64,000 nucleotides of DNA. Origin: an uncultured delta proteobacterium (lineage in GTDB: Bacteria > Desulfobacterota > Binatia > Binatales > Binataceae). Shown here piece by piece: positions 1-64,000 of the stretch. Within the stretch, counting starts at the first letter, position 1. The number at the start of each line of letters is the position of its first letter. Made by a program: the position numbers and the translations under genes. The notes below the pieces were generated by a model, which did no database searches, was not told the origin of the DNA, and worked only from the letters and a program-made list of their open reading frames with translations. The DNA is taken from assembly GCA_963724765.1 (NCBI GenBank), contig CAVRVY010000003.1, positions 928,001 through 992,000 on the forward strand. The letters run 5' to 3'.

Positions 1-462
1 GATGCGCTCGGCAAAGGCGCCCGTGATCAGCGCCGGCGTGATCACGGCGAACATGCACTGGAAAATCATGTAGGTTTGATGCGGAACGGTGGCCGCGTAA
101 GCGGGATAGGGCTGCGTGGCGCTGACACCGTGAAGTCCGATCCAGTGCAGGCCGCCGATAAGCGCGTTGCCGGGCGAAAAGGCCAGGCTGTAGCCAAACA
201 GAATCCACTGGATCGAGACCAGCGCGGCCAGGATGAAGCTCTGCATCAGCATCGCGAGCACGTTCTTGCGCCGCACCATCCCACCGTAGAAAAGCGCCAG
301 CCCGGGAGCGGTCATCAGCAACACCAGCGCCGACGAGGTCAGCAGCCATGCGGTATCGCCGCTATTGATGACCGACGGCGTGTCGGCAGCGTGTGCGGAG
401 ACGGCAAAGAGCAGGGCTGTGCCGGCGGTTCCCAGGCAAACAATCGGCCTTGTGCGCAGCAT
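1..462 (-). CDS. amtB: Ammonium transporter, N-terminal part (runs off window start)
   Basis: Manual translation from ATG at 462 (RBS GAAGGAG): ...SGDTAWLLTSSALVLLMTAPGLALFYGGMVRRKNVL...MIFQCMFAVITPALITGAFAER, which are Amt-family hallmarks. Confidence 0.95.
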   Translation of the reverse strand, partial: MLRTRPIVCLGTAGTALLFAVSAHAADTPSVINSGDTAWLLTSSALVLLMTAPGLALFYGGMVRRKNVLAMLMQSFILAALVSIQWILFGYSLAFSPGNALIGGLHWIGLHGVSATQPYPAYAATVPHQTYMIFQCMFAVITPALITGAFAERI

Positions 463-508
463 CGCGGATTCTCCTTCAGTACGACGGTGAGCGTGCAAAA
501 TGAAATGT

Positions 509-535
509 CCGGACGCGGCTTTGCGACGCGTCCGG
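509..535 (-). terminator. Hairpin followed by a T-rich run on the minus strand, between acyl-CoA dehydrogenase and amtB
   Basis: CCGGACGCG-9nt-CGCGTCCGG; the minus strand continues ACATTTCATTTT. Confidence 0.5.
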
Positions 536-645
536 GTAACGCTATTGGGCGAAGTTTGTGACAGAAGTTGGCGCGGCGGACAAGCGCAATGCGCGGTCAA
601 AAAATTGTTCGCGGCCGCGCGCGCGAACCGGCGAGCCCGGCCGCC

Positions 646-1830
646 TCAGCCCTTGGGAAGTTGCAGGATGCGCTCGCCGATCATGTTTTTCTGCACCGGC
701 GAGGTCCCACCCGCGATCGTCATGCTCTCGCTGTAGAGGATGCGCCGCAGCCAGTCGCCGTCGGGCGCAAACGGCGAGCGCCGCTCGAGCAGCGCGAACT
801 CACCCAACAGCCGCACCGAGAACTTGACCATCCGCTGCGTCAGCTCGGTCGAGACCAGCTTGCCGATCGAGCTTTCGGGGCCGGGCAGTTGTCCCTTGAG
901 CCGGCGCGTCAGCGAGCGCAGGCCGTTGTACTTCTTGGCCGCGACTTCGATCGCGAACTGCGCAAGCTGCTGGCGAATCTCGTCGTCTTCGGCCGCGGAG
1001 CGCCCGTCGATAATGGCGCCGCGCGCGATTTCCACCAGTTGCGCGAGCGTCTGCTCGGTACCGCCGATCGTCTCGCCGATCCCGAAGCGCTCGTGCATCA
1101 GCGTCGACACCAGCACCTGCCATCCCTGGTTTAGCGGCCCGAGCAGGTTGGCCTTGGGCACGCGCACGTCTTCGAAAAAGATTTCGTTGAACTCGGACTC
1201 GCCGGTTATCTGCTTGAGCGGGCGCACGATGACGCCGGGGCTTTTCATATCGACCAGCAGGCAGCTCAGTCCCTTGTGCCGGGGAACCTCGGGGTCGGTG
1301 CGCACGAAGAGCTGGCAGAAGTGCGAGCGATGGGCGAGCGTGGTCCAGACTTTCTGGCCGTTGACGATGAAGTTGTCGCCGTCGAGCACGGCGCGGGTCT
1401 GCAGCGCGGCGAGGTCCGAGCCGGCGGCCGGCTCCGACATCCCTTCGGACCAGATTTCCTCCGCGCTCAGGATTTTCTGTAGGTAGCGTTGCTTCTGCTC
1501 CTCGGTGCCCCACTGCATCAGCGCCGGGCCGGTCATGATCACGCCCAGGACGTTGCATCCCATCGGCAGGTTGAGCCGTCCGAGTTCCTGCTGAAAGATG
1601 ACCTGCTCGACGAAGGTGGCACCGCGCCCGCCGAACTGTTTGGGCCAGGTGAGCCCGGCCCATCCGCCATCGTAAAGCTTTTTGTGCCAGAGCCTCAGGC
1701 GCTCCCACAGAAAGTTTTCGTCGGCGCGCTCTTTTTCCTCGGGCTTAAGCGGCCGCGGCTGATTGGCCTCGAGCCATGCGCGCACTTCCATCCGATAGGC
1801 TTCCTGCTCGGGCGTGTAAGTGAAATCCAT
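646..1830 (-). CDS. Acyl-CoA dehydrogenase family protein
   Basis: SEPAAGSDLAAL, NGQKVWTT, FNEIFFEDVRVP, TIAGGTSPVQKNMIGERILQLP motifs. Confidence 0.93.
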   Translation of the reverse strand: MDFTYTPEQEAYRMEVRAWLEANQPRPLKPEEKERADENFLWERLRLWHKKLYDGGWAGLTWPKQFGGRGATFVEQVIFQQELGRLNLPMGCNVLGVIMTGPALMQWGTEEQKQRYLQKILSAEEIWSEGMSEPAAGSDLAALQTRAVLDGDNFIVNGQKVWTTLAHRSHFCQLFVRTDPEVPRHKGLSCLLVDMKSPGVIVRPLKQITGESEFNEIFFEDVRVPKANLLGPLNQGWQVLVSTLMHERFGIGETIGGTEQTLAQLVEIARGAIIDGRSAAEDDEIRQQLAQFAIEVAAKKYNGLRSLTRRLKGQLPGPESSIGKLVSTELTQRMVKFSVRLLGEFALLERRSPFAPDGDWLRRILYSESMTIAGGTSPVQKNMIGERILQLPKG

Positions 1831-1934
1831 CGCTCGGATACTCCGTCAGCGTCGGTGATCGTGAGCGATGCTATCGAACCGGCGTTCGCTGGGGTAGTGC
1901 GAAGAAGTTTCCGCAAGAAAAGCTGGTTATGCAG

Positions 1935-2171
1935 TCACTGGATCGGTGAAAAGCCCTGCGTTGCGAACCCGGCGTCACGCAACACCTCGTCCAGCGTGCT
2001 GCGCTCATAACAACTGATCAGAAACGACGCGAGCGCATCGACCAGGTTGTGCTCGGCCTCGTCACGGGTGTGGCCTTGCGAGTGGACGTCTAGCAGCGGG
2101 CACGACGAGATGAACCATTTGCCCTTCTTCCGAATCCGGGCAGGGACTTTGAATTCCATCGCGATCCGCAT
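1935..2171 (-). CDS. HicB-like antitoxin domain protein (no hicA seen)
   Basis: W-x-x-x-CPLLDVHSQGHTRDEAEHNLVDAL matches the HicB N-terminal pattern. Confidence 0.7.
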   Translation of the reverse strand: MRIAMEFKVPARIRKKGKWFISSCPLLDVHSQGHTRDEAEHNLVDALASFLISCYERSTLDEVLRDAGFATQGFSPIQ

Positions 2172-2285
2172 GTGTGATCTTCTACTAGTCCGGCATGGCC
2201 GCAGACAAGATACTAGCAGTTAGCAAGCCTGGCGTCGCCCGACGGACGATGGCCCGAAACCTCGACGTATGGAGTAGCGTCGCGA

Positions 2286-3044
2286 ATGTTGGCGGAAAAT
2301 AAATTCTCCTACCGCTGCAACCGATGCGGCTTGTGCTGACGCGACAAGGTGATCACGCTCTCGCCCTATGATGTAATCCGGATCGCGCGGGCCGCCAAAA
2401 TCAGCACCGGTGCGGCGGTTGCGCGCTATACCATGCGGCGGGGATCGCTCCTGCGCTTTTTATCCGACGGGCGATGCGTCGCGCTTGCGGGACCGCGCTG
2501 CACGATCCATCCGGGACGCCCGCTCGCTTGCCGGCTCTATCCGCTCGGCCTTGAACGCGCCCCCGGCACTGACGGCGCCGGCTACGTCGAGCGCTTTGTG
2601 AAATTGGACCCTGCCGTCGGTTCGCTCGGCGTCTATGGAGTAGCCGGCACGGTCGCGGAATTTCTCGACGGCCAGGGCGCCGCTCCGTATCTCAACGCCG
2701 TCGCGTTCTACTATCCGCTGGCCGCAAAATTTCGCGCGCGCGTCGCCGCGATCGTCGATTTCGAGCGCGTCGAGCCGCGCGAGTTCTGGCGTCGCGCCGC
2801 GCGCGAGGCGCTGGCCGAGACCAACTACGATCCCAATCGGCTTATCGACGCGCTGTTCGACCCCGACGGCCTCGGATGTGGCCGTGCAAGCCCCGAGGCG
2901 ACCGCCGTCGCGCATGTCGCGGCGATCGGTAAGATGACGGCGCGGGAGCGCGACGGTGCGCTGGTGGCGGCGGCGGCGGTGATGCTCGCGGTCAGTCTCG
3001 GCTACGCGCCGGGCGAAGTCGCCGGGCCGCGCGCTAGCCCTTGA
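2286..3044 (+). CDS. YkgJ-family (CxxCxxCC) cysteine-cluster protein with in-frame TGA at 2337-2339 (Sec or nonsense)
   Basis: ATG 2286: MLAENKFSYRCNRCGLC*RDKVITLSPYDVIRIA continues in frame into ORF 2349-3044, which has C..L...CTIH..RPLACRLYP. Confidence 0.8.
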
Positions 3045-3597
3045 TGCGCGAATCGATCTGGATCCCCGCGCCCTTGGCGAAACCGAGCAGGATTTCGCGG
3101 TCGCTCTCGAGCCCGCCGCCCTGAACATTCTGCGCGTCGTCGAATTCGCCGCGCAGGTGCCCGTTTTTAATATCGATGAGCGTGACTTTCAGCGTGATCG
3201 CAGTGGTCCCGCTGTTGCCCGAAGAGGTGTCGGGCTGATACGCGGTTAGCTCGCACTTGATCAGCAGCGGTTCGGATTCGGGCGGCGCGCTCGCGACGAT
3301 ATTGTAGCCACGGTTTTTCAGCTCCGTGGAGATCCCCTCACCGATTATTTGCGCGGCCTCGACGCCGGCTGGCTGCCCGCTCCGGTTCACCACCGGCGGC
3401 AGCTCGAAAGCCGCGTAAGAGGAAAGCGGGATGTCTGGCACTTCGGGCGGCGGCTTTTTATTGGCCGCGGCACACGCCGCCAATATCAACGGTGCAAGCA
3501 TCGCGGGCACGAGTATCGCTGCCAGCACTTTCGCGCGACGCCGTCGGACGATTTCGATCGCCGGCTTCAATTCCGCGCGGCGCGCTTCATTCCACAT
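3034..3597 (-). CDS. Putative lipoprotein (DUF4410-like)
   Basis: Hydrophobic signal ending in LAAC lipobox; RBS GAGGGGAG before ATG 3597. Confidence 0.65.
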   Translation of the reverse strand: MWNEARRAELKPAIEIVRRRRAKVLAAILVPAMLAPLILAACAAANKKPPPEVPDIPLSSYAAFELPPVVNRSGQPAGVEAAQIIGEGISTELKNRGYNIVASAPPESEPLLIKCELTAYQPDTSSGNSGTTAITLKVTLIDIKNGHLRGEFDDAQNVQGGGLESDREILLGFAKGAGIQIDSRIKG

Positions 3598-4270
3598 CGC
3601 TCCCCTCGCCCGGCTCCGGCGTTCCGGTTTCTGGCGGTGTCTGCGCACCGCCCTTGCCGCTGGGGGCGCCAACCGGCTGCCTGGCAGCCGCGGCGGGAGA
3701 AGCGGCCGCCGTCGGGGTGGGCGGATGGTCGGCGCCAAGGTCATGGATGATCTGTTTGGCGTGGATGCCGGGGTCGACCGACGGGTAGACCTTCAGGATG
3801 TGTCCGTCCTCGCCGATTACGTAAGTCACGCGGCGGTCGAGACCGAGAATCGGCACGCCGTTATCGGCGCCGTAGGCGCGCGCGATGCTGCGGTCGGGGT
3901 CGAGCAGTAGCGAAAACGGCAGGCGGTACTTTTTAATGAATGCCTTGTGCGATTCGGCGGAATCGATACTGCACCCGAGCACCGTGATACCGGCGGCCTG
4001 GAAGCGCGCGTAGCCGTCGCGAAACGCGCACGCCTCCCTGGTGCATCCGGGCGTGTTGTCCTTGGGATAGAAGTAGAGCACCAGCTTGTGGCCACGGAAG
4101 TCGGAGAGCCTGACTGGCGTGACCTGATCGCCGTTGACCAGCTGGCTATGGAAATCGGGCGCCGGCGCTCCCACGGAGAGCATCGCCGCGCGCGCGATTC
4201 GCGGGCGCAAAGCGATCGCTCCCAATCCTGTGATCGCGAGCACGATCGCCACCATCATGATGAGCCGCAT
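3587..4270 (-). CDS. bcp: Peroxiredoxin (BCP/PrxQ) with N-terminal signal/anchor
   Basis: LYFYPKDNTPGCTREACAFRD motif. Confidence 0.92.
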   Translation of the reverse strand: MRLIMMVAIVLAITGLGAIALRPRIARAAMLSVGAPAPDFHSQLVNGDQVTPVRLSDFRGHKLVLYFYPKDNTPGCTREACAFRDGYARFQAAGITVLGCSIDSAESHKAFIKKYRLPFSLLLDPDRSIARAYGADNGVPILGLDRRVTYVIGEDGHILKVYPSVDPGIHAKQIIHDLGADHPPTPTAAASPAAAARQPVGAPSGKGGAQTPPETGTPEPGEGSDVE

Positions 4271-4336
4271 TGGCGCATTCCCCCTGCGTGGCTTGTGGAT
4301 GCCGGCCCGGTGCGAGATGCGCGCAGCGTCGCCGGG

Positions 4337-5263
4337 CTAGACGTAGTGCAGCCACTCGCGATAGCGCGCGTCGCGGCCATGCAGCGCGTTGCGGAAAACT
4401 TCTTGCACTTTGATCGTCACCGGCCCCGGCACGCCCGCTCCGATCATGCGATCGTCAAGCTCGCGCACCGGCGTGACCTCGGCCGCGGTGCCGGTCATGA
4501 AGGCCTCGTCGGCGATATAGACCGCGTCGCGCGGGAAGGTCTGCTCGACCACCTCGATCGACGCGTCGTGCAGGATTTTCATCACCGCGGCGCGGGTGAT
4601 CCCGGGCAGTACCGAGTTGAGCGGCGGCGTCTTGACCACGCCGTCGCGCACGATGAAGAAGTTCTCGCCGCTGCCCTCGGCCACGTAGCCGTGGACATCG
4701 AGCAGGAGCGCCTCGTCGTAGCCGTTACGGCGCGCCTCGTAGCCGGCGAGGATCGAATTGACATAGTGGCCCGAGGCCTTGGCCAGCGACATCAGGGAGT
4801 TGTGATGGAACCGCACGAAGGACGAAGTCTTGAGCCGCACGCCTTTTTTGGCCCCGTCCTCGCCGAGATAGGCGCCCCACGGCCATCCTGCGATCGCGAC
4901 GCGCACCTTGTTGCCGCGCGCCGAGAGCCCCATCTCGCCCTCGCCGTAAAACGCGATCGGCCGCAGGTAACATTCCTCCAGCCGATTGACCCGCACCACG
5001 TCGCAGCACGCTTTTAGCAGCTCTTCCTGGCTGAACGGGATTTGCATCTCGACGATATGGGCGGAGTCGAACAGGCGGCGGATATGCTCGGGGCCGCGGA
5101 AGATCGCCGAGCGGCCGTTATCGGATTTGTAGCAGCGCATCCCCTCGAACACGGCCAGGCCGTAGTGCAGGCTGTGGCTGAGAACGTGGATGTTGGCCTC
5201 GTCGTAGGGAATCAGCGCGCCGTCGATCCAGATTTTGTCCGTGCGTAAGCCGTTCGCTGCCAA
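4337..5263 (-). CDS. ilvE: Branched-chain amino acid aminotransferase
   Basis: HSLHYGLAVFEG, YLRP, KASGHY, EGSGENFF, LPGITR, GTAAEVTP. Confidence 0.95.
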   Translation of the reverse strand: MAANGLRTDKIWIDGALIPYDEANIHVLSHSLHYGLAVFEGMRCYKSDNGRSAIFRGPEHIRRLFDSAHIVEMQIPFSQEELLKACCDVVRVNRLEECYLRPIAFYGEGEMGLSARGNKVRVAIAGWPWGAYLGEDGAKKGVRLKTSSFVRFHHNSLMSLAKASGHYVNSILAGYEARRNGYDEALLLDVHGYVAEGSGENFFIVRDGVVKTPPLNSVLPGITRAAVMKILHDASIEVVEQTFPRDAVYIADEAFMTGTAAEVTPVRELDDRMIGAGVPGPVTIKVQEVFRNALHGRDARYREWLHYV

Positions 5264-5408
5264 AACCGACCTCTTTATGTGGCTGCTTTATTTAATTGAT
5301 AGACCTGTCCGTTCTCGCCGCGCTCGAAACCAAGCGCGAGCGTTCAGGGTAGTCGAAACGGGGCGACCCGGACAAGCGGCGGCGGGTCTAGGGTCGGTCC
5401 GAGCAGCG

Positions 5409-6899
5409 CTAGCCGCGTGGACGCTGCGCCGGGTCCACGCCGGCCGCCAAAGCGGCGGCCGCTTCCTCGGACGGCCGCGGCGCGACCGCCGAGCCTGCCG
5501 GCTCGGCGTGGCGCGCCTCGGCCGCCGCTTCGCCTTCGCCGTGCGCGCGCGCCTCGCCGTTGTGCGAGGCGTCGAACGCATGCGCCGCGGCCCGGCCGCG
5601 GCGTCGATGGCGCGAGCGGCCGCCGCGCCGGCCACGCCGGCGCCGCCGGCCGCCGCCGCCGGAGGGACCGCCGGGGCGCGCCTCGCGCGGCTCGGCGCTG
5701 CGAGACGCGTCGCTCCGGCCTTCGAGCCACGCCTCGGGATTGTTCAGGAAGCTCGCGAGCTCCTCGGGATCGCCGCCGCAGGCCGGCGCGACGATTTCGA
5801 ACACGGCGCGCGCCTCATCGAAGTAGGGGCGATGGATGAGCCGACGCGTGCGGCGCGACGGCGTAATCAGATGCGGCAGCGCCTCGAGCACGAGGCGCAT
5901 CCGTTCCGTGTCGCCGCGAGCGAAGCCGCGCGATTTCAGTTCCGCCAGCAAGTCCAACGGCTGGCCGCCGGGCATCCCACGCATGCAGAGGTCCGCGAAC
6001 ATGCAAGCCAGCACGAGCGAGTGCTCGGGCTCCATCCCGGCCGAGATCCGGCGACCCATCGCGGCCAGGTTGCGCCCGGTCGCGCTCTCGTGCGCCGGAG
6101 CTTGGCCGGCGCGGATGAAATCCGCGAGCGGCGCCAGCAACAAATCGAACAGCGCCAGATCGTGCATCAGCTCAAAGGCGCGCGCGGCGGCGGCGATTCC
6201 CAGTGCGCGATAAATCTCCTCGACCACGCGCGGCACCGAGGCGTTCAGCAGGTCCTCGCGATGACGCTCGATCGCGGCGCGCGTGGCGGGCTCGATCTCG
6301 AAACCCAGTTTGGCCGCGAAACGCACCGCGCGCAGCATCCGCACCGGGTCCTCGCGCATCCGTACCTCGGGATCGCCGATGGTGCGGATGAGCCGCGCCT
6401 CGAGGTCGGCGACTCCGCCGGTGTAGTCGATCACGTGAAACGTGCGCGGGTTGTAAAACAGCGAGTTGATCGTGAAGTCGCGCCGAAACGCGTCTTCCTC
6501 GGGCGTGCCGAAGGTGTTGTCGTGGCGAATCAGCGGATCTTCGGACTCGGCCACGTCCTCGGCGCGGCGGCGGAAGGTGGCGACCTCGATATTGTGTTGG
6601 CCGAAAAAGACATGGACCAAGCGGAAACGCCGCCCGATAAGCCGCGAGTTGCGGAAGAGATCGCGCACTTCCTGGGGATGCGCTGAGGTCGCGACGTCGA
6701 AATCCTTTGGCCGCCGCCCGATCATCAGGTCGCGCACGCCGCCGCCCACCAGGTAGGCGTCGTGGCCCGCGTCGCTCAGCCGGTACAGCACCTTGAGCAC
6801 GCGCGGATCGATGTCGCGGCGGGAGACCGGATGCTCGGAGCGCTCCAGGATGCGAGGCTCGGTGTGAGCCTCCAAATGGCCGTGGCCGGAATCAATCAT
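5409..6899 (-). CDS. pcnB: Poly(A) polymerase I
   Basis: VGGGVRDL, PKDFDVAT, LIGRRFRLVHV (PAP-specific), RRDFTIN, EDPVRMLRAVRF; Arg/Gly-rich tail. Confidence 0.93.
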   Translation of the reverse strand: MIDSGHGHLEAHTEPRILERSEHPVSRRDIDPRVLKVLYRLSDAGHDAYLVGGGVRDLMIGRRPKDFDVATSAHPQEVRDLFRNSRLIGRRFRLVHVFFGQHNIEVATFRRRAEDVAESEDPLIRHDNTFGTPEEDAFRRDFTINSLFYNPRTFHVIDYTGGVADLEARLIRTIGDPEVRMREDPVRMLRAVRFAAKLGFEIEPATRAAIERHREDLLNASVPRVVEEIYRALGIAAAARAFELMHDLALFDLLLAPLADFIRAGQAPAHESATGRNLAAMGRRISAGMEPEHSLVLACMFADLCMRGMPGGQPLDLLAELKSRGFARGDTERMRLVLEALPHLITPSRRTRRLIHRPYFDEARAVFEIVAPACGGDPEELASFLNNPEAWLEGRSDASRSAEPREARPGGPSGGGGRRRRRGRRGGRSRHRRRGRAAAHAFDASHNGEARAHGEGEAAAEARHAEPAGSAVAPRPSEEAAAALAAGVDPAQRPRG

Positions 6900-7000
6900 C
6901 AGAGTCCGGCGCCCAATCTAGCACGCGTGCCACCACCCTTTCATCGGGGGGGGGGCCGGCTATCGCTACCACCTGCGCGATGCCATAGGATTTCGACACC

Positions 7001-7978
7001 ATGAGCAAGCCCGTAACGCGCAGCGCGATCCAGGTTATCAGCCACGGTCCATCCTGCCTCGACGGCGTGATGGCGGCGGCTGCGGTCGCGCGCTTTTACG
7101 AGGGGCAGCGCGTAATCACGCGGCTGGTCGCCAACAACGATAGCGACCGCGTGCTCCAGGACCTCGAACTTCGCACCGGCGGCGAGGACGACGAGGTCTG
7201 GATCACCGACCTTTCATGGAACTTGACCGCGACCGGCGAGCATCTGACCGATCTCGCGAAAAGAGGCGCACGCATCTACTGGATCGACCACCATCGCACC
7301 GCCGTCGGGCGCGCCGACGCGCCCGAGTTCAAGGTGCCGTTCGCCGGCCGCGTGCTTTCGGAGCAATACTCGGCCGCGCGGCTGACTTTCAACTACCTGC
7401 GCAAGCGCGCCGCCACGCTCCCGGCGGCCCGCGCCCGCGCCTTCGAGGAGTTCGCCACCTTCGCCGCGATCGCCGACGATCACGACCGCTGGGTCCATCG
7501 CATCCCCGAGTCCAACAACTGGGCGCTCGCCGTGCAGACGCTCGGCGGGATCGAATCGTACCGCGACATTTTACGCCTGCGCGAACCGAAGCTGTCGCGG
7601 CGGATGCGCACGGCGCTGGAGACCGGACGCGAGGCGATGGCGAAGTCGCTGGAACTGGCGCGCTCGACGATGGTCGACCGGATGCTCGGTAACGGGATCA
7701 AGGTGCGCAGCGCGTGCTGCTTCGGCTACAGCAGCGAGGTCGCGGCCGCGCTCTACGAGGGTCAGACGCGCACGGTGATCGCGCTGTTCGACCTGCGCAG
7801 CCAGGGCGTCAGCCTGCGCCGCAGCGCCGACTCGGAAATCGATCTCTCGGAGCTGGCGCGGGTCTTCGGGGGCGGCGGCCATGCGGCGGCGGCCGGTTTC
7901 GCGACCTCGGATCTAAAGCGCGCGCCGGCCGAGCGTCTCGCCGAACTGCTGGGCGACCGTCTCGCGACCGCCGTGTGA
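7001..7978 (+). CDS. DHH/DHHA1 phosphoesterase (NrnB-like nanoRNase)
   Basis: SH..CLDG, ITDL, IDHH, GGGGHAAAAGF motifs. Confidence 0.85.
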   Translation: MSKPVTRSAIQVISHGPSCLDGVMAAAAVARFYEGQRVITRLVANNDSDRVLQDLELRTGGEDDEVWITDLSWNLTATGEHLTDLAKRGARIYWIDHHRTAVGRADAPEFKVPFAGRVLSEQYSAARLTFNYLRKRAATLPAARARAFEEFATFAAIADDHDRWVHRIPESNNWALAVQTLGGIESYRDILRLREPKLSRRMRTALETGREAMAKSLELARSTMVDRMLGNGIKVRSACCFGYSSEVAAALYEGQTRTVIALFDLRSQGVSLRRSADSEIDLSELARVFGGGGHAAAAGFATSDLKRAPAERLAELLGDRLATAV

Positions 7979-7994
7979 TTCCAATGCCCGTTCT

Positions 7995-8021
7995 GTGATC
8001 CTGAGCGTCAGCGAAGGATCT
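7995..8021. repeat. REP-like palindromic element
   Basis: GTGATCCTGAGCGTCAGCGAAGGATCT resembles the GTCATCCTGAGCG..AGCGAAGGATCT intergenic repeat type. Confidence 0.5.
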
Positions 8022-8103
8022 CCGCGAAGCGACGGACCTTTTTCCTCGGCATGAATCGACGCCACGCACCGTTGTATGGACGGTCGGGACAACCTCATAG
8101 CTC

Positions 8104-8132
8104 TTGCGACAGGAAGCGGCGGGCGCGATAAT
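8104..8132 (+). promoter_or_regulatory. sigma70-type promoter of tRNA-Val
   Basis: TTGCGA-17nt-GATAAT ending 12 nt before the tRNA. Confidence 0.6.
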
Positions 8133-8144
8133 TCGTCTCCCGGT

Positions 8145-8222
8145 GGACGCATAGCTCAGCCCGGTTAGAGCGCTTGCCTCACATGCAAGAGGTCCCTGGT
8201 TCGAGTCCAGGTGCGTCCACCA
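8145..8222 (+). tRNA. tRNA-Val (anticodon CAC)
   Basis: Acceptor stem GGACGCA/TGCGTCC, anticodon arm CTTGC-CTCACAT-GCAAG, T-arm CCTGG-TTCGAGT-CCAGG, encoded CCA. Confidence 0.97.
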
Positions 8223-8224
8223 AA
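8176..8224 (+). repeat. attL (3' half of tRNA-Val)
   Basis: GCCTCACATGCAAGAGGTCCCTGGTTCGAGTCCAGGTGCGTCCACCAAA; 45/49 identical to 21055-21103. Confidence 0.92.
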
Positions 8225-8280
8225 ATTCCCGCCTGAATCAAGCCTTTCGTCACAAATAGATGACTCGCCGAGTCGTCCAT

Positions 8281-8299
8281 TGTGCCAGTTCTGTGTCAG
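8281..8299 (+). promoter_or_regulatory. Putative integrase arm-type sites (left)
   Basis: TGTGCCAG and TGTGTCAG at 11-bp spacing; the same motif occurs near attR. Confidence 0.65.
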
Positions 8300-8317
8300 A
8301 CACGAGGGGTGTGCGCC

Positions 8318-8656
8318 ATGAAGAACGAGCCAGCCGCTCGCGTCAAGCGACCGGTCGACGCCGCGTCGACACCGGCGACGATGAGCAAGACACAATACGC
8401 CCGCGCGGAGATCGCGCGCGCGCGGCCCGACCTGGAGGAGTTCGGTTGGGACGACGTCGCGATGGAGCGGATCGCGGACATGCTTCAGCCCGGCGACATC
8501 ATCGACTTCATCGGCGTTGCCATGGTCCGCTTTGGACCGCCGAGTCGGCCCGGGCTTTTTGGCTGCGACCGATGGCCGGCGCCGCCGGAGCAGCCGCCAA
8601 TCCCGACGCTCGATGAACGCGTAACGCCTCACATCAGAGCGCGCAAGTACGCCTGA
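8318..8656 (+). CDS. Hypothetical island protein
   Basis: RBS GAGGGG; stop overlaps next start (TGATG). Confidence 0.55.
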   Translation: MKNEPAARVKRPVDAASTPATMSKTQYARAEIARARPDLEEFGWDDVAMERIADMLQPGDIIDFIGVAMVRFGPPSRPGLFGCDRWPAPPEQPPIPTLDERVTPHIRARKYA

Positions 8657-9033
8657 TGGAAGCGGCAGCGAGAGTCTTTGTCTACCCCAACGGACCGGCG
8701 AGCTGGATGGCGCATCACCTGGCCAGCGGCATCGGCGCAATGGGCGCGACTCGAGAAGCGGCGACTGCGGCGTTTCGGCTCATCTGGACCGCACGCACCG
8801 AGGTGCGATTCGTCGACGGACCGCCGCCGCGTCCGAGACGTGATGGCTTCGCTGATGCCGATCAAAGTAAATCCGCGGTTCCGGCGCCGGAGCTCGAGCC
8901 CGAATGGTCGCGCGTCTTTAATGCCCAGATGATGCGATTCCATCCCGACCGCAATCCAGACGCTACTTTTTCGGGCTCGGAGGTCACCGCTGCGCTGATT
9001 GAACTGCGCGATGCGATGAGGGGCGATGGTTAA
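8656..9033 (+). CDS. Island protein with C-terminal J-domain-like HPD motif
   Basis: MMRFHPDRNPD followed by a helix; coupled to neighbouring genes. Confidence 0.55.
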   Translation: MEAAARVFVYPNGPASWMAHHLASGIGAMGATREAATAAFRLIWTARTEVRFVDGPPPRPRRDGFADADQSKSAVPAPELEPEWSRVFNAQMMRFHPDRNPDATFSGSEVTAALIELRDAMRGDG

Positions 9034-9514
9034 GAAGCGCAAAAAGAAACCGGCGCCGCGAAATACCCACACGCCACCCGATCAGTACGACTTCATTCAA
9101 CACTGCGCGAAGCTGCTCAAGGCTCGTGTCGCTGCGGGTGTCTATCGCGATCGGCCGGGGCTTGAAGCGGCGATCATAGATTTCGATCCCGCTATCGCCC
9201 TGATCGAGATAGCGGCGGACCCTGCCAGCACGCCCGACATGCGCGCCGCAGTGAGCGCCAAGCTCATGCCGTTCTGGCACAAGGAACAGTCGTTGCTTGT
9301 GAAGGAACACGGCGACGGACCCGCTGACCACAATGTCGTGGTAATTGTCCAGCCTTGGGCGAGCGGTCCACGCCGCATCGAGGCCGCCCCAGCCGCCATC
9401 GAGCCGCCGCTCGAGGTGAGGACCGGCGAGGATACGCCAGTCGAGGCCGAAGTCGTCGAGCCGGTTGAAGACCCCAAGCGCATCGTAGGTTTTACGCCGC
9501 AAGGCGTCCCGTGA
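9026..9514 (+). CDS. Putative terminase small subunit-like protein
   Basis: Basic N-terminus, then DPAIALIEIAADP...MRAAVSAKLMPFWH, then a short beta tail (HNVVVIV); pattern recognition only. Confidence 0.45.
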   Translation: MVKKRKKKPAPRNTHTPPDQYDFIQHCAKLLKARVAAGVYRDRPGLEAAIIDFDPAIALIEIAADPASTPDMRAAVSAKLMPFWHKEQSLLVKEHGDGPADHNVVVIVQPWASGPRRIEAAPAAIEPPLEVRTGEDTPVEAEVVEPVEDPKRIVGFTPQGVP

Positions 9515-9729
9515 GCGCCGAACGTCTCGCGCAGTTGAGAGACATGGGGACCGACCTGACTCGGTTCACGCTGGCGCCGACGCCGGAGGTGCGCGCGCCG
9601 GGATTCCAGCCCTACGAGATGAGCAACGGCAGGCCGGTAAAAACGAGTTGGAAGGAACGCGAGGAGCGGCTTGCTGAAGGCGCCGAAGTGCGACGTGCGG
9701 CGCAAGCCAAGGTCATCATCGAGGAGTGA
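9511..9729 (+). CDS. Hypothetical island protein
   Basis: GTGA overlap with upstream stop. Confidence 0.5.
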   Translation: MSAERLAQLRDMGTDLTRFTLAPTPEVRAPGFQPYEMSNGRPVKTSWKEREERLAEGAEVRRAAQAKVIIEE

Positions 9730-9794
9730 CGATTGCGAACAAAGTAGTGCGGCGCGAATCGCACGAATAGCCAGTAACTAATGGAGAATACGCA

Positions 9795-10019
9795 GTGGGA
9801 AACGAGGACGGACAACACAGGTCATCGACAACCGGGCCGCAGCCCAATAACGGTCAGCGCCAGCGGCAACATGATCCAAATTCGTCAGGGCCGCGATTGG
9901 GCCGGAGCATCGTGCCGCCGAGCCGGCCTGGCGCGGATATCGACACCGAATCGGGCGCCGCGGGGCGCGAGCGCGAGCGCGGGCTGCGCGACGCGATGCG
10001 CAACCGGCCCGGCAAGTAG
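9795..10019 (+). CDS. Small hydrophilic hypothetical protein
   Basis: RBS GGAG before GTG. Confidence 0.4.
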   Translation: MGNEDGQHRSSTTGPQPNNGQRQRQHDPNSSGPRLGRSIVPPSRPGADIDTESGAAGRERERGLRDAMRNRPGK

Positions 10020-10028
10020 AGCGCCCCA

Positions 10029-10720
10029 ATGGAAGTCACAATCGCCGGCAGGACCTTCAACCTGGAGCGGCTGTTGACGCCCGCCGGGCGCCGCGCGGCG
10101 CTAGCCGATCCCGAAATGCGCAACTCATTCGCGAGATACAACGCGACCCGAAGCAATTCGGATTCGGCGCCGATGACGTGCGCGGTATCGTGGAATGGAG
10201 CACGGGCGAATTTGACGGCGCGACCGCCCAAGAGCTGCGCGAGAATTTCGCGTCAGAGGAAACCATGAACGACAAACAAATGACCGAGCTGCAAAACCTT
10301 TACGCCAGCAGCGAATACAGACGCGCCTCGAATATGCGCACGGACCGCGCGAAGCTGAACGACCCCGCAAATCGTGCCGCGCGCCTGGCGTGGAACCGCG
10401 CGCAGGAGCTCGAGGCGGCCATGAAGGCGGAGCAGCCTGCCCGCCAAGATCGCGACTATGCGGGCAACCCGAAATCACCGGGCGGCGTGATGAAGCCGAC
10501 CGATCGTTACATCCCGACCACGATCAGCGACCTGGCGAAGCTGCCGCCGGTCGAGCAGGCCAACAAAGCCCGAGAACTGCGCGCCAGCATCCGCGACAAC
10601 AAGGCGCATCCGTACTGGAACGAGCACCACGAAGGCCACAAGCAGGCGGTCGAAGAAATGGCCGTGCTGTACAAGGCCGAGCAGCTAACGGATGGCACGC
10701 CGACGCTCGGCGAGGAATAG
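10029..10720 (+). pseudogene. Scaffold-like protein, frameshifted near 10120
   Basis: MEVTIAG...DPEMR joins LIREIQRDPKQFGFGADDVRGIVEW after a 1-nt shift; C-terminus HPYWNEHHEGHKQAVEEMAVLYK. Confidence 0.55.
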
Positions 10721-10740
10721 TCAGAAAAGGAGACTTAGTA

Positions 10741-10967
10741 ATGGCAAGCAACAAACTCAGAATTGGACAGCATAGGGATTCGAGCGGCAGCGCCCCTAAC
10801 TCCTTCAGAAATCAATTAGAAGCACTGCGGCCGACGTGGGGCAGCCCAGCGGCGGCGAGTTGAACAATGGCGCGGCGCCTGGCCCGAAGGCCGATTCGAT
10901 GGTCAATCGGACGCGTCACGACCCGAGCCGTGAGGCCGGTGAGGCGCGCGGAACGCGCAGGAAGTAG
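10741..10967 (+). pseudogene. Small hypothetical protein, probably frameshifted
   Basis: Strong RBS AAAGGAG; MASNKLRIG... continues in another frame as STAADVGQPSGG...GTRRK*. Confidence 0.35.
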
Positions 10968-11539
10968 AAGCAAGTGAAATCGGACAGCCATCGAGAAAAG
11001 AGCGCATTGACCCATCCCGTCAGTGAGCATCCTGACCGTCAGCCGCCAATATCAGTCACGGCAGCGGCGAACCGTTCCATCACACGCATCCGAGTGACTT
11101 GCGCCGATTTAATCGCGAGGCCGAGCCAGTCGAGATGCATCATCATCTACCCGAGAAATCGGGCGATGAGATTATGAGCGTCGCTCATCGCGAGCACGCA
11201 GCGCAACGCGCACCACGCGCGGCAGCGATGAAAGACACTAAGTCGCAAACCAGAAGCACCGGATCGCGTCAGCACCGGAAACCCTACGATCTCGTCGAGC
11301 GTGTCGCGCGCGCAGCAAAGCTCTGGTGGATCGATCACGAGCCAACGGTCAATGGATCGTCGGCGTCACAGTCTGAATCACGCGCAGAGCCAGGTCGATA
11401 GCTTCCTGATGCTTTGGCCTTGCAAACTCGGGATTGTCTTTCACTCGTTCCAACCCATCGGTAATGCGCTGCTTGATGCGGGCAGGGCGTTGACGTTCGA
11501 GCCGTCACCGGGATAAAAGTCGCGTGTTTAGAAACTCAA

Positions 11540-12763
11540 ATGATAATCTCGTGGAAGACGCCAACCTCCGGTCGTCAATTGAGCATTGCGGCCTGGATAC
11601 TGATTGCGCTCTATTTGCTCGGGTTTGCAATCTCGGCAGCGGTTCGCTCCCAAAGCGACTTCATCATTTACAGAAACGCCGGCATCCAGGCTGCTCATGG
11701 CGGCCAGATCTATGATTTTCAGGATCCGAGCCCATTCCAATACGCACCCATTTACGCCGTGGCTTTTATTTCATTGGGCCTCCCTCCCCTGCGCCTGGCG
11801 CAACTACTGTGGTTTCTGGTCAGCATGGTCATGGCCCTGCCCGCCATGGTCCTGGGCACGCGCCGCCTGCTATTTGGCCGCGGGTTCGAGCTGCGCTGGC
11901 AACTGATCGTTATCCCGGTCCTTCTATGTACAAGATTTCTCCATCCCAACTTCGATCATGGCCAGATCAACCTACTCCTCGTGGCGATGGTAGTATGGGG
12001 GCTCACGCTGGCGAATGAATCACGCTCGGTGGCGGCGGGAGCTCTTTTGGCGGCGTCGGTGCTGGCGAAGCCGTTCGGGTTGCCCGTGATTCTGTACCTG
12101 TTCGGACGGCGCCGCGTCCTTTTCATCATTTCCTTACTGTTTTTCGCTGTGGCCCTGCTCTGGCTGCCGTGCGTGATTGTGGGCGTCGGTTACACACTTC
12201 ATCAAACCGACGAGTATATAAGGAGCCTGACCACCCGGGTTCCTCACCTCTCGCACGATCTGTACAACAAGTATAACCAGTCGGCTGCCGCGATCGCCGT
12301 GCGGCTGTTCGCGGCCACGAAGCAGCGCGGCGGCCTGTTGAGTCAAAGTGCGGCCGCGAGCATCGGATTCGCCTTCCAATGCGCGCTCACATTTGTGGTT
12401 GTTGTCTGGATCGTACTGCGATGGAGCCGCACGACCGAGCAGAATACCCGGCTGTCCTTGGCGGCGCTGTTTTGCACCGCCGCGGCATTCTCACCGGTCT
12501 CGTGGCTCGAATACTACATGATGCTCGAGGTGCCATATATGGCGCTCGCGTTTATCGCCTGTTCCAAAGAGGCGACGGATCGCAGCCATGCGAGGGCGGC
12601 GCAATTCGTGCTGGCGGGCGCGCTGGTTTTGAACCTGGGCACCCGATTGTTCGAACCGGCCTTGTATTACGGCGCCGTATACTTCGGCTCGCTGGCGGTG
12701 CTCGTGACGATCCTGGCTCTGACCGGGTTCAAGGAGCCGCCGCCGCTCGAAGCCGCTTTGTGA
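11540..12763 (+). CDS. GT87/DUF2029 polytopic membrane glycosyltransferase (island cargo)
   Basis: SDFIIY, FQYAP, NFDHGQINLLL, LAKP, NQS, SPVSW motifs; many TM segments. Confidence 0.85.
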   Translation: MIISWKTPTSGRQLSIAAWILIALYLLGFAISAAVRSQSDFIIYRNAGIQAAHGGQIYDFQDPSPFQYAPIYAVAFISLGLPPLRLAQLLWFLVSMVMALPAMVLGTRRLLFGRGFELRWQLIVIPVLLCTRFLHPNFDHGQINLLLVAMVVWGLTLANESRSVAAGALLAASVLAKPFGLPVILYLFGRRRVLFIISLLFFAVALLWLPCVIVGVGYTLHQTDEYIRSLTTRVPHLSHDLYNKYNQSAAAIAVRLFAATKQRGGLLSQSAAASIGFAFQCALTFVVVVWIVLRWSRTTEQNTRLSLAALFCTAAAFSPVSWLEYYMMLEVPYMALAFIACSKEATDRSHARAAQFVLAGALVLNLGTRLFEPALYYGAVYFGSLAVLVTILALTGFKEPPPLEAAL

Positions 12764-13024
12764 CGTGAGCCGACTCGGCGGGCCCGGCTCAAGTGCCTGG
12801 ACGTTCTACGCAATTGCTTAGCGCCTCTCGACTCTTGTTGGGTGGGCGCCCTCTGGAAAGGGCCGGGTGTGCCGGGCGAGCGAACAAACGAGTTTCTAGC
12901 GTGGGCGCAACACATCGATGAATCGATGGACGTGCTGCGCGAGTTCGTGGATAAAGCCGCGCCGCCACCGAAGAGGAAACGCAGCGCTGCGCGGAAGCTG
13001 AAGCGGGCCGCCTGACCATCCCCA

Positions 13025-13083
13025 CCGGGCCGCTCGGGGCAACCTCCATATCCTTGGAGGGCCTTGCACCTGGGCGGCCCTTT
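13025..13083 (+). repeat. Structured hairpin repeat, copy 1 (terminator-like)
   Basis: 57/59 identical to 14045-14103; long bulged stem-loop plus T-tract. Confidence 0.85.
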
Positions 13084-13147
13084 TCTATTTCACGATAGCG
13101 CGAGATGATTATTCAGCGGTGCCGAACAATGGAGGGAGGAATCAAAC

Positions 13148-13626
13148 GTGGCAGAGAACAACACCGCGCTCGACGACATCTACTGCGACCTCGACGAAGT
13201 GCACGGCGAAGCCCTTTACGAGGGTACCAATAGCCTCAGAGAAATCGTCGTCCACGCGCTGTCGCGACTGCCGACCGAAGTCTACGAAGACCTGATGCAC
13301 GGCGAGCGCCCAGTCCATTTCTTCGGGCTCGGCGCCCACCAGTGGGGCGTAGCCCTTCGCTGGCATGTACCTTACCGCCGTGCGATAAGCCAAGCACACA
13401 CGAGATGGAGGTCATCGTGCTCAGCGGTCAGTTGTGCACCATGCCACCCGAAGAGGCCGTGTTCACCGTCGCTCACGAACTGGCTCACGTCTATCTCGGG
13501 CATACAGGGATTCATGCGTTGCCCCTCGGCGATAAGCCCCCGCAAGAAACCGAAGAGCGGGCCGACGACCTTGCAGCTCAGTGGCTCGGATTTAGGCCGG
13601 CGAATTTGGCACGGAAACGGCCCTAG
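13148..13626 (+). pseudogene. HExxH zinc metalloprotease (ImmA/IrrE- or M48-like), frameshifted near 13375-13390
   Basis: RBS GGAGGGAGG; N-terminus in ORF 13148, C-terminus AHELAH...EERADDLA in ORF 13342. Confidence 0.65.
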
Positions 13627-13767
13627 GAGCTTTCAGCCGGCATCAACCCCTGCCTCGACAGTCCAGAGGGGCGTCAGAATTAGCAGGGAAATCGTGTCGG
13701 CCATTCCTGAGCGCGATGACCGTCGCGCGTGCTTTGGTTTTCAGATCGCCTCTGCTAGATGGCAGGC

Positions 13768-14037
13768 ATGAAGCCCCACCACGCCGCTGCGCTTGCCTTG
13801 GTCGGCTGGTATCTGATGCAGCCGCCGCTGCCGCACCTCAATGGTCATCCTACCACCCCGCGCATCGCCGCCGGGCCCTTCTCAGGCTGGACAATAGCTG
13901 AGACCTTCCCTACCCAGAAGAAATGCGAGACCCACCGAAGCAATCCGTGGGACCGGTGCGTCGCCAGCAATGATCCGCGCCTCAAGGCAAAACAGGACAC
14001 GCCACCTTTCAAACTAGGACACTCGCCCTCAGATTAG
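13768..14037 (+). CDS. Small secreted two-Cys protein (AAALALVGWYLMxPP...CxxxDPRLK family)
   Basis: MKPHHAAALALVGWYLMQPP...C...RCVASNDPRLKAK; family recognised from memory as expanded in Binataceae. Confidence 0.6.
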   Translation: MKPHHAAALALVGWYLMQPPLPHLNGHPTTPRIAAGPFSGWTIAETFPTQKKCETHRSNPWDRCVASNDPRLKAKQDTPPFKLGHSPSD

Positions 14038-14044
14038 GACAGCG

Positions 14045-14103
14045 CCGGGCCGCTCGGGACAATCTCCATATCCTTGGAGGGCCTTGCACCTGGGCGGCCC
14101 TTT
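14045..14103 (+). repeat. Structured hairpin repeat, copy 2
   Basis: Exactly 1020 bp downstream of copy 1. Confidence 0.85.
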
Positions 14104-14124
14104 CCCTATCCGCAACGGCGCGAG

Positions 14125-14830
14125 ATGATGTCACGAGATGAAAACCAAGCTGATGATCGAAGAGGTTGGATCGTGATCTACTGCACAAAGTGCGGCGCCC
14201 CTGGGCCTGCGGACGTGAACTATTGTCGTAAATGCGGCGCCCACCGTACCCATCATCGGTTGCGCAAGGCGGTCGTTGTCGCCGTTGCGATTGTGGCCGG
14301 GTTCGGAATTCTCGGGGCGATAATCAGCGAGAAGAAGAACTCGCCGTTCGACAACCCAAAAGTGGCGGCGACTACGCCTGTTGAAAGTGCCGATATGTCG
14401 GCAGATCCAACGGGGATAGATCCGTACGTAACTCCAGAAATGGAGGCGGGAGAGCATTACCGCGCAAACATAGTGGCCATCCTAAAGCCTAGTCAAGAAA
14501 GCATGGGCGCCTTTGCCGAGCTGATGGAGTCTCCACAGATAGACGATCCTGGCTGGGCACTTCAGCTAGAAAAGACGATTATGCCTTGGCGTGAGACGTA
14601 TCGTGCTGCGATCACCATGAATCCGCCTGCGGACTGGCGGAATGTGCACACTTGCCTACTAACTAGCCTGTCCGAACTGAATCAAGCGGCTAACGACAGT
14701 CGCACGGGGCATCAGCTCTCGCGATCTTGCCGTTCTCTCGCTGGCGAACACTGAATTAGAAGAGAGCAGCCGTCTAATGGCGCAATGCTCGACACAAATC
14801 GATAGGGAGATTCAAGAGCCCCGCAAGTGA
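14125..14830 (+). pseudogene. Zinc-ribbon + single-TM membrane protein, probable frameshift near 14698
   Basis: YCTKCG..NYCRKCG, TM helix; the helical C-terminus VARGISSRDLAVL...EPRK* is in another frame and overlaps the next start. Confidence 0.55.
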
Positions 14831-15009
14831 GCAGCCGCCCCGCCATGCTCGATTACATCGCGCTCCTCGCCGCCTGGGTTTTGTGGGTGACGTTCCTGTT
14901 GAGCGGCCAACCCTACACACCGTCGAGCCCGTTCCGAAACTACCGCAGCCCGATCCACGACGCGCGACCAGTGCGAGCACCAGCACCAGCGCAGTTTGAC
15001 CGCGGTTAA
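14827..15009 (+). CDS. Small membrane hypothetical protein
   Basis: One hydrophobic segment. Confidence 0.35.
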   Translation: MSSRPAMLDYIALLAAWVLWVTFLLSGQPYTPSSPFRNYRSPIHDARPVRAPAPAQFDRG

Positions 15010-15052
15010 TACGCGCTGATAAATCCCGGACATACCCTACGGAGAAATCACG

Positions 15053-15361
15053 ATGGCCGATACGCAAATTGGACAATGGCTAAGGGCCAAATCGGAGCTG
15101 AAAACCGCAGAGGCCCTCCTGCGAAACATTTTGCTCGACACCCAGCGCTTGGCAAAATCGTTGGAGCAGTGGCGGTCAATCCAGCCGGACGGCCCCGGAG
15201 TGCGGTATCCTGGAACCAAGGACTCCTTTGAGCCGGATACCTGGCCAGACTGGCGAGCCGTTAATGCCGCCCTGAGGGCCTGCCACGAGGCTCAGCAGAA
15301 ATTCAGCCAAGCGGACGATGCGCTCACGCCTCAAGACCGGAAGCTTCTAGAGCCTGACTGA
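15053..15361 (+). CDS. Hypothetical island protein
   Basis: RBS GGAG; helical, non-shadow composition. Confidence 0.55.
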   Translation: MADTQIGQWLRAKSELKTAEALLRNILLDTQRLAKSLEQWRSIQPDGPGVRYPGTKDSFEPDTWPDWRAVNAALRACHEAQQKFSQADDALTPQDRKLLEPD

Positions 15362-15824
15362 GTCGTGTAAGCGCGCACCGAATAATTTGCCCGCCACAGC
15401 CGATATGAGGCGTCGCAATTCTGGACGCTGCCAACCCTGCCCGACGCTCTCACGACCCGTCAGGATTAGCGAGAAAATTACTGGCGCACGTTCCCGCTCT
15501 CGATGCCCGAGGACAGAGCCTGTTTCAAATCTCGTAAAAGTTCCCTGCTGAGAGGGACCCACGCGCGATCGCGCTCGCAAATTTTGGGGGTGTACCCCCG
15601 CCGACCTGGCAAAAGGATTGTTAGATCGATGCGCCGATTTCAGGATGGTCACCATCCGACGACGGTCACCATGGCGCCGGCGGGGATGGTCAGCGTGATG
15701 AGGTCGACGAGCTGCGCGTGGGCGTAAGTGACACAACTCTGACACAGCGGACACGAAGCGGTTGCGGGAGAAGCGTTTTACGCGGACCGTTTGTTTTGAC
15801 TGCGGGTGTTCACGGCCGTAGCAC

Positions 15825-16091
15825 CTAGGTAGCGGGCGGCTGCAATATCCGCTGAATTGTCGCGCATGGCATCGAACAGCAGTGCGTCCGCTGACCTGAC
15901 CTGATGTCAGAGCGCATTCGCGTGAACATCACGTTGCAGACCGCACACTGAAGCTCGACGCGATGACCTGGCGCCCATGCGACGCGCCACGGCCGGCCAT
16001 GCCATCGAAGGATTGCCACCTCGTGAGGATACGCGAGCGCGCCGGCCTGTCCAACCGGTCGAACACGGAAGTTAGTGACGCTTGGTGACAC
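15825..16091 (-). CDS. Small zinc-finger-like protein
   Basis: CAVC...HCCSMPC; RBS GAAGGA. Confidence 0.5.
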   Translation of the reverse strand: MSPSVTNFRVRPVGQAGALAYPHEVAILRWHGRPWRVAWAPGHRVELQCAVCNVMFTRMRSDIRSGQRTHCCSMPCATIQRILQPPAT

Positions 16092-16235
16092 ATATTCCTT
16101 CTTCAGAGGTTAGCGTGCGCGCGCCTGACTAGACCCTTAAAAATGGGAGAAGCGTCACCACCTGTCACAAGCGAGGGCGCGCTTTCAGAAAGTCGGCGAC
16201 TTTGTTGCAACTTTTGCCGTGACCCTTTGTTTGGG

Positions 16236-16961
16236 TCACCTGGGCTGGAGTCCAGCACCGCGAATTTTTCGTCGGTGATGATACCGGTCGTGATTGGCGC
16301 GGTAGCGGCGGGCGCGGAGAGCCTTGGTGTGCAATGGGCAAGCGCCGGGGGCGTTGCCGCTGGGGAGTAGGCGCCTAGCATAAAAGTAGGAACCGCAGAT
16401 TTCGCAGCGGCCGATTCGGCAGATCTCGGCGCCTTCGAGCGACGCCAGGTCCGGCATGAGGCCGCCGCCGCGGCGAACAACAATCCGGCCGGCCTTGTCA
16501 TGGTCGAGCGCGATCGAGACGCGGATATATGCGATCGTCGGTGTCGCGGTCGCGCCAGGCGTGTTGAGCTTCATCGCCGCATCGAGCACACGGCGCAGCA
16601 TCACGACATCGGCCTTGGCGTTCGCCGCCCTGCTCGCCTCAAGCGCGCGCTTCACGACGGTCCACCCGCCGAATTTCTCGTGATCTGGGCCATGCTCTTC
16701 CATGTGGTGCCTGACGAGCTCGCCCAGGTCGCGGTCGGTCTGGTCGAAGTTTGGGAACTCGGTGACGTTCGCGAAGGCGAACACTGCCTGTAATTTCGCG
16801 TTACGCCTGGCCGGTGAATCTGCTGCGCTTGGCGTTACTACTTTCGGTGCGTCACGCTTGACCAGCGCCGGCTGAAGGGTTGGCGTGACGGTGCATAACG
16901 CTTGGCGTATCCGTTTGGCGGTTCGAAGTTTGGAAGTACCTCGCGCTTTTTGCCTCGTCAT
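16236..16961 (-). CDS. Putative regulator with C-terminal CGNR-like zinc finger
   Basis: IGRCEICGSYF...ACPLH.KALRARRYR; divergent from xis-like gene. Confidence 0.55.
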   Translation of the reverse strand: MTRQKARGTSKLRTAKRIRQALCTVTPTLQPALVKRDAPKVVTPSAADSPARRNAKLQAVFAFANVTEFPNFDQTDRDLGELVRHHMEEHGPDHEKFGGWTVVKRALEASRAANAKADVVMLRRVLDAAMKLNTPGATATPTIAYIRVSIALDHDKAGRIVVRRGGGLMPDLASLEGAEICRIGRCEICGSYFYARRLLPSGNAPGACPLHTKALRARRYRANHDRYHHRRKIRGAGLQPR

Positions 16962-17042
16962 ATCTGTGCTCCGTAATGGGTTAGATGTAATGTCTTACAC
17001 AGTGGCCGACCAAAGGCAACCGTGACGACGAGGGCATTAGCG

Positions 17043-17249
17043 ATGCGTGAACACGGAAACGAAACAGGCGCGGCCTTTCTCGGGCCGCAGGAGTTTGGCT
17101 CGCGGCTCGAACCGCCGCTTTCGGCCGCACAAGTCCGGAAGCTATGCGACCACGGCCGGGTTAAGGCGTTCAAGACTCCGGGTTGCAACCGGATCATCCC
17201 GGCCGCCGAGCTGCAACGATTCGCGGCCGAACGTAGCAAGCGGCGGTAA
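17043..17249 (+). CDS. Excisionase/MerR-like HTH protein
   Basis: LSAAQVRKLCDHGRVKAFKTPG.NRII...ELQRF. Confidence 0.75.
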   Translation: MREHGNETGAAFLGPQEFGSRLEPPLSAAQVRKLCDHGRVKAFKTPGCNRIIPAAELQRFAAERSKRR

Positions 17250-17312
17250 AAAACAGGAACGCCGCGGGGCAAACCGCGGCGCGAAGAAGGGCAAGCGAAA
17301 GCACTACTGACA

Positions 17313-19887
17313 ATGCCCAGTGTACGCACAGACCAGCCTGAAAAACCAGTAGCCCTGAAAGTCGCGCCCGAGCATATTCCGCTGGGACTCCAGATCGCGG
17401 ACTGCTGGGTGCCCTGGCGGTATGAGCTGGTGCAGAACGGCAGAGGCGAGTCGAAGTGGACCAAGCCGCCCCGGCAAGCGAGCGGCGAGTACGCCGACGC
17501 CACGGACCGCACGACCTGGACCTCCTTTGCCCTTGCCGTCGTGGCTTATCGTTCCGGCCGCTTCGATGGCATCGGCCGCGTGTTCTCCGCTGACCATCCG
17601 TACACCGCCATCGACCTTGACCATTGCCGCAATCCTGTCACCGGCGCCATCGAGCAGTGGGCCGTCGACTTGATCACACTACTGCGCAGCTATGCCGAGA
17701 CCTCGCCAAGCGGCACAGGTATTCGGATCGTGGTGCGCGCCAAGCTACCGCCGGGTTCGCGCAATCGCAAAGGCAACATCGAGATTTACGATGACCGGCG
17801 ATATTGCACGCTTACCGGGCATCTACTCGATGGCGCTGTGGCCACGGTCGAGCCAAGGCAGGCTGAGGTCGAGCAATTCCTTGTGAAGGTCTTCGGCGAC
17901 GCGGCCAAAAAGACTGTTCACAGTAATGGCAACGGCAATGGGCGCGGCGCTACAGCCGCCCCGAGCATCGATGATGCCGCACTGCTCGAGAAGGCGCGTG
18001 CGGCGCGCAATGGCGACCGCTTCGCGGCACTCTACGATCGTGGCGATTACAGTGGCTATTCGTCGCAGAGCGAGGCCGACCTTGCGCTGTGCGGAATGCT
18101 CGGATTCTGGTTCGCTGGAGATGCCGCAAGTATCGACCGCCTATTCAGACATTCAGCACTCATGCGCGACAAATGGAATCGCGCTGACTATCGCGAGGAT
18201 ACCCTAGCGAAGGCTGTCAGTGGCCGCACTGAGTATTACGATCCGCTGCACGGCGTCCGCAATGGCGCTTCGCCGGAGACACATGAAGCCGACGAACAGC
18301 CGACCGCCGAGGCACGGGAATCGTCGTCGGCTTCACTGGCCGGCAACGAGTTAACGGAAGAGCCCGACCCAGCGGGGCCTTATGGTGACATTGCGCTATC
18401 GCATCGCCTGGTTAGGCAACATGGCGCCGATCTGCGACACGCTCCCGACGGGTGGTATCGCTATGATGCTCGGCGTGGGCTTTGGGAACACGACCAGAAG
18501 CTGAAGGTGTTCAGCTTGGCTAAGTCGATGCTGGCCGCCGTCTCGCACGAAATCTACGCCGACGTAGTCAAGTACGGCAAGTTTCCCGACAAGGAAACGG
18601 CCGAGGCGGCCGCGCGTCGAGCGACCAATGGCGTCAGCAGCGCTAGAACCGTAGCCGCAATTGTCACGCTCGCGCAGTCGCATCCAGCAGTGGCTATTAC
18701 TGTTGACCAATTCGACCGTGATAACTGGCTACTAAATACGTCCGGCGGTGTGGTAGTCGATCTACGTGATGGTACTACGCGTCCGGCGCGAATGCGACGA
18801 TTATTTCACAAAGACTACAGTGGTCGCTCCGCGAGAGATGCCCACACCAGTGTTCGATACCTTCATGCGCGAGATCATGGGCGCGCATATCTCACCCGAG
18901 GCTTGCGCGTGCGCTGCCTGCCTCAAGAGTTCGGGAGAGCTCGACGCCGAGCGCCAAGCCGACCACGATGCCGAAGTTCAGGCGCTAGTTGACTACCTAC
19001 TCCGTGTGTATGGCTATTGCTGGACTGGCGATATCCGCGAGCATGCGTTGTTTTTCCAATTGGGCGAAGGCGGTAACGGCAAGGGCGTGCTCAATGACCT
19101 GATCGAACTCGATATAATGGGCCGGCCGCCAACCGGCTATGCGTGTACGATTCCGATTGAGGCCTTGCTGTTAGCCAGAGGAGAAAGACATCCGACCGAG
19201 CTAATGGACCTTTTCCGTACCCGTCTGGCACTGGCTCGCGAGTCCGACGAGGGCACAGTGTGGAACGAGGGCCGGGTTAAATCGCTGACCGGCGACGCAG
19301 TAGTCAAGGCTCGCCGGATGCGCGAGAATTTTATCGAATTTTCGCGCACTCATAAGTTGATACCCTTCGGTAACGCACGCCCCCTCCTACGCGGCGCCGA
19401 TCAGGCGGCATGGAAGCGCCGCCTGCAACTGACTAATTTTCCACAGAGATGGGACGATGAGGCCGACACGGGGAGGGGTATCCGAAAGGCGGACAAGAAA
19501 CTCGACATAAAGCTTCGCGCGGAAGCTCCCGGAGTCCTGCACGCACTCATCAAGGCTTGCCACGAGTATCAGGACATTGGCCTGGCGCCGCCGCAGACGG
19601 TCAAAGCCGCGTCCGAAGGTTATCTCAAGGAACAGAACACCGTCGCCCGTTGGGCCGATGACCGTCTTGATCGAGAGCCGAGTGCAAGCTCGACCGTCGC
19701 CGAGCTGTGGCGCGACTTCATCACGTGGGCCGAAGCCGACAAGGAGTACACAGGCCACCGCCGCGACTTTAATCGCCGACTGGAACGCCTCGATATCAAG
19801 ATAACGCGGACCGGTTCGCAGCGCGGTGTCTGCCCAGGGGTCGCCCTGAAAGTGAGACCCGGCGCACAAAACGAGGCGCCGCTATGA
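17313..19887 (+). pseudogene. Primase-polymerase fused to D5/P4-alpha-type SF3 helicase, 1-nt frameshift near 18790
   Basis: IDLDHC, YAETSPSGTGIR, IEIY..RYCTLTG, SQSEADLALC, LFRHSALMRDKW (PrimPol/helical bundle); D5_N LLNT.GG.VDL; Walker A GEGGNGKG, KSLTGD..KAR. Confidence 0.88.
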
Positions 19888-20276
19888 ACGATACCTACAC
19901 GATGTTCGTCTGTGTGCGGCGTGAAACGGCAAAGGCGCTGCTGGTCGAACGGCTGGACAGCGGCGGGTTTGAGGAACATTGGGTGCCGCGATCACAGATT
20001 CGCAACTCTGAGGTTTGCTCCCGCGGAGATAGCGGTCATATCGAGGTCACGCGCTGGTGGGCAGAGAAGGCCGGGATACTCGACGACGAGGGTGGCAGCG
20101 AGCGTAGCACAGCGCCGCCAACGGTCGAGCTGACCCATGCGACACGCATCTATCGCCAGCTCGCACAGCGGCACCATCCGGATCGCATAGGCGGAGATGG
20201 CACGACGATGAAGGCGATCAACGTGCTGTGGGATGCGGTCAAGTCCGACATCGAGAAGGCGGCAAGCAGCCGATGA
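19884..20276 (+). CDS. Phage-type protein with C-terminal J-domain-like region
   Basis: RETAKALL..WVPRSQI N-terminal domain; IYRQLAQRHHPDRIGGD..MKAIN. Confidence 0.7.
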   Translation: MNDTYTMFVCVRRETAKALLVERLDSGGFEEHWVPRSQIRNSEVCSRGDSGHIEVTRWWAEKAGILDDEGGSERSTAPPTVELTHATRIYRQLAQRHHPDRIGGDGTTMKAINVLWDAVKSDIEKAASSR

Positions 20277-20581
20277 TTTCCTTTGACATCGCTGCTATCC
20301 CGCGCGAGCAGATTCCGGCGTTGATTACCGCCTTGGCCGCGCGACTGCCAGAGCCCGTGCCTACCGCGGCGCCGTCCGCTGGTGACAAGTTGCTCACGGT
20401 AGAAGAGGCGGCCGCAAAGCTGGGCGTGACAAATGAATGGCTCTATCGTCGCGGCAAGCGATTAGGTCTCGCAGTCAAGTTGGGCGATGGCACCCTTCAG
20501 TTTTCCAGCAGCGCGCTCGACGCCTACATCAAAAACCAGACCATCCCGGCAGCGCCCGTTCGGCGCCGACGGGCGGCTTGA
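20273..20581 (+). CDS. Excisionase-like HTH (HTH_17/AlpA-like)
   Basis: LLTVEEAAAKLGVTNEWLYRR...VKLG..LQF..ALDAYI; ATGA overlap. Confidence 0.8.
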   Translation: MISFDIAAIPREQIPALITALAARLPEPVPTAAPSAGDKLLTVEEAAAKLGVTNEWLYRRGKRLGLAVKLGDGTLQFSSSALDAYIKNQTIPAAPVRRRRAA

Positions 20582-20608
20582 CACAGCTGATATGTTGATA
20601 TCATGATA
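20578..20608 (+). promoter_or_regulatory. Promoter with TGATA(T) repeats, candidate RHH operator
   Basis: TTGACA at 20578, then TGATAT-GT-TGATATCATGATA. Confidence 0.55.
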
Positions 20609-20646
20609 GCGGCATGGGAACAAAGAAACGCAAGGAGGCAACACTC

Positions 20647-20781
20647 ATGCTGAGGCCAACACTCGTTAGGCTGCCCCCGGATCTGTTGAGACGGGCCAAG
20701 AAGATCGCGATCGACCGCGACACTAGCCTTCAGGCGCTAGTCACCGAAGCGCTCGAAGCCTACCTGAAGGTGCGCTCATGA
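20647..20781 (+). CDS. Ribbon-helix-helix (CopG/Arc-like) regulator, 44 aa, not in ORF track
   Basis: MLRPTLVRLPPDLLRRAKKIAIDRDTSLQALVTEALEAYLKVRS; RBS AAGGAGG. Confidence 0.8.
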   Translation: MLRPTLVRLPPDLLRRAKKIAIDRDTSLQALVTEALEAYLKVRS

Positions 20782-20919
20782 GCCGCGAAATGCGCGGCAG
20801 GGAACGGTCTACAGCGCGGGCAAATCTGATGGATGGAGCGCGTCTCGGAGTACGTAGCAGCTTGCGCAGCCGAGCCCGTCAGGAGCAACGTCATTCCGCT
20901 AGTCAGGAAGGCCGGATGA
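20778..20919 (+). pseudogene. Tyrosine integrase remnant (fused N- and C-terminal stubs)
   Basis: With two 1-nt shifts it reads MSREMRG.GTVY.RGQI*WM, then ERVSEYV...SNVIPLVRKAG*; lies between RHH and attR. Confidence 0.6.
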
Positions 20920-20949
20920 TGTATCAGGATTGTGCCAGTCCTGTGCTAG
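20920..20949 (+). promoter_or_regulatory. Putative integrase arm-type sites (right)
   Basis: TGTATCAG, TGTGCCAG, TGTGCTAG at 11-bp spacing. Confidence 0.65.
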
Positions 20950-21054
20950 AACTCACGCGCACGCACGGCATACCAGACCAGACGCCGGGTGGAAAAATCC
21001 ACGGAATACTTGGCGTCGTTGCACGTCAATGGCCGTGCGTGATGGGCGTAATCC

Positions 21055-21103
21055 GCCTCACATGCAAGAGGTCCCAGGTTCAAGTGCTGGTGCGTCCACC
21101 AAA
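21055..21103 (+). repeat. attR (displaced tRNA-Val 3' fragment)
   Basis: GCCTCACATGCAAGAGGTCCCAGGTTCAAGTGCTGGTGCGTCCACCAAA. Confidence 0.92.
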
Positions 21104-21170
21104 TCAACCCCAAGCGTCTCGTGCAATCGAGTCGGAGCAATCCTGCGACTGCGGCCGTGCCGCGGTGTGT

Positions 21171-21758
21171 TTATTGCGGATGTTTCGACTTGTCGTGCAA
21201 ACCCCGGGCTGTGTTGATCTCGTCGGCGTTGGCCATGTCGAGTCCGAGCGCCTGGATCGAAAGCTCGAAACGCTCCTGCATCGTGGCATCGTCCCGGGTG
21301 AAGTTGCGCACGAGGCAGCAGTACTCGAGCGACATCCCGTTGGGATCCTTGAAGTAGATCGACTTCGCCCATCCGTGGTCGACCACGTCGGTCACCTGCA
21401 CGCCCTTGTCGATCAGTTCCCGGCGCTTGTCTTCAAGTCCCGCGATGGACCCGGCCTCGAAGGCGAAATGGTAAAAAGCCGCCGGCGTGCCGAGCCCGCG
21501 ATTGATGCCCGCGTCGTACTCGACCGGAACTCCAGGAATCCCGCGCGGCTCCATGAAGGCCAGCAACTGATCGCGGCCGGTGTCAAAGAAAATGTGTCGG
21601 ATGGCGCCGCCTTCCTTGATCTTGATCGTATCGGCGACCACTACCTTGAAGCCCAGCACCTTCTCGTAAAACTCCCGCGTCTTGTCGAGGTCGAGGGTGG
21701 AGAGCCCGACGTGGGAAAATCCCTTGTTGGTCATCGCGTTGGACATCGTATTAGCCAT
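21171..21758 (-). CDS. VOC/glyoxalase family protein
   Basis: FSHVGL..DLDKTREFYEKVLGF, HFAF, SIYFKDPNGMSLE. Confidence 0.88.
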   Translation of the reverse strand: MANTMSNAMTNKGFSHVGLSTLDLDKTREFYEKVLGFKVVVADTIKIKEGGAIRHIFFDTGRDQLLAFMEPRGIPGVPVEYDAGINRGLGTPAAFYHFAFEAGSIAGLEDKRRELIDKGVQVTDVVDHGWAKSIYFKDPNGMSLEYCCLVRNFTRDDATMQERFELSIQALGLDMANADEINTARGLHDKSKHPQ

Positions 21759-21893
21759 GGGCCGTGTCCTCCTCGTTTACGGGCGGGGCGAGCTGTTAGG
21801 CGAAGTCAGCGTCGACTGCCAGCCGACACTTAATCTTTAACACCCCCGCCGCCAGCCAACAAGCGCCACGCCGGCCCGGCCTGACGAATCGGT

Positions 21894-23345
21894 TCAGCGC
21901 GCCGAGGAAAGCGGCGCGGCGATTTTTTCCAGGCTGGTCCGCTCCGCGGCGATTCCGAGCGTGGCCTCGGCCATCCCTGCCGCGAGCATCAGGACGGCGG
22001 CGACGAGGTAGCCCCAGAATAACTCCGTGCGCGACTGCGAATCGATCAGCCGGCCGAAAAACCATGGCGCGACCACGCCGCCGACGGCGGTGCCGGCGGA
22101 ATAAAAGACCGCGATCGCCAGCGCGCGCATCTCGAGCGGAAAAATTTCGCTGACGGTCAGGTAGGCCGAACTCGCCGCGGGCGAGGCGAAGAAGAACATC
22201 ACCGACCACAGGATCGCCTGGGTGGTTGCAGTCAAGACGCCGCGCATAAACAGCCATCCGTTCAGAATCAACAGCAGGCCTGCGATAGTGAAGGTCGCGG
22301 TAATCATCTGGCGGCGGCCAAGCGTGTCGAAAAAATGGCCCAGCGCCACCGGGCCGAGAAAATTCCCCAGCGCGAACGGAAGCAGGTAAAGGCCAGTGGT
22401 ATGAACGGACACCCCATAGTAGCGGGTAAGCACGAGCGCGTAGGTGAACAGGATCGCGTTGTACACGAAGGCCTGCGCGATCATCAGCGAAAACCCGAGC
22501 GCCGAGCGCGCGCGGTACTGCGTGACCATCGGTTTCAGGACCGCCTTCAGGCCATAGTGATGCCGCACGTGCAACCGCAGCGCGTCCTCGCGCGGCGGAT
22601 CCTCCAGCCGCACCCCGGTCTCGCGCGCCACCGTCTGCTCCAAAGCGGCCAGGGTTTTTTCAGCCGCTTCGCGCTGCCCATGCGTGACCAGCCATCGCGG
22701 GCTCTCCGGGATGAACCGGCGCAGGTAGAGGATGACTAGCCCAATAACCGCGCCGGCGCCGAAGCCGAGCCGCCATCCGAGGTTGACCGGCAGGATCCTC
22801 GGATTGAGCAGGATTACCGTCGACGCCGCGCCGGCGGCGGCGCCCAGCCAGAAGCTGCCATTGATCATCAGGTCGACGCGGCCGCGAAATCGAGCCGGGA
22901 TCAGTTCATCGATGGCGGAGTTGACCGCCGAGTACTCGCCGCCGATACCAGCGCCGGTGATGAATCTGAACAGCGCGAAGCTCCAGAGGTTCCAGGAAAA
23001 CGCGGTGAGCCCCACGCCGAGCAAGTAGATGCCCAGGCTGATGAAGAAGAACTTGCGGCGGCCGTAGCGATCGGTCAGATGGCCGAAGACCAGCGAGCCG
23101 AGCACCGCGCCGACCAGGTAGGCCGAGCCTATCGCGCCGACCTGCGCGGCGCTGAAATGCAGCACGTCCGGCCGCTGCAGGACGGCGCTGATCGCGCCCA
23201 TCAGCGTCACCTCGAGGCCGTCGAGCACCCAGGTGATGCCAAGCCCGATCACCAGCAGCCAGTGAAATTCGCTCCACGGCAGACGGTCGAGCCGCGCCGG
23301 GATCAGCGTCTCGAAGGTCTCCTGAATGTCGGTCGGCGTTGTCAG
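21894..23345 (-). CDS. MFS transporter (sugar/aromatic acid family)
   Basis: IPARLDRLPW, GHLTDRYGRRK, GIGGEY, PESPRWL, SEIFP; the frame extends upstream of 23252 to a CTG overlapping the kinase stop. Confidence 0.9.
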   Translation of the reverse strand: MTTPTDIQETFETLIPARLDRLPWSEFHWLLVIGLGITWVLDGLEVTLMGAISAVLQRPDVLHFSAAQVGAIGSAYLVGAVLGSLVFGHLTDRYGRRKFFFISLGIYLLGVGLTAFSWNLWSFALFRFITGAGIGGEYSAVNSAIDELIPARFRGRVDLMINGSFWLGAAAGAASTVILLNPRILPVNLGWRLGFGAGAVIGLVILYLRRFIPESPRWLVTHGQREAAEKTLAALEQTVARETGVRLEDPPREDALRLHVRHHYGLKAVLKPMVTQYRARSALGFSLMIAQAFVYNAILFTYALVLTRYYGVSVHTTGLYLLPFALGNFLGPVALGHFFDTLGRRQMITATFTIAGLLLILNGWLFMRGVLTATTQAILWSVMFFFASPAASSAYLTVSEIFPLEMRALAIAVFYSAGTAVGGVVAPWFFGRLIDSQSRTELFWGYLVAAVLMLAAGMAEATLGIAAERTSLEKIAAPLSSAR

Positions 23346-25021
23346 GCGTCGTCGTGAGCGGCGTCGCGCGCGAAGCGAATGGTGAAGGTCGAGCCCTTAC
23401 TCTTTTCGCTCGTGACCGCGATCTCCGCGCCGTTGAGTTCGAGATATTTCCTGACCAGCGAGAGTCCCAGGCCGACGCCCTCGAACCCGCGCGTGAGACT
23501 AGGGTTCTCCTGTGAGAAGGCCTCGAAGATATGCGGCAGGTAATTAGTGTCGATTCCGACGCCGGTGTCGCGCACCTCAAGGCACAACGCCGCGCGTGCA
23601 TCGCGGCTAAGGCGCACCGTGACTTTTCCCCGCTCGGTGAACTTGATCGCATTCTGCAGCAGGTTGGTCAGCGCGTTTGAGAGACAGCCCTCGTCGAAGC
23701 TCACGACCGCCTGTGGCTCGTCGATCTGGGCGCTGAGCGCGAGGCCCTTTTTGGCCGCCAGGATCCTGAACTCTCCCAACAACCGTCCTACGAATTCAGC
23801 GAGCTTGATTGGCTTCCGATCGAGCCGATACGCACCCGATTCGATCTTGGAGAATTCTAGGATCGAAGCAACGGTGTCGAGCAGACGTTTGCTGGCGCGG
23901 CGCACCGGTTCGGCGTAGTCGCTCGCGCGCGAGTCGCCCAGCTCCGCCAGGCGCTCGGTCATCAGGTCAGCGTAGCCCAGGATGATGTTGAGCGGGGTAT
24001 GGATTTCGTGGGTCACGTTGGCCACGAAGGCCGACTTCAGCCGTGAAGCCTCCAGCGCCGCGTCACGCGCCTGGGTCAGTTCCTGCTCGCGCCGCTTGTC
24101 TGCGGTGGTATCGCGGGAAATTATCGAGAAGCCAAGCAGCTGGCCAGTCGCATCGCGCGGCGCAGTAATCACAACGTGAGCGAAGAAACGTGTACCGTCC
24201 TTGCGCAGACGCCATCCCTCGCTCTCGACGCGGCCGTGGACACGCGCGCTTTCGATTAGCTCCTCGGGTCTCCCTGCGGCCCGTTCCTCGGGCGGAAAGA
24301 AACACGAGACATGCCGTCCCACGATCTCGCCGGCGACGTAGCCCATCAGTTGCTCGCCGCCGCGGTTCCAGCTCGCCACGCGTCCGTTCGTGTCCGCCAT
24401 CCAGATGGCATAGTCCCTGGCTTCCTCGACCAGGAGCCGGAAGCGCTCTTCGCTTTCACGCAGCTTCTCGGCGGTCCGCTGTGCGTCGTCGTACAAATGG
24501 CGCAGATGGCCCTCGCGCAGCCGGGCGTAAATCAGCCCCGTCGATTCGATCGCCTGGCTCCACAGCCGGTTAAACGGCAGCACCGCCGCGACTTGTCCTT
24601 CGTCGCCTCCCAATACGCGCCCGATCTCCTGCCCGAGCAGGCCACGCACCGTGCGCGCCGAAGAGAACAGCGCTTCGATGGTCGCGCGCTGACGCTCCGG
24701 CTCGTCGAGCTGACCGCGGATCACACTCTCGATGAAAGTCTCGTAGCGCGCGAGCGCGCCCTCGGGGTTGCATTCGGACAATTGCTCGAAAAAGTTGCCC
24801 AGGAATGGAACGGTCATCCCGCGCAACGTCTGACGCATCCCCGGAAGCTTGTCGGCCGGCGCGGCGAGCTCTATCGCTTCGGCCCAACGCTCGGCTATCC
24901 GCTCGAGGTTCGGAAGCAGGCGGCGCGCGACTTCCGCCATCAGATCGCGTTCGCGGTTGCTGAAGGATGGATGCTCTAGGTCGTCCAAAGGATCAGGACC
25001 GCGCAAGTGATTGTCTATCAA
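23342..25021 (-). CDS. PAS-domain sensor histidine kinase
   Basis: PAS (SWNRG..GY, RLRKDGTRF), H-box VTHEIHTPLN, NLLQNAIKFT, DTGVG, GLGLS. Confidence 0.92.
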   Translation of the reverse strand: MIDNHLRGPDPLDDLEHPSFSNRERDLMAEVARRLLPNLERIAERWAEAIELAAPADKLPGMRQTLRGMTVPFLGNFFEQLSECNPEGALARYETFIESVIRGQLDEPERQRATIEALFSSARTVRGLLGQEIGRVLGGDEGQVAAVLPFNRLWSQAIESTGLIYARLREGHLRHLYDDAQRTAEKLRESEERFRLLVEEARDYAIWMADTNGRVASWNRGGEQLMGYVAGEIVGRHVSCFFPPEERAAGRPEELIESARVHGRVESEGWRLRKDGTRFFAHVVITAPRDATGQLLGFSIISRDTTADKRREQELTQARDAALEASRLKSAFVANVTHEIHTPLNIILGYADLMTERLAELGDSRASDYAEPVRRASKRLLDTVASILEFSKIESGAYRLDRKPIKLAEFVGRLLGEFRILAAKKGLALSAQIDEPQAVVSFDEGCLSNALTNLLQNAIKFTERGKVTVRLSRDARAALCLEVRDTGVGIDTNYLPHIFEAFSQENPSLTRGFEGVGLGLSLVRKYLELNGAEIAVTSEKSKGSTFTIRFARDAAHDDA

Positions 25022-25075
25022 TTAGGACTTCTGGGCAGGTTAGGAGTTCTGGGCAGGTTAGGACTTCTGGGCAGG
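25022..25075. repeat. 18-bp tandem repeat x3
   Basis: TTAGGA(C/G)TTCTGGGCAGG three times, abutting the kinase start. Confidence 0.9.
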
Positions 25076-25283
25076 GCGATCAACGTGAGTAATATTAAAC
25101 TAATAAAAATAACCTGAAAATAGTCTCCCTAAGCAATTTAGACGGGTTATTGACGACATTTGGCTATCCGAGCCTGCGTCCCACGGATTGAGCCTGGGTG
25201 TTCGAGATTGACGGCTGCCGCTTATATTTGCGATTGAGCTTCGTAATCCTGAAGGCGGGTTGAGTTCAGCAAGAGGTGAATCC

Positions 25284-26003
25284 ATGCCGGTTTTCGAGCG
25301 CGCAGGCATTTCGCTGTATTACGAGGAATACGGGTCGGGCTATCCGCTGCTGTTGTTCGCGCCAGGCGGGATGCGTTCCAGCATCGATTTCTGGCGGCGC
25401 AGTCCTTTCGATCCGACCGTCGAGCTGGCGCAGGATTTCCGCGTAATCGCGATGGACCAGCGCAACGCCGGCCACTCGCGCGCGCCGATTAGCGCGGCCG
25501 ACGGATGGGAGACTTACGCCGCCGACCATCTCGCCCTGCTCGACCATCTCGGTGCCCGTCGCGCGCACCTGTTGGGCGGTTGCATCGGGTCGTCGTACTG
25601 CCTGGGGTTGATCAAACTCGCGCCCGAGCGGGTGAGCGCCGCGGTACTGCAAAACCCGATCGGGCTCAGCCCCGAAAACCGCGTGGCCTTCAACGAGATG
25701 TTCGACGGTTGGGCGAGCGAACTCAGGAAGACCCGTCCCGAGTTGAGCGACGCGGCGCTCGAAGCGTTTCGCGCGCGGATGTACGACGGCGATTTCGTCT
25801 TCTCGGTGTCGCGGGAGTTCGTACGCGCGTGCGGCACGCCGATGCTGGTGCTGGCGGGCGACGATCTCTATCATCCGGCGCCGGTAGCGGAAGAGATCGC
25901 GCGCCTTGCGCCCAACGCCGAGCTGATCATGAAATGGAAGACGCCGGACACGACGCCCGCGGCGGTCGCGCGCGTGCGCGCTTTCCTGAGGGCGCATCAG
26001 TAG
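25284..26003 (+). CDS. Alpha/beta hydrolase (Cys at the nucleophile elbow)
   Basis: MDQRNAGHS, GGCIG, DLYH. Confidence 0.88.
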   Translation: MPVFERAGISLYYEEYGSGYPLLLFAPGGMRSSIDFWRRSPFDPTVELAQDFRVIAMDQRNAGHSRAPISAADGWETYAADHLALLDHLGARRAHLLGGCIGSSYCLGLIKLAPERVSAAVLQNPIGLSPENRVAFNEMFDGWASELRKTRPELSDAALEAFRARMYDGDFVFSVSREFVRACGTPMLVLAGDDLYHPAPVAEEIARLAPNAELIMKWKTPDTTPAAVARVRAFLRAHQ

Positions 26004-26052
26004 CGCCCCAGTAGCGTCGCGTGCCGCGGCGAAGTCGCCGCCGAGCGCCCGC

Positions 26053-26919
26053 CTAGCGGAGACAGGCGCGCGCCAGATCTTCCAACTCGCGCTCGTACTT
26101 GTCCGGCGCCAGCGTGGGCGCGGCGACCAGCACACGATGCGCTCCGGCCTCCTGGTATTCCTTGATCGCGCGGGCCACTTCGGGCGGCTTCTCCAGCATC
26201 AGGAAAGTGATTTCAATCTTGCTGAAGTCGCGCCCGGCTTGTACGCACATCGTTCGCAGGTTCCCAAGCTCGGTGGACAATTGCGCGGGCTTCAGCCCTA
26301 GCGGCATCCATCCGTCGCCGATCGCGACCGTATTCTTGAGCGCGCGCTCGCAGCCCACGCCCATCCCGCCGGCGCCGATAATGATCGGAGGATTAGGCTT
26401 CTGCACCGGCTTGGGAAAAAACCTGACCTTGGGAAAGCTGACGAACTTGCCCTCGAAGCTCGGCTCGGGCTTGGTCCACAGCTCTTTCATCGCGGCGATG
26501 TACTCGCGGGTCATCGGCCAGCGCCGCTTGAAGTCCACGCCCATGATCTCCGACTCGTCGGCGAGCCATCCCGCGCCGATCCCGAACATAAAGCGCCCGC
26601 CCGAGAAGTGATCGAGCGTCGAGATCTCCTTGGCCATCACGATCGGGTCGCGCTCCGGCACCAGGCAGATGCCGGTGGCGAGCTTCAAGTGCGTGGTCGT
26701 CCCGGCCGCGAGCGCCAGCGCGATAAACGGGTCGGGCATGTGCGCGTAGACCTCCGGGATGCTGCCGTCACCCATCGGGTAGCGCGTCCGGTGATGCACC
26801 GGGATTATCGGATGCTCGGGGATGAAGATCGAGTCGAAGCCGAGCGCCTCGGCCTTGCGAGCGATATTCGCGGGGTTGGCGGTGTTCTCGGTCACGAATG
26901 CCTGCAAGCCTATCTTCAT
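26053..26919 (-). CDS. LLM-class F420-dependent oxidoreductase
   Basis: AEALGFDS..IPEH, DPF, LATGICLVPERDP, GIGAGW, PKPVQKP. Confidence 0.92.
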   Translation of the reverse strand: MKIGLQAFVTENTANPANIARKAEALGFDSIFIPEHPIIPVHHRTRYPMGDGSIPEVYAHMPDPFIALALAAGTTTHLKLATGICLVPERDPIVMAKEISTLDHFSGGRFMFGIGAGWLADESEIMGVDFKRRWPMTREYIAAMKELWTKPEPSFEGKFVSFPKVRFFPKPVQKPNPPIIIGAGGMGVGCERALKNTVAIGDGWMPLGLKPAQLSTELGNLRTMCVQAGRDFSKIEITFLMLEKPPEVARAIKEYQEAGAHRVLVAAPTLAPDKYERELEDLARACLR

Positions 26920-27054
26920 ATGCGGCTCCTTGTCGCGTGAAGGTCGGATCGCGAGTTATCGCGCAAAGCGCCGCGAATGCCAAGAGCTGGCGAATCTGGT
27001 AAGCCCTGGCGGTCCCGGCGCGGCGGGCGCGCGTCACCTATGAGCGCGCGCTAT

Positions 27055-28308
27055 CTAGTCGATTGCGAGGCTGGCGAAGGAGACCAGGGAATCGGTTTGC
27101 GGTTCGAGCGCGATGTCATAGTGCAACAGGCGCGCGCGCCGGCCGCTTAGTAGTTCGAGCTGCGTGTACATCGGAGCCAGCCCGCAAATCTTACGCTGGT
27201 CGCCTTCGCGCGCGATGTCGGCGAAGAAACCGCCCGGATCGCCGGCCTTGATAGTTTCGATGAGCGCCAAATCCTCGCACCGCACGCGAGCGGTAAGATC
27301 GTCGTCGAGGCCGAAGGAGTCGCCGAATTTGCGGCCGACGTGGGCGAAATCGACACCGGCCAAGATCAGTACGCGGCGACGCTCGGCGGCGAGCTCCTCG
27401 CGCAGCGCCTCGAGCAAGCGCGCCACGCGCGGATTGCTCGCCGGACTCTCGCCCTCGCGCACCATCTGATGAAACGAGCTGACCAGGATCGGCGCCACCT
27501 GGTAGCCCTGCACACCCAGCGCCCAGGCCAGAAAGAGCGCCTGGAACTCGATCGAATGTTCATTGCGATGGAGCATCTCGTCGGCGAAGAGGTCGCCGCC
27601 GCGCGAGCCGGCGTAGCGCGCCGCAAGCCGTTCGACGAAGCCGCGATCGGTCGACACCGCGCCGAGCGGGGTCAGGTAATCTTTGCGCGTCGCGCTGAAC
27701 AGCTCCGGCCCGGCGCCGTAATGCGAGGTGCCGAGGATGACGATCAGCTCGGGACGCTGGTGCCGGCGCAGCTCGTTATATGCCCACGCGTAGGCCGCGG
27801 CGCCGCGGCGCGGGTCGATGTGCGGCGCGATGAGTCCGGCGAGAGTTCCGGCTGCCGTTGACGGTGCCGGCGCCGCCAGCGCGGCTCGTCCGGGCGCGTT
27901 GGGGCGCTCGAAGAACGACTCTATCTCGGCGCGCAGCCGTGACGGCTCGGTCTCGTAGCAGAGTCCCGCCAGCGCCGCCGCGCGGGCCGGACTTTGGCCG
28001 AACTCCTCGCGCACGCTACGCACCCGCTCGGCAAAGGATGGCGAATCGAGAAAATAGGCGCGGTCCAGTGCGGTGACCAGCTCGCGGATTTTCTCGGACG
28101 GGATGACCTCGCCGAAGCGATGACTGAACGCGGCCTGCAAATCGAGCGTCGAGTTGGTCCCGTCGAACAGGGTCACCAGGAAATAGGCGCCCATCCCGAG
28201 CATGATCGGCTCAGGTGCGAATCCCGACGGATCGCGCAGACAGATCAGCGTCTGTTCCTGCTGTTCCATCGGAAAGGCTTCGACCGCGCGAATTATCGGC
28301 TTGTCCAT
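27055..28308 (-). CDS. AmmeMemoRadiSam system protein B (MEMO1 family)
   Basis: IAPHID, LGTSH, EHSIEFQ, DFAHVG, ICG. Confidence 0.9.
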   Translation of the reverse strand: MDKPIIRAVEAFPMEQQEQTLICLRDPSGFAPEPIMLGMGAYFLVTLFDGTNSTLDLQAAFSHRFGEVIPSEKIRELVTALDRAYFLDSPSFAERVRSVREEFGQSPARAAALAGLCYETEPSRLRAEIESFFERPNAPGRAALAAPAPSTAAGTLAGLIAPHIDPRRGAAAYAWAYNELRRHQRPELIVILGTSHYGAGPELFSATRKDYLTPLGAVSTDRGFVERLAARYAGSRGGDLFADEMLHRNEHSIEFQALFLAWALGVQGYQVAPILVSSFHQMVREGESPASNPRVARLLEALREELAAERRRVLILAGVDFAHVGRKFGDSFGLDDDLTARVRCEDLALIETIKAGDPGGFFADIAREGDQRKICGLAPMYTQLELLSGRRARLLHYDIALEPQTDSLVSFASLAID

Positions 28309-28452
28309 CTATGTGCGCTCCCGATATGCGCCCCCGCGATTAGCTCACGAGCTTCTTTTTTTACCACGGCGAACGGCGCGGCTTTTATCAGATATTATAA
28401 TGATCGGCGCATGTGCGGATGGAAAGGCCAGCGCTGCAGGCGGGATTGAACG

Positions 28453-28893
28453 ATGGCCCGTAGCAACAACCGTGACAACAGCCTTAAAGGCAAGCCGGGC
28501 GCGCGCACACGGCGCGACGTAAAGCGCGGCCAGGTGCGCTACCGCGTATGCCAGACGGCGGTGCTCGCGGCCGGCGAGTCGATAAAATTCATGCTGCCGG
28601 TGCGCGGCGCGGACGAGGAATGCTTCGTGGTCAATTTCCACGGCCATTACCACGCCTACGTCAACCGCTGCCGCCACGTGCCGATGGCAATGGACTGGAT
28701 TGACAACCAGTTCTTCGCCGAGCAGGGGCGTTACCTGATGTGCCAGACGCACAACGCCTACTTCGAGCCGGCGAGCGGCGAATGTATCGCCGGCCCAGCC
28801 AGCGCCTGCGGTAAGTTTCTTTACCGCGTACCGCTCGAGATCGACGACGGCGTCATCTACGCGCGCCCGCCCGAGCAGGAGTTCGACGATTAG
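28453..28893 (+). CDS. Rieske (2Fe-2S) protein
   Basis: CRH...CQTH. Confidence 0.88.
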   Translation: MARSNNRDNSLKGKPGARTRRDVKRGQVRYRVCQTAVLAAGESIKFMLPVRGADEECFVVNFHGHYHAYVNRCRHVPMAMDWIDNQFFAEQGRYLMCQTHNAYFEPASGECIAGPASACGKFLYRVPLEIDDGVIYARPPEQEFDD

Positions 28894-29039
28894 ACGCCGC
28901 GATGGAGATTCGCGTGCAGCGCACGCGAGGCAAAAAGCGGCCCGGTATCTTTTGCCGCAAGGTCTGACGGTTGCACTGGATTAAGCGTTTTTGATAAGAG
29001 CAAGCGAAACTGCCGCTTGAACAGTAGAGGATAACGGAC

Positions 29040-29369
29040 ATGAAATCCTGGAAGTTAGCGATGCTGGGCATGGCAGGCGCTTGCGTCACGAGTATCTATT
29101 CGGCCCCCGCCTTCGCGCAAGCGGGTATGACTGCCCCGCCACCGGCAGTGCATAAGTTCCGCCGAGAAGATGTATTTGCCACTATGAACAAGGTCTCGCA
29201 GGACGTGTGGCGCGCGAAGTACTCCGGCGCCAGCGCGCAGCACATGCAGGAACTCTTTCTCGACGGCCAGCGCGCCTACTTCAAAGGCGACTATGACTCC
29301 GCGATGGGCGATTTTATGGCCGCCGAGAAAATCTACAAGAAGTATCCGAACACGGTAACGCCGGATTAG
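29040..29369 (+). CDS. Secreted hypothetical protein
   Basis: Signal peptide ending AFA; RBS GAGG. Confidence 0.65.
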   Translation: MKSWKLAMLGMAGACVTSIYSAPAFAQAGMTAPPPAVHKFRREDVFATMNKVSQDVWRAKYSGASAQHMQELFLDGQRAYFKGDYDSAMGDFMAAEKIYKKYPNTVTPD

Positions 29370-29500
29370 TCCACCGGCGCGCCCTCATCGCGCCCCGCAA
29401 CCGGGTTCTTGAGCGCGACGCGCGTCCTGCTGCATCGAAACAGCGCGACGCACGTGGTTTTTTTGGGATAGCGAATCGGGAAGAGGAACGCGCGCGGCGC

Positions 29501-29752
29501 TCACTCGTATTCGTCGCCGAAATGCGCGCGCACGATGCGCGCCTTCAGGTATTCCAGCGTGCCCAGGTCCTCGACGATGTCGCCGCCGGTGTCGTAGAAG
29601 AACAACTCGCCGTTCTTGGTGCGCCCAACCGCAATAATCCATTCGAGTTCATCGCGATCCTCGAGCAGATAGTTGATGGTTTGAGCGACGCCGCGGCCCG
29701 GGATGATGGTAATTTTCGGGCGCGGCGGCTTTTCCTTTTCCTGCTTGGGCAT
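29501..29752 (-). CDS. Small hypothetical protein
   Basis: Globular composition with GC3-biased codons. Confidence 0.6.
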   Translation of the reverse strand: MPKQEKEKPPRPKITIIPGRGVAQTINYLLEDRDELEWIIAVGRTKNGELFFYDTGGDIVEDLGTLEYLKARIVRAHFGDEYE

Positions 29753-29803
29753 CTTTTGCTGACCCTCTGCCGGGCGGGAAAATAGCCGGGTCGACAACCC
29801 AGA

Positions 29804-31066
29804 TTAGGAACGGGTCGCCGCCGAAGTCAATACCGCATGCGCTACGACTTCCGCATGATGCGTGTTGGGAAAAAAATCGAACGCGCGCAACGCCGCGATT
29901 CGGTAGCCGCCGCCGCATAGCGCGCGCAGGTCGCGCGCCAGCGTCGCCACGTCGCACGAGACATAGATCACCCGCGCCGCACGCATGCGCAACAGCGGCT
30001 CGATGAGCTCGCGCGCGCCGCTGCGCGGCGGATCCATGATCACGACGTCGGGCCGGTAATGCGCGCGCAAGAGAAACCGCGCCAGCTCTGCCGCCTCCAT
30101 CGCGGTGAACTCCGCCCGCTTTAGCCCCAGCCGCGCCGCGTTGCGCGCCGCCGCCGTCACCGCCAGCGCTTCGGCGTCGACTCCCATAACTTCCGCACCG
30201 CGCCGCGCCGCGGGCAAGCTGAAATTGCCCGCGCCGCAGAACAGGTCGAGCACGCGCGCCTCCGCGTTCGCCCCCGCCATCTCCATTACGGTGGCGACCA
30301 GCTTCAGGTTCTGCGCGCGATTGACCTGGCTGAAAAGGTCGGCATCGACTTCGAGTTCGAGCCCGGGCTCCAACGCGACCGCGATCGAAACCTCGCCAAT
30401 AACCTCGCGCGCGCCCCCCGCGCGCAGCACTGCGCCGGCAAGCCGCGCGTCGCCCTCGACCAGCCGGCGCGCGCGCCCGAGCACGGCGGCGCCGGGCGCC
30501 CGCGCCAGGTGCGCAACCAGCACTTCGCGGCCGCGATCGGCGACGACCTCGATCTCCTCGCACTCGACTTCGGCCGCGAACTCACGCGGCATCCGGATTT
30601 CCGCGGCCGCCACCGAGCAGTGCTCGATTTCGACCAGCCGGCGGCTGTCCGCTTCATAAAATCCCAGCCGCCCGCCGCGGCCGGTCTTGAACCTGATCCG
30701 CGCACGGTAGCCGAATTCGGCCGGCGCCGGCTCGATCAGGTTTGCAGCATCCAATTCCAGGCCCAGCGCGCGATTGAGCGTCGCCGCGATGACCTCCGCT
30801 TTGAACCGCACCTGCTCGGAGTAGGCGATTTGCTGCCAGTCGCATCCGCCGCAGCGTGGCAGGTACGGACACGGCGGCGTGCGGCGCGCGGCCCCCGCCT
30901 TGAGCACTCCCTGGGCGCGCGCAACAAGATAGCCGGCGCGCTCGTGGACGACCGTGACCTCGAGCAAATCGCCGGGCGCCGCGTTGGGCACCATCACGGC
31001 CTTGCCGTCGAGCCGTCCGACCCCGAACGGCCCGAATGTCATCGCGGTAATCTCGACCTGTGCCAT
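29804..31066 (-). CDS. rlmD: 23S rRNA m5U methyltransferase (TRAM domain)
   Basis: CPY..CGGC, FSQVN, DLFCGAGNF, DPPRSG, YVSC, DFFPNTHH. Confidence 0.88.
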   Translation of the reverse strand: MAQVEITAMTFGPFGVGRLDGKAVMVPNAAPGDLLEVTVVHERAGYLVARAQGVLKAGAARRTPPCPYLPRCGGCDWQQIAYSEQVRFKAEVIAATLNRALGLELDAANLIEPAPAEFGYRARIRFKTGRGGRLGFYEADSRRLVEIEHCSVAAAEIRMPREFAAEVECEEIEVVADRGREVLVAHLARAPGAAVLGRARRLVEGDARLAGAVLRAGGAREVIGEVSIAVALEPGLELEVDADLFSQVNRAQNLKLVATVMEMAGANAEARVLDLFCGAGNFSLPAARRGAEVMGVDAEALAVTAAARNAARLGLKRAEFTAMEAAELARFLLRAHYRPDVVIMDPPRSGARELIEPLLRMRAARVIYVSCDVATLARDLRALCGGGYRIAALRAFDFFPNTHHAEVVAHAVLTSAATRS

Positions 31067-31236
31067 CGATACGGAGAACGCACGCGGGTGCGCCTTCAAG
31101 CTTATCGGATAAGCCGGGACATTGCCGGATTGGAAGATATCCGCAGCCGGTGCGCTGGAGTAGCCGCGCACGCGCGGCGCAACTTATAATCCCTGGACGG
31201 GGGACCGTCCCGGCCCCTGCAATCTGAATTTTCCGG

Positions 31237-34200
31237 GTGACAGCGTTGGCCAGCGAAGCACAACCGCATACGACCGTCTCGAATGACACGCGCGAATACG
31301 CGCGACGGCTCGAAATTTTCGCCACCCGCCTGTTCGGCGGGCTCGCGCCCGAGCTCGCGGCGCGCGTGTCCGCTGAGCGGCGCGCGCACCTCAGCGCCGA
31401 GGCGCTGAAGTTTTTCTCGTTGCGCGCCGAGCCGATTAAGATCCGCGTCGTAATCGCAGCGCCAGGCGAAGGGGGCGGCTCCTTCGCCGAAACGGTGATG
31501 CAGGACTGCCCGTTCATCATCGACAGCATGCTCGAGTACTTTCACCACCTCGGCATCGGCGCCGGTCTGCTACTGCATCCGGTGCTCCTCGCTGAACGCG
31601 ACGCCGCCGGCCGTCTGATCTCGCTCGAACGCGTCAGGGCTACCGAACAACCCGAATCTTTCGTCCATCTCGAACTGCGCCTGAACGGAGGCACGCATGA
31701 CCCCGAGCGTATCGCCGAAGGGCTCAAGGACGTGCTCGCGCAGGTGCGATCGGCAACCGGCGATTTCGCAGCGATGAGCGCGCGAGCGCTGGAGATTTGC
31801 GAGGAGACTGCGGCGCAGCGCGAGCTGGTCGAGGTGCGCGATCTGTTGCGATGGCTGGTCGGCGGCGGTTTTGTCTTTCTTGGCTATCGGCGCTATCGGG
31901 TCGGCGAAGCCGGCGGCCATCGCACGCTCGAGGCTGATTTGGACTCGGAACTCGGCCTGCTACGCGACTTCAGCCGCTCGCGTTACGCGCAGCCGGTGGA
32001 TCTCAAGGCCCTTGAACCCGCCCATCAGAAAATCCTGTTCGAAGGCGCGGCGCTAATCATGGGTAAGACCCATACCATGTCGCAGGTTCATCGCCGCGGC
32101 CTGCTGGACGACGTAACCATCCGGCGCACCGGCCCCGACGGGAGCGTGGCGGCCTTCGACCGCTTCGTCGGCCTGTTCACTTCCAAGGCCTACTCCGAGG
32201 AGGCGCAGCATATCCCGGTGTTGCGCGCCAAGCTGCGCGAAGTGCTCGAGGCCGAACAGGCCACGCCCGGCTCGCACAATTACAAGGAGCTGGTGACGGC
32301 GTTCAACAGCTTTCCCAAGGAGGAGCTGTTCCGCGCCCCGGTCGGCGAGCTGCGCGAGCAGCTCCATATCATCCTGGATCACAAGGACGAGGCCATAGTG
32401 CGCGTGAGTGCGCACTACGATCCGATGCGCAACAACGTTGTCACGCTGGTGGTCCTGCCGCGTGAGAGTTTCTCGGCCGAGGTGCGCAAGCAGATCCAGG
32501 TGGCGCTCGGCCGTATCCTCGACGGCGAGCTGGTTTACTACTACCTCGCGATGGGCGAGGGCTACCGGGCGCGGATGCACTTCTGCTTCGATGCCGCGCC
32601 GCCCTCGGCCGCGCAGTTGCGCGCGATGGAGACCGAGGTCTCGCAGCTCGCCCGCACGTGGGAGGATCGGCTGCTCGAGGAACTGATCGAGCGCTTCGGC
32701 GAGCGCCGCGGGCAGGCGCTGGCGCAGCGCTGGCTGGGCTCTTTCAGTCTGCATTACAAGGCTAGCACCGCGGTCGCCCGGGCGGCGAGCGACATCGAGC
32801 GAATCGAAAGCCTGCTCGAAGGCGGCCAGAGCTTCAACGTCGAGTTGGCGGGCCAGGGCGGCGGCGCGGCGGCAGCGGCCAGCGAGCTGCGGATGTTCGA
32901 AGTCGGCGAGCCGCTACGGCTCTCCGACCTGATGCCGATGCTATCGAACTTCGGCATCACCGTTATCTCGGAAGAGGCCGACGAGCTGCGTATCGACTCC
33001 GCCGGCGCTGACGTGCGCGCTTTCGTTCAATCGTTTCGCGTGCAGGACGCCCACGGCGCGGCGCTGGAGGGCATGAGCGGCGCGGCGATGGTCGCCGAGG
33101 CGCTGACCGCGGTACGCGACGGGCGCAACGAGGACGGCCCGCTCAACGCGCTGGTGCTAGAGGTTGGCCTCGGCTGGCGCGAAATCGCGCTGTTGCGCGC
33201 TTACGTAGCGGCGGCCTTCCAGATGCGGCTTGCGCCGGCGCTCCCGGCGTTGCGCCGCGTGCTGCTGGTCAATCCGAAACTCGCGCGGATGCTGGTCGAG
33301 ATATTCCGGCTGCGGATGGATCCGGCGGGGCCCGGAAGCGGCGACGCGCGCTACGCCGCGTTGCGCGCGTCCTATCTGGAGGCGCTCGGCGCGGTCGACA
33401 ACATCGCCGACGACCGCCTGGCGCGGGCGCTATTGGGGATGGTCGAGGCGACGGTGCGGACCAATTATTTTCGCGCGCCGGCCGCGCCTTACATAACGCT
33501 CAAGTTCGAGGGTGCGCGCATCCCCAATCTGCCCGACACGCCACCGCTCTATGAATTCCACGTCGACAGCCCGACGATGCAGGGATGCCATCTGCGCGCC
33601 GGGCGTATCGCGCGCGGCGGCATCCGCTACAGCGATCGTCCGGAGGACTTCCGCACCGAAATTCTCGACCTGATGAAGACCCAGACGGTCAAGAACGCGA
33701 TCATCGTGCCGACCGGCGCCAAGGGCGGCTTCATCGTCAAGCCGCGTCTGGGCAGCACGACCACGCACGACGACGTCATCGACGCCTACAAAACGCTCAT
33801 CCGCGCGATGCTCGAATTGACCGACAACGTGGCCGGCAGAGAGACCGTGCATCCCACCGGCGTCAGGGTGCTCGACCAGGACGGCCCCTACCTGGTGGTA
33901 GCGGCAGACAAGGGCACGGCGGCGTTTTCCGATCTGGCCAACGCGATCGCGGCCGAGCACAACTTCTGGCTGGGCGACGCTTTCGCCTCGGGCGGGCGCT
34001 ACGGCTACGACCATAAGGCGCTCGGCATCACCGCGCGCGGCGCATGGGAGTCGGTCCGCTGGCACCTGCGCGAGATGGGAATCGATCTGGCGCGCAGCGC
34101 GCCGATCACGATTACCGGAATCGGCGACATGTCGGGCGACGTGTTCGGCAACGGGTTGCTGCAGTCGGACAACCTCAAGCTGATCGCCGCCTTCGACCAT

Positions 34201-36021
34201 CGCCACATCTTCATCGATCCCGACCCAGATCCGAAAAAGAGCTTCGCCGAGCGCAAGCGGCTGTTCGAGCTGCCCTCCTCGCAATGGTCCGACTACAATC
34301 CGGCGCTGATCAGTCCCGGCGGCGGCGTCTTTCGCCGCGGCGCCAAGACCATCGCGCTCAGCCCGCAAGCCCGCCGCGCGCTCTCCTGCACGGCCGAGGT
34401 GCTCGACAGCGACAGCCTCATCCAGGCCATCCTGCGCGCCGATGTGACCCTGCTCTACAACGGCGGCGTCGGCACTTACGTGCGCGGCAGCGACGAACGT
34501 GACGCCGAAGTCGGCGACCATGCCAACAACGCCTGCCGCATCGCGGCCAATGAGCTGCGCGTCAAGGCCGTGGCCGAAGGCGGCAACCTGGGCTTCACCC
34601 AGCGCGCGCGTATCGAGTACGCGATGGCGGGTGGAAGGATCAATAGCGACGCGATCGACAACTCGGCCGGCGTCGACACCTCGGACCACGAGGTCAATCT
34701 GAAGATCCTGCTGCAGCCGGCGCTGACGGGCGGGCGAATCGATTTCGATCGGCGCAACCGCGCGCTCGCGGCCGCCGCCGGCGAGGTCGCCGCGCTCGTG
34801 CTGCGCGACAACCGCGACCAGGTGGTGCTGCTGAGCCTCGAGCAGTCGCGCAGCCGCACCGAAGCCAGTGTCTTCCGCGACCACTTAAGCGCGATCGAGC
34901 AGCGCGGCGCGCTCCACCGCTACGAAGCCGCGCTGCCCAGCCACGAGGAGCTGCGCGATCGCCGCGGCCGCTTCGCCGGCCTCACCCGCCCCGAACTCTC
35001 CGTGCTCAGCGCCTACACCAAGATCGACCTCTTCCGGCAGCTCGAGACCTGCGCCTTACCCGACGATTCCTACCTGATCGAGCGCTTCCTGGTCACCTAC
35101 TTCCCGGCTTCGATCGCGCACGAGTTCGCCGCCGAGATTCCGCGTCACGGGCTGCGGCGCGAGCTCATCGTCACCCGGCTGGTCAACGAACTGGTCGACC
35201 AGATGGGCGCGAGCTTCGTCTTCCGCCTCACGCGCAGCCACGGCGCGCGCACCGAGGACACGGTCCATGCGTGGATCTTCGCCGAAGGCGTGCTTGACCT
35301 GGTCGATCAGGCCGAAGGATTGCGCGCCGGCGCCAGCGGCCAGGGCGCGCAGGCGGAGCTGGCCGCGCTGCTGGCGTTGGAAAGCGCCGCGCTGCGCGCC
35401 TGCGGATGGGCGATCGCCGGGTTGGATGCGAAGGTCTCTCTCGGCGCTGCGATCGCGCGCTACAAGCCCGGCTTCCAGAGCTTGTGCGCGGAATTCGAAA
35501 CCATGCTGGCCGACGACGAGCGCGAGCGCTTCGAGCGCAGCTATCGCGACTTGCGCTCGACCGTCTACACCGAGCAGGTCGCCCATCAGCTCGCCCGTTT
35601 GGGCTTCGCCGATCATCTGCTCAACATTCTAAGCCTGAGCTTCGCCCACGGCGCCGCGCCGGCCGAGTGCGCTCGCGCCTACTTCGCGCTAAGCGGGATA
35701 ATCGAGTTCGCCACGCTGGAGAAGGCGCTCGAGGCTATCGGCACCGACGATCGATGGGAGCGGCGGGCCGCCGAGGACCTCGGCGCCGATCTGCGCAACG
35801 CGCGCCTGGCGCTGGGCCGCGCGGTGCTGGTCAACCGCGAGGCCGTGCCCGCCGAAGCCGTGCGCGCTTTGCGCACCGGGCGCGAGCGGCTGTTCGATTC
35901 GATGGCCGAGGTGATGAACGACCTGCGCACGCTGCCCGCGGTCGGACTGCCGGTGCTGGAGGTTGCGATTCGCGCGCTGGCGCGCCTGGCCGCCGCCGTC
36001 TCGAGCGCCGGCCCGGCTTAA
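31237..36021 (+). CDS. gdhB: Large NAD-specific glutamate dehydrogenase
   Basis: ARGGIRYSDR, VKNAIIVP.GAKGGF, YLVVAADKGTA, DHKALGITARGAW, GIGDMSGDVFGNG, DNSAGVDTSDHEVNLKI. Confidence 0.95.
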   Translation: MTALASEAQPHTTVSNDTREYARRLEIFATRLFGGLAPELAARVSAERRAHLSAEALKFFSLRAEPIKIRVVIAAPGEGGGSFAETVMQDCPFIIDSMLEYFHHLGIGAGLLLHPVLLAERDAAGRLISLERVRATEQPESFVHLELRLNGGTHDPERIAEGLKDVLAQVRSATGDFAAMSARALEICEETAAQRELVEVRDLLRWLVGGGFVFLGYRRYRVGEAGGHRTLEADLDSELGLLRDFSRSRYAQPVDLKALEPAHQKILFEGAALIMGKTHTMSQVHRRGLLDDVTIRRTGPDGSVAAFDRFVGLFTSKAYSEEAQHIPVLRAKLREVLEAEQATPGSHNYKELVTAFNSFPKEELFRAPVGELREQLHIILDHKDEAIVRVSAHYDPMRNNVVTLVVLPRESFSAEVRKQIQVALGRILDGELVYYYLAMGEGYRARMHFCFDAAPPSAAQLRAMETEVSQLARTWEDRLLEELIERFGERRGQALAQRWLGSFSLHYKASTAVARAASDIERIESLLEGGQSFNVELAGQGGGAAAAASELRMFEVGEPLRLSDLMPMLSNFGITVISEEADELRIDSAGADVRAFVQSFRVQDAHGAALEGMSGAAMVAEALTAVRDGRNEDGPLNALVLEVGLGWREIALLRAYVAAAFQMRLAPALPALRRVLLVNPKLARMLVEIFRLRMDPAGPGSGDARYAALRASYLEALGAVDNIADDRLARALLGMVEATVRTNYFRAPAAPYITLKFEGARIPNLPDTPPLYEFHVDSPTMQGCHLRAGRIARGGIRYSDRPEDFRTEILDLMKTQTVKNAIIVPTGAKGGFIVKPRLGSTTTHDDVIDAYKTLIRAMLELTDNVAGRETVHPTGVRVLDQDGPYLVVAADKGTAAFSDLANAIAAEHNFWLGDAFASGGRYGYDHKALGITARGAWESVRWHLREMGIDLARSAPITITGIGDMSGDVFGNGLLQSDNLKLIAAFDHRHIFIDPDPDPKKSFAERKRLFELPSSQWSDYNPALISPGGGVFRRGAKTIALSPQARRALSCTAEVLDSDSLIQAILRADVTLLYNGGVGTYVRGSDERDAEVGDHANNACRIAANELRVKAVAEGGNLGFTQRARIEYAMAGGRINSDAIDNSAGVDTSDHEVNLKILLQPALTGGRIDFDRRNRALAAAAGEVAALVLRDNRDQVVLLSLEQSRSRTEASVFRDHLSAIEQRGALHRYEAALPSHEELRDRRGRFAGLTRPELSVLSAYTKIDLFRQLETCALPDDSYLIERFLVTYFPASIAHEFAAEIPRHGLRRELIVTRLVNELVDQMGASFVFRLTRSHGARTEDTVHAWIFAEGVLDLVDQAEGLRAGASGQGAQAELAALLALESAALRACGWAIAGLDAKVSLGAAIARYKPGFQSLCAEFETMLADDERERFERSYRDLRSTVYTEQVAHQLARLGFADHLLNILSLSFAHGAAPAECARAYFALSGIIEFATLEKALEAIGTDDRWERRAAEDLGADLRNARLALGRAVLVNREAVPAEAVRALRTGRERLFDSMAEVMNDLRTLPAVGLPVLEVAIRALARLAAAVSSAGPA

Positions 36022-36941
36022 GCGCTCACCGAAGGCAGCGGCGCCGTCGGGGGCAGCGCCGCCGCTCCCGCCATCGCGGTATGCTCGGCGGCGACCGCGC
36101 TCATGTCCTGGTATAGACGCAAGCCCGCGGCGAGCAGGAATGCGAGGGTCGTATAGAGCACAGCCACCGCAAGCAGATCGACCGTGAAAATTGAAACCCA
36201 CAGCGCGCCCGTTATCAGCCCCACCGATCCGGCCAGCAGGCTGACCGCGAAAAACGTCCCGCCAGCCCACGAGTTGAAGCCCGACCAGAAGGCCAGAAAG
36301 ACCACGATCCGCAGCGCGACGCGAAAGAAACTGCCGCGCATCAGGTCGCGACTGTACAGCAGCGCCGACCAGCCCCGGCGTCCGTCGAAAATCAGCGCGT
36401 ATTGCGAAAAATACAGCCACACGTAGGCTAGAACGCCCGGCACCACCAGCAAGACCGCTCCCACCGCGATCGCCAGCACCTGGAGCACGCTCACCCATAC
36501 GAAGGGCCCCAGCAGATGCGCCGCCTCGCGGTAGACCTCGATACCCTCATCGATCGGACGCGCCATCCGCTGTCCCGCCTGCATCCGCCTGAGCGCACAC
36601 AGGACGACCAGGTTGACGCCGACCAGCGTGATGAAGCCGTCGAGCAGATGCAGGATTGTGGTCATCCATGGAGGGAACGGCGGCTTGGGCGCGGCGCGCG
36701 TGACCGGCGCGTACGGCATCTGCACCGGTTGCACGAACGCGACGCTGGTCACGCCGGGCTCGAAGGTCCGCACCAGAGAATATTGTAGATTGAGCGCGTC
36801 GGGCAGCAGGCACAGCGCGGAGGCCAGCACCAGCGGCGCCAGCACCACGGCGACGATAATCCAGTTGCCGCGCAGGTCGTTGACCGCGTTGGCGAGATAA
36901 ATGAAGCTCGAACGGAGCCGCGCTTGCGCCATCGCGCCCAT
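36018..36941 (-). CDS. Polytopic membrane protein
   Basis: About 6 hydrophobic segments. Confidence 0.7.
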   Translation of the reverse strand: MGAMAQARLRSSFIYLANAVNDLRGNWIIVAVVLAPLVLASALCLLPDALNLQYSLVRTFEPGVTSVAFVQPVQMPYAPVTRAAPKPPFPPWMTTILHLLDGFITLVGVNLVVLCALRRMQAGQRMARPIDEGIEVYREAAHLLGPFVWVSVLQVLAIAVGAVLLVVPGVLAYVWLYFSQYALIFDGRRGWSALLYSRDLMRGSFFRVALRIVVFLAFWSGFNSWAGGTFFAVSLLAGSVGLITGALWVSIFTVDLLAVAVLYTTLAFLLAAGLRLYQDMSAVAAEHTAMAGAAALPPTAPLPSVSA

Positions 36942-37122
36942 GAGGTTGGCATCCCCCGTGAGCCAAGACAAGTAACGGCCGCCACGTAACTTCGCGCAGG
37001 TAACTTCGCGGCGCATATGCGTGCGGCAGCCGCAGGCGCTCAAAATCCCGCGCGCCGATGCTATAGTGAGCAGATGACGGGCGACTTGGCCCGTCCGCCA
37101 TTTCAACCGCTGGATAATTGCC

Positions 37123-37374
37123 ATGGCTCAGGACGATCGCGCCGCCCTTATCGCTCAGGAGCACCTGATGATCCGCAGGCTGCGTTTTCTGGTCGATCTC
37201 ACCTTCGCGACCATCGCCCAGGATGACTCGATCACCCTCGACGAGGCCTGGGAGCACGTCCGCGCACTCAAAGGTGCAGCGGTCGCGATGTTCCCCGGCA
37301 AAGAGACGACTTTCGACCTCGTATACCTGCCGCGCTTCTCGCGCCTGCTCCAGGAGCGCTTCAACGCGAACTGA
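37123..37374 (+). CDS. Conserved small hypothetical protein
   Basis: RRLRFLVD...FPGKETTFDLVYLPRFSRLL. Confidence 0.7.
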   Translation: MAQDDRAALIAQEHLMIRRLRFLVDLTFATIAQDDSITLDEAWEHVRALKGAAVAMFPGKETTFDLVYLPRFSRLLQERFNAN

Positions 37375-37392
37375 GGCGCCACGGCCCCCACG

Positions 37393-38499
37393 ATGAAGCG
37401 GTTGCGCGGCTTGATCGCGCGGGCCGACGGCTCGACCCTTCCGGGCGTCGTCAGCTTCGGCGAGTCGATCGCGTCGGTCGAGGCCGGCGGGGGCGCCGAT
37501 GCGACCGATTACATCGTGCCTGGCTTCATCGATCTCCAGGTGAACGGCCGCGGCGCTATCGACGTGATGAACGCCACGGCCGGCGCGTTGCGCGATCTTT
37601 CCGCGGAGCTTGCGCGCGAGGGCACGACGGCGTGGCTTCCAACCGCTATCACTTCGCCGCTCACGCGAATCGAGGCGGTCGCCGCCACGATCGCAGAGGC
37701 GGTCGCGGAGGCAGCCGGCGCTCAAGGTGTAACCGGTGGAATCCTGGGGATGCATCTTGAGGGACCGTTCATCTCGGCGGCGCGGCTCGGCGCCCATCCG
37801 GCGCACAACCTCGCGCCTCGCGGCGAGGCGTTCGAGCGCGTCGCGGCGCTGCCCGCGTTGCGCATGATAACGCTCGCGCCCGAACTCGAGGGCGCGCTCG
37901 AGGCGGTGGCCACGCTGACCGCCCGCGGACTTGCGGTGTCGCTGGGCCATACCGACGCCTCGATGGAGCAGGCGCAGGCGGCGATTGCCGCGGGCGCGCG
38001 GATGTTCACCCATACGTTCAACGCGATGCCGCCGCTCAATCATCGGCATCCCGGTGCGGTGGCGGCGGCGATGTTGTCTTCGCGCGCCTGGGCCGCGGTG
38101 ATTGCCGACCGCGTCCACGTGCATCCCGCGATGCTGCGTCTGCTCTATCTTGCGCGTGGCGCGGGCGGAATCTGCCTTACCACCGACCGCGTAGCGACCA
38201 GCGCCATGGCCGGCGCTTCTCCGCTGGCGGCCGCCGCCGTCGCGGGCGGCGCGGCGCGGATGTCCGATGGACGCTTGGCGGGCAGCGTCATCTCGATGCT
38301 CGACGCAGTGCGCATCATGGTCAAAGAGGCCGGCGCGAGCGTCGGCGAGGCGGCGCTGATGGCGGCCACCAATCCCGCTCGCGTGCTGGGTCTCGGCGAG
38401 CGCGGCAGAATCGAGGCCGGTGCGATTGCCGATTTGCTCGTGCTCGGCCCCGGGCTAGAGTTGAAGGCGGTGTTCATCGGCGGCCGCGAGCTTGCCTGA
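37393..38499 (+). CDS. nagA: N-acetylglucosamine-6-phosphate deacetylase
   Basis: PGFIDLQVNG, HLEGPF, GAH, TLAPE, GHT, THTFNAM. Confidence 0.93.
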   Translation: MKRLRGLIARADGSTLPGVVSFGESIASVEAGGGADATDYIVPGFIDLQVNGRGAIDVMNATAGALRDLSAELAREGTTAWLPTAITSPLTRIEAVAATIAEAVAEAAGAQGVTGGILGMHLEGPFISAARLGAHPAHNLAPRGEAFERVAALPALRMITLAPELEGALEAVATLTARGLAVSLGHTDASMEQAQAAIAAGARMFTHTFNAMPPLNHRHPGAVAAAMLSSRAWAAVIADRVHVHPAMLRLLYLARGAGGICLTTDRVATSAMAGASPLAAAAVAGGAARMSDGRLAGSVISMLDAVRIMVKEAGASVGEAALMAATNPARVLGLGERGRIEAGAIADLLVLGPGLELKAVFIGGRELA

Positions 38500-38574
38500 C
38501 GGCGTTGCGGATCACCTCGTCGAAATTCTTTTTCGGAAATCGATTCGCACCAGGAATTGCGAGCGAGACTATCG

Positions 38575-39450
38575 ATGCCACTTAACAGAGAATTCATCGG
38601 CCGCGAGTATCCGGCCACCAGCGCGACGGTCACGCTCGAAGCGCTGCAGAAATATGCGCGCGCCTACAACAACGACAACCCGCGCTACTTCGAGCCGTCC
38701 GCGCAGGGCGGAATCGTCGCGCCGCCGATGTTCGGCGTGGCGGTCACCTGGATGTCCGTAGTCGGCGCGGTCAGCGACCCGGAGTTGGGCGCGGACCTCC
38801 TGCGCCTGCTGCACGCCGAACAGGACATGGAATTCCTGATTCCGCTTCGCCCCGGCGACGAGATAACCACCGTCGCCAAGGTCGCCTCGATCGAGGCACG
38901 GCTGGGCGGCGAGGCGATGACGCTCGAACTTGACTCGCGCAGCCGCGCAGGGGCGCCGGTGCTGCGTACGCTTTTTGGGATTTTTATCCGCGCGGCGCGC
39001 CGCGATCGGGGTGCCGCGGGACGCACCGAGCGGCCGGTGTCTCCCTCGGGCGATCCGATGCTTACCGTCGAGCAAACCATCGATGGCGACCAGACCTTCC
39101 GCTATGCCGAGGCCTCGGGCGACCTCAATCCGATCCACGTCGATGAAAACGTGGCGAAGATGGCAGGCTTGCCGGGCATCGTCGTGCACGGCCTGTGCAC
39201 GATGGCGTTCGCCTCCAAGGTCATGATCGACGGCCTGTGCGCCGGCGATCCCGCGCGCCTCAAGCGACTACGCGTGCAGTTCAGCCGCCCGGTTTTTCCC
39301 GGGCAATCCATCACGACCAGGGTCTGGGCGATCACGACCAAGGCATGGGCCGACGGCGAGCGCGCGGGCCGCAGCGCATACGCGTTTGAAACCTACAATC
39401 CCGAAGGGATGGCGGTGATCCGGGGCGGAATCGCCGAGGTCGCGCCCTAA
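38575..39450 (+). CDS. MaoC-type double hot-dog (R)-enoyl-CoA hydratase
   Basis: YAEASGDLNPIHVD, HGLCTM. Confidence 0.9.
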   Translation: MPLNREFIGREYPATSATVTLEALQKYARAYNNDNPRYFEPSAQGGIVAPPMFGVAVTWMSVVGAVSDPELGADLLRLLHAEQDMEFLIPLRPGDEITTVAKVASIEARLGGEAMTLELDSRSRAGAPVLRTLFGIFIRAARRDRGAAGRTERPVSPSGDPMLTVEQTIDGDQTFRYAEASGDLNPIHVDENVAKMAGLPGIVVHGLCTMAFASKVMIDGLCAGDPARLKRLRVQFSRPVFPGQSITTRVWAITTKAWADGERAGRSAYAFETYNPEGMAVIRGGIAEVAP

Positions 39451-39465
39451 CGCGCACCGTTCGCG

Positions 39466-40716
39466 ATGCCCCAACGCCTGAGCGTCGGTCTTTCGCTATC
39501 GCTGAGCGGCGCTTACGCCGCGATGGGCCGTCAGGCCGAAGCCGCGATCAAACTATTCGTCGACGACCTCAACGCGGCGGGCGGTGTGAACCTCGGCGGC
39601 CGCGCACACGAACTCGTGCTTCGATGCCACGACGATCGGAGCGACGCGCGACGCTGCGCCGAAATTTTTTCCGCGCTTTGCGGATCCGAACGCGTCGACC
39701 TGTTGCTCGGCCCGTACTCGAGCCGTCTCGCGCGCGCGGCGGCGCCGATCGCCGAAGCGGCCGGGATGATGATGCTCAATCACGGCGGTGCCGACGACGG
39801 CCTGTACACCAAGGGGATGCGGCTGATGGTCGGTGTGCTGAGCCCGGCGAGCGATTATCTCGTCGCGTTCGCCCGGCTGTTGGTCGAGCTCAAGTTCTGG
39901 CGCAAACGCCTCGCCATCGTCACCGCGGCCACGCCTTTTGCCAGCGACGTTGGCGCCGGCCTCGAGCGGGCCTGCCATGAGCGGCGTGCGCGCCGGCGCG
40001 GCGTGCGCGTGCGGGTCAAGTATCGGGGCGATTTCGCTCGCGCAGAGGCGCTCGCGCGATTGCTGCCCGCGCTCAAGCGCAACCGAGTCAACGCTCTTGC
40101 CGCCGCGGGCGGCTTCGCACAGGACGTTGCCCTGATGCGCGCGGTGGTCGCCTCCAATCTCAACATCCCGGTGCTCGGCTGCGTCGCCGCCGGCGTCCAT
40201 GGCTTCGCCGAAGAGTTGGGCGAGGACGCCGAGGGCATCGTCGGCCCCAGCCAATGGGAAGAGCAGGCGCAGATAGCCCCGGAACTCGGGCCACCGCCGG
40301 GCGAGTTCGCGCGCCGGATGCGCGCTGCCGGCTATCGCGAATGCGACTATCCCGCGGCGCAGGCTTACGCGGCCGGGCTTATCGGATGCGCCGCGATACG
40401 CGCATGCGATTCGCTCGACCAGCGCCGCCTGCGCGACGCGATCGGTGAGATGCGCACCAGCACGCTCTACGGCGACTTTGCCATCGATCGCGTAACAGGC
40501 CGCCAGATCGCGCATCAGATGTTACTCGTGCAGTGGCACATGGGCTGCAAGGCGATTATCGAACCGCAATCGCACGCCGAAACCGGTGCGATCGAATTTC
40601 CCTCCGGATGGCGTCTCATCGTCGCCTCGATGCGGGGCCTCAAATTAACTCTCGGCGGCGGCACGCGCGACGATAATGAAGCGCATCATGATGAGCATGA
40701 TGAGGAAGACGAATAA
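39466..40716 (+). CDS. Branched-chain amino acid-type periplasmic-binding-fold protein, no signal peptide
   Basis: SLSLSG.YA, NAAGG, DDRSD, LLGPYSS. Confidence 0.8.
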   Translation: MPQRLSVGLSLSLSGAYAAMGRQAEAAIKLFVDDLNAAGGVNLGGRAHELVLRCHDDRSDARRCAEIFSALCGSERVDLLLGPYSSRLARAAAPIAEAAGMMMLNHGGADDGLYTKGMRLMVGVLSPASDYLVAFARLLVELKFWRKRLAIVTAATPFASDVGAGLERACHERRARRRGVRVRVKYRGDFARAEALARLLPALKRNRVNALAAAGGFAQDVALMRAVVASNLNIPVLGCVAAGVHGFAEELGEDAEGIVGPSQWEEQAQIAPELGPPPGEFARRMRAAGYRECDYPAAQAYAAGLIGCAAIRACDSLDQRRLRDAIGEMRTSTLYGDFAIDRVTGRQIAHQMLLVQWHMGCKAIIEPQSHAETGAIEFPSGWRLIVASMRGLKLTLGGGTRDDNEAHHDEHDEEDE

Positions 40717-40895
40717 TCATGTGCACAAGCGTCGCGTGAGTATTGAACAAACCGTGCGATGACCTGCCTTTCAGCCTTGTGAAATGAGAGTTATAACGCG
40801 ACGGTCCGGACAGTCGCGGCCATAGTCCTTCAATAGTCCTTCGGAAGTATCACACCAGAGACGGCACCACCGGTCTTGCGCGAGATCCGGCGCCC

Positions 40896-42182
40896 TCAGA
40901 TCGTCCGCGAGTCCTCGGGCGGCGGAACGCCTGCTTTCGCCGCCGACTCCAGCGCGGCGGCGCGGAAAATCCCGTGCGCCATCGTCGAGGTCGATTCGAC
41001 GGCACGCGCCGTGTAGATGCGCATCCGGGCCTCGTGCGCCGCGCGATTATCGGGCGCTGCGGCAACCGCCCAGTCGATAAGATGCGCCGCGAGCGCGAGG
41101 TCGCCCTCCGCCATCTTCTGTAGCGCGCGGCCTACCAGCACGTCGGCGCCACCCGCCATCGCGGCTATCTCGGCAGCTTGCGCGTGATGCGGGGCGGGCT
41201 TCAGATGCGACGCGATACCGTCGTACCATCCGCCGTCGAGCCGCCACACGTTGCGCACGATGAACTCCGGCTCGTCGTAGACCGGTTGCAGGTATGGCTT
41301 CTCGGCGAGCGCCACCGGCGGCTTCACGCTATGCACGATGTCGTCGAGTGACGCGCCCTCGTTCATCATTTTCAATGTCTGGTCGTAGAGGCTTTGCAGA
41401 TATTCCGCCGTGTCGTTGAGCACCTGGCGCACGCGGATCGACCCGAACACGGGAATCCCGTGGCCCGGCAGCAGCACCTCCGCCCCGGTCTTGGCCATCG
41501 CACGCAAGGCCTCGGCCCATTCGCGCGCGTAGCGCTGCGCCTTTTGCGGATTGCCGGCGTTGGGCGCGGCCCAGATCACGAAATCGCCGGTCAGCAGCAC
41601 CTTGCGGCTGGGAATGAAGACCCAGCAATGATCGTCGGTCTCGCCGCGCGCGTGATGACATTCGAAGCGCCAGGTCCCAGCCACCACGTTGAATTGATGG
41701 TCGAAGTAGGTGTCGGGATAGACAAATTCTTCGGGCCATTGTGCCGGCATGCCGAACTGTCGCGAATTGACGATGCTGTTGTAGCCCGCGGTACGCTTGT
41801 AACGATCGAACCGCGCGGCGGTCGCGCGATGGCCCACGACGCGCGGGCGCGCACGACGATGCTGCTGCGCCTCGGCGGCGAACGCCGTCATCCCCCCGGC
41901 GTGGTCGACGTGGCCGTGGGTGTAGATCGCGGTGTTGACGCGCTCCTGCGACCATCGGCGGACCATCGCAACCGTCTCGGCCTGGTTGTAATGCCCGCCG
42001 GTGTCGACCAGCACGAGGCCGTCCTCGGTTTTGATCGCGGTCAAGTTCGCGAACCATCGCCAGAACATCACGCCTGCGGCGACCTCCTCCGACTCGCCGG
42101 TCGGGATCAACGGATGGCGCTCGTGAATCGAAAGCTCGCCGCTTAAAAGTTTCTCTGACTCTTCCTTAAATCCCATCTTCAT
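40896..42182 (-). CDS. Alkyl sulfatase-like metallo-beta-lactamase
   Basis: THGHVDH, GETDDH, PNAGNPQK, LLPGHG, dimerisation domain. Confidence 0.88.
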   Translation of the reverse strand: MKMGFKEESEKLLSGELSIHERHPLIPTGESEEVAAGVMFWRWFANLTAIKTEDGLVLVDTGGHYNQAETVAMVRRWSQERVNTAIYTHGHVDHAGGMTAFAAEAQQHRRARPRVVGHRATAARFDRYKRTAGYNSIVNSRQFGMPAQWPEEFVYPDTYFDHQFNVVAGTWRFECHHARGETDDHCWVFIPSRKVLLTGDFVIWAAPNAGNPQKAQRYAREWAEALRAMAKTGAEVLLPGHGIPVFGSIRVRQVLNDTAEYLQSLYDQTLKMMNEGASLDDIVHSVKPPVALAEKPYLQPVYDEPEFIVRNVWRLDGGWYDGIASHLKPAPHHAQAAEIAAMAGGADVLVGRALQKMAEGDLALAAHLIDWAVAAAPDNRAAHEARMRIYTARAVESTSTMAHGIFRAAALESAAKAGVPPPEDSRTI

Positions 42183-42256
42183 ACGCTCCGCGCGGATTAT
42201 CGGCTCGCCGCGCCGCGCGCCGCAACTGTTGACACGCCGCGGCAGCCGCGATTCAC

Positions 42257-42290
42257 GCGGGTACGTCACTTAAGCGGGTACGTCGCTTAA
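42257..42290. repeat. 17-bp tandem repeat x2 in divergent promoter region
   Basis: GCGGGTACGTC(A/G)CTTAA twice. Confidence 0.8.
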
Positions 42291-42375
42291 AATGATGAGT
42301 TGCGGATCGCGCGAATAAAAAGTAAGATTTTTCAGGGTTTTTCCTGCCGCGCGGCGGCATCACGGACAGACAATA

Positions 42376-43098
42376 TTGTTCACAGGTATCATCGAGGACC
42401 TCGGCACCGTTGAGGGGATCAAGCGCACCGTCAAGGGCGCGGTGGTGAGCCTCGGCACTGCGCTGCCGCTTACGCGTATCTCGATCGGCGACTCGATCGC
42501 GGTCAACGGCGCATGTCTCACCGTGGTCAGAAAACGAGGCGGCAACCGTCGCGGCACTATAGCGGGCATCATCTCAATGGACGTCTCGGCCGAGACGCTG
42601 CGGCGCACGACCCTGGGCGGGCTGGCCATGGGCGATCGGGTCAACCTCGAGCGCTGCCTCACGCTGGACAAACTGCTCGGCGGACATCTGGTTTCGGGCC
42701 ACGTCGACGGCGTCGGCAAGATCGTCGCGATCACGCCCGAGGGCGACTCGAAGCTCTACACGTTTGAAGTTCCGCCGGCGCAGGTACGTTACCTGGTCGA
42801 GAAGGGCTCGGTCGCGATCGACGGCGTGAGCTTGACCGTGTTTGCGATTACCGGCCGGCGCTTCAGCGTCGCGCTGATTCCTCATACGCTCAAGCTGACC
42901 ACGCTGGGGCGCAAGGGGCCCGGCGCGGCGGTAAATGTCGAGAGCGACATGCTGGTCAAGTACGTCGAGCGAATTCTCGCGGGGCGGACCAACGGCGCCA
43001 CGCGCCGGGCCGCCGGTACGGCGATTGTCGATAGCGCGATCGTGAACAAGACCGCCGGCGCAGCACTCCGCGCCCGTGGCCGGGGAGTATTGTCATGA
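42376..43098 (+). CDS. ribE: Riboflavin synthase alpha chain
   Basis: MFTGII, GDSIAVNGACLT, GGHLVSGHVD, KGSVAIDGVSLT. Confidence 0.95.
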   Translation: MFTGIIEDLGTVEGIKRTVKGAVVSLGTALPLTRISIGDSIAVNGACLTVVRKRGGNRRGTIAGIISMDVSAETLRRTTLGGLAMGDRVNLERCLTLDKLLGGHLVSGHVDGVGKIVAITPEGDSKLYTFEVPPAQVRYLVEKGSVAIDGVSLTVFAITGRRFSVALIPHTLKLTTLGRKGPGAAVNVESDMLVKYVERILAGRTNGATRRAAGTAIVDSAIVNKTAGAALRARGRGVLS

Positions 43099-43574
43099 GC
43101 CTGATGCAGATACCGCGCAAGATCGAGTACGCGCTGAGGGCCATGATCCATCTCGCCGACCATCCCGAAGGCGTGGCGCGCGGCACCGAGATCGCGCGCG
43201 ACGAGCAGATTCCCAAGTACTATCTGGAGAAGGTGATCCGCGACCTGATGCATCGCGGGCTGGTGCGCGCGCGGCGCGGTCCGGGCGGCGGCTATCAGCT
43301 CGCGCGCCCTGCCGATGAGGTCACGTTCAAGGACGTGATCGAGGCGGTCGAGGGGCCGATCACACTCAATGTATGCGTCGACGGCTCGAGCTCGTGCGCT
43401 TTGCAGCCGACCTGCCGAATGTTCCGCGTGTGGGAGGAGGGACAGCGCGTGTTGCTCGAGATTTTCTCGCAAACCACGCTCAAAGAGATCGCCGCTTCGC
43501 GTCCCGCACCGATGCGCCTGGCAAGGGTCCCGCTCGCTGCCGCCGACAAGGAAGCCGCGGCCGCCAAGGCCTGA
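43095..43574 (+). CDS. Rrf2-family regulator with 3 Cys (IscR-like)
   Basis: YALRAM, RGPGGGYQLAR, C..C..C. Confidence 0.9.
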   Translation: MSLMQIPRKIEYALRAMIHLADHPEGVARGTEIARDEQIPKYYLEKVIRDLMHRGLVRARRGPGGGYQLARPADEVTFKDVIEAVEGPITLNVCVDGSSSCALQPTCRMFRVWEEGQRVLLEIFSQTTLKEIAASRPAPMRLARVPLAAADKEAAAAKA

Positions 43575-43631
43575 CGGCAGCGGCCACGGCCCTCGGCACC
43601 TCGCACCGCCATCGGCGATACCACCATCTAA

Positions 43632-44819
43632 TTGACCGCCGGGAAAGAATTGATGAACGAACCTCCCGACGAGTCGGCCGCGGGCGGCGTCGGCGCCGCG
43701 CTGTTCGACGAGAAGTCCTTCTACCTCGAAGAGTTTTACGGCAAGAGCCTGCTGTTCGCGCTGATTCCGCCCGGCGGCGAGCGCCTGGGCGAACTCGACT
43801 CGCTGGTGCGCACCCTGCGCGAGCTGCGGCGCAACCAGGCGCGATGCATCGTGATCGTCTCGGCCGACGCGCTCGCCCGGATCATGCGCCGGCTCGGCCG
43901 GCTCGCGCCAAGGGCCGAGCCCCCGGTCTTCAATCCCGGTGCCGGCCTGCGCTCGCGTCCCTACCCGCCCGACTCGGCGGTGGCGCGAATCTGGCGCGCG
44001 CTCAGCGCGGGATCGATCGTCGTGGCAGTGGCCGATACCAACAAGCCGTCCGATTTCACCGTCTTCGCCCAGGAGCTGGCGAGCCGCTTGCGCGTCTTCA
44101 AGCTGATTCTGCTCGACCGCCAGGGCGGCCTGACCGGCAGCGGCGGTGAGCGGATGTCGTTCGTCGAGGTTGGCCGGATCGCAAGTGCGGTGCGCAAGGA
44201 GCGTACCGCGCGAAGACGCACTGAGTTGCGGGCCGTCGCCCGCGCCCTTCGCGACGGGGTCGGATCGGTAAACCTGGTCGCGCCGCGTGAGGTTTACGAC
44301 GAGCTGTTCAGTTTCATCGGCACCGGTACGCTTTTCACCGAGCGCCAGTACGGCTTCGTGCGGCCGATTTCGATCGACGACTTCGAGGAAGTCGAGGCGC
44401 TCATCCTGCGCGGCCAACGCGAGGGCCATCTGCTGGCGCGCTCGCGCGAGGAAATCGCGCAATTGCTGCCGTCATGCTTCGGCTACCGTGTCGGTGACGA
44501 GCATCTGGCCGGCGTCTGCTCGCTGCTCACCGAGCGGTACCATCGTGAGCGCGCCGGCGAAATAACCGCGCTCTACACGCTGACGCGCTTTGCCGGCGAG
44601 GGCGTCGCGGTCGAGCTGGTCAAACAGATCCTGAACGAGGCGCGCGAGCGCCCGCTGCGCTACGTCTTCGCCTGCACTGCGGAGGAGCGGGCGGCGAAAT
44701 TTTTCGTCCGCCTCGGATTTCGCCGGGTCGGTCCGCGCGACATCCCGCCGGCCAAATGGCGCGGCTACGATCGGGCGCGGATGTCGCGGCTGGAGATTTT
44801 CCGCTTCGACCTTGGCTGA
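43632..44819 (+). CDS. ArgA-like amino-acid N-acetyltransferase (degenerate AAK + GNAT)
   Basis: ELFSFIGTGTLF, LLARSREEI, GNAT motif GEGVAVELV. Confidence 0.75.
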   Translation: MTAGKELMNEPPDESAAGGVGAALFDEKSFYLEEFYGKSLLFALIPPGGERLGELDSLVRTLRELRRNQARCIVIVSADALARIMRRLGRLAPRAEPPVFNPGAGLRSRPYPPDSAVARIWRALSAGSIVVAVADTNKPSDFTVFAQELASRLRVFKLILLDRQGGLTGSGGERMSFVEVGRIASAVRKERTARRRTELRAVARALRDGVGSVNLVAPREVYDELFSFIGTGTLFTERQYGFVRPISIDDFEEVEALILRGQREGHLLARSREEIAQLLPSCFGYRVGDEHLAGVCSLLTERYHRERAGEITALYTLTRFAGEGVAVELVKQILNEARERPLRYVFACTAEERAAKFFVRLGFRRVGPRDIPPAKWRGYDRARMSRLEIFRFDLG

Positions 44820-44833
44820 ATCGCCGCTGCACC

Positions 44834-46408
44834 ATGAATTCTCCCCCTCTCACCAGCGGTGCGAGCGTATCCGCGACGCCGAGCGGCACGGCGCTTACGC
44901 GATGGCGCCTGGCCGCGATTGCGGTCGTGCTCGCCACCGCCGTGCTGATGCTCCATCGTCTCGGCGCGGCCGAGGTTTGCGGCGCCAACGAGGCTATCGA
45001 GGGAGTCTTCGTCCAGCAGATGGTCGAGCACGGCGTGCTGCTCTTTCCGCTGGAGAACGGCAGCGCGCCGATGTACAAGCCGCCGCTGTTTCATTGGACC
45101 GCGGCCGCGCTCGACCGCGTCGGCCGCGTGAGCAGGGTGACCGCGTTCAACCTGCGGCTGCCGTCGGCGCTTTACGCGATTGCGGGCGTGGCGCTCACGA
45201 TCGCATTCGCATGGGTGCCGCTCGGCGAGGGCGGCGCGCTACTCGCGGGAATGATTCTGGCCGCCTCGTACCAGTACGTGAGCGAAGGACGGGTCGGCCG
45301 GGTCGATATGACGCTCGCTTTTTTCGAGACGCTCGCGATGATGAGTTGTTTGTGGATGCTGCCTGCGGCGTCCGCTGTTCCTGCTGCTTGCACTGAAAGA
45401 GCGACGGCTCGCGAGGTGTCGTTACGCTATCTGTTCGCGCTCGCGCTCGGCCTCGGCGTGCTGGCCAAGGGGCCGGTGGCGATAATTCTGCCGCTGGGCG
45501 CGATCGGACTGTTCCTGCTTCGCGAGCGGCGGCTCGGCGAATTGCGCGACATTTTCACGCCGGGGAGCCTGTTCGTCGCGATCGTGGTGAGCCTCGGATG
45601 GTACGTCGCGTGCGCGATGGGCCGGCGCTACGGATTCCTCGGACGCCAGCTCGAAAGCGAAAACTTCGGCCGCTTCTTCGGCGCGCTGGGTTTCATGGCG
45701 CCGTGGTACTACTTGAAACCGATCCTGTTGAACTCGGTGCCGCTCAGCCTGATGGTCCCGTTCGCCGCCGCAGCGGCGCTCCGCCATCCGTCCGACACGA
45801 CGCGGGCCGCTTCGAGCGTCGAGACGCGCCAGCAACGCGCGCGCTTCGACGCCCGGATGCTGGCGACGTTCTGGCTGCTGACGGTCATCTTCTTCACCGT
45901 CGCTGCCTACAAGCGGCGCGCCTACCTGCTGCCGCTATGGCCGTCCTCGGCGTTCCTGCTGGCCTGGGGTGCGAACGAGCTTGCGCAGCGCAACCGATGG
46001 GGTCGTGTCGCGCGGAGCGCACTGGCTGCGCTCTGCGCCGGGCTGATGGCGTTCAATATTGTCTATCTGCCCCGCCGCGAGGCTGCCGGATGCGTCGGCG
46101 GGTCGTTTCAGGCCGCGGCGTCGCAGATCGATCGCGCAGTCGGAAGCGACGAGCCGCTCTATCTCTATGGCTTCGGTGACGATCCGGCGCCGCTGCTCTT
46201 TTACCTCGATCGCAACGCCCCCCAGGTCGAGGGCAAACTTGGCGACGCGCCGCCGGGATACGTGGTTGTGCCCGAGAGCGTGTGGCGTGAGCACGAGAGC
46301 GAGGCGCTCGATTTAAAGCCGGTGCTGAATGTCGAGGCCGGCGGCGACAAGCTGTTGCTACTGCGCCGGGGCGGCGCGATCGGGATGACGGAGAACGGCC
46401 TTCTTTGA
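44834..46408 (+). CDS. ArnT/GT39-83 family glycosyltransferase
   Basis: YKPPLFHW, RLPSA, VDM, LAKGPV, KRRAYLLPL. Confidence 0.88.
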   Translation: MNSPPLTSGASVSATPSGTALTRWRLAAIAVVLATAVLMLHRLGAAEVCGANEAIEGVFVQQMVEHGVLLFPLENGSAPMYKPPLFHWTAAALDRVGRVSRVTAFNLRLPSALYAIAGVALTIAFAWVPLGEGGALLAGMILAASYQYVSEGRVGRVDMTLAFFETLAMMSCLWMLPAASAVPAACTERATAREVSLRYLFALALGLGVLAKGPVAIILPLGAIGLFLLRERRLGELRDIFTPGSLFVAIVVSLGWYVACAMGRRYGFLGRQLESENFGRFFGALGFMAPWYYLKPILLNSVPLSLMVPFAAAAALRHPSDTTRAASSVETRQQRARFDARMLATFWLLTVIFFTVAAYKRRAYLLPLWPSSAFLLAWGANELAQRNRWGRVARSALAALCAGLMAFNIVYLPRREAAGCVGGSFQAAASQIDRAVGSDEPLYLYGFGDDPAPLLFYLDRNAPQVEGKLGDAPPGYVVVPESVWREHESEALDLKPVLNVEAGGDKLLLLRRGGAIGMTENGLL

Positions 46409-46448
46409 GATAGGATCGATTCACTTTCGGTAAGCGGGGAGCGACGTC

Positions 46449-47012
46449 ATGGATAAGATGCATTTCACCCGGATGGACCAGGGCAGCGACGAGGATTTCC
46501 AAATCCTCAAGCGGGTCCATGAGACAACCCTCGCCAATCTGCCGGATCGCCTGATCGCGATGGTGAACGACCTCTCGACCGATTCGGCCTATAACCTCAA
46601 CCGCCGCGGTCACAGCCTGCAAGCCGCCACGCGCGCGATGCGTGACGGTGCCGATGAGGAGTTGATTGTCGTTGCCTTGTTGCATGATATCGGTGAATCG
46701 CTCGGCCCGATGAATCATGGCGAGATCGCGGCTTCAATCCTCCGTCCCTTCATTTCCTCCGACCACTACAATCTGCTCAAGTATCACGGCCTCTTTCAGA
46801 CCTATTTCTACGCCCGCCACCTCGGGCTCGATCCCAATGCGCGCGACCAGTTCAAGCACGAGCCGTGGTATCAGCTCACCGTGGATTTCTGCGCGAAGTA
46901 TGACGAGATTTCCTTCGATCCGGCCTATCGCAACGAGCCGATCAGCACGTTCGCCCCGATGGTGCATCGGGTGCTGAACAAGCCGTGGCTTCCGCCGGGA
47001 AAAGCGGACTGA
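46449..47012 (+). CDS. HD-domain protein (PhnZ/MIOX-like)
   Basis: HSLQAATRA, LLHDIG, NHG, HG.FQ, YD.ISFDP. Confidence 0.85.
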   Translation: MDKMHFTRMDQGSDEDFQILKRVHETTLANLPDRLIAMVNDLSTDSAYNLNRRGHSLQAATRAMRDGADEELIVVALLHDIGESLGPMNHGEIAASILRPFISSDHYNLLKYHGLFQTYFYARHLGLDPNARDQFKHEPWYQLTVDFCAKYDEISFDPAYRNEPISTFAPMVHRVLNKPWLPPGKAD

Positions 47013-47013
47013 G

Positions 47014-48093
47014 CTAAAACACCGGAATGATGTCGGCGGCCGTGATGTTGCCGACGTCGACGCCCTCGATATCGAGTTCCGGTATCGCTGGAAACTTGAT
47101 CCCCCAATCGCCCACCACCTTGCGGACTTTGGCGATCGCCATCCGCCAGTTCTCCGCCTGGTCGTCGTAGCTCAACACGCCGAGCCCGGCCTGCCGCGCG
47201 TACTGCATCAGCGCGCGATGGTTGGGCAGAAAGTACGGCGGCAGTTCCCAAAACATGTTGGGCGGCTCCCACAGGATCATCGAGAGAAACACGAAGCCCG
47301 CGCGCAACTGCTTGGTAATGAGGTTCTTGTAGTCCTCGGTCAGTCCCGGCCAATCGTCCTCGAGCATCTTGAGACAAATCGCCAGGTGGCGGCTCTCGTC
47401 CTGGCCGACCCGGGTGAAGACGCCCTTGAACACCGGCAGCGTGGTGCGCCGCGACATCCCGTAGAACAGCGTCGAGGCCGCGACCTCGCCGAGCAGGAAC
47501 GAAGTGAACAGCACCGAGAGCGGATACTTGTCGATCGAGTTTGAATAGCCGCGCCAGTAACGCGAGCCGTTATACGACAGCCACTGGAAATTGTTGAGCG
47601 CCGCGCGCTCGACCTCGGTGCGCGCCTCGAAGCGCAGCGGACCGCCCGGCACCAGCCGCTGAATCGCGCGCTGGCAGCACTCCTCGTGATTCATCTCGTC
47701 GTGGGTGACGCTGAAGAAACATTTGCGGATCGGATCTTCGGTGTGCAGCTCGTAGGAATGGATCATCGCCTTGGCGAAGACCGCCGGCCCCGAACCGTCG
47801 AAGACCGAGAGCACCGCGTACCAGTACATGATGCCCATGCGCTCTTCGGGCGTGAATTGCGCCGGGTCGAGTTGATCCCACGGCAGGTCCGAGGGGTTCC
47901 ACGCCGAGCGCTTGGCCTTCTCGTACAACGCCGCCAGCGGCTCGGTCTTGACCGGCCACTCCAGCGGAAAGATGTTGGGCTGCTCGATCTCGGGCGCCGG
48001 CTGAAGGCCGTCCTTGGGAATCATCAATGGTGGAATGACAAGATTCGATTTGCTCGAGCCGTTGCCCGGCTGTGCGGCCGCTGCTTTGGCCAT
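47014..48093 (-). CDS. Ferritin-like diiron protein
   Basis: Two ExxH motifs (DEMNH, DESRH) with intervening GE. Confidence 0.8.
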   Translation of the reverse strand: MAKAAAAQPGNGSSKSNLVIPPLMIPKDGLQPAPEIEQPNIFPLEWPVKTEPLAALYEKAKRSAWNPSDLPWDQLDPAQFTPEERMGIMYWYAVLSVFDGSGPAVFAKAMIHSYELHTEDPIRKCFFSVTHDEMNHEECCQRAIQRLVPGGPLRFEARTEVERAALNNFQWLSYNGSRYWRGYSNSIDKYPLSVLFTSFLLGEVAASTLFYGMSRRTTLPVFKGVFTRVGQDESRHLAICLKMLEDDWPGLTEDYKNLITKQLRAGFVFLSMILWEPPNMFWELPPYFLPNHRALMQYARQAGLGVLSYDDQAENWRMAIAKVRKVVGDWGIKFPAIPELDIEGVDVGNITAADIIPVF

Positions 48094-48116
48094 GGCCTGC
48101 GGACCTCCTGGGAAGC

Positions 48117-48138
48117 AAATCGACCGGACGGTCGATTT
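48117..48138. promoter_or_regulatory. Perfect palindromic operator, likely for the adjacent TetR
   Basis: AAATCGACCG-GA-CGGTCGATTT upstream of the diiron gene RBS. Confidence 0.75.
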
Positions 48139-48197
48139 AATTAAACATCGCGCAACTTCCCGCTTATGTCAAGAAGCGGCGCGGGCGCACGCACGCC

Positions 48198-48875
48198 TTA
48201 CCCCTGAGCGTCGCGCACGATGCCCTCGAAGACCAGCCGCGACACGGCTTCGGCGATCTGCTCGGGCTTGAGCCTGCCCTCGCGCCGATACCACTGCGTG
48301 ATCGAATTGCCCATTCCGAAGATGAGCCGGGTCAGCAGACCGGCGTCGAGGCCCACATGAATTTGCCCGGCCGCGGCTGCCTGCCTCGCCAGGACCGCGA
48401 CCTCGCGATCGAAGCGCCGCCGCCGCGCCATCGCCTGCCGCTCGGTCGGCGTATTACCCTTGACCCGCTGGAGCAACTCGACCTCCTGCACGAACTCGAG
48501 CGTGATGATCACGCTGCGGTATACGATATGCCGCAGACGCTCCAGCGGCGTGCCGCTTCTTGCGCCCGGTTCATCGAGCACGCCGAGCAGCCATTTGAAC
48601 CCGCGCTCCAGCGCGCGCGCCAGCAATTCCTCCTTGCCCGAGACGTGATAGTAGAGGCTCGACTTGGTAACGCCGGTTTCGCGCGCGACGTCTTCCATCG
48701 AGGCCGCTTCGTAGCCGTGGCGATTGAAGACGCGCACGGCGGCGTCGGTGACGGTTTCGATATCGTAGGGTGCGCGATGCTGCTTGGAGGGGCGGCCGAT
48801 TTTTCGCGCGCCGCCTGGCGCTCGATGAGCGCCGGCGGTTTTCGATCCCGCGGACGGTCGCGCCGGTCTTTTCAT
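48198..48875 (-). CDS. TetR-family regulator (PaaR-like)
   Basis: GYEAASMEDVA..GVTKSSLYYHVSGKEELL; C-terminal FGM.NS..WYR.G. Confidence 0.9.
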   Translation of the reverse strand: MKRPARPSAGSKTAGAHRAPGGARKIGRPSKQHRAPYDIETVTDAAVRVFNRHGYEAASMEDVARETGVTKSSLYYHVSGKEELLARALERGFKWLLGVLDEPGARSGTPLERLRHIVYRSVIITLEFVQEVELLQRVKGNTPTERQAMARRRRFDREVAVLARQAAAAGQIHVGLDAGLLTRLIFGMGNSITQWYRREGRLKPEQIAEAVSRLVFEGIVRDAQG

Positions 48876-48952
48876 AACATCGTCATAACGTCGTCATAAC
48901 ATTTGTCACGAGATCGTCATCGAGCGATCGTCGCCGGGAACACGGCGCTCGC

Positions 48953-49894
48953 TCAGGAGAGCGTGGAATGACCGCGCGCGGCTGCGCCGAGTGTCGCCGC
49001 CAGCGCGTTCAGGTCGTCGACGCCGTAGAATTCAATCTCGATACGGCCGGGCTTGCGGCCGCGCGCGCGCATGATCCGGACCTTGCGCTTGAGTCCGCGT
49101 TGCATCGCGTCGGCGAGCGCCGCCAGATTGGGATCTGTGTTAGAACCGCCCGCCGCCGCGCCGCGTATCGCACCGCCGCGCGCGCGCCGCGCCGCCCCGG
49201 CTAACTCCTCCGCGCCGCGCGCCGAAATCCGGCCCTCGACGATTCGCCGCGCGGCAAGGGTCTGCGCCTCGGCAGAGGCCATCGCGAGCAATGGGCGCGC
49301 CTGACCGGCGCTGAGCTCGCTCCGCTCGATCATCTCGAGCACCGCCGGCGCCAGATCGAGCAGCCGGATCGCGTTGCTCACGTACGGGCGGCTCTTGCCA
49401 ATTCGCGCTGCCACCTGATCGTGGCTCATGGCGAAACTACGGGCCAGCCGCTCGAAGCCGTGCGCTTCGTCGACCGGGTTCAAGTCCTCGCGCATTAGGT
49501 TTTCGACCAGCGACATCTCGAGCGCCGCGTGATCGTCGAGCTCACGTATAACGATCGGCACCACGCTGAGGCCCGCGATACGCGCCGCACGCCATCGGCG
49601 CTCGCCGGCCACCAGCTCGTAGCGGACGGCTGCGCCATCGGCCGCCGGGGCCGGCCGCACTACCAACGGTTCGATGATTCCCTGGCTACGAATCGCTTGC
49701 GCCAGCTCCTGGAGCCGCGCGGAATCGAAATGGCGGCGCGGCTGGAGCGGGCTCGGCATGATCTGATCAAGCTCGACGCTCAGGACCCCGGGGCCGTCCA
49801 TGCTTGCTCGCGCCGGCGACGAATCAACCGCCAGCGCGCCGTCGGTGCTCTCGATAAGCGCGTCGAGTCCGCGTCCCAACCCCCTGCGTATCAT
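48953..49894 (-). CDS. parB: Chromosome partition protein ParB
   Basis: GLGRGLDAL, QPRR.F, AGERRWRA, ENLMREDLNP. Confidence 0.95.
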   Translation of the reverse strand: MIRRGLGRGLDALIESTDGALAVDSSPARASMDGPGVLSVELDQIMPSPLQPRRHFDSARLQELAQAIRSQGIIEPLVVRPAPAADGAAVRYELVAGERRWRAARIAGLSVVPIVIRELDDHAALEMSLVENLMREDLNPVDEAHGFERLARSFAMSHDQVAARIGKSRPYVSNAIRLLDLAPAVLEMIERSELSAGQARPLLAMASAEAQTLAARRIVEGRISARGAEELAGAARRARGGAIRGAAAGGSNTDPNLAALADAMQRGLKRKVRIMRARGRKPGRIEIEFYGVDDLNALAATLGAAARGHSTLS

Positions 49895-50796
49895 CCGCTC
49901 CTCCTCTCGCGCTCTGCGGAGCGCGCGAAGATGCTCCGCAGATTCCATATTGTGCGCCGCGGCGCTCCCCCGTTCGTAACCTCTTCCGGTGCGCCCTCGC
50001 CTGCGCTTTCAACCGTGGGACGCGCGACCGCCTGCGGCGAGCCGACCCGTTCCAGCAATTCGAGCGCGAGCAGGCGGTAGGCCTCGGCGCCAACCGACTT
50101 CGGATCGTGCTCGATGACCGCCAAGCCATGGCTGGGGCTCTCAGAGATCCGCACGTTGCGCGGGATTACGGTTTGGAAGATGCGCTCGGGAAAATGCTTG
50201 TTGACCTCGAGCGAGATCTCGTGGCTAAGCCGATTACGCGGGTCGAACATCGTGAGCACTACGCCCATCAGTTCAAGCTCGGGATTGAGCGCCGTCTTGA
50301 CCCGGCGAATCGTGGCAAGCAGCGAACTCAAGCCCTCCAGCGCGTAGTACTCGCACTGCATCGGCACCAGCACGGAATCGGCAGCGACCAAGGCGTTAAG
50401 TGTGAGCAGGCCGAGCGACGGTGGTGTATCGATTAGAATGAAGTTATATTTATGCGATTCTTCTTGCAGCTCAGACTTTAATCGACGCTCGCGACCTTCC
50501 ATCGTCGCAAGTTCGATTTCCGCCCCGACAAGGTCCGTGCTCGAAGGCGCGAGATAAAGCGACGGGCGCGACTCGCGGACGACTTGAGCGATCGGAGTGC
50601 GGCTCACGAGAGAATCGTAGATTGTGGCGGACTTAATCGGCTCGGGCGTCAATCCCGAGCTTGCGTTTCCCTGCGGGTCGAGATCGATGAGGAGTACGCG
50701 CCGCCCCGATTGCGCCAGCGCGACGGCGAGATTGACGGCGGTAGTCGTCTTGCCGACACCACCCTTCTGATTGGCGATCGCTACGATGCGCCCCAC
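49891..50796 (-). CDS. parA: Chromosome partition ATPase ParA/Soj
   Basis: NQKGGVGKTT, DLDPQGNA, DTPPSLG, QCEYYALEG. Confidence 0.95.
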   Translation of the reverse strand: MGRIVAIANQKGGVGKTTTAVNLAVALAQSGRRVLLIDLDPQGNASSGLTPEPIKSATIYDSLVSRTPIAQVVRESRPSLYLAPSSTDLVGAEIELATMEGRERRLKSELQEESHKYNFILIDTPPSLGLLTLNALVAADSVLVPMQCEYYALEGLSSLLATIRRVKTALNPELELMGVVLTMFDPRNRLSHEISLEVNKHFPERIFQTVIPRNVRISESPSHGLAVIEHDPKSVGAEAYRLLALELLERVGSPQAVARPTVESAGEGAPEEVTNGGAPRRTIWNLRSIFARSAERERRSG

Positions 50797-50931
50797 AGCC
50801 AGCCCAACCACCTTGAGACGTAGGCACAAATTACGTTCGTTGCACCCCGCTCCAACTCGATGATTGCACCGTGACGATCATAATGCAAAAGCAGATCGTG
50901 GTAGCTGGTTAATCATCGATTTAGTGGCGTT

Positions 50932-51681
50932 TCAGAGATTGGTTGACGCAAGCGGAGGTTTGCGCCTGAGCACGGCTGTGCGAGTTGCGACACGCTCGTC
51001 ATGCGGCAATCGATACGTCCACGCCACCGGCTCGGCAAACTGCTTAGCGTGCGCTCGGGAATCATCGAGGGACTCCACGCGCACCTGACCTGAATTCGCA
51101 TCCAGCACTTGGTCAGCGCTCGCATAAAGGAGAAGGATACCGCCAGGACGCAGAGCGGCGGCTGCTATTTCGTAAAGCTCTATCGAAGTTCCGAAGGCGC
51201 GCGCCGTCACGAGATGGTAAGAGCCGCCGGCGATGCTTCCCGCGCTCGCGCGGCGCTGCTCGATTGCGACATTCATGAGGTCCATCTCATGCGCCGCGAC
51301 TTCCAGGTAGCTCGCCCTCTTGCGTCGAGCTTCGACCAGTGTGAATCGCGCCGCGAAGGCGGCCGCGAGCACGAGTCCGGGGAAGCCGGCACCGGAACCG
51401 AGGTCAAGCACTGTGCCGCCTTCAGCAAGCGCCGCTTCGAGCGCCTCGCGATTTGCGCCCCCGGCGCATGCGATCGGCGCGAGACTGTCTATTATGTGGA
51501 AGGCAATCTCGGCCGGATCGGACGCGTCGGCGGTCAAATTGGTATGCGTACCCCACAGGGCCAGAGTTGCGGCCATCTTTTCGATCCGTTCGAGGAAGCC
51601 TTCGCGCGGATGCAGCGTCGTTTCGCTGATCCATTGCGCGACCCGCTCGCGCACATCGTTGGCGATCTTTTCGGGATTCAA
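50932..51681 (-). CDS. rsmG: 16S rRNA m7G527 methyltransferase
   Basis: NLTA, HIIDSL, DLGSGAGFPG, ARAF. Confidence 0.92.
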   Translation of the reverse strand: MNPEKIANDVRERVAQWISETTLHPREGFLERIEKMAATLALWGTHTNLTADASDPAEIAFHIIDSLAPIACAGGANREALEAALAEGGTVLDLGSGAGFPGLVLAAAFAARFTLVEARRKRASYLEVAAHEMDLMNVAIEQRRASAGSIAGGSYHLVTARAFGTSIELYEIAAAALRPGGILLLYASADQVLDANSGQVRVESLDDSRAHAKQFAEPVAWTYRLPHDERVATRTAVLRRKPPLASTNL

Positions 51682-51718
51682 TGGTCAAGGCCGCACGCGG
51701 CGCGCCTGTTTGGTCTTT

Positions 51719-51734
51719 TGTTTCACGTGAAACA
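51719..51734. promoter_or_regulatory. parS site
   Basis: TGTTTCACGTGAAACA, the consensus. Confidence 0.95.
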
Positions 51735-51766
51735 CGCTAAAGCTCGAAGGCTGACGAAGCTTTGGC

Positions 51767-51782
51767 CGTTTCACGTGAAACG
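51767..51782. promoter_or_regulatory. parS site
   Basis: CGTTTCACGTGAAACG. Confidence 0.9.
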
Positions 51783-51792
51783 TCGAAGTAGA

Positions 51793-53688
51793 TCAGAAAT
51801 CTCCGGAGTCACGAGCCGCATCCGAGGCGCGGTCCCGGCGACTCTTCATATGGAACGCGATGAGCGAAATCGCCGCCGGTGTAATCCCGGGCATCCGCGC
51901 CGCCTGGCCGAGCGACCGCGGCCGCACGCTGAGCAACCGCTCGCGAACCTCGGTGGAAAGGCCGCTCACAGCAGAATAATCAACCCATTGCGGGATGACC
52001 GCGTCTTCCAGGCGCTTGAAGCGGTCGACCATCTCGGCTTGCCGCCTGACGTAGCCTTCGTATTTGACGTCGATCTCGAGTTGTGCCGCTTCGTCAGTGT
52101 CGAGGCCCTGCGTCAGACCCGCCATCGCGAGCACCGCGGCATACGAGACTTCCGGCCGCTTCAGCAGCTCGAAAGCGCGCGCCGGATGCGCGATTGGCGT
52201 CGATCCGCAAGCAACCAGCATCGCGTTGACCGCCTCGCTTGCCGCAACGAGCGCATCCGCAAGCCGCGCGACCTCGCGCTTCACTCGCTCGTCCTTGGTT
52301 CGCAAGCGCTCGCCGGCCGCCGCGCTGAGCAAGCCGAGGCGTTCTCCGATTGGCGTGAGCCGCCGGTCGGCGTTGTCTTCGCGCAGCAGCAGCCGGTACT
52401 CGGCGCGCGAGGTGAATATGCGATACGGCTCGCCGCCAATTCCGCGCGTCACCAGGTCGTCGATCATCACGCCTATATAGGCCTCGTCGCGCCTCAGGAT
52501 CAGCGGCGATTCGCCCCGGACCTTCAGCGCGGCATTGATTCCTGCCATCAGACCCTGCGCGCCGGCCTCCTCGTAGCCGGTGGTGCCGTTGATCTGGCCG
52601 GCGAAGAAAAGCCCCTCGACCAACTTGGTCTCAAGCGACGGCTGCAACTGGGTGGGATCGGAAAAGTCGTACTCGATCGCGTAGCCGGGACGCATAATTT
52701 CCGCGCGCTCCAACCCCCTTATCGACCGCACCATCGCAAGCTGCACGTCCAGCGGCAGGCTGGTCGAGAGCCCGTTGGGATAAACCTCCATCGTGTCGCG
52801 CCCCTCGGGTTCGAGAAAAATCTGATGGCGCTCCTTGTCGCGAAAGCGCATCACCTTGTCCTCGACCGACGGGCAGTAGCGCGGACCGCGGCTCTGAATC
52901 ACCCCGGAGTACATCGGCGAGCGGTCGATTCCGCCGCGGATAATCTCGTGCGTCAGCCTGTTGGTGTAGGTGAGATGGCACGCAATCTGATTCTGTTCGA
53001 TCCGCGCGGTGCGAAACGAGAAGGGCGGTGGTGGATCATCACCCGGCTGGAGCTCGAGTTCGGAGTAGTCGATACTGCGGCTGTCCAGGCGCGGGCAGGT
53101 GCCGGTCTTCAAGCGTCCAACGCGAAAGCCGAGTTGCGCCAGATGCTCGCTCAAGCCCATCGCGGCGAAGTCGCCCGCGCGCCCCGCCGAGTAATTCTTG
53201 AGCCCGATATGGACCAGGCCCTTAAGGAACGTGCCGGTGGTCAAAATCACGCATTCGGCCTCGAAAATCTCGCCGATTTGCGGTTCAACCCCGCGCACGC
53301 GCCCGCCCTCGACCAGCAAACGCTCGACGCTGGCCTGGCGAATCGTCAGGTTCGGCGTGGTCTCGAGCACGCGCTTCATCCGCGCGCGGTAGGCGGCTTT
53401 GTCGGCCTGGGCGCGTCGCGCGCGCACGGCCGGTCCTTTGCGCGTGTTGAGGAAGCGGAACTGGATCCCGGTCTCGTCGATCGCGAGCGCCATCTCGCCG
53501 CCCAGCGCATCGATCTCGCGCACCAGATGGCCCTTGCCGATCCCGCCAATCGCCGGATTGCACGACATCTGGCCGATATGGTCGAGGTTGAGCGTCAGCA
53601 TCAGGGTCGGAACCCCCATCCGGGCCGCGGCCAGGGAGGCCTCGATTCCGGCATGGCCGGCGCCAACGACGATTACACCGAAATTCAT
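51793..53688 (-). CDS. mnmG: tRNA U34 modification enzyme GidA
   Basis: VVGAGHAG, MSCNPAIGG, GPRYCPS, AGQINGTTGYEEA. Confidence 0.97.
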   Translation of the reverse strand: MNFGVIVVGAGHAGIEASLAAARMGVPTLMLTLNLDHIGQMSCNPAIGGIGKGHLVREIDALGGEMALAIDETGIQFRFLNTRKGPAVRARRAQADKAAYRARMKRVLETTPNLTIRQASVERLLVEGGRVRGVEPQIGEIFEAECVILTTGTFLKGLVHIGLKNYSAGRAGDFAAMGLSEHLAQLGFRVGRLKTGTCPRLDSRSIDYSELELQPGDDPPPPFSFRTARIEQNQIACHLTYTNRLTHEIIRGGIDRSPMYSGVIQSRGPRYCPSVEDKVMRFRDKERHQIFLEPEGRDTMEVYPNGLSTSLPLDVQLAMVRSIRGLERAEIMRPGYAIEYDFSDPTQLQPSLETKLVEGLFFAGQINGTTGYEEAGAQGLMAGINAALKVRGESPLILRRDEAYIGVMIDDLVTRGIGGEPYRIFTSRAEYRLLLREDNADRRLTPIGERLGLLSAAAGERLRTKDERVKREVARLADALVAASEAVNAMLVACGSTPIAHPARAFELLKRPEVSYAAVLAMAGLTQGLDTDEAAQLEIDVKYEGYVRRQAEMVDRFKRLEDAVIPQWVDYSAVSGLSTEVRERLLSVRPRSLGQAARMPGITPAAISLIAFHMKSRRDRASDAARDSGDF

Positions 53689-53813
53689 AGAGGACCGGAT
53701 TATGGCGCGCATGACGCGCTGGGCCAAGCGCTCCAGGATCGACCTTGTCTCTTTGAAGACCAGTCTTTGTTTACCTGGAGGATCGGCCTCGGTCTACTCA
53801 TTGTAGTAAAACA

Positions 53814-55196
53814 CTACTTTCCGATACAGAACTCGCGGAACACCGCGTCGAGCACGTCCTCGGTGCCGACCTCGCCGGTAAGCGCGCCCAGGGCCTCGGC
53901 GGCGGCCGCAGCGTCGACCGCGACGATTTCGGGCGGCATCCCGGAAAGCGCGCTCGCGCGAGCGCTCCCGATCGCTTCCAGAGCCTTCGCGAGCGCCTCA
54001 CGATGGCGCTCGCGGGAAATCGCGACGCCGTCGTCCGGGCCGCCGGCGGCCAGGGCCTCGACCGCGCGCGCAAGCTCGTCTCGAAGCGCCGGCGTACCGT
54101 CGGCGTTGAGCGCCGAGAACCGCAGCACCGGCATTCCCAGGCCCCGCTCCAAAAGATCGGCGGGCGCGAGCGCGGTAGGATTCAGGTCGGCCTTGTTGAG
54201 CAGGGCGACGCCGGCGCGCCCCGCGCAAAGCGCGAGCACCCGCGCGTCGTCGTCCTCAAACGGGCGCGAGGAGTCGAAGACCGCGATCAGCAGGTCGGCT
54301 TCCGCGACGCTACGCATCGTGCGCCCGATCCCGATGCGCTCGACCTCGTCGCCCGCCTCGCGAACCCCCGCGGTATCTTGAAGCACCAGCGGCCAGGGGC
54401 CCAGCGCCACCGATTCCTCGATAAGGTCGCGCGTGGTGCCAGGCGTCGCGGTCACGATAGCCCGGTCGGCCCCGAGCAACAGGTTAAGCAAGCTGGACTT
54501 GCCGGCGTTGGGCTTTCCCACGATGGCGGCGCGGGCGCCGTCGCGCGCCAAGCGCCCGCGCCTGAAGCTGTCATGCAACAGCGCGACGTCGTCGGCCAGA
54601 CGGGCGAGGTCCGCGGCGATTTCCTTGCGTCCAGGCAGGTTTAGCCCCTCATCGGCAAAGTCGATCTCGGCCTCCAGGTGAGCCCGGATGGCGATCACGC
54701 CGATGCGCAACTGTCCCACCCGTTGCGCCAATGCACCGCTAAGTTGCGCTAAAACCTGCTGAAGTGCGCTTTCGCTACGTACGTCTATCAGATCCGCAAC
54801 CGCCTCAGCCTCGGTCAAATCGATGCGGCCGTTCAGGAAGGCGCGGCGGCTGAACTCGCCCGGCTCGGCCATCCTGGCCCCGGCGGCCATCGCCAACCCC
54901 AGCACCCTGCGGACGATATATGGCCCGCCGTGACAGTGGAATTCTACGACATCTTCGCCCGTGAGGCTCGCCGGACCGGGCATCAAGACGCACATCGCGC
55001 GGTCGATGACGGCATCGGTCTGTGGGTCGCGAATCTCGCCGAGGGCAAGACGTCGCGGGCGCAGCGCCGCCGGGCTGTGTGGATGCCATAACAGCGTGGC
55101 GATCTGCGTCGCATGACCGCCCGAAAGTCGCACGATCGCAACGGCGCCTTTGCCTGGAGGCGTGGCCGGCGCGACGATAGTATCCTCGGCGTACAT
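53814..55196 (-). CDS. mnmE: tRNA modification GTPase TrmE
   Basis: DTIVAPATP, GKPNAGKSS, GTTRD, DTAG, NKAD, FCIGK. Confidence 0.96.
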   Translation of the reverse strand: MYAEDTIVAPATPPGKGAVAIVRLSGGHATQIATLLWHPHSPAALRPRRLALGEIRDPQTDAVIDRAMCVLMPGPASLTGEDVVEFHCHGGPYIVRRVLGLAMAAGARMAEPGEFSRRAFLNGRIDLTEAEAVADLIDVRSESALQQVLAQLSGALAQRVGQLRIGVIAIRAHLEAEIDFADEGLNLPGRKEIAADLARLADDVALLHDSFRRGRLARDGARAAIVGKPNAGKSSLLNLLLGADRAIVTATPGTTRDLIEESVALGPWPLVLQDTAGVREAGDEVERIGIGRTMRSVAEADLLIAVFDSSRPFEDDDARVLALCAGRAGVALLNKADLNPTALAPADLLERGLGMPVLRFSALNADGTPALRDELARAVEALAAGGPDDGVAISRERHREALAKALEAIGSARASALSGMPPEIVAVDAAAAAEALGALTGEVGTEDVLDAVFREFCIGK

Positions 55197-55322
55197 CGGA
55201 ACTTGCGCGGACTGCCGCCCATGGGGGCGCGGAAGGTCCTTCGCGCCGGTATTGTCCAGCCCCAGCGCGCGAGATGGAAGCGACGGCCTGACTTTAGCCT
55301 CATCTCGATTTTGGTATATCTC

Positions 55323-55427
55323 ATGGACATGCTCATCGCAGCTCATGCGATGCGTGAGAAGGTCGCGCTGGTGAAGCGTAACCAGTCCGAGTTTCGCCGG
55401 GTCGTGGGCCTCAGACTCGAAAACTAG
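55323..55427 (+). pseudogene. VapC (PIN toxin) C-terminal remnant
   Basis: MDMLIAAHAMREKVALVKRNQSEFRRVVGLRLEN* matches D.LIAAHA....LVT.N..EF.RV.GL..ENW. Confidence 0.75.
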
Positions 55428-55623
55428 GCGGACACTAGTACCTGAGCCCTGACGCTTCAGGTAGGCGAGTCTTCCCCCCCCCGATAGGCTTGCCCGCGCG
55501 GCGTCCGTATGGTTCCATGGCTTGTTCAGCGTGAGGCCCGCGCCTCTTCGTGGAACAAGTGGAAAAATCAAAACATGGTGGGCTCGGCACGAGCCGACAT
55601 TTGGCCGCTTTTGGCCGCAGGCG

Positions 55624-55782
55624 ATGAAAAGGACTTATCAACCGCACAACCGCCGCCGTTTACGGACGCACGGATTCATGGCGCGCATGGCCACGCCGGG
55701 CGGAAGAAACATTCTCAGACGCCGCCGCGCCAAGGGGCGCGTGCGCCTGACCATAACCATTCCTCCCAAGCAGCCCGGCTAG
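55624..55782 (+). CDS. rpmH: 50S ribosomal protein L34
   Basis: MKRTYQP...HGFMARM...RRRAKGR. Confidence 0.97.
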
Positions 55783-55802
55783 ACCGGCGGCGGCCCGCCG
55801 TC

Positions 55803-56210
55803 TTGAGCGCCAGTTCTGCGGGATTCGGCGCGGCCGATCGGCTGCGCAAATCCGGAGAATTCCTTCAGCTCCAGCGGCGCGGCGCACGACATCAGAGCGG
55901 ACATTTCGTGCTCTACGGACTCGGCGGCGCCTCGGACGAGCGCTCGCGGCTGGGAATCACGGTTTCGCGCCGGGTGGGCAACGCGGTGGTTCGCAACCTG
56001 CTCAAGCGCCGCGTGCGCGAGTGCTACAGGCTTAGACTGCGGGCGATGTTGCCGGCGGGAGTGGCGATGGTGGTAATCGCGCGCAAGGGCGCCGGGGAAC
56101 TGAAGTGGATGGCGATCGACGCCGAACTCCTCGACAGTGTCGCCAATCTCCGGCGCAAGCTCGATAGCCATATCAAACCCCGATCCGGGACAGAGCGCGG
56201 CCGTGATTGA
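55803..56210 (+). CDS. rnpA: RNase P protein component
   Basis: [22 protein letters not shown]. Confidence 0.93.
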
Positions 56211-56493
56211 GGCCGTGAAGAGGCGGCTTCGCGCCGTGGCAATCGCGACCGCTCTGGGCGCCGTCGCAGCCTATCGCTGGTTGATCTCGCCGCTGCTGGT
56301 GGCGACGGCGGGCCCCGCCTGCCGCTTCGATCCGACCTGCTCCGAATACGCGCATCAGGCCCTGGCCACCCATGGCCTCGGCCGTGGTCTTCACCTTATC
56401 CTGCGCCGTCTTTTGCGATGCCGTCCGATGGGCGGATGGGGTTACGACCCCGTGCCAGCAGCGCATCCGGCACAAGGCCCACAGCATCCCTGA
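56203..56493 (+). CDS. yidD: Membrane protein insertion efficiency factor
   Basis: [22 protein letters not shown]. Confidence 0.93.
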
Positions 56494-56502
56494 AGGAGCA
56501 AT

Positions 56503-58293
56503 TTGGACAGCACACGCCAAATCATCGTCTTCGTCCTGCTGATCATCGCGGCCATCTTCTACACCGATTTCATCCGCTGGGTTCGTCCGCCGAAGGCACC
56601 GATGGGGCAACAGACTGCGCAACCGGCTGGCGGCGCCTCGCCTGCGTCCCCGGGCAAGCAGGCCGCGGCGGGAGCGGGCGGGAGTTCGCCGATGTCGACT
56701 CCCATGTCGTCCGCGATGTCATCCCCGATGTCGTCCCCCATCTCGTCACCCGTGTCCTCTCCGATTTCGTCCGCTGGATCGACGGCGCAGGCGACCGGCG
56801 GCGTGCCGGAACCCGAGTCGCTGATCCCGACGACGATGAGCGCGAGCCCGCCGCGCGCGGTCGAAGTCGACACGGACCTCTATGAGGCCACTTTTACGGC
56901 CAAAGGCGCGCGACTCCTGAGCTTCCGGCTCAAGCGCTATCGCCAGACCGTGCGCAAGGACAGCCCGCTCTACGATGTAGTCGTGCAGGGCGAGCGCCTG
57001 CCAATGGGCCTGATTGTCAACCGCGGCGACAAAATATTCGGCGACTCCGGGATCGACTACATCACGGACGCGCCGGCGCAAGTCGAAGCCGGCCCTGGCG
57101 CCGACACCACGGTCACTTTCACCGCCGATACCAAGGAAGGACTCAAGCTGAGCAAGCGCTTCACTTTCCGCAATGGAAGCTACCTCTATGATATCGACGC
57201 GGAGGTAGGCGGGGCGACGCCGGACGTCAAGGCCATCGGATTCACCATGAGCCAGCCGCTGACCGAACGCGCGCCGGAGCAGGGTTATCGCGATTACCCG
57301 GCGGTCCAGGCCGACGTCGGCGGCAAGGTCCTCAACGAGTACCAAAAGCAACTCGAGAAGGGACTTGCGCCGGCCGAGGGCGACATCGCCTTCGCCGGCA
57401 TGGGCGACCGCTATTTTCTCTCGGCCTTCATTCCCAAGGCGCCCACGAAGGGCGAGGTGCGGATGGAGTACAGCGAGGGCGAAGCGCGGGCGGAAATGCT
57501 ATTTCCGGGGACCCTCAAGGCCGCGACGGCAGTTTACATGGGACCCAAGCAGCTCAATCTGCTGGAGGCGGCGAGCCCGAACCTGAGCAAGGCGATCAAC
57601 TTCGGCTGGTTCGGCGTGCTCGCGATCGTTTTCCTGCGTGCGCTCCAGATACTCCATACGATCGCCCCCAACTACGGCTGGGACATAATATTGCTGACGC
57701 TGGCGGTGCGGCTCGCGACTCTGCCGGCATCGATCAAGGCCCAGCGCTCGGCCTTGCGGATGCAGCGCCTGGCGCCGCAGGTGGAGAAAATCCGCGCGAA
57801 ATTCAAGGATGATTCGACTCAGCTCAATCGAGAGATGATGGAGCTGTACAAGCGCAACCACGTCAATCCGCTAGGCGGATGCATCCCGACCGCGATTCAG
57901 TTCCCAATTCTCTATGGACTTTACGAGGCGCTGCTCAATTCGATCGAGTTGCGCCATGCCCCGTTCGTCGGCTGGATCAGAGACCTATCCGCGCCCGACT
58001 GCCTGCCAATCGCGTGGATGCCCAAGGTGCCCGGTATCGACTGTCACGGCCTTCCGATCCTGGTCCTGCTGATGGGCGTCAGCACATTCCTGCAGCAATG
58101 GATGATGCCGAAGGCCGGCGACCCCAACCAGCAGAAGATGATGATGTGGATGCCCATCTTCTTCACCGTGCTGTTCATAGCTCTACCGGCTGGGTTGTCG
58201 CTCTATTACTTTGCTTCCAATCTACTGGGTATAATTCAACAGTTCTTCCTGAACCGGGAATTCAAACAATACACCCCAGTTGCCGCAGCATGA
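56503..58293 (+). CDS. yidC: Membrane protein insertase
   Basis: NYGWDII, NPLGGC.P, PF.GWIRDLS.PD, LPAGLSLYY. Confidence 0.95.
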   Translation: MDSTRQIIVFVLLIIAAIFYTDFIRWVRPPKAPMGQQTAQPAGGASPASPGKQAAAGAGGSSPMSTPMSSAMSSPMSSPISSPVSSPISSAGSTAQATGGVPEPESLIPTTMSASPPRAVEVDTDLYEATFTAKGARLLSFRLKRYRQTVRKDSPLYDVVVQGERLPMGLIVNRGDKIFGDSGIDYITDAPAQVEAGPGADTTVTFTADTKEGLKLSKRFTFRNGSYLYDIDAEVGGATPDVKAIGFTMSQPLTERAPEQGYRDYPAVQADVGGKVLNEYQKQLEKGLAPAEGDIAFAGMGDRYFLSAFIPKAPTKGEVRMEYSEGEARAEMLFPGTLKAATAVYMGPKQLNLLEAASPNLSKAINFGWFGVLAIVFLRALQILHTIAPNYGWDIILLTLAVRLATLPASIKAQRSALRMQRLAPQVEKIRAKFKDDSTQLNREMMELYKRNHVNPLGGCIPTAIQFPILYGLYEALLNSIELRHAPFVGWIRDLSAPDCLPIAWMPKVPGIDCHGLPILVLLMGVSTFLQQWMMPKAGDPNQQKMMMWMPIFFTVLFIALPAGLSLYYFASNLLGIIQQFFLNREFKQYTPVAAA

Positions 58294-59492
58294 GCGAACC
58301 TAACGAAGCGATCGAGGTAGCCGCCCCCAGCGTCGACGAAGCGATCAAGCAAGCGCTTGACCAGCTGGGGGCCTCCGAAGACGACGTCATTATCCAGGTG
58401 CTGAGCACACCGCGCTCCGGCGTGCTCGGACTGGGCGCTCGGCAGGCCCGCGTGCGGGTGGAACGCCGCGCACCTGAGGGGGCGCGAAGCGGTGTGATGT
58501 CACCGCCGCCCGCACCGCCGCCTCGCCCGCGCCCGCCGACAGAACCCACGGCGGCAAGCGCGGCCGGCACAGGTGCGCCGGGCGGCGGATCGCGTCCGGC
58601 ACCGCAAAGATCGGCTGGCGAACAGTCTTCAAGCGGCCGGCCTTCGGCCGAGTCCTATGAGCGGCCCGCGCCGCCGCGATCATCTCCGGCAACGCCGCCG
58701 CCGCGGCGACGCGATCAGGAACGCGACCAGCCGCCGCCAGCGCGGTCGTCAGGTGGTAACGCGGAGCGGCGGGTCGAGGCTTCGACGCGGCATGAAGAGA
58801 GCGCGGGCGGGGACGACGAGGGCGACGCGGGGCGCAAGACGGTAGGACTCGACGACCAGGTCCGTGAAGCCACTGCGATCCTGTCACAGATCCTGCAGCT
58901 GATGGGCGAGCGGGGCGAAATCACCACCACCGAGGAGGACTCGGAAGGAATCGAACTGGCGATCAAGGGCGATGGCTCGGGACTTCTCATCGGACGTCAC
59001 GGTCAGACCCTGGATTCCCTGGAGTACCTCGTCAACCGCATCCTGGCGCGGCAGGTCAAAGACGCCGTACCAATCACGATCGATACCGAATCCTACCGCG
59101 AGCGCCGGCGCCGACAGCTTCATCGCATGGCGCTGTCGATGGCCGAGCAGACCAAGCGCGAGCACGTATCTGTCACGCTCGATCCGATGCCGCCGCGCGA
59201 CCGGCGAATCGTGCATCTCGCGCTCAAGGATGACCCGCTGATCACGACTCGCTCGACCGGCGATGGCTTTTTGCGCGTGGTCGAGATAATCCCGGTCGGC
59301 GAGCGCCGCGAAAGCGGTGGCACCCGCGGCCGACCCCGTGGCGGCGGCGGCGCTAGCGGCGGCGGCGGTAGCAGTGGGGGCGGCAGTGGTCGTGGGCGCG
59401 AGCGCGAACGTGAACCGGAGCCTCAGCGCGAGCGCGATCAGCCGATCGGCCAGCAGGGCGGCTTCAAGCACGGCCAGAAACGGATGTTCTAG
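58290..59492 (+). CDS. jag: RNA-binding protein Jag/KhpB (Jag_N, KH, R3H)
   Basis: SVDEAI, LLIGRHGQTLDSL, RRIVH. Confidence 0.92.
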   Translation: MSEPNEAIEVAAPSVDEAIKQALDQLGASEDDVIIQVLSTPRSGVLGLGARQARVRVERRAPEGARSGVMSPPPAPPPRPRPPTEPTAASAAGTGAPGGGSRPAPQRSAGEQSSSGRPSAESYERPAPPRSSPATPPPRRRDQERDQPPPARSSGGNAERRVEASTRHEESAGGDDEGDAGRKTVGLDDQVREATAILSQILQLMGERGEITTTEEDSEGIELAIKGDGSGLLIGRHGQTLDSLEYLVNRILARQVKDAVPITIDTESYRERRRRQLHRMALSMAEQTKREHVSVTLDPMPPRDRRIVHLALKDDPLITTRSTGDGFLRVVEIIPVGERRESGGTRGRPRGGGGASGGGGSSGGGSGRGREREREPEPQRERDQPIGQQGGFKHGQKRMF

Positions 59493-59617
59493 TCCATAAC
59501 CTGCGGCAGCCTAAGCTTCGACCCTTTCCCGATGCGGGAAGGGAGTAAACTTGATGCGGCAGCAGATGGCGGCGCGTGGCAAACGCGCGGGCGCGGGTCT
59601 AAAGATCAACGTGACGA

Positions 59618-59654
59618 CGGCACCGGACGCGTGATGATCGCGTGTCCGGTGCCG
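59618..59654. terminator. Hairpin between convergent jag and ferredoxin
   Basis: CGGCACCGGAC...GTCCGGTGCCG. Confidence 0.55.
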
Positions 59655-59702
59655 CTGTCGATTCGGGCGCTAGCTGGCCGGCGTTAGTGAGACGCGCGCC
59701 GC

Positions 59703-60062
59703 CTAGGCGTTGGGATCGAGTCCCCACTTGCGTTTGTTTTCGGCGATCTGGTCGGAGGTCGGATGTTCCGTCTGGGTGAAGGTCTTCACTTTGAACTGGT
59801 CGGCCAGCTCCAACGTGGCGTGGTTGAGCGCGATGTCGTCCTTGAAGACCTCGGGGGTCGCCGGCTCCTCGAAAATCGCCTGCCATGGGCATTCGGGCTC
59901 GCACGCGCCGCAGTCGATACATTCGTCGGGGTTGATGTAGAGCATGTTGGGGAAGCGCTGTTTGTCCTCGCCCACATACTCGTAAATGCAATCGACCGGA
60001 CACACGCTGACACATCCGGTGTCAACGCAGTCTATGCACAATCGGGTTATGGTCCAGGGCAT
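59703..60062 (-). CDS. Dicluster ferredoxin (FdxA-like)
   Basis: [29 protein letters not shown]. Confidence 0.92.
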
Positions 60063-60281
60063 GTTCCGTCATCCTCTCCTGTCGGGCAGCAGCGCCTTCA
60101 AATTATAACGGCCGCAGGGCCGCGCTGAGAAGCCGCCGCACCCATGGCCTTGGCTTTCGTTCAGGCGCAACTTCTATAGCATAGATTGACCCGCCGCAAG
60201 AAAGAAACGGCACCTGCCTGCGACGGCGCCGCGCCAGCGGGTGCGAGCGCCGGAGGCGGCGTTTGTGCAAGGAGGAACGCG

Positions 60282-60701
60282 ATGGAGATCAACGGGGTCG
60301 CGCATGTGATGCTCACGGTCAGCGACTACGAGGCCTGCCTGCCGTTTTACGAGAAGCTGCTGCCGTTTTTGGGCTTGACGTTCGTGGTCCGCAAGACCGG
60401 CTCCCAATTCTATTGTATCGGCGGCCGCACCGGGATAGGCATCCACAAGGCGCCGGAGAAATATCGCAGCGAGCGTTTTGTCCAAGGGCGCGCCGGATTG
60501 CATCACGTCTGCCTGCGCGCGAGCGAGCGCAAAGACGTCGACGCGGTCTACCAGTTCCTGCTCGGCATCGGCGCCACGATCATCCATCCGCCCGACGAGG
60601 GCACGTGGGCCGCGGGCTATTACTCGGTGCTGTTCGAGGACCCCGACGGCATCCGGCTCGAAGTCAATCATATCCCCGGCAAGGGCTTGCTCGCCGAGTA
60701 G
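60282..60701 (+). CDS. VOC/glyoxalase family protein
   Basis: HVMLTV, GLHHVCL, FEDPDGIRLE; RBS AAGGAGG. Confidence 0.88.
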   Translation: MEINGVAHVMLTVSDYEACLPFYEKLLPFLGLTFVVRKTGSQFYCIGGRTGIGIHKAPEKYRSERFVQGRAGLHHVCLRASERKDVDAVYQFLLGIGATIIHPPDEGTWAAGYYSVLFEDPDGIRLEVNHIPGKGLLAE

Positions 60702-60754
60702 CCGCGCTAGCGCGCGCGCAAACTTCGCGACGGCCTGGGTAGCGCCGTCCCCTT

Positions 60755-60786
60755 CTAACCCTCTCTTTGTCCAAGGAGAGGGTTAG
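60755..60786. repeat. REP-like CCCTCTC/GAGAGGG palindrome (related one at 59522-59543)
   Basis: CTAACCCTCTC-10nt-GAGAGGGTTAG. Confidence 0.6.
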
Positions 60787-61119
60787 GGAGAGGTCCCGCG
60801 ATCGGATTCACGACCCGCTCGGAGTGCCCGCGGCCGAGCGCAAATAAGACAGACCTCTCCCGCGCCCGGCTATACGAAGCTCTCTTCATAAAAACGAGCG
60901 GACGGACGCGCGGCCCCCCTGGCTGCGCGTCCGTCGCAGCGGCGGACGGGTGCGTCCGAGGCTTCGCGCGTCTACCACGCTGGCCAGCACTCGATGCCAG
61001 GAGCCGCCACCGTTTAACAAGCAGATCATACGGTCTTCGCAATCGAATGCATATTCGCCGGTTATGTAGCTAGCGCCAAATAGGTTGGCCGACAAATTTT
61101 AGGAGAAACGGAACATACG

Positions 61120-62772
61120 ATGTACACCAGACATAAGTTTTTCAGGCAAGTGGTCTCGACCGCTACAGCCGCGGCGTTCGTTCTCCTGCAATTGGGAACG
61201 ATGACGGCCGCCACTACTGCAAGTGCGGGCGGCTTTCCAACCTCCACGCCGATAAAACATCTCGTGGTTATCTTCCAGGAGAACGTGTCCTTTGACCACT
61301 ATTTTGGCACCTACCCTAATGCGCTGAATCCGCGCAAAGAGCCTGCCTTTCATGCGCTGGCAAGTACCCCGGTCGTCAATGGGCTGAGCGGTATCCTGTT
61401 GACCCAAAACCCCAACCTCAATCCGGCCAACAACGAGTCGGGTGATCATAGTGTTGCGTCCAATCCGTTTCGGCTGGATCGGTCCCAGGCATTTACCGCC
61501 GATCAGGATCACGATTACACTCCCGAACAGATGGCCTTCGATCATGGTCTGATGGATCTGTTTCCGCTATCCGTCGGAACTCCTGGAACGCCGCCCGAGC
61601 CTCCTCCTTCGCAAGTCACCACGACGGCTCTGACGATGGGCTATTACGACGGCAACACCGTCACGGCGTTGTGGAACTATGCACAGCATTTCGCGATGAG
61701 TGACAACTCCTACGGCACGACCTTCGGTCCATCGACGCCCGGAGCGATCAACCTCGCTGCGGGTCAGACCAATGGAGTGATCACAGATCTTAACCCAGGC
61801 GGCGCAACGATCTCTGATGGCAACGGTGGCCTTACGGATATTGGCGACGCCGATCCGGTGGGCGACGTGTGCTCGACCACCAGCGGCGAAACGCTGAAGT
61901 TCGGAGGCACCAATATCGGCGATCTTCTCACCGCTCAAGGGATCACCTGGGGGTTTTTCCAAGGTGGCTTCGACCTTACGATAACCAACGAGAATGGGAC
62001 GACGGGATGCAGCCGCAGCACCACTTCGATAGTCACGAACACCAAAAAAGCCGATTACATCCCGCACCACGAGCCATTCCAGTACTACGCGTCGACGGCC
62101 AACCCGACGCATGCGCGGCCCAGCTCGGTCATGGCAATCGGGACCAATAGCGACACGGCGGCCAATCATCAGTACGACATTCATGACTTCTTCGACGCGG
62201 TCAACGCGGGCAACTTTCCCGCGGTGAGTTTTCTCAAGGCTCCGGGTTTTCAGGACGCTCATGCCGGCTACTCCGACCCGCTGGATGAGCAGAGTTTCAT
62301 TGTCGAGGTGATCAACTTTCTCCAGACGCAGCCGCAATGGAAAAACACGGCGGTCGTGATTTCCTATGACGACTCGGACGGATGGTACGATCACCAGATG
62401 CCCCCGATCATTAACACCTCCAGCACTGCTGCCGACGCCCTTACCGGCACCAATGCTTGCGGCAGCGGCGTGACCGCGTTGCCCGGCATCAATCCGGCGA
62501 CCACGCATGCGCAGGGCCGATGCGGCCATGGTCCGCGGCTTCCGCTGCTGGTCATCTCACCCTGGGCGAAGGTAAACTTCGTCGATAATTCGATCACGAA
62601 TCAGACCTCGATAATCCGATTCGTGGAGGATAACTGGCTGAGCGGACAACGTATTGGTCAAGGATCTTTCGACGCTGTGTCAAATTCGATCACCAATATG
62701 TTCGACTTCACGAAGATGCATCCCGACAATGCTCTTTTCCTCGATCAGGACACTGGCGAAGTAGTCCCTTAA
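61120..62772 (+). CDS. Secreted phosphoesterase (phospholipase C/acid phosphatase family)
   Basis: IKHLVVIFQENVSFDHYFG, FGPSTPG, YDDSDGWYDH, GPRLP. Confidence 0.9.
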   Translation: MYTRHKFFRQVVSTATAAAFVLLQLGTMTAATTASAGGFPTSTPIKHLVVIFQENVSFDHYFGTYPNALNPRKEPAFHALASTPVVNGLSGILLTQNPNLNPANNESGDHSVASNPFRLDRSQAFTADQDHDYTPEQMAFDHGLMDLFPLSVGTPGTPPEPPPSQVTTTALTMGYYDGNTVTALWNYAQHFAMSDNSYGTTFGPSTPGAINLAAGQTNGVITDLNPGGATISDGNGGLTDIGDADPVGDVCSTTSGETLKFGGTNIGDLLTAQGITWGFFQGGFDLTITNENGTTGCSRSTTSIVTNTKKADYIPHHEPFQYYASTANPTHARPSSVMAIGTNSDTAANHQYDIHDFFDAVNAGNFPAVSFLKAPGFQDAHAGYSDPLDEQSFIVEVINFLQTQPQWKNTAVVISYDDSDGWYDHQMPPIINTSSTAADALTGTNACGSGVTALPGINPATTHAQGRCGHGPRLPLLVISPWAKVNFVDNSITNQTSIIRFVEDNWLSGQRIGQGSFDAVSNSITNMFDFTKMHPDNALFLDQDTGEVVP

Positions 62773-62807
62773 CAGTATAGAGCCAAGCGGCGCTGGAGAG
62801 TCAGAAC

Positions 62808-62837
62808 GGCGGGGTGCGGCTAATGCCGCACCCCGCC
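62808..62837. terminator. Perfect 13-bp hairpin after the phosphoesterase gene
   Basis: GGCGGGGTGCGGC-TAAT-GCCGCACCCCGCC. Confidence 0.65.
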
Positions 62838-62951
62838 GCCGCCTTGAATACCCGACGACGCTGCGCTCCTTTTCTTCGCGTTTGATCCGCGTGTATACCC
62901 GGTCTGCGCCTGCAAGGAGCGCGCGCATAAATTCGCCATCCAGGAACACGA

Positions 62952-64000
62952 ATGCCGATCACCCGACGGGAGTTTCTTAAGCAGGGCAGCCTGATTGGCG
63001 CGGCGCTGATGCAGACTCGCAGCCGGGCGCGCAAAGCTGTGTCGGTTCGACCCGCGCTCGATCCAAATACGTTGGCGCACTTTGTCGATCCATTGCCAAT
63101 CCCTGCAATCGCCCGCAGCCGCGGCTTTCGGTCCACTCCGGCGGACCCGCAGGTTAAACTTCCCTACTACAGGATTGAGATGCGGCAATTCGCAGCCAAG
63201 CTGCATCGCGATCTGAAGCCGACGCAACAATGGGGCTACGACTCAGCCGTTCCCGGCCCGACGTTCGAGACCCACAGCGGCCAAGGATTGATCGTGGAGT
63301 GGGTCAACCTGCTTCCCGACAGGCACTTTCTGCCGATCGATCACAACCTCCATGGCGCGGAGGCCGACAAGCCGGAGGTCCGCGCCGTCGTTCATCTTCA
63401 CGGCGCCTGCGCGCCGCCCGAGAGCGATGGCTATCCCGAGCACTGGTTCGTCCCGGGCAAGTCGATGCTTTGCCACTACCCGAACCGGCAGGACGCCGCG
63501 ACGCTCTGGTATCACGACCATGCGATGGGAATTAACCGGCTCAACATCTTTGCCGGATTGATGGGCGTCTTCGTCATTCGCGACGAGGTCGAGGCGGCGC
63601 TGAATTTGCCCAGTGGCAAGTATGACATTCCGATGGTGATCTACGATCGGATGTTCGATCTCGAGGGGCAGCTCTACTATCCGGTCTCGGGAACTCCGGG
63701 AGCGCCGTGGATTACCGAGTTCTTCGGCGAAACGATGCTGGTCAACGGCAGAGTCTTCCCTTACCTCGAAGTGGAACCCCGCAAGTATCGCTTCCGTGTA
63801 CTCAACGGCGCCAATGGGCGATTCTTCCATTTGTCGCTCTCCAACGGGCAGCCGTTCCATCAGATAGGTACCGACGCCGGGCTGTTGCCTTCGCCGGTCG
63901 AGCTTAAAAGCCTGCTTCTCGCACCGGCCGAGCGCGCGGATATCGTCGTCGATTTCTCCGCGTATGGCGGTCAGCCGATTACGGTCAAGAGCGATGCTTT
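62952..64000 (+). CDS. Tat-exported multicopper oxidase (CotA/bilirubin oxidase-like), runs off window end
   Basis: TRREFLK Tat motif; FVDPLPIP, HLHG, WYHDH, LVNG..PYLEV..RKYRFR. Confidence 0.92.
   Translation, partial: MPITRREFLKQGSLIGAALMQTRSRARKAVSVRPALDPNTLAHFVDPLPIPAIARSRGFRSTPADPQVKLPYYRIEMRQFAAKLHRDLKPTQQWGYDSAVPGPTFETHSGQGLIVEWVNLLPDRHFLPIDHNLHGAEADKPEVRAVVHLHGACAPPESDGYPEHWFVPGKSMLCHYPNRQDAATLWYHDHAMGINRLNIFAGLMGVFVIRDEVEAALNLPSGKYDIPMVIYDRMFDLEGQLYYPVSGTPGAPWITEFFGETMLVNGRVFPYLEVEPRKYRFRVLNGANGRFFHLSLSNGQPFHQIGTDAGLLPSPVELKSLLLAPAERADIVVDFSAYGGQPITVKSDA

Follow-up and report, generated by a model that had tools for sequence, protein, structure and literature searches.

According to the sections of the SatelliteFinder account cited here (10.1101/2022.09.14.508007), elements with three of the five PICI components are classed as 'Type C', and these may be defective PICIs or other mobile elements. 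The cited sections of the tycheposon preprint (10.1101/2020.12.28.424599) give integrase, excisionase and primase/helicase as the hallmark genes of tycheposons, and describe tandem integrations, fragmented integrases and scattered partial tRNAs. By analogy, the layout of the island described below is PICI 'Type C'- or tycheposon-like.

The window, a stretch of 64,000 nucleotides from a Binataceae bacterium, contains a real 12.9-kb mobile island whose host gene is a tRNA-Val. Coordinates are those of the window, on the plus strand unless stated. The tRNA-Val(CAC) gene was found by ARAGORN at 8145-8222 (Rfam tRNA, 69.7 bits), and its part from 8176 to the 3' end is borne by the element. The attL repeat (8176-8224, direct repeat D2) runs from the anticodon loop through the tRNA 3' end plus 2 nt, while attR (21055-21103) is the original 3' half of the host gene, displaced. 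The two 49-nt direct repeats are identical at 45 of 49 positions, in agreement with the duplication of the tRNA 3' half reported in the preliminary description. All four mismatches (repeat positions 22, 28, 32 and 34) are 3' of position 21, which places the crossover in the anticodon-loop side. The attL-side tRNA-Val half agrees at every position (100%) with the tRNA-Val of two members of other genera (G240 and G452); the tRNA-Val of congeners agrees with the attR copy and not with the attL copy. Compared with the tRNA-Val 3' half of relatives, attR has 94-98% identity, and 98% in most congeners, e.g. G002, G015 and G016. Among the matches listed, none of 16 congeners carries island content at the tRNA-Val locus, and the G+C content is 0.57-0.64 in the island against 0.65-0.72 upstream. 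The comparison shows that the island was inserted into the tRNA-Val gene. No family member was seen as an excised circle or with an empty-site joint.

Both island ends carry a 21-nt arm-type motif, TTGTGCCAGTTCTGTGTCAGA, at 8280-8300, 55 nt inside attL, and at 20930-20950, 104 nt before attR. These two copies, in the same orientation, are the only occurrences in the whole 5.4-Mb genome. The region 8225-8300 is 86-89% conserved beside tRNA-Val/att copies in G005, G016 and G023, and 20928-21102 aligns at 74% identity with the end of another island, in G005. In G240 and G446 the motif is located about 100 nt ahead of the att core, and the integrase stop codon lies 4-8 nt before the motif. We conclude that the motifs are arm-type recombination sites, and that the integrase does belong downstream of the replication genes, as had been proposed.

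In the window island, 148 nt separate the stop codon of the ribbon-helix-helix (RHH) gene from the arm motif, the place expected for the integrase gene. A reading frame at 20833-20919, ending 10 nt before the motif, is probably the last 28 codons of that gene. The position fits the earlier claim of an integrase stub, and 13 of 23 residues are identical to the C-terminus of the G240 integrase; this match is not significant alone (E 0.13) and has no significant counterpart at the nucleotide level, so the assignment from sequence stays at probable. The genome has 15 PF00589 matches, all of them outside the window, and tblastn with ten integrases of the same genome found no integrase there. Judged from its sequence, the island has lost its integrase gene by deletion.

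The replication operon starts with a small HTH DNA-binding protein (17022-17249), which matches HTH_17 (E 0.014) and the DNA-binding protein family phrog_6401 (7e-4) weakly. Divergent from it, on the minus strand, is a putative regulator with a Cys-rich C-terminus (16236-16961) and no Pfam or PHROG match; the equivalent place in the congener G013 is taken by a 292-aa protein, which matches zf-CGNR weakly. Of the divergent regulator/xis switch suggested before, the gene pair is present, but the HTH_17 match is weak and the regulatory role is putative. The PrimPol-HBD-D5_N-SF3 helicase gene (17313-19887) follows, with matches to the NrS-1 HBD (8.5e-23), D5_N (1.3e-13) and DUF5906 (2.9e-6). It had been recognised correctly as a PrimPol-D5 helicase, and its split into two pieces (17313-18992 and 18766-19887) by a frameshift near 18785 had been missed. 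Positions 4-456 of phrog_1829 (772 positions) align to one piece and 485-735 to the other, and in Bacillus phage yong1 a single gene contains both parts without a break. The next gene (19884-20276) encodes a small protein with a phage-like N-terminal domain and an HPD motif (phrog_8389, 3.9e-9; DnaJ, E 0.025). The predicted second xis was found at 20228-20581, an Xis/AlpA-like HTH_17 protein (Pfam 5.6e-6; phrog_66 excisionase 1.3e-6) with 67% identity over 58 aa to a gene adjoining the G240 integrase. The expected RHH gene (Arc/CopG-like) is at 20614-20781 (Antitox_RHH, 2.2e-5; Arc-like repressor PHROGs). Ahead of it, 20551-20615 holds a promoter-like site (TTGACA-18-CATGAT) with the overlapping palindromes I4 and I7, which may act as an operator.

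The central cargo is also as described before. It includes a GT87-family glycosyltransferase (11540-12763; PF09594, 1.8e-24), with homologues at other loci of congeners (81-84% nucleotide identity), and a zinc-ribbon protein (14074-14754; Zn_Ribbon_1 1.8e-5, slightly under the curated cut-off). The two copies of the 85-nt repeat D1 (13025-13109 and 14045-14129, 87% identical) flank a small secreted-protein gene (13759-14037), and stretches related to D1 are found elsewhere in the genome. On the minus strand, two small genes (15347-16091) are shared with P2, a paralogous element of the same genome (79% nucleotide identity to P2 833840-834163; tblastx), in which the counterparts adjoin the att site.

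The tRNA end carries a conserved module, ORF1 to ORF7. ORF1 (8282-8656, true start probably the ATG near 8318) has 73% amino acid identity to the P2 copy and no Pfam or PHROG match. ORF2 (8656-9033) ends in a J-domain-like HPD motif, has homologues in P2 and the congeners G004 and G013, and likewise matches no Pfam or PHROG family. ORF3/4 (9026-9729) is one gene in two pieces (9026-9514 and 9511-9729), broken by a 1-nt indel near 9503; its homologues read through (alignment A1), and P0013 matches it in two frames. The P2 copy also contains a 1-nt indel, but a different one. ORF5 (9795-10019), a small Gly/Gln/Arg-rich protein with a GGAG-like site before its start codon, is conserved in P2, G004 and G013. 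ORF7 (10029-10720) consists of 10178-10720 and a probable frameshifted N-terminus, 10029-10268; this link was judged by eye and received no support from tblastn. Full-length relatives of ORF7 are 217-311 aa long, and only six homologues were found among 5.8 billion protein clusters and none in 400 other genomes of the phylum. The preliminary description overlooked that a 1-nt indel divides a single gene into the 9026 and 9511 frames, and that the 10029 frame is the probable N-terminus of the 10178 gene. It had called 9026 TerS-like and 10029 scaffold-like. Neither name could be kept: ORF3/4 showed no significant homology to a TerS by Pfam, PHROG, PDB profiles, fold or hhalign, and ORF7 had no significant packaging-related homology and no significant fold match.

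The module is found in four elements of about 13-15 kb, and it is paired with three different replicases (D5_N/DUF5906, AAA_25 and DUF3987) while keeping five to six genes. P2 is located in a tRNA-Lys and is 14.5 kb long, with 45-nt att repeats that are 100% identical. G013 shows an integrase, Prim-Pol/DUF3987, the module and an HNH endonuclease, its content being incomplete since a contig end cuts the right side, and in G004 the module was found alone. The shared module shows that the window island, P2, G013 and G004 form a family. The primase operons of P2 and G013 lead directly into the module with no att between, as had been deduced for the tRNA-end operon of the window island. Because of this contiguity, the gene order of the window island is that of P2 and G013, circularly permuted.

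Both the primase-helicase gene and ORF3/4 are broken by a frameshift in the assembled sequence. Metagenome contigs from four public runs of three studies agree with it at both sites, with 0 mismatches and 0 gaps. The contigs spanning 18582-19211, the primase-helicase site, come from runs X1 and X2, which belong to one study, maybe the source of the assembly itself; those spanning 9365-9813 come from X2 and X3, and the second study covers the ORF3/4 site only. Some of the frameshifts could be shared sequencing artefacts. With the integrase deleted and the primase-helicase and ORF3/4 frameshifted, the island would be incapable of self-excision or self-replication and would therefore be fixed cargo.

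We propose, with a probability of about 0.72, that the island is a decayed and immobilised copy from an undescribed Binataceae family, whose members are integrative, replicate themselves and measure about 13-15 kb. The cycle of an intact member would begin with a tyrosine integrase recombining attP, i.e. the tRNA sequence from the anticodon loop to the 3' end flanked by arm-type sites, with the tRNA gene. Recombination would swap in a new tRNA 3' half and leave the old one as attR. Excision would be directed by the HTH_17 Xis/AlpA-like protein, and the circle would be replicated by the element's own primase-helicase. The module of five to six genes, probably phage-derived, would accompany whichever replicase is present, and variable cargo would fill the remainder. 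In the window copy the integrase would be cut to about 28 codons, and what persists would be the glycosyltransferase and the small secreted and zinc-ribbon proteins. For the spread of intact members between cells, capsid hijacking, i.e. a phage satellite, is our leading guess and an unproven one; we consider satellite status of the family doubtful.

It is possible, and we hold this tentatively, that the family consists of tycheposon-like cargo elements, which travel with no helper phage by vesicles, transformation or an integrase acting in trans, the module serving regulation or replication. The tRNA-Val is a hot spot: several att-flanked segments that lack an integrase and carry unrelated cargo are found in G003, G005, G014, G015 and G016, and the arm sequences are conserved across islands differing in cargo. 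The J-domain-like HPD motifs of ORF2 and of the 19884 frame also agree with this, as they may reflect chaperone recruitment for replication. P2 has perfect att repeats and yet no integrase was found in it, as would be expected from mobilisation in trans more than from simple decay. The pattern in the cited part of the tycheposon preprint (10.1101/2020.12.28.424599) matches as well. However, no transfer function was identified for such elements here either, the retention of the module across three replicases would be left unexplained, and the sole database leads of the module are phage proteins.

Those leads bear on an alternative that we hold about as tentatively, that the family are true phage satellites and the window copy a dead one. 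ORF1-ORF7 would redirect the packaging or capsid assembly of a helper; ORF3/4 would be a diverged small terminase, and ORF7 would act as a scaffold or in size determination. The size of the four module-bearing elements and their lack of detected virion genes are as expected for satellites. The family most often matched by ORF3/4 relatives is phrog_641, a terminase small subunit, although the match is weak, in 3 of 17 family members with a best E of 0.0019, and terminase Pfam families match none of the 17. The window's own 9026 and 10029 frames have no Pfam or PHROG match. PDB profile searches with both protein families gave nothing below E 0.26, and hhalign gave a probability of 0.15% for ORF3/4 against the G240 TerS. 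The AlphaFold models for the two families (pLDDT 64 and 66) had no Foldseek match in BFVD at E<=0.001. With VIA-align the best Z of the ORF3 model was 4.0, and the small terminase 7joq (Z 3.8) was tied with unrelated helical proteins. In the ESM Atlas the nearest clusters of an ORF3/4 relative are viral (0.93-0.94), and an ORF7 relative is close to a 'putative terminase small subunit' (0.87) and T7 capsid assembly (0.84), where scores below 0.9 are leads only. The ORF7 homologue P0006 matches a phage family of unknown function, phrog_3742 (3.6e-7). HNH proteins can assist terminases, and in G013 an HNH_3 endonuclease lies directly 3' of the module. G240, of the same att/arm/int/xis/primase lineage, has a genuine P27-family TerS (6.5e-31) at its tRNA-proximal position. 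Against this, tblastn of the candidate packaging ORFs found no match in 50,697 phage records, and no relatives were found among 2.9 million viral contigs. No helper phage was identified in the genome, where PF05065, PF03354 and PF04860 have no matches and Terminase_6N only four (best 3.1e-11). The earlier label of a satellite-like island stands for the tRNA-Val integration, the replication module and the missing virion genes, but neither for packaging-hijack content nor for an intact element.

That the island is instead the remnant of a full prophage with its structural and lysis genes deleted is very improbable. In favour are a primase-helicase, an xis and an RHH gene of phage type, the certain deletion of the integrase and the Mu-like A/B/GemA genes of the 49-kb G240 relative. 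Against it, all four module-bearing elements are small and have the same primase-module-cargo order, with no virion family in the ORFs scanned in P2, G013 and the window island, four independent deletions to one architecture are unlikely, and the extra DNA of G240 shares no module gene and looks composite, a sulfatase plus a Mu-like fragment. As had been stated before, matches to families of capsid, portal, terminase, tail or lysis proteins are absent from the window island, in 24 ORFs scanned with Pfam and 20 with PHROGs.

We return to the decayed integrative element and its described counterparts. With PICIs and SaPIs, as far as the cited part of the SatelliteFinder models covers them (10.1101/2022.09.14.508007), it shares a size of about 13-15 kb, att-flanked site-specific integration, an alpA/merR-type regulator or excisionase, a primase-replicase, accessory cargo and the lack of virion genes. 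By that part of the models a PICI has five core components, of which only the integrase (stub), regulator and pri-rep are recognisable here. In contrast to PICIs, there is no recognisable TerS or capsid-morphogenesis gene, the integrase follows the replication genes at the far end, and the host belongs to another phylum. The satellite P4 also has a fused primase/D5_N/P-loop helicase, an AlpA-like HTH gene and tRNA integration, and Listeria phage records matching the island primase-helicase are annotated 'P4 family primase'. However, the island has a PrimPol/NrS-1-like primase domain and a different layout, and the Psu, Delta and Sid families are absent from its 24 ORFs (Pfam). Prochlorococcus tycheposons, according to the cited part of the preprint (10.1101/2020.12.28.424599), likewise combine a tRNA-targeting tyrosine recombinase, excisionase and primase/helicase with cargo or PICI-like content, and, where they have integrated in tandem at a single tRNA, partial tRNAs and fragments of integrases stay behind. 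They occur in a phylum unrelated to Binataceae, and the ORF1-ORF7 module has no counterpart in that part of the account. The G240 element (C22:81869-131149), from another Binataceae genus, differs in its 49 kb, its composite make-up, its intact integrase and a ParB-methylase with the P27 TerS in place of ORF1-ORF7; it contains no PF05065 capsid or PF03354 TerL match. Its att core is 100% identical to the window attL version, its arm motif is of the same 21-nt type, its primase and xis are 47% and 67% identical to those of the island, and its end has the same order of primase, xis, int, arm and att.

The island lies in a tRNA-Val(CAC) gene at 8145-8222, the only tRNA that ARAGORN predicts in the window (G000:C3:928001-992000, in a genome of 5.4 Mb on four contigs). 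Rfam scores it at 69.7 bits, and the Rfam search of the window returned no RNA family other than tRNA. A direct repeat of 49 nt, attL at 8176-8224 and attR at 21055-21103, begins on the 5' side of the anticodon loop and reaches the 3' end of the tRNA gene; the two copies are identical at 45 of 49 positions and differ at repeat positions 22, 28, 32 and 34. The G+C content is 0.57-0.64 between the att repeats, compared with 0.65-0.72 upstream. When the DNA was searched against 40 relatives, the flanks were found in congeners at 81-92% identity, and the interior was absent among the matches listed (there were 75 more beyond these), apart from two genes that match at other loci, GT87 and one for a small secreted protein. 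In two congeners (G002 and G015) the tRNA is only 1.1-1.5 kb from the glyoxalase gene that forms the right flank of the island. Outside the island, three tandem copies of an 18-nt unit, TTAGGACTTCTGGGCAGG, lie at 25022-25075, directly beside the start of a histidine-kinase gene on the reverse strand (23342-25021).

The two repeat copies have different affinities. The 3' half of the relatives' tRNA-Val is 94-98% identical to the distal copy at 21055-21103 (98% in most congeners), and its identity to the window's own tRNA half is lower, 82-97%. The window's half, in turn, has 100% identity with tRNA-Val from G240 and G452, members of other genera. The element therefore supplied its own 3' half and displaced that of the host. 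A displaced half of this kind is the signature expected of integrase-mediated insertion, and the crossover is located 5' of repeat position 22. Crossover in the anticodon loop is common among tyrosine integrases.

The tRNA-Val site is used in other members of the genus as well. In five congeners (G003, G005, G014, G015, G016) it holds other att-flanked segments with unrelated cargo, for instance AsnB, a methyltransferase and an IS256-type transposase in G005, and tblastn found no integrase in these segments. tRNA-Val(CAC) is an integration hot spot in the genus, and extra att copies are present in several of G016, G005, G014, G003, G023, G002 and G015. The att-proximal arm sequences are kept between tRNA-Val islands of differing content, and the tRNA-Val islands at ten named Binataceae MAG loci have no genes in common with the window island except the small secreted-protein family. 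Among the contigs of four public sequencing runs none bridges the empty site, and the joints listed include no attP joint; these contigs have low depth, so the missing joints are uninformative on mobility. The sole joint was a 128-nt skip (13828-13957) in run X4. A contig of the same run has a loose end before the att core, at 8178, that resembles the arm sequence of the G240 type, so that peat metagenome contains a G240-like element or the attR/attP junction of one.

Inside the att sites, a 21-nt motif, TTGTGCCAGTYCTGTGYYAGA, occurs in the same orientation 55 nt from attL (8280) and 104 nt before attR (20930), and nowhere else in the genome. In two other genomes, G240 and G446, this type of motif begins 4-8 nt past the stop codon that closes a tyrosine integrase ORF (stop-to-stop lengths 386 and 453 aa; counted from its first start codon, the G240 protein has 374 aa), and the att core, tRNA-Val-like in G240, lies about 100 nt beyond the motif. 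Motif matches in 101 family genomes were accepted with at most two mismatches, or when adjoining a tRNA-Val or an integrase, because matches with three mismatches were no commoner than in a reversed-pattern control; one three-mismatch match, in G465, supports no claim.

The window has just 148 nt between the stop codon of the RHH gene (20781) and the motif. The integrase family PF00589 has 15 matches genome-wide and none in the window, and tblastn with ten integrases of the same genome did not find one in the island. In a 28-codon stretch at 20833-20919, which stops 10 nt before the motif, 13 of 23 residues are identical to the end of the G240 integrase. Taken by itself the match is weak (E 0.13 in a search of the island only, with no significant match at the nucleotide level). 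Its collinear position makes the integrase stub of the preliminary description probable.

The primase-helicase is spread over two adjacent ORFs. The first matches the NrS-1 HBD (8.5e-23) and D5_N (1.3e-13) families of Pfam, and the second, in a different frame, matches DUF5906 (2.9e-6). A single PHROG of 772 positions, phrog_1829, spans the two: the first ORF aligns to its positions 4-456 and the second to 485-735. Both parts lie side by side within one annotated primase gene of Bacillus phage yong1, so the window primase-helicase is one gene, frameshifted near 18785. Other matches are an HTH_17 protein at 20228-20581 (Pfam 5.6e-6; phrog_66, 'excisionase and transcriptional regulator', 1.3e-6), an RHH/Arc-like protein at 20614-20781 (Pfam and PHROGs), whose gene is preceded by a promoter-like site and two palindromes, and an HTH protein with a weak match at 17022-17249. 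An ORF divergent from the replication operon, at 16236-16961 on the reverse strand, has no family match in Pfam or PHROGs, and no convincing tandem or clustered repeat of the iteron or origin type was seen near the replication genes. HPD, the signature of J-domains, occurs in the small proteins at 8656-9033 and 19884-20276, set within a helix-loop-helix that is J-domain-like (the latter protein matches Pfam DnaJ at E 0.025), and these proteins might recruit the host DnaK for replication.

To follow the frameshifts beyond this assembly, Logan contigs of the four public runs (three studies) were compared with 7400-21800. The primase site is covered with no mismatches and no gaps by contigs at 18692-19211 (X1) and 18582-18896 (X2). 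The same is true of the second frameshift, in the gene ORF3/4, at 9401-9704 (X2) and 9365-9813 (X3, from another study), and of 9880-10243 (X3). The only indel reported inside the island is a 3-nt insertion variant at 10333. The frameshifts are thus reproduced outside the assembly, with the reservation that X1 and X2, from one study, may be the assembly's own source. Assembly error was also examined by mapping 35 intact G002 ORFs onto the window, and frame switches appeared in flanking genes. In the clearest case, the window has an ORF of 1594 aa (31237-36021) on which the G002 counterpart changes frame. Indels must therefore be present there in one or other assembly, G002 may be the broken one, and the result is ambiguous; weight is given instead to the run contigs. 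The window copy is a relic, with the integrase deleted and at least two genes frameshifted, and it is of limited interest as a working system.

The cargo consists of a GT87 glycosyltransferase (11540-12763; Pfam 1.8e-24), a zinc-ribbon protein and the small secreted protein. The GT87 gene has no second copy in G000 by DNA search, and homologues in congeners, at 81-84% nucleotide identity, are at other loci, which suggests that the gene may be captured from the host gene pool. The secreted-protein gene (13759-14037) is flanked by an 85-nt hairpin-containing repeat (13025-13109 and 14045-14129, 87% identical), related stretches of which occur on three other contigs of G000 and in congeners. No island ORF scanned against Pfam and PHROGs matched a virion or lysis family, and these scans returned no capsid, portal, TerL or head-tail gene. 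In the whole genome PF05065 (HK97 capsid), PF03354 (TerL ATPase) and PF04860 (Phage_portal) have no match. Terminase_6N has four (C3:36014-36658, C3:123615, C3:143293 and C4:1665109; best 3.1e-11), at loci that could be prophage remnants or helper candidates.

The tRNA-proximal genes of the island, ORF1-ORF7, recur as a module in other elements. One of these is P2, a paralogous element of 14.5 kb in the same genome (C3:820396-834957), at the 3' end of tRNA-Lys(CTT) between 45-nt att repeats that are 100% identical. Its genes are, in order, a kinase/NUDIX-like gene, HTH_17, a DnaN-like clamp, a PrimPol, HBD and AAA_25 helicase gene, a zinc-ribbon gene, the ORF1-7 module, 87-88% identical to that of the window in nucleotides, and an LCM methyltransferase. 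No integrase was found in P2 by the PF00589 genome search or tblastn, its primase is frameshifted at a site other than that of the window, and its ORF7 has a TAG stop. In G013, a congener, a partial 3' half of tRNA-Met and arm-type repeats on contig C14 adjoin a tyrosine integrase. This is followed by a 292-aa Cys-rich protein, an intact Prim-Pol and DUF3987 protein of 748 aa, a zinc-ribbon protein, and a module of ORF2, an intact ORF3/4 of 227 aa, a 121-aa ORF and an ORF7-like protein of 311 aa. Past the module, up to the contig end, are an HNH_3 endonuclease, ORF5, cargo and one more HTH_17 gene. The primase operon runs directly into the module in both P2 and G013, which confirms the earlier proposal that the two operons of the window are contiguous across attP.

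In a third genome, G004, contig C4 has the module and two HTH_17 genes without primase or integrase. This module-bearing island (about 195665-209894) lies between 509-nt direct repeats that are 97% identical. In total, relatives of ORF3/4 are found in 3 of 165 Binataceae genomes, G000 included. A different kind of relative is the att-bounded, composite region of 49 kb in G240 (C22:81869-131149), whose att, arm, int, xis and primase are of one lineage with those of the window island. At its tRNA-proximal end it carries a ParB-methylase and a P27-family TerS in place of ORF1-7, and it is a possible TerS-bearing, capsid-less element. The region also contains a Mu-like A/B/GemA segment and a sulfatase. 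The idea that the island is a deleted prophage would have predicted virion genes in its relatives, and it is unlikely, as the four module-bearing copies have the same small architecture.

The data fit a family of elements, about 13-15 kb in size, that integrate and replicate themselves and that swap integration modules (tRNA-Val, -Lys and -Met) and replication modules (three helicase types) around a conserved orphan cassette. Satellite status is possible for this family. It would depend on the cassette, where the preliminary description had seen 'TerS-like' (9026) and 'scaffold-like' (10029) genes.

The ORFs at 8282, 8656, 9026, 9511, 9795, 10029 and 10178 have no Pfam or PHROG match. An exhaustive HMMER search of 1.84 billion representatives gave 16 relatives of ORF 9026; once these are aligned, 9026-9514 and 9511-9729 prove to be parts of a single gene, ORF3/4. 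Compared with its paralogue the window is one base short near 9503, and P2 is one base short about 70 nt further on. Against 5.8 billion protein clusters the ORF3/4 profile found only the same family, of 24 members, all unnamed. No ORF3/4 relatives were found in the public genome, viral and metagenome contig collections searched. A second metagenome scan, with the homologue P0025, gave only a 2.5-kb contig with the gene's end, which no island or P2 protein matches; another metagenomic homologue, P0005, is encoded on a contig of 14,767 nt, and the contigs of P0025, P0012 and P0030 measure 19.8, 11.2 and 37 kb. ORF 10178 (ORF7) has six relatives among the 5.8 billion clusters, and a search of 400 further genomes of the phylum gave none. 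Full-length relatives of ORF7 have 217-311 aa, and by eye ORF 10029 looks like their frameshifted N-terminus; tblastn gave no confirmation.

Comparison with known packaging proteins confirms neither assignment. None of the 17 ORF3/4 family members matches a terminase family in Pfam, PDB profile searches gave nothing below E 0.26, and hhalign against the genuine P27 TerS of G240 gave a probability of 0.15%. ORF3 was modelled with AlphaFold at pLDDT 64; four helices, at residues 23-94, reach pLDDT 76-89, and the model has no BFVD match at E<=0.001. Its best PDB hit has Z 4.0, and a small terminase is tied at Z 3.8 among unrelated helical proteins. The ORF7-family model (pLDDT 66) has no BFVD match at E<=0.001 either, and with such modest model confidence the missing fold matches are uninformative. 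By tblastn, the homologues P0013 (ORF3/4) and P0006 (ORF7) match nothing in 50,697 phage records. On the other side there are weak leads. Members of the ORF3/4 family touch phrog_641, terminase small subunit, more often than any other PHROG (3 of 17 members, E 0.0019-0.1), and the nearest ESM Atlas clusters of an ORF3/4 relative are viral (0.93-0.94). Those of an ORF7 relative, a 'putative terminase small subunit' (0.87) and T7 capsid assembly (0.84), both fall under the 0.9 line, and P0006 matches phrog_3742 (function not assigned) at 3.6e-7.

We give a probability of roughly one in four to the reading that ORF1-ORF7 is a new packaging or capsid-hijack cassette, in which ORF3/4 would be a divergent small terminase and ORF7 a helical protein of scaffold type, joined in some copies by an HNH nuclease. 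Such a cassette would pair freely with any of three unrelated kinds of primase-helicase and with integrases for tRNA-Val, -Lys and -Met. HNH nucleases assist terminases in cos phages. If true, this would be the first phage-satellite family of the phylum Binatota; PICI-like parasitism would reach a new phylum, and with it new TerS and scaffold folds. Among the titles and abstract openings returned by a full-text literature search, none concerned a mobile element or phage satellite in Binatota. The tRNA hot spots of this soil and peat lineage are filled by small integrase/xis/primase-helicase elements, which trade their replication and integration modules around a conserved cassette that is an orphan in the databases.

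Compared with known systems, the window island shows three of the five PICI core components of the SatelliteFinder scheme, with the integrase counted as a stub. Elements with three components are classed as 'Type C' and regarded as ambiguous in the available text of that study (10.1101/2022.09.14.508007). The regulation module (an alpA/merR/stl homologue) corresponds to the HTH_17 gene at 20228-20581, and the primase-replicase module to the PrimPol/HBD/D5_N/DUF5906 gene, although it is split by a frameshift. Of the integrase the window copy has only the probable 28-codon stub; the elements of G013 and G240 have the gene. For the small terminase there is no match to the window ORFs, only the phrog_641 contacts of their relatives, and for capsid morphogenesis no family match in the island, only the T7-type lead for ORF7. 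P4 alpha is a primase-helicase, and the island gene, with D5_N and DUF5906/SF3, is of this type, its phage homologues being annotated as P4 family primase; no Pfam family of the psu-delta-sid operon or epsilon is found among the 24 island ORFs scanned. The island differs from cfPICIs and prophages in that the Pfam and PHROG scans of its ORFs gave no capsid, portal, TerL or head-tail gene. As in tycheposons, integration is at a tRNA with partial tRNA repeats, and the integrase is present in related copies, deleted in the window copy. The available text on tycheposons describes hot spots with partial tRNAs and fragmentary integrases (10.1101/2020.12.28.424599), and the tRNA-Val site matches this pattern as far as that text goes. 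The island likewise has an excisionase, replication genes and cargo, with arrays and remnants at the same tRNA. Like the tycheposons, the family would remain of use as a marker of how plastic Binataceae genomes are, even if the cassette is not for packaging.
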